Shown here piece by piece: positions 1-64,000 of a stretch of DNA of 64,000 nucleotides. Below the pieces are notes generated by a model, which was not told the DNA's origin, did no database searches, and saw only the letters and a list, made by a program, of their open reading frames with translations. The translations under genes were made by a program, and so were the position numbers. The DNA is taken from positions 4,030,001-4,094,000 of the forward strand of contig CM075991.1 of the NCBI GenBank assembly GCA_038087875.1, read 5' to 3'. The number at the start of each line of letters is the position of its first letter. Position 1 is the first letter of the stretch. This DNA is from Malacoraja senta (lineage: Eukaryota).

Positions 1-505
1 TCAGGGACACATGACAATAAACTCACTTGACTTGACTTGACTATCTTCGGTTTAAACCAGCATCTGCATCTCCTTCCTACACATCCTGATAACCCAGCTG
101 GTTTACACTGTAACCCTGTGGCAACCATTTAAAAACTACATCGTCTAGTTGGGATGGGCAACTAATTACTTGTTGAATTGGGATGGGAAGCTATTGAAGT
201 GTGGTAATTTCTATCAAGACAATGCCCAGGTTCTGGGGAATCCCTGTAACTTGCTTGGGGATCCCATTACTGAAACATTTCAGGAACTACACATTGCACC
301 TCCCAAATCCTTGATTCCTTCCTCCTTATAAAAGCACGCTCACACATTATTTCAGGGCCTGAACCCCAGGTCTTGATAGCAGGTTGCGAGGTTAACTCTG
401 GAAATTTGAAGGTTGGTATCACAAAAGGAAAAGACCTTAAGAGCTAACTTAAAAGCTAGCATGACCGAGCTACAGGGAAGAATTTGGCCACCGCTGTCCA
501 ATTCC

Positions 506-852
506 AATGTTCCGGATGTTGGGGGAGTCCAGAACCAGGGTTCGCCGTTTAAGAATAAGGGGTAGGCCATTTAGAACTGAGATGAGGGAAATCATTTTCA
601 CCCAGAGAGTTGTGAATCTGTGGAATTCTCTGCCACAGAAGGCGGTGGCGGCCGATTCACTGGATGTTTTCAAGAGAGAGTCAGATATAGCTCTTGGTGC
701 TAGTGGAATCAAGGGGTATGGGGGTAAAAGCAGGAACGGGGTACTGATTTTGGGTGATCAGCCATGATCATATTGAATGGCGGTGCTGGCTCGAAGGACT
801 GAATGGCCTACTCCTGCACCTATTTTCTATATTATTATGTTTCTATGTTTCT
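506..852 (+). mobile_element. CR1 LINE 3' fragment
   Basis: ORF 507-767 reads ESRTR...FTQRVVNLWNSLPQKAV, the CR1 ORF2 C-terminus; 3'UTR ends ggcctactcctgcacctattttctat...(tttctatg)n. Confidence 0.9.
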
Positions 853-1262
853 CTACAGTCCCCCTACTAAGTTGTTGACCCATCATTGTCCCTGGGTAAT
901 GCCAGGTGGTCAATAAATAACAGTCCATGTCACAAGGACAAGTGAAGTCACTCAAGTAATTTGCTTGTAATTCAACAAATAGAGAAAGTACACTGACTGA
1001 GGAGATTTGTGCGATTCTGGTTCGGAAGCCAATCATTATAATTCAAAAATTCCAATTATTCCAAGTTGAGTAGATGTGGACCTGGATCGTGGGTCCCTGA
1101 GGAACGAAGTTCTCCCTCCTCAATGCCAAATGTTAAATAAGGCTGCGTAAACAAGCTGTACTTTGCTTCAGTTGCCATAGGCCTGGGGGAACGTTATGGA
1201 GACTTGGGCGGCACAGTGGCACAGGGAGTAGAACTGCTGCCTCACTGTTCCAGCAACCAAAG

Positions 1263-1565
1263 TGGGTGGCATGGTGGCGCAGCGGTGGAGTGCTGCCCCA
1301 CAGCACTTGCAGCACCGCACACCCGGGTTCGATCCCGACTACGGTCGCTGTCTGTACGGAGTTTGTACGTTCTCCCCGTGACCGCGTGGGTTTTCTCCGA
1401 GATCTTCGATGTCCTCCCACAATCCAAAGACGCACAGAGTTGTGGGTAAATTGGCTTGGTAACTGTAAAAAATGTCCCTAGTGTTAATATACGGGGATTG
1501 CTGGTCGGTGCGGGCTCGGTGGGCCGAATGGCCTGTTTTCATGCTCTATCTCTAAACTTAAAAAC
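1263..1565 (+). mobile_element. tRNA-derived V-SINE (HE1-like), near full length
   Basis: A box tggcgcagcgg, B box ggttcgatcc, V-domain gagtttgtacgttctccccgtgacc...cctcccaca.tccaaaga, CR1-type tail gggccgaatggcctg...tctctaaac; older or partial copies at 1206-1250, 1570-1865, 1873-2120. Confidence 0.9.
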
Positions 1566-2589
1566 AAAGCTAACCTGGGTTCAATCCTGACCTTCATGTT
1601 GACTGTGTGTAATTCACACGTTCACCTTATGACCACATGTGTTTCCTTTGGGTCTTCATAGAATGGGCTAAAGGTCCTCCCACATCTCAAAGTGCAGATT
1701 GGTAGGTTAATTTGCCTCAGTAAGTCGCTCCGAGTGAGTAGTAGAATCAGTGTGTGGGAATGTGGGGTGAATGAAATAAGTTTCTTGTAGGATTAGTGTA
1801 AATGAGTGGTCAATGGTCAGCATGGACTCGAGGGGCCAAAGGGCCTGTTTCCATGCTATACAATCCTCTGTTCTTGCTGCCTAACAGCATCAGAGACCCG
1901 GGTTCCATCTTGACTGCAGGTGCTGTCTGTACGGAGTTTGTACGCTCTCCTCATGGCCGCGTGGGTTTTCTCCTGGTGCTTCGGTTTCCAAAGGCGTGCA
2001 GGTTTGTAGGTTAATTGGCTTCGGTAAAATTGTAAAGTTTCCCTTGTGTATAGGATAGTGCTTGCATACGGGGATTGCTGATTGGCATGGGTTGTATTTC
2101 TAAAGTGTAAAGTCTACAGTAAAGTACTGTGGCATTTTGTAAAGTTGGTGGAAAAATTCAACAAGCCCCTTATTGACCTTAGTACCAAGCTGAGAGAGGG
2201 CTGCTTTGTCAGAGATTCTGCGGTTTCTAAGATAACCAACTCAATAAGCAATTAAAGGCAATAAAGAGGGAAAATTGTGGCAATACACAGCTGGTCAGGC
2301 AGCACCTATGGAGAGGAAACCATGTGAAATTTCCGACTGGTGACTTTACATAAGAAGTGATAATATGACAAGTTTCAAGCTTTGGATAAAATCGAATGGG
2401 GCGGAGACCACAAAAGATCTGACCTGGCCAAAGGAAGAGGTTATAAAGGAGGGACAAAGTGAGAAACAGAACATTGCCCAGTCCCCCATAGGTACTGACC
2501 TCCACACCTTCATAGAGAACTACAGACTAAGCGACTTTGAGTCCTTGAAACGCACTATATAAATAAAATGTATTATTATTATTATTACA

Positions 2590-3310
<721 letters not shown>

Positions 3311-3949
3311 TGAGCTGGTAGGGGGGTAAAGGATGAGCCTGGAGGAGGTGGAAATGCAGAACAATGGTCTGAGAAATGCCAGGAGTATGTGGAATTGATG
3401 GTGGAAAATGGCATAATTGCTAATTATCTGAAATTGTTGAACAATTTCCTTCGGGGAAGAACAGTTCAGCTGGCTGACCCGCTGAGTATTTCCAGCATTT
3501 TCCATTTATATTTATTATTGTTAAACAATATTGATTCCAGAAGGCTACAATGTGCATGGTCGAAGGATGAGGTGTTATTGATTGAGATTACATTGGGCAG
3601 CGACAGATACTTTGGCACAGTTTGAAGGCGAGCAGGGCACTTGGTGGAACAGCTGCCTCATAGCTCCAGTGATTCAGGTTCAATCCCGACCTTTGGTGTT
3701 CTCTGTGTAAAATTTGCCCCTTCATCCCTGTGAATGCATGGATTTCCCACGGGGGCTCTGGATTCCACCCTTATCCTAAATGATGCGCTGGTAGGTTAAC
3801 TGGCCATTGTAAATGTAGGTAGTGTAGCAGCAGTGAAATTAGGACCCGTTGATGGGAATGTGGGAAAATAAAATGGGAAGGATGTAAATATGTGCTTGAT
3901 GCTTGGCACAAACTCAATGGGCCGAAGGGCCTGTTTCTGAGCGTAATGA

Positions 3950-4525
3950 TTGACACAAAGTACTCGAATAGCTTAGCAGGTCAGGCAGCATCTCTTGAGA
4001 AAAAGAATAGGTGACATTTTCATAAGATCATCAGTGATTGGAGCAGAATTAGGCCATTCGGCCCATCAAGTCTATTCAGTCATGGCTGATCTATCTCTCG
4101 CTCCTAACCCCATTCTCCTGCCTTCTCCCCATAACCTCTGACTGATTTTGGGTCAGAACCCTTCTTCAGACTAGAAGTAGAGGTGGGGAGGGTGGCTAAA
4201 CTGGAGGTAAGAAAAGGGCAGAACAAATTGGGGTTGGCAATAGATGAGCTCTGGAAGGGTGGAGCCCACAATGGCCCATTGTTGGCTGGGGAATGTATGA
4301 TAACAAGATGGTGCGACCAGTGGGATTAGTAGGACGACTAGGGTGGAGGAGAGAGGGGAGTGGAGGAAAAGTAGGAGTTACTTGAAATCAGAGAAATCAA
4401 CATTCATACCACTGAGTTGCAAGCTGCCCACGCAAGATATGAGGTGCTGTTCCTCAATTTGTGTGTGGCCTCACTCTGAAAGTGGAGGAGGCCCAGGCCA
4501 GTATGGGATTGGGAAGAGGAGTTAA
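3950..4525 (-). mobile_element. Penelope-like element 3' end (GIY-YIG C-terminus, 3'UTR, terminal HHR-bearing repeat), interrupted by a CR1 tail at ~4022-4142
   Basis: 4380-4500 matches the 3' end of the GIY-YIG ORFs at 6720-7145 and 47132-47458; terminal acccttcttcagact motif. Confidence 0.75.
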
Positions 4526-4774
4526 AATGTTTGGCCCCAGGACAGAAATTGCCTTTGACTCTACTTCATTTAGAATGTAGAATATAGAACAGGTCTTGCA
4601 GCCTACAATATCTGTGCCAAACTTGATACCACGAGAAACTAATCTCATCTGCCTGCACGTGATCCATATCCATCCATCCCCTGCATATCCATGTGCCTGT
4701 CTAAAAGCTTCTTAAACACCACTATTTCATCTGCCTCTACCACCCCTGGCAGCAAGTTCGAGGCACCCACTATG

Positions 4775-5080
4775 TAGTTTAGTTTAGTTTGGTTTCGAGC
4801 TGCAGAGCGGAAACAGGCCCTTTGGCCCACCGAGTCCATGCCGACCAGTGACCAGCCCGCACACTGCACACTAGGGAGTTTACAATTATACCAAGCCAAT
4901 TAGCCTACAAACCTGTACGTCTTTGGAATGTGGGACGAAACCGGAGCTCCCGGAGAAAACCCACGCAAGTCACCGGGAGAATGCTCAAACTCCGTACAGA
5001 CAGCTGCCATAGTCGGGAACAAACATGGGTCTCTGGTGTTGTATGGCTGCAACTCTACTGCTGTGCCACTGTGCTGCCCT
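4775..5080 (-). mobile_element. V-SINE (HE1-like)
   Basis: (tttag)n tail, V-domain and tRNA head in reverse orientation. Confidence 0.88.
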
Positions 5081-6075
5081 GGAAAAAAACTTCCTTTAAA
5101 CTTTTGCCCCTTGGAAGCTTATCTTGCTTCCCCCTTCAAAAACCTTTTGTCACTAAAACGGACTACGAGGTTCTCCTGCATGGGTTGTACATAGTGACTG
5201 GTGCACAAATTAATTGCACCAGTCACTTCATTTCAAATGGTGCCTAGAGAGCAGGAAAGGACATTTGGCCTCCTGAGGCAGTGCAATGCAGTCTAGAGAC
5301 AGCACAAGAATGCTGGACTTTGTTTAACAGCAATCCAAAGATTGGTGGGTCGTTCAACTCCTCCTCAAATCTTCGAGGCTGACTTTGCCATTTCAAGAGC
5401 CAGGCCTCCAGTGTTATCCGATAATTACCACTGAGCCTTACAATCCACAACCTTGGCTTTGTGGAGAAAAGATCAGTAAAGTGCAGGGGTGGTTTATGTT
5501 CGTCCCACGTCAGCCTGTAGGTGGAAAAATAAAAAACCACAGATTCCGAAACGTTGATAACAGGAGAGGAAATGCTCCTCTGTCTCATGGCTTTTAGGCG
5601 TCATAAATCTTTATTGCAAACAAAACAGTTGGGTTCAATAAGTGGCAGCCTCGTAAAGTGATTTGGGAAATGCAAACATTGTCAGTTTAGATGTAATCTG
5701 AGATCGGCTCTACCTCCCACGGGCAGGCTGTCACCCTTGGACCTAAGATTCTTCCAGGGTGCATTGATCACTGAATGCTGGCTTTATTAGTTAGACTTGA
5801 TTTGAGCTAATAGTGAGAAGGGACACTCGAAGACAACCGGGATCCTAATCTTCTAAATCACAGTCTGCGCACAGCCTTGACGTGCGTTTTGTTCTTGCCT
5901 CTGGGAACTTGAAGCTGCCCTTGTAAGTCACTGCATCATTCAATTCCCTCTCACCTTCTATTCTTAGTATGGCAGAATGAGCAGGAAATTAAGAGCAAAA
6001 GCAAACCTTCGTCACACTGCGTAACCCCTTGGACTCCTTCCCTCCGTGTTGATAGGTAAAAGTGACTTTCTCTTA

Positions 6076-6492
6076 CAATAGACAATAGACAATAGGTGCA
6101 GGAGTAGGCCATCGGCCCTTCGAGCCAGCACCGCCATTCAATGTGATCATGGCTGATCATCCCCAATCAGTACCCCGTTCCTGCCTTCTCCCCATATCCC
6201 CTGACTCCGCTATCTTTAAGAGCCCTATCTAGCTCTCTCTTGAAAGTATCCAGGGAACCGGCCTCCACCGCCCTCTGAGGCAGAGAATTCCACAGACTCA
6301 CAACTCTCTGTGAGAGAAAGTGTTTCCTCGTCTCCGTTCTAAATGGCTTACCCCTTATTCTTAAACTGTGGGCCCTGGTTCTGGACCCACCCAACACCGG
6401 GGAACCTGTTTCCTGCCTCTAGCGTGTTCAAACCCTTAATAATTTATATGTTTCAATAAGATATCCTCTCATCCTTCTAAACTCCAGAGTGT
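6076..6492 (-). mobile_element. CR1 LINE 3' fragment
   Basis: ORF 6167-6397 ...SQRVVSLWNSLPQRAVEA...GYGEKAGTGY; (caataga)n tail. Confidence 0.92.
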
Positions 6493-6722
6493 TATTCGAC
6501 CTAAGGCTAAGTAACTTAACCCTTCAGAGCTCAAGGTGCACCACAGTCATAGAGGAGGGTACTATCTGATGGTGTTACCAGCCAAAGTGGTGTGTGCACT
6601 ATCCGATGCCCAGTACCTTTGCTTACTGTATTAATGGCCTTGAGTCCCACCCTAGCATTTGGCTTGTAACCTGGTCTTTCTCTTTAACATTGGCCTTCAT
6701 CAGTCAGAGCACTGAGTACCAG

Positions 6723-7145
6723 AGCACTGGTACTTTCCCTTGCAACCGCAAGAGATGCAACACTTGTCCCTTCACCTCCCCCCTCGACTCCATTCAAGGA
6801 CCCAAGCAGTCGTTCCAGGTGCGACAGAGGTTCACCTGCATCTCCTCCAACCTCATCTATTGCATCCGCTGCTCTAGATGCCAGCTGATCTACATCGGTG
6901 AGACCAAGCGGAGGCTTGGCGATCGTTTCGCCGAACACCTCCGGTCGGTCCGCAATGGCCAACTTGACCTCCCGGTGGCTCAGCACTTCAACTCCCCCTC
7001 GCATTCCGTATCTGACCTCTCTGTCCTGGGTCTCCTCCATGGCCACAGCGAGCAACACCGTAAATTGGAGGAAATGCACCTCATATTCCGCTTGGGCAGT
7101 CTACATCCTGGGGGCTTGAACATTGAATTCTCCCAATTCTGTTAG
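6723..7145 (+). CDS. PLE GIY-YIG endonuclease domain (partial ORF)
   Basis: CxxxxCxxC zinc knuckle, NLIYCIRCSRCQLIYIGET, RLGDRFAEH, VAQHFN, GLN; part of ORF 6594-7145. Confidence 0.9.
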   Translation, partial: STGTFPCNRKRCNTCPFTSPLDSIQGPKQSFQVRQRFTCISSNLIYCIRCSRCQLIYIGETKRRLGDRFAEHLRSVRNGQLDLPVAQHFNSPSHSVSDLSVLGLLHGHSEQHRKLEEMHLIFRLGSLHPGGLNIEFSQFC

Positions 7146-7258
7146 CCCTTGCTGTCCCCTCCCCTTCATCAGCCCTCTGGTTGTCTTCTCCCCTCCCCCA
7201 GCCCTCAGGCTCCTCCTCCGCCTTTTTCCTTTTTTCCTTTCTTCTCCCCACCCCCTAT

Positions 7259-7295
7259 CAGTCTGAAGAAGGGTTTCGGCCCGAAACGTTGCCTA
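7259..7295 (+). ncRNA. putative minimal type I hammerhead ribozyme in PLE terminal repeat
   Basis: CUGAAGA (7263-7269), A, stem II GGGU-UUCG-GCCC, GAAA, self-complementary ACGU stem III, then UH; minimal HHRs are a known feature of PLE termini. Confidence 0.6.
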
Positions 7296-7356
7296 TTTCC
7301 TTCGCTCCATAGATGCTGCCTCACCCGCTGAGTTTCTCCAGCATTTTTATGTACCA

Positions 7357-7745
7357 CTGAGTTTAGAAGTTGGGAGGTCATGTTGCAGTTATTTAAGACA
7401 TGGTGTGGTCAAATTTAGAGTATTGTTTTCAGTTCTGGTCACCATGTTATAGGAAAAATGTTGTCAAGCTGGAAAGGGTGCAGAGAAGATTTTACGAGGA
7501 TGTTGCCAGGGCTTGAGGGCCAGAGCAATAGGGAGAGGTGGAGCCAGCTACGACTTTATTCCTTGGGGTGCAGGGCAGATGATGACCTGTGATTTTATAA
7601 AGGTGTACACAATCATGAGAAGAAAAGATTAGGTAAATGCACAGAGTCTTTTGCCCAGAGTAGTGGAATTGAGAACCAGAAATCATAGGTATAAAGTGAG
7701 ACTGGAGAGATTTAATAGGAGCCTGATGGGGTAACCTTTTTACGC
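7357..7745 (+). mobile_element. degenerate CR1 RT C-terminal fragment
   Basis: remnants of LEYCxQFWSP and LERVQRRFTRMLPG with frameshifts. Confidence 0.8.
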
Positions 7746-7794
7746 AAAGATTTTAGACTCTGGAGGCTGAGGAGTGTCCTGATTACAATATATA

Positions 7795-8187
7795 GTAGGC
7801 CCCTCTCGGTCATAACTGACCATGGGTGATGCATCCTATTTTGCAGGTGATGTGTGGTCGGGTGCAAGCCTGGGCGATGTCATATGGAGGACAGGCTGTT
7901 GCCCACGCAGCACGCCCCCCCTCTCCACGTCGCTGATCGATCCAAAGGAACAGCAGGGCCGTTACAGTTCGGCACCAGCGCCGTCGCAGGAGCTGCCAGA
8001 GCGAGGTTGTAGACAACGACGAACTGCCTCAGGGGCTCCGACTCCGGATTTTCTTGAGGTTTGCTCCAGGAGCCTTTTCCATGACTAGTTTTCCCTCTCC
8101 CAGGCTGATGAGCCCCATCTGCCCGAGACTCGTGGGGGCGGGAGCGTCTACCTTCCCGTGTAGGTCTATAGCACCTGCCCACTGCCC
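7795..8187 (-). mobile_element. probable RTE-derived bipartite non-autonomous element (RTE 5'UTR joined to RTE 3' end)
   Basis: GC/CpG-rich non-coding block with motifs I recall from vertebrate RTE 5'UTRs (ctcctgcgacggcgctggtgcc, cctttggatcgatcagcgacgtggagagggg) and an RTE-like end catggtcag..gaccga..ggcctact. Confidence 0.55.
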
Positions 8188-9164
8188 AAACAAAATATAT
8201 AAAATGCACATATGCTATATGCAACATAGCATAGATAGTCAGAGGTTTTTGTCACCAGGGTGGAAACATGAAACACTAGAGGGCATAGATTTAAAAAAGA
8301 TGTGCGAAGCAAGTGTCACATGAGTGTTAGGTGCTTGGTTCACACTGCCCAGGACGTGGAAGATACACTTAATAGATATAATAGCAATATTTAAGAGCCA
8401 ATTTGACACAACAAGAGATAGGGAACGGAGGGATACACCCATGTGGAGGCGGATGGGATGAATTAGAATATCATTATGGTCGGTGCAGATACGGTGGGCC
8501 GAAGGGCCTGTACCTGTGCTGTACTGTTCTATGTCCATCTCTATCCAGATAACACTCTGAGATTTCTCCTCCATTTCTGACCTCTTGCCCATTCATTTCA
8601 TGCAGAACTGAACTGAATCATTCCACCACAACTAGAGAGAAGTCGTGAACTACTATCTACCTCATTGGTGACCCTGGGACTATCTTTGATTGGACTTTAC
8701 TGACTTTTGCATTAAACGTTATTCCCCTATCATGTATCTGTACACTGTAAATGGCTGGATTGTAATCATGTATTGTCTTTCCGCTGACTGGTTGGTACGC
8801 AACAAAAGCTTTTCACTGTATCTCGGTACACGTGACAATAAAGGATCGTTGAATCAATCAATGTGGCATCTTTGTAGTCACAGTTTAGCTGCCATAATGA
8901 CTTCCCTTCTACCTCTCTACCACTCTAAGATACTCCGCATTGGCTAAGTCTTTGATCAATTCCGAATACCACTTACCTGGCGTGCCAAGGTTTGTTTGAT
9001 AATGTCCTTGTGAATTACTCTGGGATGATTTGCTCGGTTATATAAGATCATCTGGTTCTCATGCATTTGGTGTTTGTGGGAGATTGCTGTGGATAAATTG
9101 CTGGTGGAGCTGTTGCCTCACAGATCCAATGACTTGAGCTAAGCACAGTTTCAGTTTCTGTTTA

Positions 9165-9525
9165 GTTTAGTTTATTGTCATCTGCACCGAGGTACAGTGA
9201 AAAGCTTTTGTTGCGTGCTAACCAGTCAGTGGAAAGACAATACACGATTCCAATTGAGCCATTTACAGTGTACAGATACATGATAAGTGAATAACGTTTA
9301 GTGCAAGGTAAAGCCAGTAAAGTACGATCAAAGATAGTCCGGAGGTAGATAGTAGTTCAAGATTGCTCTCTAGTTAGTTGTTGGTAGGATGACTCAGTTG
9401 CCTGATAACAGTTGGGAAGAAACTAGGGTTGTCCCTGAATCTAGAGGTGTGCATTTTCACACTTCTGAACATTTAGCCCAATGGGAGAGGGGAGAAGAGG
9501 GAGTGGCCAGGGTGTGACTTGTCCT
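9165..9525 (-). mobile_element. Rex/Babar-type LINE 3' end
   Basis: tail tttattgtca...ggtacagtgaaaagc and ORF-end remnants; same family at 8620-8840 (+), 35255-35520, 55040-55530, 58450-58820 (-). Confidence 0.75.
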
Positions 9526-9829
9526 CTATTTTCTGGGCTATCCGTGTTGGGTTTCTATGCTCTATCTGCAACCCTGTGGGTTTCCGATTGGAACTATAGT
9601 TTCCTCACACATGCTAAAGATAAACAGTTGGTCGGTTAAATGGCCACTATAAATTTCCCCTACTATGTCAGTGCGTGGTGGAAATATGGAGAGAGTTGTT
9701 AGGAATGTGGAGAGAATAAAATATGATGAATGCAGGATTAGTTGGAAATGGTTGCTCGATGATCAGCAAAGTTTTGTTGGGCTATAGGGCCTGTTTCCCG
9801 CTGTAACACACTATGAGTCAGTGTTTCTG

Positions 9830-11165
9830 TCGAGGACTGATTATGGGTAGTCAACATGGCTTTAAACTTGGAAAATTGTGTTTCGTGAATTTGATTGAGT
9901 TTTTTGAAGAGGTGACCAAAAAGGTTATTGAGCACGGTGCAGTAGATACTGTCTCTGTGGACTTTAGCAAGGCCTTTGACGATGGTGGTCTGGTCCGGAA
10001 GGTTAGATCACAAGAGATCCAGAGACAGGTTGGATGCATAATGGGCTTGAAGGTAGGAGACACAGGGTGATAGTGGCGTTGTGGGAAGGAACAGCAGATG
10101 CTGGTTTACACTGAAGGTAGACACAAAATGCTGGAGTAACCCAGCGGGTCAGGCAGCATCCCTGGTGAGTCAGGGGAGAGGGAAACTAGAGGTATGAGAT
10201 AGTACAGAACCAATCACAGCCGGCACCGATGACTCAAGAAAGGTGGAGCCCACAATGGCCCATTGTTGGCTGCGCAGGAGGTGATACTAAAGGGAAGATA
10301 GCCACAAAAAGCTGGAGTAACTCAGCGGGACAGGCAGCATCTCTGGAGAGAAGGAATGGGTGATGTTTCAGGTTGAGACCTATAGGGATATAGCAGTGAA
10401 ACTAGTAAGGTGTGGGAGGGGCGGAGAGAGAGAGGGAATGCAGTGGGTTGTTTTCAGACTCGAGGTCTATAACAATTGGTGTGCCAGAGGGATTATTAGT
10501 TCTGGGTCCAGTGAGTCTGGGTCCAGTGGTTAGTAAGTCTGCAGATGACACTAAAATTAGTGGTATCGTGGACAGTGCAGAAGGCTATCTAGGATCACAA
10601 CGGGACTTGAATCAACTGACCCAGTGGGCCCAGAAATAGTAGGTAGAATTTAAGTCAAATTATTGTGAGGTGTTGTACTTTAGTGAGACATACAAGGCAA
10701 GACTTACACAGTGAATGGTAAGGACCTGGGGAGCTTGTAGAACAGAGATACATCGGGGTGTACCTACATATTTCCCTGAAAATGGCGATACAGGTTGACA
10801 GGATGTGAAGAAAACTTTGGACTGAATGGAATGGAAGTGGAGAGGATGTTTCCACTAGTGGGAGAGTCTAGGACCAAAGGGCACAGCCTCAGAATAAGGA
10901 TGTACCTTTAGAAATGAGATGAGGAGGAATTGATTTAGCCAGAGGGTTGTGAATCTGTGGAGTTGATTGCTACTGATGGCTGTGGAGGCCAGGTATTTTT
11001 AAAGCGGAGATTGACAGATTTGTGATTAGTCATCACCCTTTGTGATTAGTAAGGGTGTCAAGAGTTATGGGGAGAAGGCAGGAGGAAGCTAGATCAGCCA
11101 AGATTCAATGGCTGAGTAGACTCCATGGGTCAAAAAGCCTAAATCTGCCTCTAATACATGAACTT
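9830..11165 (+). mobile_element. old CR1 RT fragments interrupted by PLE-derived pieces (~10080-10445)
   Basis: SQHGF...NLIEFFEEVT...DFSKAFD (ORF 9813-10070); GVP.G...ADDTKI (ORF 10412-10639); CR1 3'UTR at 11060-11165. Confidence 0.85.
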
Positions 11166-12059
11166 ACACTTTGACACACTTGCCATCATTAGTCAGGATA
11201 TCTGGTGCAACAAGCTGATGGAAGAAGTGTTGGAGGCAGCTACAGTTAGGACATTTAAAAGGCATTTGAACAGGTACATCGATAGGAAAGGTTTGGAGGG
11301 ATACTGGTGAGGTGCAGGCATGTGGGACCAGCTCAGATAGGCAGCAAGGCTAGCATGGGTAAGATGGGCTGAAGGGCCTGTTTCCATGCTGAATTGCTCT
11401 GACTCCCATCTGCAATTCAACAGCAACCGCATCTCAATAGGACTCATTGTCTTTACCCTGTACTCGGTATAAATGAAAGATTTTAATTTCTTTCACCATT
11501 TTTTATTTTTCAGCATGACTCATACTCAACGAAGGATCAAGAGCAATAAAGCTTGCAGTGTATGTCTCTCACCCCATTGGTGTTTCTTACATGGATTAAG
11601 AGCCACTCCAAACTTTTGTACAAAGATCATTCATATTTCGGTGCAGGATTGCACTTTAAAGTTATAGCCAAGTTCTATGTAAGTTGGGTTATTGCAGCAA
11701 AACCCACGCACATTCAATTCTTCCTCAGAGACTGACTTTTGTGTTCCTCTGAACGCCCACTCACATTCTAAAGGCCTTCCGATACCTTCGAGCAGCAGTG
11801 TACTAACAGCAAAGTCAAACTTAATAAGCATGGGTTTGATTATGTGCAAAAATTACTCAGCCAACCATTTTTCTTCTTCCACCCTCTGCCGTGTTCATCA
11901 GCAGTGGAAACCGGCAGGCCTCAAGGACAAACAGACTGAACGACAAAGATGCATTGAAAGGATTATTATTCCTCAAATAGCACTTAGTACCAAATGGTGG
12001 ATCACTTTGTCCTGGAGGCACGAGGCTATCGTAGTATTGTTGGAACCGTCTACTGTCAC

Positions 12060-12305
12060 ATAGACACAGAATGCTGGAGTAACTCAGCGGGTCAGGCAGC
12101 ATCTCTGCAGAAACGGAATAGGTGACGTTTCAGGTTGGTACCCTTTCTCAGACTTTTCAGACCCTTCCTCAGTCAATAAGAGGGTCTCGACCCAAAACAT
12201 CGCCTGTTCCTTTTCAGCAGAGATGCTGCCAGACCTGTTGAGTCACTCCAAAATTTTGTGTTTATCTTCAGTGTAAACCAGCATCTGCAGTTCCGTTCCC
12301 TCACA
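12060..12305. mobile_element. palindromic PLE-terminus derivative (two terminal repeats in inverted orientation)
   Basis: agacac.aaatgctggagtaactcagcgggtcaggcagcatctc...cagact followed by its reverse complement; similar units at 12992-13225, 19039-19222, 40870-41100, 50590-50790. Confidence 0.85.
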
Positions 12306-13639
12306 TAGGACAGCACAGCGCAGGAACCGGCCCTGCGGCCCTCAATGTTTGTGCCAAACACAATGGCAAGTTAAACTGATCTGATCTGCCTGTACATGAT
12401 CCATATCCCTCTATTCCTTGCACTTCCATATGCCTTTCTAAAAGCCTCTTAAATGCCACTATCATATCTGCCTCCACCACCACCCCTGGCATTGCGTTCC
12501 AGGCAACCACCACTCTCTGTGTAAAAAACATGTCCCACACATCTCCATTTAACATGCCGCCCTCCCACCATGTAGCTATTCCATCAAGTGTTGGACATTT
12601 CCAATCTGGGAAAAAGATGTCGTAAAGAAACCATGGCATGTAGCCAAAGGCTTCATGTAGCTGAGCCAGTTAGGTATCCGGGACATGTCATATTTATTTC
12701 CCTGTTCCTCCCTTGGTCCCTTTTTACCCCACTCTCACTCACAGCACGGACAGGGAAGAAAGGCGGAGATTCCCAAATTGTGGCATAAACCCAGGAAATG
12801 CTCGAAATGTTCAGCAAGTCAGATCAATGTTTCCCTGTCTAGAACTGGGAGTCAAAGTTAGAGTTTGGCCATTCCGGACAGAGATGGGAAGATATTGCTT
12901 CACCCAGAAATGGGGAATCTGTGGAATAGTCTATCCAAGTGGGCTGTGCTGAATCACGGAGTACGTTCAAGACAATGATGATGGACAAAAAATAGACACA
13001 AATTGCTGGAGTAACTCAGCAGGTCAGGCAACATCTCTGCAGAACATGGATAGGTCGAGGTTTTGGGTCCAGACCCTTCTCAGATGACGTTTCTGGAAAG
13101 GAACCTTCTTATGAAAAAAGGTCTCACTCCAGAACTTCACCTATCCATGTTCTCCAGGGATGCTGCCTGATCCCTGAATTACTCCATCATTTTGTCTTTT
13201 ACCAGCATCTACTCCTTGTATCTACAGATTGATGGATGTTTAGATAATAACGATAATGGTCCTAATGCATTAAGTTGGCGTTGGAATAACAAATGACACC
13301 AAATTATTGAATGGCAATGCAGGCCTGACGGTCTGAATGGCCTATCCTTGCTTCCATTCCTTGTCTTTATAAATTTGTATCGTTAGAATACAAGTCCAGA
13401 TGGGACTCGAAAGAAGTGTAGGTGTTCCGGAACAAAAATCCCCAGTTCATTCCTACTCCCTTTTCTTCTATACGATCGCCAATCTTGAATCTCAATGCAG
13501 TATATTACCCATAGTAGTTTATGCTTTAACTTTGTTTGATAATGTCATGCGTGGCATCATACTAAGACATTTGGAAAGATCCACTGGTTCTCCCTTGTGC
13601 CTCCTGCGGACAACAGTGCCATTGAGCTCAATTTTTATT

Positions 13640-13880
13640 CATTCATTATTTTGGTATCTGGGAAAGGCCAGTATTTACTGCCCATCTCTAATGGCCCGTG
13701 ACGGTGAGCTGCTGCCTTGAATCTCTGCGGTCCTTGTGGTGAGGTGCTCCCATTGTGCGGGGTGGCAGTTCCAGGGTTTAGACCCAGCGTCGGTGAAGAG
13801 TTAGCCTGGCAGTTCTGTGGCAGGCATATTACTTTCCTCTTATTAGTCCACATCTGAATGTTGTCCAGGTCTTGGCTCAG
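13640..13880 (-). mobile_element. old CR1/L2-group LINE 3' end (second copy ~25720-25885)
   Basis: both sites share tttattgccca.ccctaatggcc...gcagtcc.tgtg..g.aggtgctccca..gtgc...gg.agt.cca. Confidence 0.6.
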
Positions 13881-13889
13881 TCAGTCAGA

Positions 13890-14535
13890 GAGTCATAGAG
13901 TCATACATCACGGAAACAGGCCCTTCGACCCTACTTGCCCACGTCGCCCAATATGTCCCAATAGACAATAGACAATAGACATTAGGTGCAGGAGTAGGCC
14001 ATTTGGCCCTTCGAGCCAGCACCGCCATTCAATGTGATCATCCCCAATCAGTACCCCGTTCCTGCCTTCTCCCCATATCACTTGACTCCGCTATTTTTAA
14101 GAGCCCTATCTAGCTCTCTCTTGAAAGCACTCCTGTTTCCACCGCCCTCTGAGGCAGAGAATTCCACAGACTCACCACTCTCTGTGAGAAAAAAGTGTTT
14201 CCTCGTCTCATCTACACTAGTCCCACCCGCCTATCTTTGGCCCATATCCTACTAAACCTATTCTATCGATGTACCTGTCTAAATGTTTCTTAAATGTTGC
14301 TGCATACCTGCCTCAGCTACCTCCTCCGGCAGCTCGCTTCATACACCCGCCACCCTTTGAGTGAAAAGGCTTCGCCTCAGTTTCCCACAAAATCTCTGCC
14401 CCCTCACTTTAATCCTCTGGTTCTTGATTCCAATACTCTGTGCGTTTACCTGATCTATTCCTCTCATGGTTTTGTACATCTCTATAAGATAACCCCGCAT
14501 CCACCTGCGCTACAAGGAATAATGCCCTAGCCTAC
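13890..14535 (-). mobile_element. nested CR1 3' fragments (younger copy ~13960-14208 inside an older copy)
   Basis: (catagagt)n tail, then a (caataga)n tail insertion; host sequence resumes at catctacactagtccc. Confidence 0.8.
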
Positions 14536-16384
14536 TCATGGACTGCTTCACCTTCTGTGGAATTGTGGATGTATTTGAGCACTGTGCCATCAGTGCGGTA
14601 CAATGGCGAGCAGTAGACCTGCTGCCTTACAGTGCCAGAGTCCCAGGTTCACTCCTGACTACGGATGCTGTCCGTACGAGGTTTGCACGTTCTCCCTGTG
14701 ACCTTGTGGATTCCTCCCTCGCTCCAAAGACTGTTCAGGTTTGTAGATTAACTGGCTTTGGTAAAATTGTCAATTGTCAATTGTAATTTGTGGATTGTAA
14801 ATTGTCCTTTGTGTGTAAGATAGTGCTAGTGTATGGGGTGATCACTGGTCGGTGGGCCGAAGAGCCCGTTTCCGAGTTGCATCTAAAGTCTAAAGCTGTG
14901 AAGATGTCCCATTCTGACATTATAACAGAAGAAAGGGCATTATTCATAATTATGCATAGGACATTGCCCCGAGGAACTCCTGCAGTGATTTGTCAAATGT
15001 AATTTACTTTATGTTACACCATTTTAACTCTGCCCAGTACTATTAGAGTCAGAGTGTCTTACAGCACATAAGCCGACCCTTCCACCCACCACATCATCAA
15101 CAACCATCAGATAGATGCCCATTTACTCTAATCCTGTTTCACTTCTGGGCATGTTGCTGCCTTCTAGACTAATGACTGAACTCTCCAACTTCAAGCAGAT
15201 AGAGTATGTTTGACAGCTGGAATTTGAATCCGAGCAAACTCTTTGGGTTTCAAAAGCAAGGGGAAAGTATACAATTAATGGCACGATCCTTATCAACATT
15301 GATGTACAGCGGGATAGATCATAGAATATGGATGCAGTACAGCACACAAACAGGCCCTTCGGCCCACAATGTCTGTGCCGAACATGATGCCAAGACCATC
15401 TCTTATATACCTCTGCCTAATCCATACCCCTCCATTCCCTGCATATCCAGATGCCATTAAATGCCATTGTCGCATCTACCTCAAACACCAACCCTGGCAG
15501 CGTGTTCCAGGCACTCATCATCCTCTTCGTAAAAATGATGCCACGTGCATCGCCTTTAAACTTTGCCCCTCTCACCTTAAAGTTATGTATCTGTAGGGTA
15601 GCATGGTGGTGCACTGCTAGAGCTGCTGCCTTGCAGTGCCAGAGGAATGAGGCCACATTTGGAATATTGCATACAGTTCTGGTCACCCGATTATGGGAAG
15701 GATGTGGAGCCTTTGGAAAGGATGCAGAGGAGGTTTACCAGAACGATGCCTGGATTGCAGGGAGAAGTTGGACAAATTTGGATTGTTTTCTCTGGAACGC
15801 CAGAGGTTGCGGGGAGACCTACCAGAAGTATATAAAATTATAAGAGGCATAGATAAGGTAGGTAGAGCTGCTGCCTTGCAGCGCCAGAGACCTGGATTCG
15901 ATCCTGACTACGGGTGCTGTCTGTATGGAGTTTGTACATTCTCCCTGTGATGCCGTGGGTTTTCTCCAGGTGCTCTGGTTCCTTCCCATACTCCCAACAC
16001 CTACAGGTTTGACGGTTAATTAGCTTCGGTAAAAAATTGTAAAATGTCCCTAGTGTGTAGGATAGTATGGCTGGTCGGCACAGACTCGGTGGGCCTGTTT
16101 CCGCATCTTATCTCTAACGCCCAAAGTCTAAAGATGGCTCATTTGAACTCACCCCATTGGAGGTATTCCTTTTTTTCTACCCATCCCTCCTCCACCTTCT
16201 CTCAAACTGAAATTAACTTGTCTTCTCTTCTTTTCCCAGTTATATCAGGGAAGCCTCATCCATTAAAGCCCTGTGGTATAGGACAGCAGCTTCTAGGGAT
16301 TTATTGCCTTTCAGCCCTATTCATTTCTCCAACGCTGATTTCCCTGTGCTCCTCAGTCACTCCAGACCTGCAGCTTTCCAATAC

Positions 16385-16760
16385 ATCTTATAAGTTCATG
16401 TGATAGGAGCAGAATTGGGCCATTCGGCCCTTCAAGTCTACTCCGCCAGTCAATCATGGCTGATCTATCTTTTCCTCTTAACCCCATTCCCCTGCCTTTT
16501 CTCCAAAACCCCTGATGCCCGTACTAATCAAGAATCTATCTATCTCTGCCTTAAAAATATCCATTGATGGCCTCCACAGCTTTCTGTGACAGATTCACCA
16601 CCATCTGACTAAAGAAATTCCTCCTCATCTCCTTTCTAAAGGATCTTTCTTTTATTCTGAGGCCATGACCTCTGGTCCTAGAGACTCCCACTAGTGGAAA
16701 CATCCTCTCCTTCTGGTAGGTCTCCCCGCAACCTCTGGCGTTCCAGAGAAAACAATCCAA
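16385..16760 (-). mobile_element. CR1 3' fragment
   Basis: MFPLVGVSRTRGHGLRIK..FRKEMRRNFFSQ; CR1 tail. Confidence 0.88.
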
Positions 16761-16809
16761 AGTCTCGCACTACATGTACATTATCTCACTTTTGCATCCA
16801 ATTCCAGCA

Positions 16810-17012
16810 CTCCAGGGACAATTTATAGATGCCAATTAATCTACAAATTCGCACGTCGTTGTGACATGGGAGGAAACCGGAGCACCCGGAGGAAACCCAC
16901 GCGGTCACAGGGAGAACGTCCAAACAACAGACTGCACCCGAGGTCGGGATCGAACCTGGGTCTCTGGCGCTGTGAGACAGCAGCTTTACCAGCTGCGCCA
17001 CTGTGCCACCCT
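16810..17012 (-). mobile_element. V-SINE (HE1-like)
   Basis: tRNA head with A/B boxes and V-domain on the - strand. Confidence 0.85.
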
Positions 17013-17477
17013 CTGGGGTGGGATGTGGGTTCAGTCTTGATATTGAATGGCAATATAACCTCAGGGAGGTTGATACTCATCCCTTTGCTTTCAGTTTGTA
17101 GCACAAAGTTTGTTTCCATCTTGTGTATCGTCACAGCCGGGCTATTATACCTAGCACTGATTCACATGTTATCCCACTTTTTGCTCATGTTTGCTTATGT
17201 TCTTATTGCTGTGGATAGAAGCATAGTGGATTAGGAAACAATGAAATGTCACGGGTTTCCATGCAACTGTGGCTGCCACAATGTTTTTGTTGCATTTTAG
17301 GCTATGTACGTCATTAGACAAGAAAAGAACAGCTACTCTGCGGCTGTTAAAGATGTTTAATTTAAGGATGCCTTTTTGTGAAATTGCACGACATGGAAAA
17401 AGACCATCCAACCTTTAGCTTTTGACCCATAAGCAGTAAGTATGCTGGAGAAAAAATTGTCGATCTACAGCACGGAA

Positions 17478-17760
17478 CCACGGTGGCACAGCGGTAGAGT
17501 TGCTGCCTTACAGCGCCAGAGACCCGGGTTCAATCCTGACTACGGGTGCTTTCTGTATGGAGTTTGTACGTTCGCCCCATGGCTGCATGGGTTTTCCCTG
17601 GGTGCCACCAACACTACATAGACGTACAGGTTTGTAGGTTAATTGCCTTCGGTAAAATTGTAAATTGCCCCAAGTGTGTAGGATGGTGCTAGTATATGGG
17701 AATTGCTGGTCGGCATGGACTCGGTGGGCCAAAGGGCCTGTTTCTGCGCTGTTTCTCTAA
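17478..17760 (+). mobile_element. V-SINE (HE1-like)
   Basis: cacggtggcacagcggtagagttgctgcc...ggttcaatcc, V-domain, CR1-type tail. Confidence 0.9.
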
Positions 17761-18479
17761 TCAGGACATTCTATTAATGAAACCTACTAACTACAAATAG
17801 GCAATGCTGGAAACTCAACAGGTCTGATAGCTCGATACAGAGAGGTTTCAAGTTATCAAATCCTGCCTCACTAATGACCTGGACCCACTTCAATTTGCCT
17901 AGCACCACAATAGATTGGATTTTTTTCTGCTTTCCACTGGAGTTGGATTACTTGGACATGTACGAGAAGATGAAAGTCAGGTTTAATGTGGAAACGTGGA
18001 TGCTGGTTTACAAATGAAGACATACAGTGATGGGGTAGCTCCACGGGTTAAGCAGCACCTCTGGGGAACATGGACAGGTGATATTCGTGGTCCGATTGTG
18101 GAGGAGGAGGTGGGGAAGAAAGCCAGAAGGGAGGAGGGGGGCAGACAAAGCCTGGCAGGTAATAGATGAACACAGGTGAGGACATGATTAGACAAAGGCC
18201 AGGGATGAAAGGACAGGAGGCATGAGACAAAAGGATCAAAGAGTTGCAAATTGTGAAGCCAGAGGTAGGACTGAAGGTAGAAGGAAAGGGGGAAGGGAAA
18301 AATAGGTGTAAGTCCAGGTGCCTACACAGTTGGGGGCTATGGATGAGTGGTGGAATATTGCGTTGGTTGACGGGGACCCACCAGGTCCATGCTTGGTCTG
18401 GTCTTCGATAAAAGAAGCAAAGCGGTGGTTTCTAGTAGGGTAAGGTTTGGGCGACCATGTGGACAGACAGCAAACAAGG

Positions 18480-19003
18480 TTATAAGGTCATAAGTAATAG
18501 GAGCAGAATAAGGCCATTCGGACCATCAAGTCTACTCCACCATTCAATTATAGCTGATCTATCTCTATCTCCTAACCCCGTTCTCCTGCCTTCTCCCCAT
18601 AACCCCTGACACCCATACTAATCAAGGATCTATCTATCACTGCTTTAAAAATATCCATTGAGTTGGACTCCACAGTCTTCTGTGGCAAAGAATTCCACAG
18701 ATTCAACACCCTCTAACTAAAGAGTAGATTTAGCTCTTAGGGCTAATGGAATTGAGGGATATGGGGAAAAGGCAAGAACGGGGTGCTGATCTTGGATAAT
18801 CTGCCATGATCATATTGAATGGTGATGCTGGCTCGAAGGGCCGAATGGCCTACTCCTGCACCTATTTTCTATGTAATTCCTTCTCATCTCCTTCCTAAAG
18901 GAACATCCTTTAATTCTGAGGCTATGACCTCTAGTCCGAGACTCTCCCACAAGTGGAAACATGCTTTCCACATCCACTCTATCCAAGCCTTTCACTATTT
19001 GGT
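18480..19003 (-). mobile_element. CR1 3' fragment with an oppositely oriented CR1 3' end inserted at ~18722-18873
   Basis: minus-strand CR1 breaks at ctctaactaaag and resumes at aattccttctcatc; the insert ends cctattttctatgt. Confidence 0.8.
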
Positions 19004-19975
19004 ACATCATTTCCTGTGGACAACAAGTAACTTAAATATTGTCTAAGAAGGAACTGCAGATGCTGGAAAAATCAAAGGTAGACAAAAATGCTGGAGAAAC
19101 TCAGCAGGTGAGGCAGCATCTATGGACCCGTCTGAAGAAGGGTCTCGACCTGGAACGTCACCTATTCCTTCGCTCCATAGATGCTGCCTCACCTGCTGAG
19201 TTTCTCCAGCATTTTTGTCTATCTTAAATATTGTCAGTCACTTGGAAATGACCATAACTTACAATTGAGCAGGTGGGCGGGAATTTGTGTTTGCCTGAAT
19301 CCAGTCAAGATTACTGGGATCGACACAAATCTGGTCAATGAGTGAATAGGGGGAAGTTAAAGGGGTGAGAACCCAGACAGAAGAATACTGTTGTAAAATC
19401 CAGCGCAGGAATACAGGCCGGGCTGGGCATTTTTTCCACACCCAGAGGGGAAAAACAAAAGGAAAACTTAACGGAAACAAGCAAGCTGAGCCAATTTCAC
19501 AGACGGATGTCTGATACAGACACATAACTCTAACTCTAGATATGATCAAGAGAGTTTAATTGTTATATGCACCGGATATGAATTGGAAGCTGTAGCTCTA
19601 GTGTGTATGCAATGGATGAGCAAGTGGGATAACACAGAACTGGTTTGAAGGAGTAATTAATGGTCAATGCGTACATGGTTGGCCAAAGGAGACACATTAT
19701 TAAAAGTCTGAAAAAGGGTCTCGACCTGAAACGTCGCCCATTCCTGCTCTCCAGAGATGCTGCCAGACCCGCTGAGTTACTCTAGCATTTTGCCTTCTAG
19801 CCTTCGGTGGGCCAAAGGGCCTGCTTCGGTGCTGTATCTTTCAATCGATTTAGAGGGTGAAATACTGCTCCTCATATCTCAATGGGACAGCATTGATCAG
19901 AGTGGGCAGCACACAGCAGTAGTGCTGCCGCCTAGCACCTGAGACCTGTGTTCGATCCTGGCTACAGGTGATGCA

Positions 19976-20219
19976 GTATGTACAATACAATACAATACAA
20001 TACAATACCATTTATTGTCATTTGAACCTCAAATGAAGTTCAAACGAAATTTGGTTTCTGCAGTCATACAAACAAGTAAAAAGAACCAAGACACAACACA
20101 ATTTACACAAACATCCATCACAGCGAATCTCCTCCTCGCTGTGATGGAAGGCAAAGTCTTATCTCTCCCCTGCACTCCCCATTCTCCTCCCGATGTCAAA
20201 GTCAAAGCCCCCGGCGGGC
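19976..20219 (-). mobile_element. 5'-truncated copy of the Rex-tailed non-coding element at 62503-63388, inserted in a V-SINE (19905-20435)
   Basis: shares ccatcacagcg...cgctgtgatgg, gatgtcaaagtcaaagcccccggcggg and the tgacaataaa tail; ends in (tacaa)n. Confidence 0.8.
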
Positions 20220-21023
20220 AAGTACTTTCCCCTTGTGACCAGGTGGGTTTTCTCAGGGTGCTTCAGTTTCCTCCCACACTCCAAAGACGTACAGATTTGT
20301 AGGTTAATTGGCTTTGGTAAACTATTATAAATGATCTCTCGTTTGTAGGATAGTGCTGCTGTACGGGGCGATCACTGGTCGACGCGGACTTGCTGGGCTG
20401 AAGGGCCTGTTTCTCTAAAGTCTAAAAGTCTAAAGATTAAAGTGGGCAACATAAGGAGAACTACAAAGGCACATGGCCGGCAGGCAGCTCAGGAGTATTG
20501 CATTAGACCTGATTAGTTCAGCCTCTCCAATGCAGAGCAAACTGCACTGTGAACAGCAGGTATTGCACACCAGGCTGAAAGAAGTACAAGGGAAGGGCTG
20601 TTTCACCTGGATGGAGCTGTCTGGATGTCCCCAGGCTACATGTCAAGTCACCAGTAGATCAGGCTAAGCTTTGTGGCTCACAGTCTGTTCAAACACCCCA
20701 GACACGCCCAACGTACAGCAAGTGGAGACTTGCACCTCAACAGCCGGCAGGTCTAACGTTACTATGACGTTACATTTACTACCGAGGCTAATAGAGCACC
20801 AGGGAGCCACAGTGCACGTTCCCGCCCTTCACGGGAGGATACGCTCATCCCGCCTCTGGCAAAGCATTGCCAAACCTTCAATTAGTTCAGCTCCCCTGCT
20901 CGTTTCCCACAGAGCCGCAGACATCGCATTGTCTGCACCTTTTTTTCCACGGACGCCGAAGTCTGATCAGAGGGTTCAGATGGTTTGCCTACAGGGAAAG
21001 GAATAGGTTGCAGACTTTGCTGC

Positions 21024-21315
21024 AGCACGGTGGCCCAGCGGTAGAGTTGCTGCCTTCCAATGTCAGAGACCCTGGTTCGATCCTGACTATGGGTGCTGTC
21101 TGTACGGAGTTGGCACGTTCTCTCTGTGACCGCGTGGGTTTTTTCCAGGTGCTCCGGTTTCCTCTCACACTCCAAAGACCTACAGGTTTGTAGATCAATT
21201 GGCCTCTGTAAATTGTCCCGAATGTGCAGGATAGAACTAGTGTATGGGGTGATCGCTGGTGGGTGAAGAATCAGTGGGCTGAAGGCCCTATATCCATTCT
21301 GTATCTCCAAACTTG
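21024..21315 (+). mobile_element. V-SINE (HE1-like)
   Basis: A/B boxes, V-domain and tail; further + copies at 14590-14895, 15860-16132, 22212-22467, 25107-25420, 36195-36502, 49125-49360, 61903-62190. Confidence 0.9.
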
Positions 21316-22914
21316 AAACTGGTCGTTGATCAGATGGTTGTTATCTTCTTTGTTTACGACCCTTGGGATGAAGGGTGATTTGGTTTGTCTCTGGTTCTGT
21401 GTGGTATAAGGTGGCTGATGAGGCCAATGTAGGAACCTCAGTCTCTTCCCCAATTGGGGTGGGGAGGAGGCATCTGATGGGGTGAGTTGGGAGTTTGGGA
21501 GATGATATAGGGCTTCCACTGTTTACACAGGACCCGTTGTGGCTCCAATCCATCAGATCAAGATTCTCAATACCATCCCAACAGTTCCTACTCAACTTTG
21601 AGTTGTCATGGGCCATGGATGGCCAGGAGTTAGTAGATAGACTTAAACTTCTGTACAGAATGATAGGAAGCTGGGGACACAAGAGTTCATAGGTTCATAA
21701 GTCGTAGGAGCAGAATTAGGCCGTTCAGCCATTCAATCGGGATCGATCTATCCCTCTTAACCCCATTCTCCTGCTTTCGTCCCATAACCATTGACACCCT
21801 TACTAATCCCGAATCTGTCAATCTCCGCTTTAAAAATACCCAATGACTTGGCCTCCACAGTCCTCTGTGAGACTGCAGATACTGGAATATTAAGCAAAAG
21901 ACAAGCTGCTGGAGGAACTCAATGGGTCAGGCAGCATCTGCGGAAGGATGACATTTTAGATCAGGACTGAAGTAGTTTGTTTGTTGATAGAAAGCTGGGT
22001 TTGTGTTATAGGGTGGAATCTAATTAAAGGGCTCATACATTTTATAAAGAGAATAATGGATTTCAAAAATGAGTTTTAGACATGGCATCAAATCGGGAAT
22101 ACAGAGGAATTAAATGTGGAACAATAGATCCCCATGAGTGAGTTGCAAGCTGGAATTGAAATGATAGGCACAGATGGTCTATATATTGAGTAATAGAGTA
22201 ATTGAGTAATAGGCTGCACAGTGGCGCAGCGGTAGAGTTGCTGCCTTACACGCCAGAGACCCGGGTTCGATCCTGACTGTGGGTGCTGTCTTTACGGAGT
22301 TTGCAAGTTCGCCCCATGACCTGTGTGGGTTTTCCCTGGCACCTCCGGTTTCCTCCCACACTCTAAAGACGTACAGGTTTGTAGGTTAATTGGCTTGGTG
22401 GTGTGGACTCGGTGGGCCAAAGGGCCTGTTTCTGTGCTGCATCTCTAAACTAAACTAAACTAAACTAGAAATATAATTGATTTACACCTGGAATCTAATT
22501 GAGTTGTTCAAATGGCCTACATATAGAATAATGAATACATTCAAGTGAATTACAGGCTTTGGAAAGTCATGGTTTATAAATCATTTATCTTCTCCAACCA
22601 TATTCCAGGTTACTTGTTCTTGATGCCTGTTTGTATGTTTACATTTGTATCATGCTCTCGTCTATTTTCCAAGATGCCTTTTCTAATTTTACCATTTGCT
22701 TTATACGGTGCTCACATTGCTCTTGCCATTTCATCTTGTAATATCCTTCATACACACATTATACGATTGACTTTAATATCCTCTCATAGATTAATCCAAG
22801 ATAGCAACTTTTGATTAAATCATTCTTAAATCATTTTTAAGGAGGAGATTGACAGATTTTTAATTTGTGCTGGTGTAAGTACAAGGCATGTACAAGTACG
22901 TGCTGGTGTAAGTA

Positions 22915-23503
22915 CAAGTAAAATTGTACAAGGCATTGGTAAGGCCAATTATGGAGTATGGTGTACAATTTTGGTCGCCAAATTATAGGAAAGATGTCAA
23001 CAAAATAGAGAGAGAGTACAGAGGAGATTTACTAGAATGTTGCCTGGGTTTCAGCACCTAAGTTACAGAGAAAGGTTGAACAAGATAGGTCTTTATTCTT
23101 TGGAGCGCAGAAGGTTAAGGGGGGACTTGATAGAGGTCTTTAAAATTATGAGAGGGATAGACAGAGTTGACGTGGATAAGCTTTTTCCATTGAGAGTAGG
23201 GAAGATTCAAACAAGAGGACATGATTTGAGAATTAAGGGACAAAGGTTTAGGGGTAACATGAGGGGGAACTTCTTTACTCAGAGAGTGGTAGCTGTGTGG
23301 AATGAGCTTCCAGTGGAAGTGGTGGAGGCAGGTTCGATTTTATCCTTTTAAAAATAAATTGGATAGGTATATGGACGGGAAAGGAATGGAGGGTTATGGT
23401 CTAAGTGCAGGTAGAAGGGACTAGGTGAGAGTAAGTGTTCGGCACGGACTAGAAGGGCCGAGATGGCCTGTTTCCGTGCTGTAATCGTTATATGGTTATA
23501 TGG
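22915..23503 (+). mobile_element. CR1 3' fragment, same subfamily as 41150-42835
   Basis: MLPGFQHLSYRERLNK...FTQRVVAVWNELPVEVVEAG; (atatggtt)n tail; inserted in an older CR1 tail. Confidence 0.92.
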
Positions 23504-23882
23504 TAAGTGGTTATGGGAAGAAGGCAGAATAATGGGGTTGAGTGGGAAGGATAGATCAGATATGACTGAAAATCAGAATAGACATGATGGGCTGAATGGC
23601 CGTATTCTGCTCCTATAACTTATGAACATATAACTCGTGTGGCCCCGGCATACTATCGTTCTGTACTTATGAATTTATGAACTTAAATCATCTGGATAAT
23701 TGGATGGAATAACATAACTACCACTTTCCTGTCACATGCTACATTTAAATAGCTTCCACTCTCAGTACAGCCATCATTTTACATACAATTAATTTTGATT
23801 TGGCCTGGTTCAATCAGTGATCCATCATAATTATTGTCAATTGCTTTTAAGTTAATTTGGTATCGGTTTCATTTATACAAAA

Positions 23883-24215
23883 TTTAGTTCAGTTTGGGGA
23901 AATAATGCGGAAACAGGTCCTTCAGCCCATTGAGTCCATGCCGACCAGCGATCCCTTTACATTAGCACTATCCTACACACCAAGGACAATTTACAATCTT
24001 TATCGAAGCCAATTAACCTACAAACCTATACTTCTTTGCAATGTGGGAGGAAACTGGAGCAGCCTGGAAAACCCACACGGTCACAGGGAGAACGTAGAAA
24101 CTATGTACAGACAGCATCCGTAGTCAGGATCGAATCCGGGTCTCTGGCGCTGTAAGGCAGCAACTCTACCTACCCTATCTATGCCTCTGCTCTACCGCTG
24201 TGCCACCGTGCCACC
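23883..24215 (-). mobile_element. V-SINE (HE1-like)
   Basis: reverse-strand copy; further - copies at 29815-30106, 37582-37872, 46222-46490, 51513-51816, 51978-52293, 52650-52950, 57432-57740, 60607-60918, 61080-61385. Confidence 0.88.
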
Positions 24216-24329
24216 CGAAATGGAGTCTCCATTTCCCAGTTTTGTTTCATTGCATGGAGACTGGCTTTATGCCATATGCTTTGTCAATTGGGAAATACAA
24301 GGAAATGCGTAGGAAAGAAGAGGATAAGA

Positions 24330-24550
24330 TCTGGGAAACTTTCATGTCCCTCTCAGGATGCTCCAGGGCATTTTATTCAACGTAATCCATGTTGGAAACA
24401 CAGCAGCCAATTTATTCATTGTAAACTTCCACAGACAGCTGGGTGATAACAAAAAGGCAATATATTTTAGTGATCTTAATTGAAGGATAAAAATTGGTCC
24501 AGGGGAAGAATCCAGCGCTGTTCTCCAAGGTAGCACCATGGGATCTTAAT
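24330..24550 (-). mobile_element. ancient Deu-domain SINE relic (SacSINE1/AmnSINE1-like)
   Basis: ggaaacacagcagccaattt...tccacagacagc..gtgataa...ttttagtgat.tt.attga.ggataaa.attgg.ccagg...ccatgggatctt resembles the DeuSINE consensus as I recall it. Confidence 0.65.
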
Positions 24551-26419
24551 TTAATAACTCTTTGCAAAGTCCACTTTTGCTAAGGCGGGAGAGTCAGGCT
24601 GAATACGGGAGTGCAGATGGCTGGCGTAGCATTTGCACTCACAAACTTCAACCATAAAGTCATAGAGTCATACAGCGTGGAAACAGGCCCTTCAGCCCAA
24701 CTTTCCCACACTGGCCAACATGTCCCAGCTACACCAGGCCCACCTACCCACATTTGGCCCATATCCCTCCAAACCTGTCCTATCCATGTACATGTCAAAC
24801 AGTTTCTTTAATATTGGGACCGTCCCGGCCTCAAATAAACCACCTTTAGCAGCTCGTTCCACACACCCACCACCCTTTGTATGAAAAAGTTACTCCTCAG
24901 ATTCCTATTAAATCTTTTACCCTTCACCTTAAACCCTAAACCTATGTCCTCTTCTTGGATCATATAGATGTGTCCTAGCTAAGTCTTTCTGGGGATAATA
25001 ACGGCTGAGGACACAGTGGCTTTAAGAAGGCCCAACAGAAATGTTCTCAAACAGAAAACATGTTGTTCAAACATTGTCAAACAATGTTCAAACAGAGAAC
25101 ATTGGCTGGGACGGTGGCGCAGCAGTAGAGTTGCTACCTTCCAGTGCCAGAGGCCGGGTTCAATCCTGACTACAGGTGCTGTCTGCACGGAGTTTGTGCG
25201 TTCTCCCCGTAACCTGCGTAGGTTTTCTCTGGGTGCTCCAGTTTCCTCCCACATTCCAAAGACGTACAGGTTTGAGTTAATCGACTTGGTAAAATTTTAA
25301 ATTATCCCTAGTGTGTGCGGGATAGTCTTAGTGTGTGGGATCGCTGTTCGGTGTGGACTCGGTGGGCTGAAGGGCCTGTTTCCATGCTGTATACCTAAAC
25401 TAAACTAAACTAAACTAAAACAGAGTTTGACTGAGCCTATGAGCGAACTTGGTCAGGGAGTTGGGTTTTTACAGAGAGAAAGACGTAACGAGACAGAAAG
25501 TTTTCAACATGAAGATGCTGAGGATAATGACGTGGCAGGTAAAGGTGTGGCAATTGACAGGTAATTCAGGCAGCATCAGAGGGGACAGGAGAATTTAGAC
25601 TTTGCATGGGTGTAGGGTGCTGGATACAATGGAGATTGGGAGCAGTGAGAACATGGAAGGAGTTGAAAGCAAGGGGTAAGACTTTCAAAATCAAAGCATT
25701 GATGAGCTAGACGCTGACGTAGATATTATTTGTATGTGCGTCACGGAAAGACCATTATTTATTGCCCAGCCCTAATGGCCTTTGAGAAGTTGCACTTTCA
25801 GGCAGCTGCAGTCCATGTGCGGAAGGTGCTCCCACAGTGCTGTTAGGGAGGGAGTCCCATTATATTAACCCAGGGACCAGTGATGTATGGCCAAGGCAGG
25901 TAGCTCACGTACTACCTTTCCTTTGACTCCGTTACTGCATCGAACTTCCCCCAAATGTCTGCACACTTTATTTTCAATTTCTCGTTCCCACTGTTTAATG
26001 ATCTACAATGCATTTATAATGTGTAGCTGGTCATTTGTTGTTCCTAAATCAACATCGGTTTTGTCAAAATGCCAGCATCATAACTTTTCGTTCCAGACTA
26101 TAGTCTTGCTCCCATTTAATCAGGCGACCCTCTGGCCTTTTCTCCGCTGCTATCTCCACTAAACATTTTATAGTCCACGATATTTAGCTCCCAGTCACAC
26201 ACTGGATGGAGCCAATTTCTTGTCAAAACTAAAACATATGTACATTCATTCTAATGAGTGTCTCTAGTTCACTGAGTTTAATTCCAAATGCTTTATGCCT
26301 TCAACATTCAACCCTAACTCACCCTCAAGCACCCAATGCATTTTTTTCCTTGTACCATTCAGCCCATTGAATCTGATCCAGGATTCAACTATATCAGCAC
26401 TGAACTCCACCTCAACGGC

Positions 26420-27170
26420 AACTTGAACGTCCGGGAGCGGAAAAGACTGCAAAAAGATGTGAACACTGCCAAGTCCATCATTGGCTCTGACCTCCTCACT
26501 ATCAAAGGGATTTATCGGTGTCGCTGCCTCAAAAAGGCAGCCAGCATCATCAGAGACCCACATCATCCTGGCCTCACACTCATTTCACCACTGCCATCGG
26601 GAAGAAGGTACAGGAGACTGAAAAATGTAACGTCCACGTTCAGGAACAGCTACTTCCCCACAACCATCAGGCTATTAAACACTACAACCTCATATAGGCT
26701 CTGAACTACTATAGACTATTATTATTATTATTATTATTATTTATTGCACTGTTTTGTTTGTTTTTTGAGTATGTGTGTATGTGTATATATGAGACCATAG
26801 GCCATAGGTGCAGGAGTAGGTCATTCGGCCCTTCGAGCCAGCACCGCCATTCAGTGTGATCATGGCTGATCATCCCCAATCACTACCCCGTTCCTGCCTT
26901 CTCCCCATATCCCCTGACTCCGCTATCTTGAAGAGCCCTATCTAGCTCTCTCTTGAAAGTATCCAGAGAACCGGCCACCACCTTCTTCTGAGGCAGAGAT
27001 ACATGGGTATGTTGAGAGTATGTGTGTACATATACACACACTGAGATTCTTTTCTCTCTCTTGTTTGTCGTATCATGCTGTGTTTGCTCTGTTGTGCTGC
27101 AGCAAGTAAGAATGTCATTGTTCTATCTGGGACATATGACAATAAAACCCTCTTGACTCTTGACTCTCAC
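26420..27170 (+). mobile_element. Rex1/Babar-type LINE 3' fragment (CR1 tail inserted at ~26795-26998)
   Basis: ORF 26336-26704: RKRLQKDVNTAKSIIG...CLKKAASIIRDPHHP...LPSGRRYR...FRNSYFPTTIRLLN; tail ggacatatgacaataaa(ctcttga)n. Confidence 0.88.
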
Positions 27171-27499
27171 TCACCTAAGGTCCATGTCCTTAGAAAGCCT
27201 GACCCAATATTCCATCTAAGCCTTTAATCTCCACTTAAACACCAAAATCCACAAGCTTATGAAATAAATGATTTATTCTTTCTTCAATGGCCGGGCCCTT
27301 CATTTTCAGATTGAGGGCACTCTTTATCCCAATTCCCTTAACAAGATAAAGTGTTTATTTGTGATTTGTACTGGATGTAACCAGTACAATGAAATTCTTC
27401 TTCAGGCTGGAGAAGGGTCCGGCCTCGAAATGTCATCTATCCATTTCCTCCACAGATGCTGCCAGACCCACTGAGTTTCCCCTGACTTGTGAGGAGAGG

Positions 27500-27790
27500 G
27501 TTGGTAGGAGAAGGACCGGGGTATTGCCTCCAGCGCCTTCAAGATTGGCTGCACGAGGCGACCCTGAGACACAGAGGTGGGCGGGCGGGCGAGGAGAGGG
27601 ACGGAGGACGCCCTGCAGCAGCCTGGGGCTTACCTGGATCGGGGGCGCTCCAGTGCATCCAGCATGGGGCCCGTACTTTGGATTTTTTCTTTTTGTAAAT
27701 AGTGCCTAAATACGTCAATATGCAAGTGTGAGCTGTGCAAAGAGAATTTCACTGTGACAAAAAAGAACAATTGAACCATTCAACCATTCA
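27500..27790 (+). mobile_element. GC-rich non-coding element with Rex-type tail
   Basis: CpG-rich body, then gaatttcactgtgac...aacaattg(aaccattc)n. Confidence 0.5.
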
Positions 27791-28419
27791 AAATATGACC
27801 GACAGAGTAACCCCTGCATTCCCTGTCTCTCCATCCCTCCCCCACCCAAGTCACACCAGCTTCTTGTTCTCACCTAGCAAACAGCTAACAATGGCCTGTT
27901 TCCTTTCTCATCGTTGCTTTTTTTTTGCATATCTTTCATTCATTTGTTCTACATCGCCGTCTATATCTCTCATTTCCCTTTCCCCTTATTTGCAGTCTGA
28001 AGAAGGGTCTCGACCCAAAACGGCACCTCTCCAGAGATGTTGAGTTATGCCAGCATTTTGTGTCTATCTTCGGTTTAAACCAGCACCTGCAGTTCCTTCC
28101 TACACATGACTAAACAGACACTTCTACTCAAATCTTAAACATTGGAAGGGGCACCCAAAGGTCCAACCAACAATGCACAAAATTTCTCCGTGCAGTAATA
28201 AGGGCATACTTTGCAGGTCGTACAGAAGGATAAGGCGTGGTAAAAGGCAATAGGCAAAGATGTTTCTATCAGTGGTAGGGACACGTAATCGGCAAAAAGC
28301 ATCACTCAGATTGGGATCATTAATGTCTCTTCTGTAACATAATGCTAGACATTTGCAATCGAGACAAGATTCTCGTCAATACAAGATTCGCTGATTCTCT
28401 GATCCAAAGAATCAAATGG

Positions 28420-29650
28420 AGGTGCAAGGAACTGCAAATGCTGGAATCTGGATCAAAATACCAAGTGCTGGAGGAACTCAGCGGGCCGGGACAGCATCTG
28501 TGGAGGGAAATGAACAGGTGGCGTTACGGTTTGGGAACCTTCTTCGAACTGATTGTGGTAGTGGCGAGAAAGCTGGAAAAGAACATCGTGAGTGGGATGA
28601 AGTTGAGCAAGTGATAGGTGGATACAGGCGGGCAAGTTTGATTGCCCAAAGGGTGGATTAGGTAACAAAGGCGAGAGGTAAACAGGAGATGAAAGGGATA
28701 AGAGGTGATATATATAAAATCAGAGGGAGGGGGAAAGGTGGAAGAGAACAGAGAAAGAGAGGAAAGACAAAGGTAAAAGCAGCCCTTAAGCCTCTCTCTT
28801 TCCTGTGACCGCTCCCCTTATCCCTCTCTCTATGTCCCCCCACCCATTTCTCCCATTGTATCCCACCATCCCCAGTCACCCTGCTCCTTTCCCCTCCTTC
28901 GTACACTCACCTCCCTTCCACAGACCCTCATTTCCCTTGTATCCCCCCTCTATCCCTTACTCTCCGTCCCACCTATATCGATTCCTCCGGCTTTACATTC
29001 CACTCCTCTCCGTACCTGACACATCTTCTCTCTCCTTTTCTCCTCGAGTCAATAGACAATAGGTGCAGGAGCAGGTCATTTGGCCCTTCGAACCAGCACC
29101 GCCATTAAATGTGATCATGGCTGATCATCCACAATCAGTACCCCGTTCCTGCCTTCTCCCCATATCCCCTGACTCCACAATTTTTAAGAGCCCTATCTAG
29201 CTCTCTCTTGAAAGCATCCAGAGAACCTGCCTCCACCACCCTCTGAGGCAGAGAATTCCACAGACTCACAACTCTCTGTGAGAAAAAGTGTTTCCTCGTC
29301 TCCGTTCTAAATGGCTTACTCCTTATTCTTAAACTGTGGCCCCTGGTTCTGGACTCCCCCAACATCGGGAACATGTTTCCTGCCTCTAGTGTGTCCAAGC
29401 CCATAACAATCTTTATGTTTCAATGAGATGCCCTCTCATCCTTCTAAACTCCAGAGTGTACAAGCCCAGCCGCTGTACACTTAGTCTTTGTCACTTTACT
29501 CCACCTGTCTACCAATCAACCCCTACCAACCTCACCCGTATCCACCTCTCACTTGCCAAGCTTTGTTCTGCTCCCACCTGCCTTTTCGATCTCTCTCCTC
29601 CCTACTCTAATCCGTCTAAAGAACGGTCCTGACCCAAATCGTCCCTCCAC
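28420..29650. mobile_element. long inverted pair of PLE 3'UTR/terminal repeats, interrupted by a CR1 at ~29050-29475
   Basis: purine-rich arm 28420-28790 mirrored by pyrimidine-rich arm 28790-29045 plus 29478-29650. Confidence 0.65.
29050..29475 (-). mobile_element. CR1 3' fragment
   Basis: ORF 29135-29404 is the CR1 ORF2 C-terminus. Confidence 0.92.
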
Positions 29651-30249
29651 GGGTGTTTTCAACTTGCCTTCAAAAAAGCATTGGGGCAGATACATGGAAA
29701 GGAAAGGTTTAGGGAGATATGGTACCAAACGCGGGCAGGTTGGACTAGTGTAGATGGGGCATCTTGGTCTGCATGAGCAGGTTGGGATGAAGGGCCTGTC
29801 TCCATGACGTTCGGAATACAGCGTGCATGCAGGCCCTTCAGTCCATGCCGACCATCGATCACCCCGTCCACAATCACTATCCCACACACTAGGGACAATC
29901 TACAATGGACAAAAGCCACCTACAAATTAACCTGCAAACCTGTAGGTCTTTTGAGTGTTGGAGAAAACCGGAGCACCCGGCGGAAACCGACGCAGTCACA
30001 GGGAGAACGTACAAACCCCGTACAGACAGCCCACGCAGTCAGGATGGAACCCAGATCTGTGTCGCTGTAAGACTGCAACTCTACCACTGTGTCACTGAGC
30101 CGCCCTGAAAATGCTGTATGGCTCTAGGCCGCTGCACCCATTAAGTTCCTCCAACATACATAGATACATAGAAAATAGGTGCAGGAGTAGGCCATTCGGC
30201 CCTTCGAGCCTGCACCGCCATTCAATATGATCATGGCTGATCATCCAAC

Positions 30250-33200
30250 TCAGTATCCCGTACCTGCCTTCTCCCCATACCCCCTGATCCCCTTAGCCAC
30301 AAGGGCCACATCTAACTCCCTCTTAAATATAGCCAATGAATTGGCCTCAACTACCCTCTGTGGCAGAGAGTTCCAGAAATTCACCACTCTCTGTGTGAAA
30401 AAGTTTTTCCTCATCTCGGTCTTAAAGGATTTCCCCCTTATCCTTAAGCTGTGACCCTTTGTCCTGGACTTCCCCAATATCTGGAACAATCTTCCTGCAT
30501 CTAGCCTGTCCAACCCCATAAGAATTTTGTAAGTTTCTATAAGATCCCCTCTCAATCTCCTAAATTCTAGCGAGTATAAGCCGAGTCTATCCAGTCTTTC
30601 TTCATATGAAAGTCCTGACATCCCAGGAATCAGTCTGGTGAACCTTCTCTGCACTCCCTCTATGGCTATAATGTCCTTCCTCAGATTTGGAGACCAAAAC
30701 TGTACGCAATACTCCAGGTGTGGTCTCACCAAGACCCTGTACAACTGCAGTAGAACCTCCCTGCTCCTGTACTCAAATCCTTTTGCTATGAAAGCTAACA
30801 TACCATTCGCTTTCTTCACTGCCTGCTGCACCTGCATGCCTACTTTCAATGACTGGTGTACCATGACACCCAGGTCTCGCTGCATCTCCCCTTTTCCTAA
30901 TCGGCCACCATTTAGATAATAGTCTGCTTTCCTGTTTTGCCACCAAAGTGGATAACCTCACATTTATCCACATTATACTGCATCTGCCAAACATTTGCCC
31001 ACTCACCCAGCCTATCCAAGTCACCTTGCAGTCTCCTAGCATCCTCCTCACAGCTAACACTGCCCCCCAGCTTAGTGTCATCCGCAAACTTGGAGATGTT
31101 GCCTTCAATTCCCTCATCCAGCTCATTAATATAAATTGTAAATAGCTGGAGTCCCAGCACTGAGCCTTGCGGTACCCCACTAGTCACTGCCTGCCATTGT
31201 GAAAAGGACCCGTTTACTCCTACTCTTTGCTTCCTGTTTGCCAGCCAGTTCTCTATCCACATCAATACTGAACCCCCAATACCGTGTGCTTTAAGTTTGT
31301 ATATTAATCTCTTATGTGGGACCTTGTCGAAAGCCTTCTGAAAGTCCAGATACAACACATCCACTGGTTCTCCCCTATCCACTCTACTAGTTACATCCTC
31401 GAAAAATTCTTTAAGATTCGTCAGACATGATTTACCTTTCGTAAATCCATGCTGACTTTGTCCAATGATTTCACCACTTTCCAAATGTGCTGCTATCCCA
31501 TCTTTAATAACTGACTCTAGCAGTTTCCCCACTACCGATGTTAGACTAACTGGTCTGTAATTCCCCGTTTTCTCTCTCCCTCCCTTCTTAAAAAGTGGGG
31601 TTACATTTGCTACCCTCCAATCCTCAGGAACTACTCCAGAATCTAAAGAGTTTTGAAAACTTATCACTAATGCATCCACTATTTCTGGAGCTACTTCCTT
31701 AAGTACTCTGGGATGCAGCCTATCTAGCCCTGGTGATTTATTGGCCTTTAATCCATTCCATTTACCCAACACCACTTCCCGACTAACCTGGATTTCACTC
31801 AGTTCCTCCATCTCCTTTGACCCGTGGTCCCCTGCTATTTCCGGCAGATTATTTATGTCTTCCTTAGTGAAGACGGAACCAAAGTAGTTATTCAATTGGT
31901 CTGCCATATCCTTGTTCCCCATGATCAATTCACCTGTTTCTGACTGCAAGGGACCTACATTTGTTTTAACTAATCTCTTTCTCTTCACATATCTATAAAA
32001 ACCTTTGCAGTCAGTTTTTATGTTCCCTGCCAGTTTTCTTTCATAATCTATTTTCCCTTTCCTAATTAAGCCCTTTGTCCTCCTCTGCTGGTCTCTAAAT
32101 TTCTCCCAGTCCTCTGGTATGCTGCTTTTTCTGGCTAATATGTACGCATCATCTTTGGCTTTAATACTATCCCTGATTTCCCTTGTTATCCACGGATGCA
32201 CTACCTTCCCTGATTTATTATTTTGCCAAACTGGGATGAACAATTTTTGCAGTTCATCCATGCAGTCTTTAAATGCCTTCCATTGCATATCCACCGTCAA
32301 CCCTTTTAGAACTAATTGCCAGTCAATCTTGGCCAATTCACGTCTCATACCCTCAAAGTTACCTTTCTTTAAGTTCAGAACCATTGTTACTGAATTAACA
32401 ATGTCACTCTCCATCCTAATGAAGAACTCAACCATATTATGGTCACTCTTGCCCAAGGGGGCACGCACAACAAGACTGCTAACTAACCCTTCCTCATTAC
32501 TCAATACCCAGTCTAGAATAGCCTGCTCTCTCGTTGGTTCCTCTACATGTTGGTTTAGATAACTATCCCGCATACATTCCAAGAAATCCTCTTCCTCAGC
32601 ACCCCTGCCAATTTGATTCACCCAATCTATATGTAGATTGAAGTCACCCATTATAACTGTTTTGCCTTTGTTGCACGCATTTCTAATTTCCTGTTTGATG
32701 CCATCCCCAACTTCACTCCTACTGTTAGGTGGCCTGTACACAACACCCAGCAGCGTTTTCTGCCCCTTAGTGTTTCGCAGCTCTACCCATACCGATTCCA
32801 CATCCTCCAAGCTAATGTCCTTCCTTTCCACTGCGTTAATCTCCTCTCTAACCAGCAATGCCACCCCACCTCCTTTTCCTTTCTCTCTATCCCTCCTGAA
32901 TATTGAATATCCCTGGATTTTCAGCTCCCAGCCTTGGTCACCCTGGAGCCATGTTTCCGTGATCCCAACTATATCATAATCATTAATAGCTATCTGCACG
33001 TTCAACTCATCCACCTTATTACGAATGCTCCTTGCATTGAGACACAAAGCCTTCAGGCTTGTTTTTACAACGCTCTTACCCCTTTTACAATTATGTTGAA
33101 AAGTGGCCCTTTTTGATTTTTGCCCTGGATTTGTCTGCCTGCCACTTTTACTTTTCACCTTGCTACCTATTGCTTCCGCCCGCATTTTACACCCCTCTGT

Positions 33201-33548
33201 TTCTCTGCTCACCCATTTAAGAACCCCACCACCTCTTATTCTCTGTTTATTATTGTTTTCTTCTTTCCCCCCTACATGTTGGGTCTGAGTGCTTTCCTTC
33301 TCTGCCTCCTGCCTCACACACTGTCTAATAGCTTTCTCTATTTGAGTCCCTCCCCCCAACCGTTCTAGTTTAAAGTCTCCCCAGTAGCCTTTGCAAATCT
33401 CCCCGCCAGGATATTGGTCCCCCTCAGGTTCAAGTGCAACCCATCCTTTTTGTACAGGTCGCACCTTCCACAAAAGAGGTCCCAATGATCCAGAAATTTG
33501 AATCCCTGCCCTCTGCACCAGTCCTTCAGCCACGCATTTATCCTCCAC
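30250..33548 (-). pseudogene. CR1 ORF2 (APE endonuclease + reverse transcriptase) with one frameshift near 30935
   Basis: NARS, ITETW, YRPP, GDFN, SDHN (APE); NYRPVSLTS, QHGF, DFQKAFDKV, GVPQGSVLG, FADD (RT); split into ORFs 30912-33548 and 30250-30885. Confidence 0.95.
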
Positions 33549-33672
33549 CTCGCTCCATTCCTACTCTCACTGTCGCGTGGCACAGGCAGTAATCCCGAGA
33601 TTGTTACCTTTGCTGTCCTTCTCCTTAACTCCCCTCCTAACTCCCTAAATTCTCCTTTCAGGACCTCTTCTC
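33365..33672 (-). CDS. CR1 ORF1 C-terminus, SGNH/GDSL esterase-like domain (partial)
   Basis: VTISGLLP...INAWLKDWCRGQGFKFLDHW...YKKDGLHLNLRG carries the DGLH block V motif typical of CR1 ORF1 esterases. Confidence 0.88.
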
Positions 33673-36600
33673 TTTTGCGTTTTGCCGACGATTGAGATGT
33701 TTGTGTAGTTTGTGCTCCGTGACTTTGTACAAAGGTATTCTTATTAGTCAGCATTGCTGTTGTAGCATGGAAAGGAAGATTGGACCTGTCTCAATATTGG
33801 TGGAATTTTCCACTCAGAAAATTGCTTGGGTCAAATTAGAGAGACAAGTTCCTCACACACTCACGGAGACAACAGCGTTGTCAGAGCTAAGCTCATTGCC
33901 ATTGCCCTTTCCAGTGCATGCTTGAACGAATTACCACTTTACACGAGAGCGTGTAACATTTAAGAATAAGCATGAACTAAAAATAGTTTTCCAAATATCT
34001 CATTTCCTTCCCAGTTCCTTCACATAACATCCCATGCCAGCCTTATATAGTCAGCATTATTCAGGAATGCCACGGAAATGTTTGGCCTCGACCTCTTGCA
34101 CCTCAGCCAACATGCATTTCCAATTAAACATCGTTCGTAGTGCTTACTTTTCCTGGGCTTTTTGTTTTTGCCATGATCGTTGACAATGATCAGTTTTATA
34201 CCCTGCGACTGCGCCCTTTTTAATTGCAAGGGCTCCGAGGACCAAGAGGGTGAAATGATAGCACCTGATAGAAATCGGACCGGGCACCAGAGTCACAACT
34301 CGCCTTCTCCCCTTGCCGATTCCGTTCACATGAAACCCGCTTGAGAATCGTCTAATCTGCGTCGAAAAGGAAACTGAACTCTTGCAGGAGCAGTGGTTCC
34401 TGTGGTGTGTGGGAAGGTTGCTGCAGGTGCTGCTTTACACCAAAGATAGACACAAAATGTTGGGGGAAACGGTCTGTGAATCTGAAGTCGTGCGTTTTCA
34501 CATTTTCCTCCCTACCTCTTGCCTGATGGGAGAGGAGAGAAGAGGGAATGACCAGGGTGAGACTCGTCATTGACTATGCTGGCGGCCTTGTAGAGGCAGC
34601 GTGAGGTGTAGGAAGGAACTGCAGATGCTTGAATACGCCAAAAGCTGACACAACGCTGGACTTACAGCGGGTCAGGCAGCATCTCTGGAGAACAGGAATA
34701 CGTGATGTTTTGGGTCGAGACCCTTCTTCATACAGATAGATGTCTATAGTTCATATAATATTCTTCCCACATCTGAGAATGCGGGGAGATTCGAAAATGG
34801 GGTTAATGAAGGATTAGAGTAAATGGGTGATGGTCGGCAGCGACTTGGTGGGCTGAAGGGCCTGTTTCTGTGCTGTTTGTGCTGTATGCCAAGAATCAAG
34901 AGAGTCAAGAGTTTTATTGCCATGTGTTCCAGATAAAACAATGACATTCTTACTTGCTGCAGCACAACAGAATATGTAAACATAGTATACGGTAAACAAG
35001 ATACATGATAAACAAGAGAGAAATCTACTCTCAATTACTATACATGACTGGCAACTGATTTTAGATGATCAGCCATGATCATATTGAATGGCAGTGCTGG
35101 CTTGAAGGGCCGAATGGCCTACTCCTGCACCTATTTTTCTATGTTTCTATGAAAATTATTTATCTTACAACCTTATCTCTACTGCTTTTCATTTAATAAG
35201 ATACCAACTGTGCACCGAGTCCCTAATAAGGGTTTTGAGTTTGAACTTGAGTTTAGTTGGAGTTAGTTTATTGTCACATGTACCCAGGTACAGTGAGAAG
35301 CTTTTGTTGCATGCTATCCAGTCAGTGGAAAGACCATACATGATTACAGTCGAGCCATCCACACTGTACATATACTTGATAAATACCGTTTAGTGCTAGA
35401 TAAAGTCCAATCAAAGATAGTTCCAGGGTCTCCAATGAGGTAGATGGTAGTTCAGGACCACTCTCGAGTTGTTGGTAGGATGGTTCATCTGCCTGATAAC
35501 GGCTGGGAAGTATGTGCCTGAATCTGGATCTGAATCCGAAGCATTGATTGACCATTTCCCTCCACAGATGCTGCTTGACTCACTGAGTTCCTCCATCAGC
35601 TCTGCCATTTTTTAACCTAAAAAACCAACGTTAACTCCCCTGACCCCGTGATCAATCACCATGTTGACACTCCAGTTCAGCATTGAGAGACCACTGCACC
35701 GTCTGAGGTCTTAACAGGAGACACAAGCATCTGCAGCTGCTGGAATCTTGCACAGAACACAAAAGGAGTAACTCAGCGGGTCAGGCAACATCTCTGGAGG
35801 ACAGGGTCGGGTCGGGTCCCTTCTCCAGTCTCACTCACGACCTTCTGCTGTGATACAGGGCACAAAACACACGCACTTTGATACTGCATAGGGGAATATG
35901 CCTGAGGAAAGGTATCTATCTCACTACCTTTCCAATGTGGCCTTAAATAGAGACCCTCTCAGTTCCCTATGCGGCTGTAAAATATACCAGCAAGGTGTCA
36001 CAGAGTCTTACAGCAAAGATATGGACCCTTCAGCCCACTGTCCATAACAACCACCTACTTACCCTAATCCTACGCCAAGCCCATTAAAACAATTATCTCT
36101 CCATTCCCTTTAGTCCCTGACAGATTCAACTACACATCAGGGGCAATTTAGAGTGGCCACATAACCTACCAACCAGCACCCTCTTGCTTTGTGGGAGGCA
36201 CAGTGACGCAGCGGTAGAGTTGCTGCCTTAGAGCGCCAGAGACCCGGGTTCGATCCTGACTTTGGGTACTGTCTCTATGGAGTTTGTACGTTCTCCCTGT
36301 GACCGTGTGGGTTTTCTCCGGGTGCTCCAGTTTCCTCCCACACTCCAAAGACTTCCAGGTTTGTAGGTTAATTGGCTTTGGTAAAATTGTAAATTGTACC
36401 TAGTGTGTAGGATCGTGCTTGTGTACGGGGTGATCGCTGGTTGGCGTGGACTCGGTGGGCCGAAGGGACTTTTTCCCGTCTGTATCTCTAAACTAAACTA
36501 AACAGTGAAATCCTGGCCTGCCCAACCTTTCCCTATAGCTCAGTGCCTCGAAGTGTGTATAGATTTAACAGTGCTTGCACGGTTCTTTTCTGAAATCAGG

Positions 36601-37078
36601 TTTCAATTGATTTTGGCTCATTCATAAAATGTGTGCACACACATATAAAAATGAAGTTATACCGCCATTAACTTTATAAACCTTTTGGGAAATGCTGGGA
36701 AATAGTCTTCTAAATTACTAAGCAGCCATCTAGGCATGAACAATCCATAGCAATTACTCACACTGACCTTTGAGTATATATTTCCCCCCTGTGACAACAA
36801 TGATCACAGGCTCACTGTGTCTTTAAAGGCCGTTGTGCAATGGAACCACTCCTACTGCCACAAATTACAACTCACAACAACAACACAATCGGAGCAGGTG
36901 AGGTAGGTAGAAGATAATTTACACCTGCAATACCGTTTACACAGGGAAAAGCATTGAAAGGCTGGAGTGACATCAAGGAACCCGACACCGAGTCACTTAT
37001 GGACATAATGGGGGAAGGTGGAGAAACCTTGATGAAAGAGCTCGGTTGTAAGGAGAAACAAGAGAGCCGAATTGCTTT

Positions 37079-37260
37079 AGTAACTCAGCGGGACAGGCAG
37101 CATCTCTGGAGGGAAAGGATGAGTGACGTTTCGGTTCGGATCTCTTCTTCAGACATTTATCCAGACAGTCTGAATAGAGGTTCTGACCCAAAACGTCAAC
37201 ACCCTTTTTCTCCAGAGATGCTGCCTGACTCGCTGAGTTACTCCAGCATTTTGTGCATCT
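37079..37260. mobile_element. palindromic PLE-terminus derivative with spacer TTTATCCAGAC
   Basis: inverted arms; same junction as 63389-63628. Confidence 0.85.
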
Positions 37261-38324
37261 TCCAGCATCACTAGAAGACGAGGATAGGTGACGATTTGGG
37301 TCGGGACCCTTCTTCAGACTGATTGTAGTTGTTGGGGGGGGGGGGGTCACTGGTCATCATGGATGCATTGTGCCGAATAGCTGTTTCCATGCTGCATTGT
37401 TAAAGTCTAAAGCCTAATCTCTAAATGGTTGGCCACCATCTCACTAATTGCACCCATTCTCCTGTGGGTCTCAGACTCCAAGCACTCAAGTGATCGATTG
37501 TTTGCTGCTTTGGTGTCCGAGAGGATTTTATAACACTCATTAGCTTCGAAAACATGGCCACAGTCCACAGAGATGCTTTTATTTAGTTTAGTTTAGTTTA
37601 CAGATACAGCGCGGAAACAGGCCCTTCGGCCCACCGAGTCAGACACGGACCAGCAATCACCGTACACTAGCACTATTCTACACACTGGGGACAATTACCA
37701 AAGCCAATTAACACACAGCCCTGTATGTCTTTGGAGTGTGGGAGGAAACCGGAGCATGCGGTAAAACCCACGCTATCACGGGAAGAAAATGTAAACTCCG
37801 TACAGACAGCACCCATAGTCAGGATCGAACTCTGGTCCCTGGCGCTGTAAGGCAGTGGCTCTACCGCTGCTCCTCATGATCCTTCAATCATTGCCCCATA
37901 AACTTGCTCTCAACATAATTGCCAATGACTGCAATTGATCCTGATGGAACACCTTATATACTTGAAACATATTCCAGCAGAGTTTTGTGGAAGCAACCAC
38001 AGAGATGTAAAGAGAAACCCAGTGATTCTCTGGCCTGCTCCCACTCTATTTGAGATGCTATTCACATCAAAACTTCCTCCCTGCACCAAATAGCATGTTC
38101 TTTGGAAAATGAAGACACTTCGTTCCAATATTGTTCCTCTTGCTTCTGTTTCATGACATCTTTTGGGTTAACATCAGGTTTCCTGAATGTAACAAGCCAA
38201 TCAGCCCATTTTGTGTTGAATAACTGCCAATAAACCAAGAATATTTGCATGTTCATGCAAGTTGCTACGAAGGCTGACTGGTATTGTGATTACCCATAAC
38301 CTTGCACTGTCAACTTGTGGCTTC

Positions 38325-38760
38325 CTTAAGTTAATGGAGCAGAATTGGGCCATTTGACCCATCGAGTCTACTCCACCATTCAATCATGGCCGATCTATCT
38401 TTCCCTCTTAACCCCATTCTCCTGTCGTCTCCCCATAACATTTGATGCTTTTATGAATCAAGAATCTGTTAATCTCAGTTTTAAAAACACCCAATGACTT
38501 GGCCTCCACAGCCCTCTGGGGCAATAAATTCCCCAAATGCATCATCCTCTGACGAAATAAATTCCTCCTCATCTCCTTTCTAAAGGTACGTCCTTTTATT
38601 CTGAAGCTGTGCCCTCTAGGCTCTCCCACTAGTGGAAACATCCTCTCCACATCCACTCTATCCAGGCCTTTCACTATTTGGTAAGTTTCAACGAGGTGCC
38701 CCTTCATCCTGCTAAACACCAGTGAATCCAAGCCCAGAGTCGTCAAGCACTCATCATACG
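38325..38760 (-). mobile_element. CR1 3' fragment
   Basis: ORF 38408-38932 C-terminal half: LVETYQIVKGLDRVDVERMFPLVG... Confidence 0.88.
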
Positions 38761-39545
38761 TTACACAAATACAAGAATATGTTTTATTCTTCATCTGATC
38801 CATTAAGTCAAGAGAAAAACCTCCAGTGTTCCCCCCCCCCCCCCCCACCTTCACGTACGAATGTACAAACTCCGTACAGACAGCACCTGTAGTCAGGATC
38901 GAACCCGGGTCTCTGGCGCTGTAAGGCAGCAACTCTACTGCTGCACCACCTTGCCTCTACATGGTATCTATAAGCAGATTTGAAGTACTCAGTCTTGATT
39001 TTGATTGTTCTGCTTTTAGGCAATATCACATATTTTGCTGTATGTATTTCTCCATGGCAACCATGACGATTATAGCATTAATAGGTTCTCAAAGATAATG
39101 ATAAATTCTTCCCATCCCTCGACTTGCTGGACAGTTTCACCCACATGAATTCAGCACCTGGCTACAGGGTTCCTTTGACCCTCAGAGGCACGGTGGCGCA
39201 GTGGTAGAGTTACCGCCTGACAACGCTTACAGCACCAGAGACCCGGCTGTGGTTGCTGTCTGTACGGAGTTTGTACGTTCTCCGCATGTATCCGCACTGT
39301 ATCCTTAAACTAAACTAAAAAAAAAACAAGGAACTATTTTGGCAAGATGATGACAATCTAAATTGTGTTTGGTGATATGAATATTTGAGTTTGATTGCCA
39401 TCAATGACCTGGGGCTCATCTACGACCGCAAATTTGACCAAACTAAAACAATTGCGGCTTCAAGTGCAGGTGGAAAACCTGGGCAACCACAAGTCCAATC
39501 CTCCGACTCTACCAAATATTTTAACCACTGACGTGGCCTAAGTTA

Positions 39546-40008
39546 AGGGGCTGTCCCACTTGGGCGACCTAATTAGCAGGTTTAGAAGAGTTTAGGAGAG
39601 TTTGAAAAAATGTCATGTTGAAGACCTCCTTCGACTACCCGTGGAGAGTGAAGACGACCTCCTTCGATCTCCTTCGACCTCCCTTCGACTATGGTGAAGA
39701 CTATCTACGACTACCCTCGATTACCTACAACTAACATGCCGACCAACTACGACCTACTACGACTAAACCTACAAGTAAAAAAAGTAGATTTTTTCCATGG
39801 CGACCTTTTTTTACTCGCGGGCATTTTTCAACATGTTGAAAAATACGCCGAGACCTAGCTGAGGCCTTGAGTACGCGGGGACTACTCTCGAGCATGAAGG
39901 AGAGTTACAAAGACCTCCTAGGACCTCGTGTCGACCATGCTGCGTGTATGAGTCGAGGGCAAACTCGCCAGAATTCGCAGATTAGGTCGCCCAAGTGGCG
40001 CAGCCCCT
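39546..40008. mobile_element. non-autonomous PIF/Harbinger-like MITE
   Basis: TIR aggggctgtcccacttgggcgacctaat ... attaggtcgcccaagtggcgcagcccct; tta on the left, imperfect ttt on the right; many internal (t)cgac repeats. Confidence 0.8.
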
Positions 40009-40019
40009 TTTAGATTATG

Positions 40020-40850
40020 ATCAAGTTATGGAGCTGTACAGCACCGAAACAGGTCCTTCAGCCCAGCTAGTCCATGCTGACCAAGTTGCTGAACTGATCT
40101 CATCACATTTGTTAGCAGTTGGCTCCAAAACTTTGCTATCTATGTCCCTGTTCAGGTGTCTTTTGAATGTAATAATTCATGTTCACAAGTTATAGGAGTA
40201 TAATTAGGCCATTCGGCCCATCGAGTCTACTCTGCCATTCGATCATGGCTGATCTCTGCCTCCTAATCCCATTTTCCTGTCTTCTCCCCATGACCCTCGA
40301 CACCCGTTCTCATCAAGAATTTGTTTATCTATGCCTTAAAAATATCCACTGACTTGGCCTCCACAGCCCTCTGTGGCAATGAGTTCCACAGTTTAACTAC
40401 CCTCTGACTAAAGAAGTTCCTCCTCATCTTCCTTTTTAAAAGAGCGCCCTTTAATTCTGAGGCTATGACCTCTGGTCCTAGACTCTCCCACCATTGAAAA
40501 CATCCTTTCTACATTCAATAATTGTATCAACTTCTACCTCTCACTAGAGCAGTTTGTTCCATGCACGCTCCCCCCTCTGTGTGAAAAAGTTGCCACTCGC
40601 ACGCCTTTTAAATCTATCCTAAGCCTATGCCTTCTAACTTTAGATTCTCTATCCTTGGGAAAAATAAAACAGTGGCCTAAAAACCCTATCTCCACCCTTC
40701 ACGATTTTATGTACCTCTAGATAAGATTACCCCTCAGCCTCCTTTATTCCTCCAGGGGACAATGTCCCAGCCCATCCAGCCTCTCCTGTTAACTCAAGCC
40801 CTCCAGTCCCCGGTAACATCCTGGTGCATCTACTCTGCACCCTTTCTGGT
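40020..40850 (-). mobile_element. nested CR1 3' fragments (inner copy ~40178-40515)
   Basis: two CR1 tails and ORF2 C-terminal remnants. Confidence 0.8.
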
Positions 40851-41149
40851 CTAATGGGCATCCTTCCTAGAGAGAGACACAAACTGTTGGAGTAACTCAG
40901 CAGGTCAGGCAGCATCTCTGTAAAAAAAGGATGGGTACCCTTCCCAGGTACCGACACGAAACGTCACCCATCCTTTTTCGGAAGGGTCCCGACCCTAAAC
41001 ATGGCCCATCCTTTTTCTCCAGAGATGCTGCCCAACCCGTTGAGTTACTCCAGCAATTGGTGTCCATCTTCGGTATATAGCAGCATCGGCAGTTCTCTTC
41101 TATACTCCTTCCTAGAGAGATTGCAATGAAATATTCTTGCTTGGTTAAC

Positions 41150-42835
41150 CATATATAATATAACCATATAACCATAACAGCACGGAAACAGGCCATCTCG
41201 GCCCTTCAAGTCCGTGCCGAACATTTTTTTAATTTAAAAAATAAAAATTAAAAAATAAATACTTCCCCCTGGTCCCATCTACCTGCACTCAGACCATAAC
41301 CCTCCATTCCTTTCCCGTCCATATACCCATCCAATCTATTTTTAAAGGATAACATCGAACCTGCCTCCACCACTTCCACTGGAAGCTCATTCCACACAGC
41401 TACCACTCTCTGAGTAAAGAAGTTCCCCCTAATGTTCCCCCTAAACTTCTGTCCCTTAATTCTCAAGTCATGTCCCCTTGTTTGAATCTTCCCTACTCTC
41501 AATGGGAAAAGCTTATCCACGTCCACTCTGTCTAACCCGCTCATAATTTTAAAGACCTCTATCAAGTCCCCTCTTAACCTTCTGCGCTCCAAAGAATAAA
41601 GACCTAACTTGTTCAACCTTTCTCTGTAACTTAGTTGCTGAAACCCAGGCAACATTCTAGTAAATCTCCTCTGTACTCTCTCTATTTTGTTGACATCCTT
41701 CCTATAATTAGGCGACCAAAATTGTACTCCATACTCCAGAATTGGCCTCACCAATGCCTTGTACAATTTTAACATTACATCCCAACTTCTATATTCAATG
41801 CTCTGATTTATAAAGGCCAGCACACCAAAAGCTTTCTTTACCACCCTATCTACATGAGATTCCACCTTCAGGGAACTATGCACAGTTATTCCTAGATCCC
41901 TCTGTTCAACTGCATTCCTCAATTCGCTACCATTTACCGTGTACGTCCTATTTTGATTTGTCCTGCCGAGATGTAGCACCTCACATTTGTCAGCATTAAA
42001 CTCCATCTGCCATCTTTCAGCCCTCTCTTCCAAATGGCCTAAATCTCTCTGTAGACTTTGAAAATCTACTTCATTATCCACAACACCACCTATCTTAGTA
42101 TCATCTGCATACTTACTAATCCAATTTTCCACACCATCATCCAGATCATTGATGTACATGACAAACAACAGTGGACCCAACACAGACCCCTGAGGCACCC
42201 CACTAGTCACCGGCCTCCAACCTGACAAACAGCCATCCACCATTACTCTCTGGCATCTCCCATTCAGCCACTGTTGAATCCATCTTGCTACTCCACCATA
42301 AATACCCAACAATTGAATCTTCTTAACCAACCTTCCATGAGGAACCTTGTCAAAGGCCTTACTGAAGTCCATATAGACAACATCCACTGCTTTACCCTCA
42401 TCAATTTCCCTAGTAACCTCTTCGAAAAATTCAAGAAGATTAGTCAAGCATGACCTTCCAGGCACAAATCCATGTTGACTGTTCCTAATCAGACCCTGCT
42501 TATCCAGATGCTTATATATATTATCTTTAAGTATCCTTTCCATTAATTTGCCCACCACTGACGTCAAACTAACAGGTCTATAATTGCTAGGTTTACTCTT
42601 CGAACCCTTTTTAAACAACGGAACAACATGCGCAGTACGCCAATCCTCCGGCACTATTCCCGTTTCTAATGACATTTGAAATATTTCTGTCATAGCCCCT
42701 GCTATTTCTACACTAACTTCCCTCAATGTCCTAGGGAATATCCTGTCAGGACCTGGAGACTTATCCGTTTTCATATTTTTCAAAAGTGTCCGCACCTCCT
42801 CTTCTTTGAATCTCACAGTTTCCATTGCTACTCTG
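41150..42835 (-). mobile_element. CR1 LINE, 5'-truncated (~1.7 kb), second subfamily
   Basis: open RT ORF plus (taaccata)n tail. Confidence 0.96.
41248..42825 (-). CDS. CR1 ORF2 reverse transcriptase domain and C-terminus (525 aa, uninterrupted)
   Basis: KSPGPD, NYRPVSLTS, QHGF, DFSKAFDKVPH, GVPQGSVLGP, YADD. Confidence 0.93.
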   Translation of the reverse strand: METVRFKEEEVRTLLKNMKTDKSPGPDRIFPRTLREVSVEIAGAMTEIFQMSLETGIVPEDWRTAHVVPLFKKGSKSKPSNYRPVSLTSVVGKLMERILKDNIYKHLDKQGLIRNSQHGFVPGRSCLTNLLEFFEEVTREIDEGKAVDVVYMDFSKAFDKVPHGRLVKKIQLLGIYGGVARWIQQWLNGRCQRVMVDGCLSGWRPVTSGVPQGSVLGPLLFVMYINDLDDGVENWISKYADDTKIGGVVDNEVDFQSLQRDLGHLEERAERWQMEFNADKCEVLHLGRTNQNRTYTVNGSELRNAVEQRDLGITVHSSLKVESHVDRVVKKAFGVLAFINQSIEYRSWDVMLKLYKALVRPILEYGVQFWSPNYRKDVNKIERVQRRFTRMLPGFQQLSYRERLNKLGLYSLERRRLRGDLIEVFKIMSGLDRVDVDKLFPLRVGKIQTRGHDLRIKGQKFRGNIRGNFFTQRVVAVWNELPVEVVEAGSMLSFKNRLDGYMDGKGMEGYGLSAGRWDQGEVFIF

Positions 42836-43475
42836 CTTGGTTGGATAGGGCACCAAGTTCAATACCATCCAGGACATGCATCACCGTAAACTCTCACACT
42901 GTTTGTCACCAGCACGCCATGGTTGCATTGTGTACCATTTGTTCTGCTGCTACTCACCAAGGCTACTGCATCATCTCCTCCAGGAGGACAAGGGCAGCAA
43001 GAAAATGGTAACACCATCAAATTTGGCTCAAGCCTTTCTGCATCTTGGCTTGGAAGTGGATCCCCATTCAGTGTGGTTTAGTTTAGAGATACAGCGTGGA
43101 AACAGGCCCTTCCTACAGACAAGGGACAATTTACCCTTTTACCAAGCCAATTAACCTACAAACTTGTACGTCTTTGGAGTGTGAGAGGAAACGGAAGATC
43201 TCGGAGAAAACCCACGCAGGTCACGGAGAACATACAAACTCCGTACAGACAGCACATACAGTGGCTTGCAAAAGTTTTCATACCCCTTGAAATTTTCCAC
43301 ATTTTGTCACGTTACAACCACAAACGTAAATGTATTTTATTGGGATTTTATGTGATAGACCAACACAAAGTGGTGCATAATTGTGAAGTGGAAGGAAAAT
43401 GATACATGGTTTTCAAATTTTTTTACAAATAAAAAACTGAAAAGTGTCGCGTGAAAAGTATTCAGCCCCCCTGAG

Positions 43476-45432
43476 TCAATACTTTGTAGAACCACCTTTC
43501 GCTGCAATTACAGCTGCAAGTCTTTTGGGGTATGTCTCTAACAGCTTTGCACATCTAGAGACTGAAATTTTTGCCCATTCTTCTTTGCTCAGTTAGATTG
43601 GATGGAGAGCGTCTGTGAACAGCAATTTTCAAGTCTTGCCAGAGATTCTCAATTGGATTTAGGTCTAGACTTTGACTGGGCCATTCTAACACATGAATAT
43701 GCTTTACATAGATACATAGAAAATAGGTGCAGGAGTAGGCCATTCGGCCCTTCGAGCCTGCACCGCCATTCAATATGATCATGGCTGATCATCCAACTCA
43801 GTATCCCGTACCTGCCTTCTCTCCATACCCCCTGATCCCTTTAGCCACAAGGGCCACATCTAACTCCCGCTTAAATATAGCCAATGAACTGGCCTCAACT
43901 ACCCTCTGTGGCAGAGAGTTCCAGAGATTCACCACTCTCTGTGTGAAAAAGTTTTTTCTCATCTCGGTCTTAAAGGATTTCCCCCTTATCCTTAAGCTGT
44001 GACCCCTTGTCCTGGACTTCCCCAACATCGGGAACAATCTTCCTGCATCTAGCCTGTCCAACCCCATAAGAATTTTGTACGTTTCTATAAGATCCCCTCT
44101 CAATCTCCTAAATTCTAGCGAGTATAAGCCAAGTCTATCCAGTCTTTCTTCATATGAAAGTCCTGACATCCCAGGAATCAGTCTGGTGAACCTTCTCTGC
44201 ACTCCCTCTATGGCTATAATGTCCTTCCTCAGATTTGTAGACCAAAACTGTACGCAATACTCCAGGTGTGGTCTCACCAAGACCCTGTACAACTGCAGTA
44301 GAACCTCCCTGCTCCTATACTCAAATCCTTTTGCTATGAAAGCTAACATACCATTTGCTTTCTTCACTGCCTGCTGCACCTGCATGCCTACTTTCAATGA
44401 CTGGTGTACCATGACACCCAGGTCTCGCTGCATCTCCCCTTTTCCTAATCGGCCACCATTTAGATAATAGTCTGCTTTCCTGTTTTTGCCACCAAAGTGG
44501 ATAACCTCACATTTATCCACTTTATACTGCATCTGCCAAACATTTGCCCACTCACCCAGCCTATCCAAGTCACCTTGCAGTCTCCTAGAATCCACCTCAC
44601 AGCTAACACTGCCCCCCCAGCTTAGTGTCATCCGCAAACTTGGAGATGTTGCCTTTGATCTAAACCATTCCATTGTAGCTCTGGCTGTATGTTTAGGGTC
44701 ATTGTCCTGCTGGAAGGTGAACCTCCGCCCCAGTCTCAAGTCTTTTGCAGACTCTAACAGGTTTTCTTCCAAGATTGCTCTGTATTTGGCTCCATCCATC
44801 TTCCCATCAACTCTGACCAGCTTCCCTGTCCCTGCTGAAGAAAACCATCCCCACAGCATGATGCTGCCACCACCATGTTTCACAGTGGGGATGGTGTGTT
44901 CAGGGTGATGGGCAGTGTTCGGTTTCCGCCACACATAGCGTTTTGCATTTAGGCCAAAAAGTTCAATTTTGGTCTCATCTGACCAGAGCACCTTCCTCCA
45001 CATGTTTGCTGTGTCCCCCACATGGCTTGTGGCAAACTGCAAACGGGACTTCTTATGGCTTTTTTTCAACAATGGCTTTCTTCTTGCCACTCTTCCATAA
45101 AGGCCCGATTTGTGGAGTGCACGACTAATAGTTGTCCTGTGGACAGGTTCTCCCACCTGAGCTGTGGATCTCTGCAGCTCCTCCAGAGTTACCATGGGCC
45201 TCTTGGCTGCTTCTCTGATCAATGCTCTCCTTGCCCGGCCTGTCAGTTTAGGTGGACGGCCATGTCTTGGTAGGTTTGCAGTTGTGCCATACTCTTTCCA
45301 TTTTCGGATGATGGATTAAACAGTGCTCCGTGAGATGTTCAAAGCTTGGGATATTTTTTTATAACCTAACCCTGCTTTAAACTTCTCCACAACTGTATCC
45401 CTGACCTGTCTGGTGTGTTCCTTGGGCTTCAT
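43476..45432 (-). pseudogene. Tc1 transposase, disrupted
   Basis: ATG 45432 MKPKEHT..., premature TAA at codon 39 (45316-45318), GRPP, WSDE, QQDND-34 aa-E (NPIE); CR1 insertion between the second D and the E; small deletion near 43587; stop at 43476. Confidence 0.95.
43706..44655 (-). mobile_element. CR1 3' fragment (~950 bp) inserted in the Tc1 transposase; nearly identical to 30158-31105
   Basis: starts at gttgcctt (GNISKFADD region), ends in a catagatacatag tail; cttt duplicated at 43702-43705 and 44653-44656. Confidence 0.96.
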
Positions 45433-46944
45433 GATGCTGTTTGTTCACTAATGTTCTCTAACAAACCTCTGAGGCCTTCACAGAACAGCTGTATTTATAC
45501 TGAGATTAGATTACACACAAGTGGACTCTATTTACTAATTAGGTGACTTCTGAAGGCAATTGGTTGCACTGGATTTTATTTAGGGGTATGTGAGTAAAAG
45601 GGAGTAAAAGGGGCTGAATACTTTTGCACGCGACACTTTTCAGTTTTTTATTTGTAAAAAAATTTGAAAACCATGTATCATTTTCCTTCCACTTCACAAT
45701 TATGCGCCACTTTGTGTTGGTCTATCACATAAAATCCCAATAAAATACATTTACGTTTGTGGTTGTAACGTGACAAAATGTGGAAAAGTTCAAGGGGTAT
45801 GAATACTTTTGCAAGCCACTGTATAGTCAGGATCTAACCCAGGTTACTCTGGTACTGTAAGGCAGCAGCTCTACCACTGCGCCACCATGCCCCCCCAGTG
45901 TAGCTGAATTTAAATCCTGAAACTCCCTATTACATGTCACGTCTGGGGCTCGATAAAGACTGCTGCGGTTCAGTGCAACATTCTCAAAGGGCTGAGGAAT
46001 ATTATCCCAGCCAGCGACACCTACATTCTGCAAGAGTTAGGCAAATGTTTCTGACTGAGAGAATTACCCTGTCAACAGTTCATCTGAGTCTGTCAACGAA
46101 ATGGTGGGAGACTCCATTGGGAATAGCGTGAGCAATGGGTTGCTCAGTACAGAACACTATTGCCGAGTACCATCACTCATTCTCGTTCTAGCAGAAGGTT
46201 GTGTCGATATAATTGTTTTTAATTTAGTTTAGTTTCGAGATACAGCGTGGAAACAGGCCCTTCGGCCCACTGAGTCCCTACCGACCAATGACCCTCACAC
46301 ACTAACACTGTCCTACACACACTGGGGACAGTTCACAATTATACCAAGCCAATTAGCCTACAAACCTGTGCATCTTTGGGGGATGGGAGGAAACAGGAGA
46401 TCCCGGGGGAAAACCCACACAGGTCACTGGGAGAAGGTACAAACTCCGTACAGACAGCACCCGTAGTCAGAATTGAACCCGTATCTCTGCTGTTTTCCAT
46501 ATCGAAGAGTGAATAAGATGCTAATACAATGATAGACACAATCTCCCAATAATAACATGTTAGAACATGCTGCGCACCATAATTTAAAGGGGAAGTACCA
46601 TGTGCGGAGAATGAAGGGTGACTAAAAATGGCAAAAAATATTCCATCATGTGTGAGAAAAGATCAGCAGGCACCACCTTTGGGCAGTTCGCTCGGTGGTG
46701 CAAGAGTCAAGAGTGGTTTATTGTCATATGTCCCAGATACGACAATGAAATTCAGCAGGTAGTGCCGCTGCCTCACAGCTCCAGAGTCCTAAGTCCCTTG
46801 GGTGCTGTCTGTGTGGAGTTTGCATGTTCTCTCTGTAACCATGTGGCTTTTTCCCCTGGGGCTCCAGATTCCTCCCACATCTTAAAGATGGGCTGATGGC
46901 TTATTTGGCTACTCAGTGCAGGCAAAGAGAATGTGACAGGAGGT

Positions 46945-48390
46945 AGACAAAAGTGCTGGAGAAACTCAACGGATGCGGCAGCATCTATGGAGCGAAGGAA
47001 ATAAGCAACGTTTCAGGCCGAAACCCTTCTTCAGACAGATGCCGGGTGGGGGGGGGGTGGCGGGAAAAAGAAAGGAAGAGGAGGAGCCAGAGGGCTGAGG
47101 GAGAGTTGAGAAGGGGAGGAGACACCAAGGGCTACCGGAAATTGGAGAAGTCAATGTTCAAGCTTCTGGTGTGTAGACTGCCCAAGTGGAATATGAGGTG
47201 CTGATCCTCCAATTTTGGGTGGTGCTCACTCTGGCCATGGAGGAAGCCCAGGACAGAAAGGTTGGATATGGAATGGGAGGGGGAGTTGAAGTGCTGAGCC
47301 ACCGGGAGATCAGGTTGGTTAATGCGGACCGAGCAGAGGTGTTCGGCGAAACGATCGCCAAGCCTACACTTGGTCTCACCGATGTAGATCAGCTGACATC
47401 TAGAGCAGCGGATGCAATAGATGAGGTTGGAGGAGGTGCAGGTGAACCTCTGTCGCACCTGGAACGACTGATTGGGTCCTTGAATGGATTTGAGGGGGGA
47501 GGTAAAGCGACAAGTGTAGCATCTCCTGCGGTTGCAAGGGAAAGTGCCCGGGAGGGGGTGGTGCGGGGGGGAAGGGAAGAATTGACAAGGGAGTTACGGA
47601 GGGAGCGGTCTTTGCAGAAAGTAGACGGGGGGGGGGAGGGGGGGAGGAGATGGGAAGATGTGGCGAGTGGTGGGGTCACGTTGGAGGTGGCAAAAATGAT
47701 GGAGGACTATTTGTTGTATGGGATGGCTAGTGAGGTGGAAGATGAGGACTAGGGGGACGCTGCCCTTGTTCCGAGTGGGGGGATGGGGAGAGAGAGCAGC
47801 GTTACGGGGTATTGAAGAGACCCTGGTGAGAGCCTCATCTATAGTAGGGGAGGGGAACCCCCGTTCCCTGAAGAATGAGGACATTTCGGATGCCCTGGTG
47901 TGGAACACCTCATCCTGGGAGCAGATGCGGCGTAGACGGAGGAATTGGGAATAGGGGATGGAGTCCTTACAAGAAGCAGGGTGGGAAGAAGTGTAGCCTA
48001 GATAGCCATGGGAGTCAGTGGGTTTATAGTGGATGTCGGTCAGAAGTCTATCACCTGCGATGTAGATAGTGAGGTCAAGAAATGGTAGGGCAGTGTCGGA
48101 AATGGTCCAGGTGTATTTGAGGGCCGGATGGAAGTTAGTGGTGAAGTTGATGAAGTCAGTCAGTTGTGTGTGGGTGCAGGAGGTAGCACCAATGCAATCG
48201 TCGATGTAGCGCAGGTAGAGGTCGAGGATGGGGCCCTGGTACGTCTCAAACAAGGATTGTTCAACGTACCCTACAAAGAGGCAGGCATAGCTAGGGCCCA
48301 TGCGCGTGCCCATAGCTACGCCTTGTATTTGGAGGAAATGGGAGGAGTCAAACGAAAAGTAATTAAGGGTAAGGACCAGCTCCGCTAGCC
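46945..48390 (-). mobile_element. Penelope-like element, 5'-truncated (RT + GIY-YIG + terminal repeat)
   Basis: MGTRMGPSYA, YLRYIDD, FLD, HYKPTD, SSHP (PLE RT); YIGET GIY-YIG; HHR-like motif at 47003-47038. Confidence 0.95.
47132..48385 (-). pseudogene. PLE pol fragment (RT and GIY-YIG) with frameshifts
   Basis: ORFs 47594-48313 and 47132-47458 are interrupted and do not join into one ORF; breaks lie around G-rich runs near 47490-47645. Confidence 0.9.
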
Positions 48391-50589
48391 GGAGGAGAGT
48401 ATCTGTGACAGGAGATGAGAGGGACTAAATAAGGAGGGGGCGAATGGGATGGAGATGACATGAATGGGCCTAATGGGCTGAATGGCCTCTTTTTGTAATG
48501 CTGTTAAATGATGCTGGTATTTTACAGGAACTAGGAAATTGCGTGTGTAGTTAAATCCTCTCTCTTTGTCCAGAGCAACTTTCCAGCAGTTCAGTACTTT
48601 GTCACAGTTATGCAGACGATTCTTCTTTAGTCCTAAGTTTGTACTTTTACTTGTGGGCTTTAGGTGAAGGTGAATGCTTTGTCTTCTCAGCTGGATGTAA
48701 TACTTGGGAAGGGATTTATTTGGTGGTTCCAATCAATTTTCCTACCTATTAACATTCCACTGTGGCCAGTAAGTCTTTAACATGGCGCCTATTAACTTTA
48801 AACAGGCAATCTCACTCCAGCTGATTAAATGTGGGTGATGAAAACTGATGTGATGCACTTGCAATCCCAAGGGTTTGCTGGGGCTGAGACACATTGCTGG
48901 GATAAAGTGCAGAAAGCTTTGCTCCATGTCTATTCCAATGATGCCAGTGGACGGCTTGATTTTATTCATGTACAGTCTCTTTTCTTACTCGATAGCATAC
49001 AGACAAAAGCTGTTCACAGTACCTCATCCATGTGACAATACTAAACGTAACCTAAAACGTAAATGAAAAGTAACACTATAACATTAAACATAAACTTAAA
49101 TTAAAACTCCGACTAAACTTGATGGTCGGCACAGCGGTAGAGTTGCTGCCTGACAGCACCAGAGACCTGGGTTCGATCCTGACTATGGGTGCCGTCTGTA
49201 CGGAGTTTGTACGTCCTCCCCGTGACCAGGTGCTGGAGCTTTCCTCCCACACTCCAAAGACGTACAGGTTTGTAGGTTAATTGGCTTTGGTTACATTGTA
49301 AATGGTCCGTAGTGTGGAGGTTAGAGCTAGTTTACGGGGTGATTGCTGGACAGTGTAGAAGGCCTGCATTCTAGATATGCTATGTTCAACTGAATGGAAT
49401 ATCTACAGCCTGCATTGTTCAAGTGGAGAATTTGCAAGCCCACTATTTTCTTGGAGTATTTCATTCCGTTGCACTATCTGAGCTGCAAGCCTCATCAAGC
49501 ACTCCTTTCACCTCGAAATCAGAAGGTTGTGCAGTTGGGATTTGACCAGGAATGTTCAGGGAGAATTACACTGCAGAAATTGCCTGTTCAGTCTGAGTCA
49601 GTATGAGTCAGTATAAATTGCCTGTTCAGTCTGAACAAGTATGCATAAATGATCCTGTGCCACTACATTGAAGAAGAGCTGGCAGTTCACACTGGTTTGC
49701 GGGACGACATTATCCTTGAACCACTGTTACTGAAGTGGGTTAGTCAGTCATTCTTCGAGGATTATTAATTTACTACAACAGAGACTGCACTTCAAAAGAA
49801 ATAGCCCTTTGGTGCTCTGCGTGGCACCACATCAATAAACTAATGCCACCTACCCAATACGCCTAGTTAGTCCTCAGTCCTAGTGCATGGAAGGAACACT
49901 GACCAGTTGTTTCGGGAATAGCTTTTCATGTGGTTTCTGGTAGTTTGGATTAGGTTTTTGGTTTAGGTTTGATTTTATTATTGTCGCGTGTATAGTGAAA
50001 AGTTTAGTTATGCATGCTCTCCGATCAGATCAGATATACTATACCCAAATGCAATCAGGTCAAACTGGAGTACAATAGGTAACGCAGAGGGGAAGATACA
50101 GAGTGCAGAATATAGTTCTCAGCATTGTAGCGCACCAGTTCCATAGACAAGGTCCAATGTCAAGTTGTATCGGGTCAAGTTGAATCGGGCAGTGCCCTAG
50201 CTAATGGAAGGGCAATTCAGAAGCCTGATAACAGAGGGGAAGAAAATGCTCCTGAGTCTGGTGGTGTATGCTTTCAAGCTTCTGTACCTTCTGCCGGATG
50301 ATCAGGCAGAAAATGGAATGTCATAAGAAATGTCATAAGAAAGTATAATTAGGCCATTCGGCCCATCAAGTCTACTCTGCCATTCAATCATGGCTGATCT
50401 ATCTCTCCCTCCTAACCCCATTCTCCTGCCTTCTCCCCATAACCTCTATAACCTGTACTAATCAAGAATTTATCTATCTCTGCCTAAAAAATATCCACTG
50501 ATTAGGCTCTACAGCCTTCTCTGGCAAAGAATCCCACAGATTCACCACCCTCTGACTAAAGAATGACTGGGGTGGGACATTGATTATAG

Positions 50590-50790
50590 GCAGACAAAAA
50601 TGCTGGAGAAACTCAGCGGGTGAGGCAGCATCTATGGAGCGAAGGAAAAAGGCAACGTTTCAGGTCGAAACCCTGAAGAAGGGTTTCGACCCTGAAACGT
50701 TGCCTATTTCCTTCGCTCCATAGATGCTGCCTCACCTGCTTCTCCAGCATTTTTGTCTACCTCCAATTTTCCAGCATCTGCAGTCCCTTC
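50590..50790. mobile_element. near-perfect palindromic PLE-terminus derivative
   Basis: agacaaaaatgctggagaaactcagcgggtgaggcagcatctatggagcgaagg mirrored by ccttcgctccatagatgctgcctcacc..tctccagcatttttgtct. Confidence 0.9.
50672..50704 (+). ncRNA. putative minimal hammerhead ribozyme core
   Basis: CUGAAGA, stem II AGGGU-UUCG-ACCCU, GAAA, CGUU. Confidence 0.6.
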
Positions 50791-50799
50791 TTAAGCCTT

Positions 50800-51040
50800 T
50801 GATTATGTCGGCTGCTTTTCTGAGAGGCAGCGTGAAGTGTAGATGGAGTCAATAGTGGTGAGTCTGATCTGTGTGATGGACTGAGCTACATCCACAACTC
50901 TCTGCAGTTTCTTGAGGTTTTGGGCAGTGCTGTCCCCAAACCAAGCAACGATGTATCCCGACAGTACGCCATCTATGGCGCATCCGTGGAAGTGAGTGAG
51001 AAACATTGGAGACGTGGCAAATTTCCTCCATCTCCTCAGG
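50800..51040 (-). mobile_element. Rex/Babar LINE RT C-terminal fragment
   Basis: VLSGYIVAWFGDSTAQNLKKLQRVVDVAQSI..LTTIDSIYTSRC; element continues at ~49960-50300. Confidence 0.82.
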
Positions 51041-53674
51041 ACTTCATTCTTCTTGAATAATTGTGTCAAAGACCTGTAAAGGTTCAGGTAGATTTCCTCA
51101 GTGCGGGCTGAATAATCTCCAAGCTCCATGAAAGTAAATGTCAAACTAAGGCTGGGAGAGATGCTGAGGATTATGCTGACAGGGCATCAAAAACATGTCA
51201 ATAAGTGCAGACAAGTCAATTCTTAGTTTAGTTTAGAGATACAGTGTGGAAACAGGCCCTCGGCCCACTGAGTCTGTGCTGAGCAGCGATCCCTGCACAC
51301 TAACACTACCCTACACACACGAGGGACACAAAAGTTATGTTCTTTTATTCTGAGGCTGCGCCCTCTTGTCCGAGACTCTCCCATAAGTGGAAACATTCTC
51401 TCTATATCCACTCTATCTAGGCCTTCAGGATCAGAGTCACTACTTGCTATCACTGTGCTCCTCACAATGTGGAATTAAAGCCAGTTACATTGCCACATTT
51501 GGACTGCGAATATTAGTTTTAGTTTAGTTTGGAGATACATTGCCGGAAACAGGCCATTCGGCCCACCGAGTCCATGCCCACACACTAACACTATCCTACA
51601 TACACAAGGGACAATTTACAATGATAACAGGCCAATTAGCTCACCAAACCTGTACGTGTTTGGAATGTGGGAGGAAACCAGGGCTCCTGGGGAAAACCCA
51701 CGTGGGTCACGGGGGGCAACATACAAACTCCGTACAGAGTGCACCCATAGTCAGGATGGAACCCAAGTCTAAGGCGCTGTAAGGCAGTAACTCTACCACT
51801 GCGTGCTGTGCTGCCCTGTATATAAATCCAAAAGAATTAGGAGTAGGACAAAAACACTAAGTCCTTCGAGCCCTCTCCATTACTCATCAAGATAATGGTG
51901 CCCAATGTCTTTACTTTCTTAGAAGCTTAAATAGATTTGGGCGTGTCACCGAATACTCCGACAAACCTCAGGAGATATAGTTTAGTTAGAGATACAGCGC
52001 GGAAACAGGCCCTTCAGCCCACCGACTCCGCACCGATCAGCGATCCCCACACATTAACACTATCCTACACACACAAGGGACAATTTTTTTTTTACACATG
52101 CACTAAGCCACTTAACCTACAAACGATTACGTCTTTGGAGTGTGGGAGGAAACCGAAGATCTCGGCGAAAACCCACGAGGTCATGGGGAGAACGTACAAA
52201 CTCCGTACAGACAGCACCTGTAGTCGGGATCGAACATCAGTTCTCTGGCGCTGCAAGGGCAGCAACTCTACCGCTGCATCACTGTGGTCGCCCATATACT
52301 GTGGTCCCCTGACTGGTTGTGTCTTGGCTTGGTACAGCAATGCCGATGCACAGGAGGGTGAGAATCTGCAGAGAGTGATACACTCAGCCGAACCCTCCCC
52401 TACACCTACACGAGATGCTGCCTCAAGAATAGTGCTGTAGGACAGTGCTGTGTAGGATAGTGCTGTCGGACAGTGCTGTAAGATAATGCTAGTGTACGGG
52501 GATCGCTGGTCGGTGCGGACCCGCTGGGCCAAAGGGCCTGCTTCCGCGCAGTACCTCTAAACTACACTAAACTAAACTAAAGGAAGGAAGATCTTGGGGA
52601 AGGTGGGATGAAGGGCTAGATAGGTTCTTTAATACAATGGAATAAAAACGTTTGTTTGGTTTAATTTAGTTTAGAGAAACAGCATGGAAACTGGCCTTTT
52701 GGCCCACCGAATCCGCACCGACCAGCGATCCCTGCACATTAACAGTATCCTACACACACTCGGCACAATTTACATGTATACCAAGCCAATTAACCTACAA
52801 ACCCATACGTCTTTGGAGTGTGAGAGGAAACCGAAGATCTCGGAGAAAACCCACGCAGGTCACGGGAACTCCGTGCAGACAGTACCCGTAGTCAGGATCG
52901 AACCCGGGTCTCTGGCGCTGTGAGGCAGCTACTCTACCTCTGCCCCACCAATAACATTATTAAAGCAAAACTCATAGAGAGCAAATAATATTAACGTTGC
53001 CATCTCATCACTCTGGCTGATGATATATTCAGGCTGTTGCAACTAGAGCAGTCTGTTAAATAACAGTGAAAGTCAGCACTACAAACTGCATGTTGCAACC
53101 TGTACCACAACCAAGCATCGAGATGGACCTCAAGTTAATTGTACAGCAATTCTCTACACCCAAACCTATAGCTTGAAACTTGTTTATGGCTCAATACACC
53201 AGTCACCAGTCCGAGGCAGTGAAACTATTCCTGCAAACATTTTATTCCATCTTTATGCTAAATCAATACAATGTCTTTGTCGCAGATATGAGAGTGGCAT
53301 TTAAGAGGTTTTTAGGAAGCGGGTACTATAGTGGCGTTTAAAAGGCTCTTAGATAGGCACATGGATACACAGGGAATGGAGGGATATGGATCACGTGCAG
53401 GCAGATGAGGTTAACATCTTCAGCACAGACAATGCGGACCGAACGGCCTGTTCCTGTGTTGTACTATTCTATGTGTATGAAGGAACTGCAGATGCTGGTT
53501 TAAATCGAATATAGACACAAAATGCTGGAGTAAAGGGACTGTCCCACTTGGGCGACCTAATCCGCGAGTCCTGAAGAGTGTCTTCGACCTTCAAGCTCGA
53601 GGGCTCTCGCCTGGAAAACCTCGAGCTGGATCGACAGTCCGCATTGAAACCGCGAGCCGGATCGACCAACTGCG

Positions 53675-53699
53675 CACACACACACACACACGCTTATGC

Positions 53700-53790
<91 letters not shown>
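53675..53790. repeat. (CA)n microsatellite
   Basis: directly visible. Confidence 0.97.
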
Positions 53791-53791
<1 letters not shown>

Positions 53792-53899
53792 CGCAGAGGC
53801 GGGGGCCAGGGAAAGCGGGGGAGCGCTGTCTAAAACTCACACCCGCGATGAAGAAGAAGGTAAACAGCTGCACAGTAACGGTAAGTCCTTTAGAGAGCG

Positions 53900-54110
53900 C
53901 GGAGGGGGGGGGGGGGGATGAAGGAGATAGAAGGGGACAAAGGGTGAGAGAAAGGGGAGAGAAGTGGAGAGAAGGGGGGAGAAGGGGGAGAGAAGGGAGA
54001 GAAGGGGGGAGAAGTGGGGGAGGGGAGAGAAGGGGAGAGAAGGGGGGGAGAAGGGGGGAGGGGAGAGAAAGGGAGAGAAGGGGGGAGAAGGGGGGAGAAG
54101 GAGTGGAGAC
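53900..54110. repeat. purine-rich (GnAGAA)n low-complexity tract
   Basis: directly visible. Confidence 0.9.
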
Positions 54111-55704
54111 ACTTTAAAGAAGTACAATAAAGTTTAGCGGGCATTTTACCTCCCGGTCGGTTTTCCTGGGTCCTGAAAACTCCAATGAGCCAATCAAAAT
54201 GCCCAGTCAGCGAAGAAGATTGTCTACGGCTGCCCTCGACTGCCTGTAATTAAATAGCGACCCCACTCCACTGCAATACTACGAGTTAAAAAGACCCATG
54301 CCGACCAAATTTTACTCACGGAAAAGTTTTCAACATGCTGAAAGTTTTTCCGCGACCTAGCTGAGGCCGCGAGTATTCGGGAACTTCGCTCGAGCATGAA
54401 GGAGAGTTCCAGCGGCCTCATAGGACCTCCTAGGACCACGTGTCGACCATGCTGTGAGTTTGAAGGTCGAAGATACTCTTATAAACTCGCAGATTAGGTC
54501 GCCCAAGTGGGACAGCCCCTTAACTCAGCAGGACAGGCAGCATCCCCAGAGAGAAGGAATGAATGACATTTCCGGTCAAGACCCTTCTTCAGTCTCCAGA
54601 GATGCTGCCTATCCCACTGAGTTACTCCAGCATTTTGTGTTTATCTTGTACTATTCTATGTTCTTGATTCAATAGTCACCATGGCTTCCCTTCATGGAAG
54701 GACCACTGATAAGATATTTGGCAGTGGTGGCTTTGTGATGTTCTCATGCAAAACATTTCGTGTTTTATTCTTTACAGCGCAGTTATTAGTGATCTCAGGA
54801 GACCCCCAGACTGCCAACAATGTAGCACACAGCAACACAAGGAAAAACAAAGACACAAAGTGCTGAAGTAACTCAGCGGGTCAGGCAGCATCTCTGGAGA
54901 ACTTGGATAGCTGACATTTTGGGTCTGGACCTTTAACGTAAGGAATGCGGCATCTTATTTATATTCATAGAAAGTTCCCACAATAGCATTGCCATGTTGT
55001 ACAGTTTATACAGATGTTGACTGAAGGAGAATCTTTAGTGTTAGTTTAGTTTATTGTCATGTGCACCGAGGTACAGTGAAAAACTTTTTATTGCGTGCCA
55101 TCCTGTGAACGGAAAGACTATACATGATTAAAATCAAGCCGTCCACAGTCTACAGTTACAGTATAAAGAGAATAGCATATAGTGCAATGTAGAGTCCGAT
55201 TAAAGATAGTCTGAGGGTCTCCAATGAGCTAGGTACAGTAGTAGCTCAGGATGTTGTTGATAGGATGTTCAGTTGCCTGATGACGCTGGAAAGAAATTGT
55301 CTCTGCATCTGGAGGTGTGCGTTTTCACACTTCTGTACCGCTTGTCTGATGGGAGAGGGGAGAAGAGGAGTGACCATGGTGAGACTTTTCCTTGATTATG
55401 CTGGTGGCCTTGCCGAGGCAGGGTGAAGTATAGATGGAAGGGACGTTGGTTTGTGTGATGGTCTGGGCTGCATCCACATCTCTGCAATTTCTTGCGGTCT
55501 TGGATGGAGCTGTTACCGTCCATGGTGTGATGCTTCCTGTTCAAATATATTTTACGGCACATAAGTTATAGGAGTAGAATTAGGCCATTCGGCCCATTGA
55601 GTCCACACTGCCATTCAATCATGGCTGATCTCTGCCTCCGATTCCCTTGAGTAAAGATTGAAATTCCAGCAGGGTGAGTAGTGGAACAGTTGAATTTGGA
55701 AGCA

Positions 55705-56020
55705 AGATTTCCTCCTTCCTTCCCTTCCCTTCTCCCTGTCTTCCTTCCCCTTTCCGACTTCTCTCCCTTTTCTCCCATCTCTCCTTCCAGTCTTCCAACC
55801 TCTCTTACCCCATTCTTTTGGCTTCTCTTCCCCCTCTTTCCTTTCTCCGTATCTATGCCTCTTTCCTCATCCCTGTTTCTTCCTTTCGCACCCTCCTTCA
55901 TTGCCCCATCTGTCCTTCTTTCATTTCCTCCTTCACCCTCTCCGTCCCTTCCCCTCACCTCCCCCTTCTTTTCCGCCCTTCCTTCCTTCCTCCCTCCCTC
56001 TTTCCAGCTCGCTCTCTTTT
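55705..56020. repeat. polypyrimidine low-complexity tract
   Basis: about 300 bp that is mostly C/T. Confidence 0.88.
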
Positions 56021-56709
56021 CACCACGGTGATGTTGGTGCCAGGGGTTTGGAGAAGGGGTAGAGAAGGGAAAGCTTCCCGGTGACATCCCTCACAGAGCA
56101 CCCGGGGATAAATGCCGCTTAAACAGTGGAGGCTTTTGAAGGTGAAGGAAAGCCTCACAACTGCATCATAGCCACAGGCATTACTTAGGATTCTTTAGGA
56201 TTCTAACCATTGTGCAACCAGGGATCAGCATGGCGTGCAAAAGCCTGTAGACAGACACGAACCCAAAGCCACATAATGGCAAAAAATGAGCACCATCTGT
56301 TGAGAAATCTACTCGTTCCGTTCCCCGCTCTATCAGTGTTGACACAGAAGTATTTCTCAGCATGCCTCATTCATTAATAATCCAACAGCCACTCCAACAT
56401 CTCACTGGCACAAAACGCCTAGTGAGCAACCAACTTGCAGAGTTTCCACAGCCACTCGGGACGCTTCTGCCCGATTAGACGTGAATTTGTACTCTTTCTT
56501 TCCCCCTATTCCTTCTGTGGCCATGTTTCTCACTGCCCTCCCGCTCCAAGGGGTGGTGGTCTGGCAGTCGAGACTTGAATCTTACGAATATGGGGCAGAG
56601 GTGGTGGTATTTGAGAAAATTGCCTTGCTCAGGAAGTCATGAATTGATGGCACAGTGACGTCCGATGAGTGGTAAGACAGCCTGCAAAAAATCCATTCTC
56701 TCTTGTGAG

Positions 56710-57185
56710 CAGATTTTGCACCGCATATCTGAGGAAGGATGTGCTGTCGTTGGAGAGGGCCCAGTGGAGGTTTACGAGAATGATCCCAGGAATGAGAGGG
56801 GGACCTCATTGAAACTTACCAAATAGTGAAAGGCCTGGATAGAGTGCATGTGGAGAGGATGTTTCCACTAGTGGGAGAGTCTAGGAGCAGAGGGCACAGC
56901 CTCAGAATAAAAGGACGTACCTTTAGAAAGGAGATGAGGAAAATTTTCTTTAGTTAGAGGGTGGTGAATCTGTGGAATTCATTGACACAGACGGCTGTGG
57001 AGGTCAAGTCAATGGATATTTTTAAGGTGGCGATTCTCAGATTTTAGATTAGTAAGGGTGTCAAGAGTTATGGGGAGAAGGCAGGAGAATGGGGTTGAGA
57101 GGGAAAGATAGATCAGCCATGATTGAATGGCCTGGTAGAGTTGATGGGCCGAATGACCTTATTCTGCTCCTAGACCTTATGAAAT
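56710..57185 (+). mobile_element. CR1 3' fragment
   Basis: GDLIETYQIVKGLDRV.VERMFPLVGESR..GHSLRIKG; CR1 3'UTR. Confidence 0.9.
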
Positions 57186-58011
57186 TTACAAATCTATCAA
57201 CTCCCAACCTCCTGTTTGAAGAACTGCTCCAATTCCTTATAGCAACTCACATCAGCTGACATCTTAGATGCCAATTGCTGAACCAAAGTGGCATTGGTGA
57301 ATATCATTCCACAACCAAGCACCTGGAAGTTAACCTGATGTGTATATATATATGTTGCCTATGTTGGAGGCTTTAGTTACGAGGAGAAAATTGCAAAGAT
57401 AAGTTTGTTTTTCCCTTGCCCTGAAAGAGGCTTAGTTTAGTTTAGTTTAGAGATACAGAGCGGAAACAGGCCCTTCGTCCCACCGAGGCTGCGCTGACCA
57501 ATCATCACCGTGCACCATACACCTCATCCAACACATGAGGGAAATGTTTCCATTTTTTTTACCAAAACCAAATTAACCTGTTAACAAATTGGCGTCTTTG
57601 GAGTGTGGGAGGAAACCGGATAACCAGGTAAAACCCACGTGGTCACAGGGAGAACGTGCAAATGGTACAGACTTAGTCAGGATCAAACTCGGGTCTCTGG
57701 TGCTATAAGGCAGCAACTCTACCGCTGTGCCACCATGTTGTATGTGAAGTAAGGAATTTAAGGTTACGAGAGGCATAGTGGTCGTAATTTGTTTTGTGGT
57801 AGGATATCAAAAACAAGAGGATATCGTTTTAAGGTGAAAGGGAGGGTATTTGAGGGGAAAGTTTCTTATATTGAGAATAACTGATATCTGGAACACATTT
57901 CCTGAGAGGAGGTGAAATTGCATAAAATGACTACATTTAAGAGACAAGATTTATCCAAGGGCCTGTTTCCACGCTGTATGACTCTCTAAGTTTGAAAAAC
58001 GAGCTGTATTA

Positions 58012-58350
58012 GGATCATGGAGTCATAACGCATGGTAACGGGCCCTTTGGCCTAACTTGCCCAAACCAACCAGCAAGTCCCATCTACACTAGTCACTCAT
58101 GCCTGCAGTTGGTCAATATCTTTCCAAACCTATCCTATCCATGTACCTGTCAAAATGTTTATTAAATCTTGTGATAGTCCCTGCCTCAACTACCTCCTCT
58201 GGCAGCTCGTTCCATATACCTATGTGGAAAAGTTGCCCCTCAGCCTCCTACTAAATCGTTTCCCCCTAACCTTAAACCTTTGTCCTCTGGTTCTCGATTC
58301 CCCTACTCTGGATGTATTTAGCCTATCGATTCCTCTCATGATCTTATACA
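58012..58350 (-). mobile_element. CR1 3' fragment (similar copies at 24655-24955 and 60975-61630)
   Basis: (catagagt)n-type tail and ORF2 end remnants. Confidence 0.8.
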
Positions 58351-59423
58351 CAGTCTTGGTTGCACTTGTAACTTTGGGGTTTTGTCTTGCTTCGCACTAA
58401 TGATATTTTTTATTTATTAATTGAACTTTTAAAAATTATTTATTTAGTCAGTTTTGCTTGGTTTATTGTCACGTGTACCGAGGTACAGTGAAAAGGTTTT
58501 GTTGCATGCTATCCAGTCAGCGGAAAGACAATACATGATCACAACAAGACATTTACAGTGTATAGATACATGATCAGGGAATAACATTAAGTGCGAGGTA
58601 AAACCAGCAAAGCCCGATCAATGATAGTCCGAGGGTCACGAATGAGGTAGATAGTAGTTCTGCACTGCTCTCTGGTTGTGGTAGGATGATTCAGATGCCC
58701 GATAACAGTTGGGAAGAAATTGATCCTGAATCTGAAGGTGTGCGTTTTCACACTTCTATACCTCTTGCTTGATGGGAGAGGGCTGAAGAGGGAATGGCCA
58801 GGGTGCGACTCGTCCTTGTATCCATTGAGTACTGTGTTTACAGCTGCGGTAAGTAAGAATTTCATTGTTCCGTTTCGGTACAGATGACAATTATACACCC
58901 TTATACTCTTGATGCTTGAAGTCTCGGGAGTGCAAGAAAGTCTTTTATTTCTTCACTGAGTTATGTGCGGCCTCTGCATGATGATCATTCCCCTGACAAA
59001 GAGCGCAGGCTTGACCTTTGGCATGGGCTCATGCCATGGTTTGATTATTCTTATTAAGCTTTTAAATCCAAAGAGTACTTTGAACCTTGGCAATGGATTT
59101 AAACAAAAAATGATTTTATTTCATTTCTATTTAGAGAGCAAATACTTTTTCTGCCAATTATTGATTGCCTCTTTAACACGACTTCTTGAAATGTGGGAAT
59201 CGCTGGCAAGAATGTTCGAAGATCAAAATGCATGCAAGCAAAGCACAGAGCTCACAGTCCGCTGAGCCTCACAGATCCAGTTCTTGTGTATGATGTGGAG
59301 CCCGGGGTCTGCCGGCACTTCAAAACCTGTTTCATTTAGTTTTGTTTAGAGATACAGCGCGGAAACAGGCCCTTCGGCCCACCTGGTCCGCGCCGACCAG
59401 CGATCCCCACGCATTAACCCATC

Positions 59424-60400
59424 AAGGAGGAGCCGCCATCTTGGAGGAACGGTTGCTAAACAGCAGCCGTCCGTCAAAATCACTTTTTCTTTAGTTTTAG
59501 CTTTTTTTTAATTTCTCTGTTTGTTTGGGGGATTTTAACTTTTAATGTGGGGGGGGGGGTAAGGGGGAAACTATTTCTAGGTCCCTATCTGGTCGGTGAG
59601 GCAGCTTTTTCTCCAGGCTGCCTCGTCGACCTGTCCTCGTGGCCTACCAGCGGGCATGGAGCGCCGTTTCCTGACGGGGACCGCCCAGCACTTTCAGCTT
59701 CGGATGGCGGCACAGCGCTGGAGCGCTATCGTGGAGCGTAGCGGGCGATGCCTTGCCTGGGTCGCCGCGCTGGGTCGACGCGGTGGAGCTCCGGTATGCG
59801 GTGACTGCCGAGATCAACACCTCCGGGCTGCGGGTCTGCGGAGCGACCAGCCGCGGGCGGTGGCGCCGACTTTAACATCAGGAGCCTCGTGGCTCCAACT
59901 CGGCGCGGCCCTGTCGGCTTCAGGTGCCATCGACTCCGCTGGGAAACCGGCCGTTCCAGCCGCTGCGAGGACTCTCCCGACGGCCAGGAACATCGGGCCT
60001 CCGTAGAGGCAACTGTGGTGGCCTCGATGGGCCTGACTCTGGGGAGAACTGGGTTGGGGACTGGACATTGTGCCTTCCCCCACAGTGGTAACCATTGTGG
60101 GGGGATGATTTTGTGTGCTGTGCCTGTTAGTCTGTATTCAAGATGGCAGTCGGAGGGGAGAGTGGACGCTGGCGCGAATTGGCTGCCGCTGCTCTCTCCT
60201 CAAATTGTGTTTCTTATTTTCTTCTTGTGCTTTTGTAATTGAATTCTGTCCTTGATTTGTGTACTGTGGTGTTTTTATATTTAATTTATTCCGATTATGT
60301 GTTTTGTATTTTTGTGATTCTATGCCTTGTAAGGTGTCCTTGGGTGTTAGAAAGGCGCCAGCAAATAAAATGAATTATTATTATTATTATTATTATTATT
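59424..60400 (+). mobile_element. ~980-bp GC-rich non-coding retroposon with L2-type 3' tail, inserted in a V-SINE (59335-60606)
   Basis: ends gtaaggtgtccttgggtgttagaaaggcgcc..aaataaaatgaa(tta)n; short atc duplication; host SINE resumes at atcctacacacac. Confidence 0.75.
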
Positions 60401-62502
60401 ATCCTACACACACTAGGTACAATTTTTACATTTACCAAGCCAATTAACCTACAAACCTGTAGGTCTTTGGAGTGTGGGAAGAAACCGGAGATCTCGGAGA
60501 AAACCCACGCAGGTCACGGGGAGAACGTACATATTCCATACAGACAACACCCGTAGTCGGGATCGAACCCGTGTCTCTGGTGCTGCAAGAGCTGTAAGGC
60601 AGCAACTTAGTTTAGTTTAGTTTAGAGATACAGCGTGGAAACAGGCCCTTCGGCCCACCGGGTCTGCGCCGACCAGCAATCACCACACACTGACACCATC
60701 CTGCACACACTAGGAACAATTAACACTTTAAACACGCCAATTAACCTTCAAACCTGTACGTTATTGGAGCGTGGGAGGAAATCGAAGATCTCACGTAGGA
60801 CACGGGGAGAATGTACAAACTCCATACAGACAACACCCGTAGTCGGGATCGGACCCGGGTCTCCAGCGCTGTAAGCACTGTAAGGCAGCAACTCTACCGT
60901 TGCACCACCATGCTACCCTATCTGTAGGGCCCAGTGTTGCTCATCTATAGATGTTTTTTGCCAATGTGTCGTAGAGCCATAGTCATATAGCATGGAAAAA
61001 GGCCCTTCCGTCTAACTTGCCCACGCCAACCAACAGGCCTCAACCACCCTTGTCCCACCTGCCTGCGTTTGGCCCATAGCCTTTAGACCTTAGAGCATGC
61101 AACAAGCCCTTCAGCACACCGAGTCCACGTGGACCAGCGATCACCCCATGCACTAACTAACACACACTGGGGACAATTTTACAACTTTACAACTTTAAAT
61201 TCACAACAAGCCAATTTATTCTACAAACCTGCGCGTCTTTGGAGTGTGGGAGGCAACCGGAGCACCCGGAGAAAACCCACGCGGTCACAGAGAGAACGTA
61301 CAAACTCCGTACAGACAGCACCCGTAGTCAGGACCGAACCCCAGTCAATGGCGCTGTAAGGCAGCAACTCTACCATTCCCGCCACAAAGAAAGCCTTTGC
61401 AACCTTTCCTATCCATGTACCTGTCCAAGTGTCCATTAAGTGTGACAGTACCTGCTCCAACTACCTCCTTTGGCAGCTCATTCCATATACTCATCCTCCC
61501 TTCGTATGAAAGAGTTTCTCTTCAGTATCCTATTACATTTTTTCCCTCTCACCTTAAACATAAGTCCTCTTGTTCTTGATTCCACTATTCTGGGTAAAAG
61601 TTTATGTGCATTTACCCTATCTATTCCCCTTAGTCGGTGAGTCATTTTGCTTGATCCATTGGCAAAGATATTCCCTACCGTGTCTTTGGATAGGAATCTC
61701 CAGTGTCAAACGTTAAATGCAGGAAACTCCCTGCAAGGTCAGGCAGCATCTTTGGAAAGTGAAACAAGGTTAATGTGTCTGCCTGAAAATCCTTTGTGAT
61801 AATTGATGATTTAACCTTCTGGAATTCAGTTTAAAATGAAACAATTATTAACTCCGGGAGCTCCCTTGTAGTTCCTCAAGTTGAGATGACTTGTGTCTAC
61901 TTTGGGTGGTTCAGTGATGCAGCGGGTAGAACTGCCACCTCACAGTGCCAAAGACCAGGGTTCGATCCTGACTACAGGTGCTGTCTGTACGGAGTTTCCA
62001 TGTTCTCCCTGTGACTGTGTGGGGGTTTCTCCGGGTGCTCTGGTTTCCTCCCACATCCCAAAGATGCGCAGGTTTGTAGGTTAATTGGCTTCTGTACATT
62101 GTCCCTAGTGTGAAGGATAGAACTAGTGTATGAGGTGATTGCTGGTCGGCGCGGACACAATGGGCCGAAGGGCCTGTTTCCACGCTATGTCCATAACTGG
62201 TGCATAACTATGCTATCCCAAAGTGGGTGATTCGCCCCACTGTGATGACTGTCCTTTCTAATTCCTATACCTGAGTTTTTGTCATTTTGTCGAACATTAA
62301 ACAGTACGGAAAAAAAGAGACAAAATGCTGGAGTAACAGTTCAGGAAACATCTCTGGAGAACATGGATAGATCGGTGATGTTTCGTGTCGGGACCCTTCT
62401 TCTGTCTGAATCAAACAATTGTTCTGAAGAAGGGTCTCGACCCAAAGCATCACCTATTAATGTGTAGGAAGGAACTGCAGATGCTGGTTTATACTGAAGA
62501 TA

Positions 62503-63388
62503 TAAACCGGTGGGCAGCGCGACTCTCGTCAGCAGCGGCCTCTGCAATCCCTGTCTTTTTATTATTTTTGTCTCGTTTTTATGTAGTTTTTATTTATTTT
62601 TTTGTCGGGGTATGCGTGTGGGGGGGGGGGTGGGGGTGGGGGTGGGGGGGGGGGAACTTTAAAATCTTTCCCCTGCACGGGAGACCTGACCTTTTCTTTG
62701 TCGGGTCTCCGTTGTCGTTGGGGCTGGGCAACGTGGAGCGGCCTCCAGCAGGAACGACCTGGGGCTCCAGTTGCGGAGCTGCGGACTACTCACCGTCACG
62801 GGGCTGGCCGAGTCCGGAGCGGGTGGAGCTGTGGTGGAAACAATTGCTGCTGCGACCCGACCCCCGGAGATTCGGAGGCTACAACCGCGGGTCTGGCGGA
62901 CGGCAACACCGGAAGCCCGCGGGTCCCTGGGGGGAGACCGCTTTTCGGGGCTTCCGCAGCGGCGACTTCTCCCGCCCGAGTTGCGGGGTTGAAGAGCACC
63001 TGGAGCGGGGCTTTACATCGTCGCCCCGCGCGGCTTGGAATGGCCGCGGTCCTTTGCGAGCGCGCGCCGGGGCTCTAACACCAAGACCCGGTGCGCAACC
63101 TTGCATTACCCGGCGTGGCTTTAATGGCCGCGGGATAATCACCATCGCCCGCCGGGGGCTTTGACTTTGACTCTGACATCGGGGGGGGGGGAGTGCAGTG
63201 GAGAGATATGTGTTTTTTGCCTTCCATCACAGCGCTGTGATGGATGTATGTGTAAATTGTGTTGTGTCTCGGGTCTTCTTCGTTTTGTAATGTATGGCTG
63301 CAGAAACGATATTTAGTTTGGACCTCAAGGGGTCCAAATGACAAATTTGTCCAAATGACAAATAAATAATAATTGAATTGAATTGAAT
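62503..63388 (+). mobile_element. ~890-bp GC-rich non-coding retroposon with Rex/Babar-type tail
   Basis: 8-bp TSD tgaagata (62495-62502, 63389-63396); tail tttggacctc..ggggtccaaatgacaaataaa(ttgaa)n. Confidence 0.8.
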
Positions 63389-63628
63389 TGAAGATAGACA
63401 CAAAGTGCTGGAGTAACTCAGCGGGACAGGCAGCATCTGTGGAGAGAATGGATGGGTGACCTTTCGGTTTGGACCTCTTCTTCAGACCTTTATCCAGACA
63501 GACTGAATAGAGGTTCCGACCCAAAACGTTACCCATCCTTTTTCTCCAGAGATGCTGCCTGACTTGCTGAGTTACTCTAGCATTTTGTGCCTTTCCTTGA
63601 TAAACCAGCACCTGCAGATCCTTGTTTC
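63389..63628. mobile_element. palindromic PLE-terminus derivative (left end at 62461-62502, split off by the insertion above)
   Basis: inverted arms with spacer tttatccagac. Confidence 0.85.
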
Positions 63629-64000
63629 AACAGCAGTGCATGGGAACAGGCCCCTCTGCCCAAAATGTCCATGTCACATGTGATGCCGTCATTTTTAAAA
63701 GACCAATGGTACTGAACAGAATTATCTCATTCTTGTCAGAACATCCCTAAGTTAAACAATCATAGAAAATGACAAAAAGCATCTACTTCCCCCACTGGTC
63801 AGGACATTTTGATTTTGCCCGCTGTTGACATGAATCGTACGCTTACAGTCCAGCAGTTGAGAAATGTAAAGAAAGATGTATTAAGTCCAGAATTATCTTG
63901 TCAGGAGGTTAGTGGCCCAGAATAATCGGAAAAGAGCAAAAAACAAAGTGCAGGAGGAACTCAGCAGGCCAAGCAGCTTCTGTGGAGATGCTGCCTGATT

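Follow-up and report, generated by a model that had tools for sequence, protein, structure and literature searches.

Two matching Penelope-like hairpins 26 kb apart are probably a one-off or few-copy secondary duplicate of a decayed fold-back

Two hairpins built from the 3' termini of a Penelope-like element (PLE), at 37079–37260 (copy A) and 63410–63590 (copy B) of the window (the whole 64-kb stretch of DNA analysed here), descend from a single old fold-back, and we consider it likely (probability roughly 0.85) that the pair is a secondary duplicate made once or in a few copies, and not part of an amplified family. In our best reading the pair is an ordinary PLE stub plus one secondary copy, that is, retroelement debris of a described kind, and it does nothing now. 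The original prediction held that the fold-back had been amplified as a non-autonomous family of its own; the data point instead to the outcome it had named as evidence against itself, two or few copies arising by local duplication or conversion.

Both stretches read as they had been quoted, and 163 of 181 aligned columns are identical (90%, longest exact run 28), with the hairpins in the same orientation at an offset of 26,333 bp. Each consists of an antisense left arm and a sense right arm, pseudo-LTRs (pLTRs) with a minimal hammerhead that are joined at their 5' ends; a PLE 3' end is presented by either strand, as had been proposed. Both loci fold into long hairpins (z = -13.6 and -16.1), and within the 64-kb window the junction pattern has exactly two occurrences, against none in 100 shuffles. 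The features of the two loci are as follows.

37061–37078, minus strand: more diverged arm-like stretch beyond the edge of the shared tract, matching copy B at 11/18 positions and probably belonging to the outer portion of an older host arm
37079–37154, minus strand: copy A left arm, an antisense PLE 3' terminus (69/76 identical to the copy B left arm); the shared tract begins no earlier than 37079
37125–37152, minus strand: copy A left minimal-hammerhead remnant, with the core letters kept but a mismatched stem II that is out of register; failed the descriptor scan
37155–37166, plus strand: copy A 12-nt spacer, part of the junction pattern and stutter-like
37167–37262, plus strand: copy A right arm, a sense PLE 3' terminus (69/75 identical to the copy B right arm), ending near the tail-less end of other copies
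37170–37197, plus strand: remnant of the copy A right hammerhead, lacking G8 and G12
37263–37345, minus strand: inner part of the older antisense PLE copy hosting copy A, opening with a 10-nt repeat of 37098–37107 (1 mismatch)
62316–62458, no strand assigned: older, different PLE hairpin whose right arm breaks off at the start of copy B
62461–62502, minus strand: copy B left tail, a full tail
62503–63388, plus strand: later insertion of ~890 bp with a simple-repeat tail and an 8-bp target-site duplication (TSD), separating the copy B left arm from its left tail
63389–63487, minus strand: copy B left arm, with a hammerhead remnant at 63458–63485 (helix III no longer palindromic, stem II out of register)
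63488–63499, plus strand: copy B 12-nt spacer, bridged by a sequencing-run contig with 0 differences at single-copy depth
63500–63637, plus strand: copy B right arm and right tail, with a hammerhead remnant at 63503–63530 (G8 and G12 lost); the tail ends near 63637

The copy at 63 kb proved longer than originally given, with a left tail at 62461–62502 and a right tail reaching ~63637. Copies A and B are each nested inside older arms of the same PLE. The ~890-bp insertion at 62503–63388 is GC-rich, its tail is a pentanucleotide repeat next to the 8-bp TSD, and its 3' part is 75% alike to 20015–20219. A 116-codon frame (36921–37268) runs from unique sequence through the whole of copy A and was considered as a possible exonisation; it had no Pfam match, its first 53 residues had no Atlas match and it had no match in the window, and it was treated as chance.

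Comparison of the arms bears directly on the origin of the pair. Identity between loci (69/76 for left against left and 69/75 for right against right) can be set beside that of the two arms within one locus (61/75 and 59/76) and that of 136 other arm pairs, whose median is 73% and of which only five reach at least 90%, all in one young subfamily. Four arm states are common to A and B and absent from all further aligned arms that extend over the columns concerned (25 rows). The 12-nt spacer matches the arm end at 8 of its last 10 bases and is probably a stutter of the left arm end; in line with the original prediction, it was not found upstream of the hammerhead in any of the 14 other copies compared. 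The shared spacer, the rare changes and the 90% identity together show that the two loci come from one ancestral fold-back. That the spacer and derived variants are common to both loci while the flanks differ was part of the original prediction and was borne out: the two loci have no colinear unique flank in common on either side.

Might the same junction have arisen twice, by a template-guided turn-around in independent insertions? The spacer is stutter-like, and the junction of the hairpin at 12060 has a similar stutter, but the rare shared changes are distant from the junction and are not the same in the two arms, and one template cannot give them twice. A recurrent junction alone cannot produce such arm-specific changes, which argues for common descent; independent recurrence is effectively refuted by them, in agreement with the earlier view that independent inversions were unlikely and a single origin was to be preferred.

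The arms had been identified as PLE 3' termini with hammerhead motifs, and this is upheld by two copies in which the same terminus lies 3' of a GIY-YIG frame and which serve as references for the parent element.

6570–7352, plus strand: GIY-YIG frame (6570–7145) and the same terminus, here with its minimal hammerhead well formed (Pfam GIY-YIG E=1.3e-4, at the cut-off)
46941–48424, minus strand: reverse transcriptase (RT) fragment, GIY-YIG and the same terminus, with RT and GIY-YIG at 47132–48424 (Pfam GIY-YIG E=3.8e-4 and RVT_1 E=0.17, both under the cut-off)

The order in the parent is RT, then a C-terminal GIY-YIG endonuclease, then the terminus. Atlas neighbours of the RT fragment (0.93–0.97) carry HTH_animal and RVT_1; a PDB sequence search with this fragment as query returned no match. 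A C-X4-C-X2-C linker precedes GIY-YIG in both frames, and the accessible portion of PMC8557442 describes a CX2-5CxxC linker in this position as a Neptune trait shared with Nematis and Naiad. The parent is an endonuclease-positive GIY-YIG Penelope-like element, resembling known members of this group, as far as these are covered in the accessible text, in its RT, its GIY-YIG domain and a linker like the Neptune/Nematis motif. Repeats of this kind point to a shark- or ray-type fish as host. A younger PLE subfamily is represented in the window at 7259–7352, 46941–47040, 50592–50797 and 19040–19226, with arms mostly 86–96% alike and hairpin arms 95–97% alike; it has the best-kept minimal hammerhead and would be the better material for ribozyme assays.

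Head-to-head stubs are the ordinary insertion form of the parent PLE. Nine were recognised in the window by inspection and the seven other than the pair each have their own junction; six of these seven have a tail of ~40 nt on one side only, and in five the TSD score exceeds the 95th percentile of 60 random placements (scores of 14, 15 and 16 against a null maximum of 12, and two of 8, which are marginal). Inverted, 5'-truncated copies with head-to-head junctions and a one-sided tail of 30–40 bp are the pattern described for endonuclease-positive PLEs in the accessible parts of PMC3846280 and PMC8557442, to which the window's hairpins are alike in the head-to-head 5' junction, the optional tail and, in the other hairpins, the TSDs; according to the portion of PMC11167929 available, RT has two internal start sites, to which the tail corresponds. 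The pair has the head-to-head 5' junction. Unlike the insertions described in these sources, however, A and B comprise pLTR only and share one junction, copy B has a tail at both ends and neither copy has an outer TSD. Since copy B has two tails and an outer TSD is lacking at both copies, at least one of the copies must be secondary or rearranged.

Several other arrangements were seen in the window. Junctions at 12141–12185, 12992–13125 and 40925–40990 are built from stuttered arm pieces, which suggests repeated re-priming at the turn-around, and PLE arm fragments lie tail-to-tail, ~165 bp apart, at 35551–35830. A PLE hairpin at 53476–54648 with a TSD of 16–18 nt is split at TAA by a ~1-kb element (53534–54520) with terminal inverted repeats of ~27 nt and a TAA duplication, which we take to be PIF/Harbinger-like. 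The element at 43256–45824 has inverted ends of ~200 nt that are 98% alike and a transposase frame, presumably of Tc1/mariner type, and is broken by a CR1-type fragment.

None of the four ribozyme cores in the pair is intact when scored on the features given for minimal hammerheads in the accessible text of PMC4209133. Well-preserved copies of the family, for example that at 7263, match this description in having the core, one extra base before stem II, a G-C closing pair and a palindromic 15.2–16.2, whereas all four cores of the pair fail at least one of these features. The right cores of both copies are without G8 and G12 of the conserved C3–A9/G12–A14 core. In the left cores the core letters are present, but stem II is preceded by three extra bases where one is expected; stem II of copy A also has a mismatch, and the helix III palindrome (15.2–16.2) is gone from copy B. 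The original prediction of one intact-looking core fails on this point, the left core being damaged in both copies. A relaxed hammerhead scan of the window passed four sites, the copy B left core among them only in damaged form; Rfam at gathering thresholds gave 0 matches in the window, a result that is uninformative for minimal hammerheads. Nine of 63 columns that are fixed in both loci for both arms mismatch between the arms, so that the copied template had already lost pairing without compensation; the common ancestor of the pair was already decayed. Sequence upstream of the hammerhead at 7240–7262, 27970–27996, 4171–4195 and 37320–37345 is pyrimidine-rich with a YAG end, like a 3' splice site; Drosophila Penelope has an intron ending at helix I, according to the part of PMC4209133 available.

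The history begins, as the anatomy of the loci shows, with a short insertion of ordinary kind by the GIY-YIG PLE, which placed two 5'-truncated 3' termini head to head with a stuttered 12-nt junction. Neutral decay of this hairpin at its site then cost it the pairing of the arms and the ribozyme core on the right. Its central ~180 nt were subsequently copied once, or a very few times, between sites 26 kb apart; the copying itself is evident and its mechanism is what we infer. Both copies drifted by ~5% each thereafter. For the copying step we give about an even chance to a DNA-level route, either ectopic gene conversion or homology-directed repair, with the neighbouring hairpin serving as template for the mending of a broken PLE arm. 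Such repair or conversion is favoured by the closeness of the loci, by the small number of copies, by the missing outer TSD and by a tract that ends within homologous sequence. High identity that ends inside homologous sequence is a trait of conversion tracts and is seen at the left edge of copy A, where there are 7 differences in 18 positions (P ~6e-4 at the tract's rate, a post hoc value) within still-homologous sequence; at the right edge of the shared tract the drop is less clear. Ectopic conversion between human LTRs, in the accessible portion of PMC4921805, involves tracts of up to 450 bp and favours linked cis donors. The present pair is alike in that the tract length is in range, the donor is near in cis and the tract ends inside homology; it differs in that the tract carries a fold-back junction, and it is known from the sequence of one locus pair. 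Against a DNA-level route, the right end of copy A lies near the tail-less RT-start end and abuts the 10-nt TSD-like repeat, a position more in keeping with retro-copying than with a repair boundary placed at random.

Retrotransposition in trans, once or in a few copies, is the next explanation to be weighed, and we hold it a serious rival, though less probable than repair or conversion. PLE RT, starting from a pLTR end within a transcript that had read through the decayed hairpin, would copy across the fold-back and insert into a nearby pLTR, with the 5' end joined by homology. Dead fold-back stubs in host transcripts might in this manner be re-copied in trans, from either strand, into neighbouring pLTR remnants; the pair would then be, equally tentatively, mother and daughter or two of a handful. 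The left end of copy B (62461) is an authentic PLE end with a full tail, and the right end of copy A (37262) lies near the tail-less end with the 10-nt repeat; both stand beside a broken host arm. In the accessible text of PMC11167929, reverse transcription by the PLE protein of Anolis begins inside the RNA, at two sites that bound the tail, and does not depend on ribozyme cleavage; nicking by this protein of its own pLTR is also proposed there. In Adineta, pLTRs sufficed to move unrelated DNA in trans (PMC3846280, in the part available). With internal starts and no need of a working ribozyme, PLE RT could re-copy dead stubs in trans. The 10-nt repeat (from 37263 onward, against 37098–37107) is, however, internal and ambiguous, and is also expected from arm homology alone. 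Moreover, with 10–30 copies in an assumed genome of 2–3 Gb, a sister within 64 kb would have P <0.001 unless insertion were local, and no report of local PLE hopping was found among the papers listed in a literature search.

The number of junction copies was estimated from sequencing runs, four of the 22 listed public runs (X1, X3, X5 and X11) being compared with 63340–63700 at 88% likeness; at this load some features go uncounted in the run depths. In X1, a single 119-nt contig bridges 63427–63545 with 0 differences at a depth of 4.92, against 5.24 for a unique-flank contig, although contig depth is not copy number. This contig does not branch anywhere along its 119 nt, which means that the assembly took up no near-identical sister. 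The X1 depths added up to 32.8 in the junction bin against 9.3 million on the left arm, or ~7 single-copy equivalents, of which ~6 are unexplained and could be real sisters; copy A was not among the eight X1 pieces listed. X3, X5 and X11, which are labelled as three other organisms, gave 7.3, 5.6 and 9.1 junction copy-equivalents. Junction depth per million of arm depth was 2.4–2.9 in these three runs and 3.5 in X1, or 3.0 without its own contig. The three runs had no cover at 63691–63700 and no spacer-crossing piece among the eight listed per run (424,307 others), a hole that proves nothing. In simulations with assumed seed and length settings, a sister was detected with a frequency of 0.83–0.98 at 4.5% from the master and 0.44–0.63 at 7.5%. 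None of the 22 listed runs is an RNA run holding the locus.

An assembly artefact was considered and rejected, the run contig being exact across the copy B junction, the copies differing by 10% and their flanks being unrelated. Metagenome matches to the junction pattern at 24 loci had no arm sequence beyond 20–34 nt and were attributed to chance; the junction pattern had 0 matches in prokaryote genomes and a generic fold-back pattern 0 in viral contigs, collections that are not expected to contain DNA of this animal.

These depths bear on the possibility that a fixed fold-back was amplified as a dispersed non-autonomous family of tens to thousands of copies, which we regard as improbable. The shared spacer and changes between different flanks are what such a family would give, and the ~6 unexplained junction equivalents in X1, with 6–9 in the three other runs, would accommodate a small old family. 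Two copies per 64 kb drawn from a dispersed family would, however, imply ~31,000 per Gb (lower 95% bound ~3,800), and many dispersed junction copies were found neither in the window, which holds two, nor in the run depths. The junction contig is unbranched and at single-copy depth; at 5% from a master, 20–24% of copies would keep any given 31-mer and so would raise that depth. The ancestor had decayed without compensation and neither copy has outer TSDs of its own. On these grounds the amplified family of the original prediction was not sustained: a large dispersed family is very unlikely, while there could be a handful of junction copies beyond the pair. A fixed-junction PLE hairpin family was not found in the openly accessible literature, a scope that excludes Repbase, Dfam, subscription papers and supplements.

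An old segmental or tandem duplication, with flanks later lost or replaced, is less probable still. Same orientation, proximity, 10% divergence and a region dense in later insertions are all compatible with it, but there is no colinear unique sequence on either side and both flanks would have to have been lost exactly at the arm ends.

The reading of the pair as a secondary duplicate of a PLE stub also places it in relation to non-LTR retrozymes, which are non-autonomous PLE derivatives and, in the accessible portion of bioRxiv 10.64898/2026.07.22.740005, are reported in the one chondrichthyan sampled. The pair is alike in being non-coding, pLTR-derived and hammerhead-bearing. Retrozymes, however, comprise head-to-tail tandem units with an intact type I hammerhead in each, whereas the pair is inverted, has dead cores and gives no sign of amplification.

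As it stands the finding is of little importance beyond offering a small and clear example of a hairpin junction passing from one repeat to another. If the copying in trans from RNA were true, the pair would represent RNA-templated, local, second-hand spread of genomic hairpins; and if that route held genome-wide, the internal priming seen in vitro would let PLE protein re-mobilise dead stubs locally.
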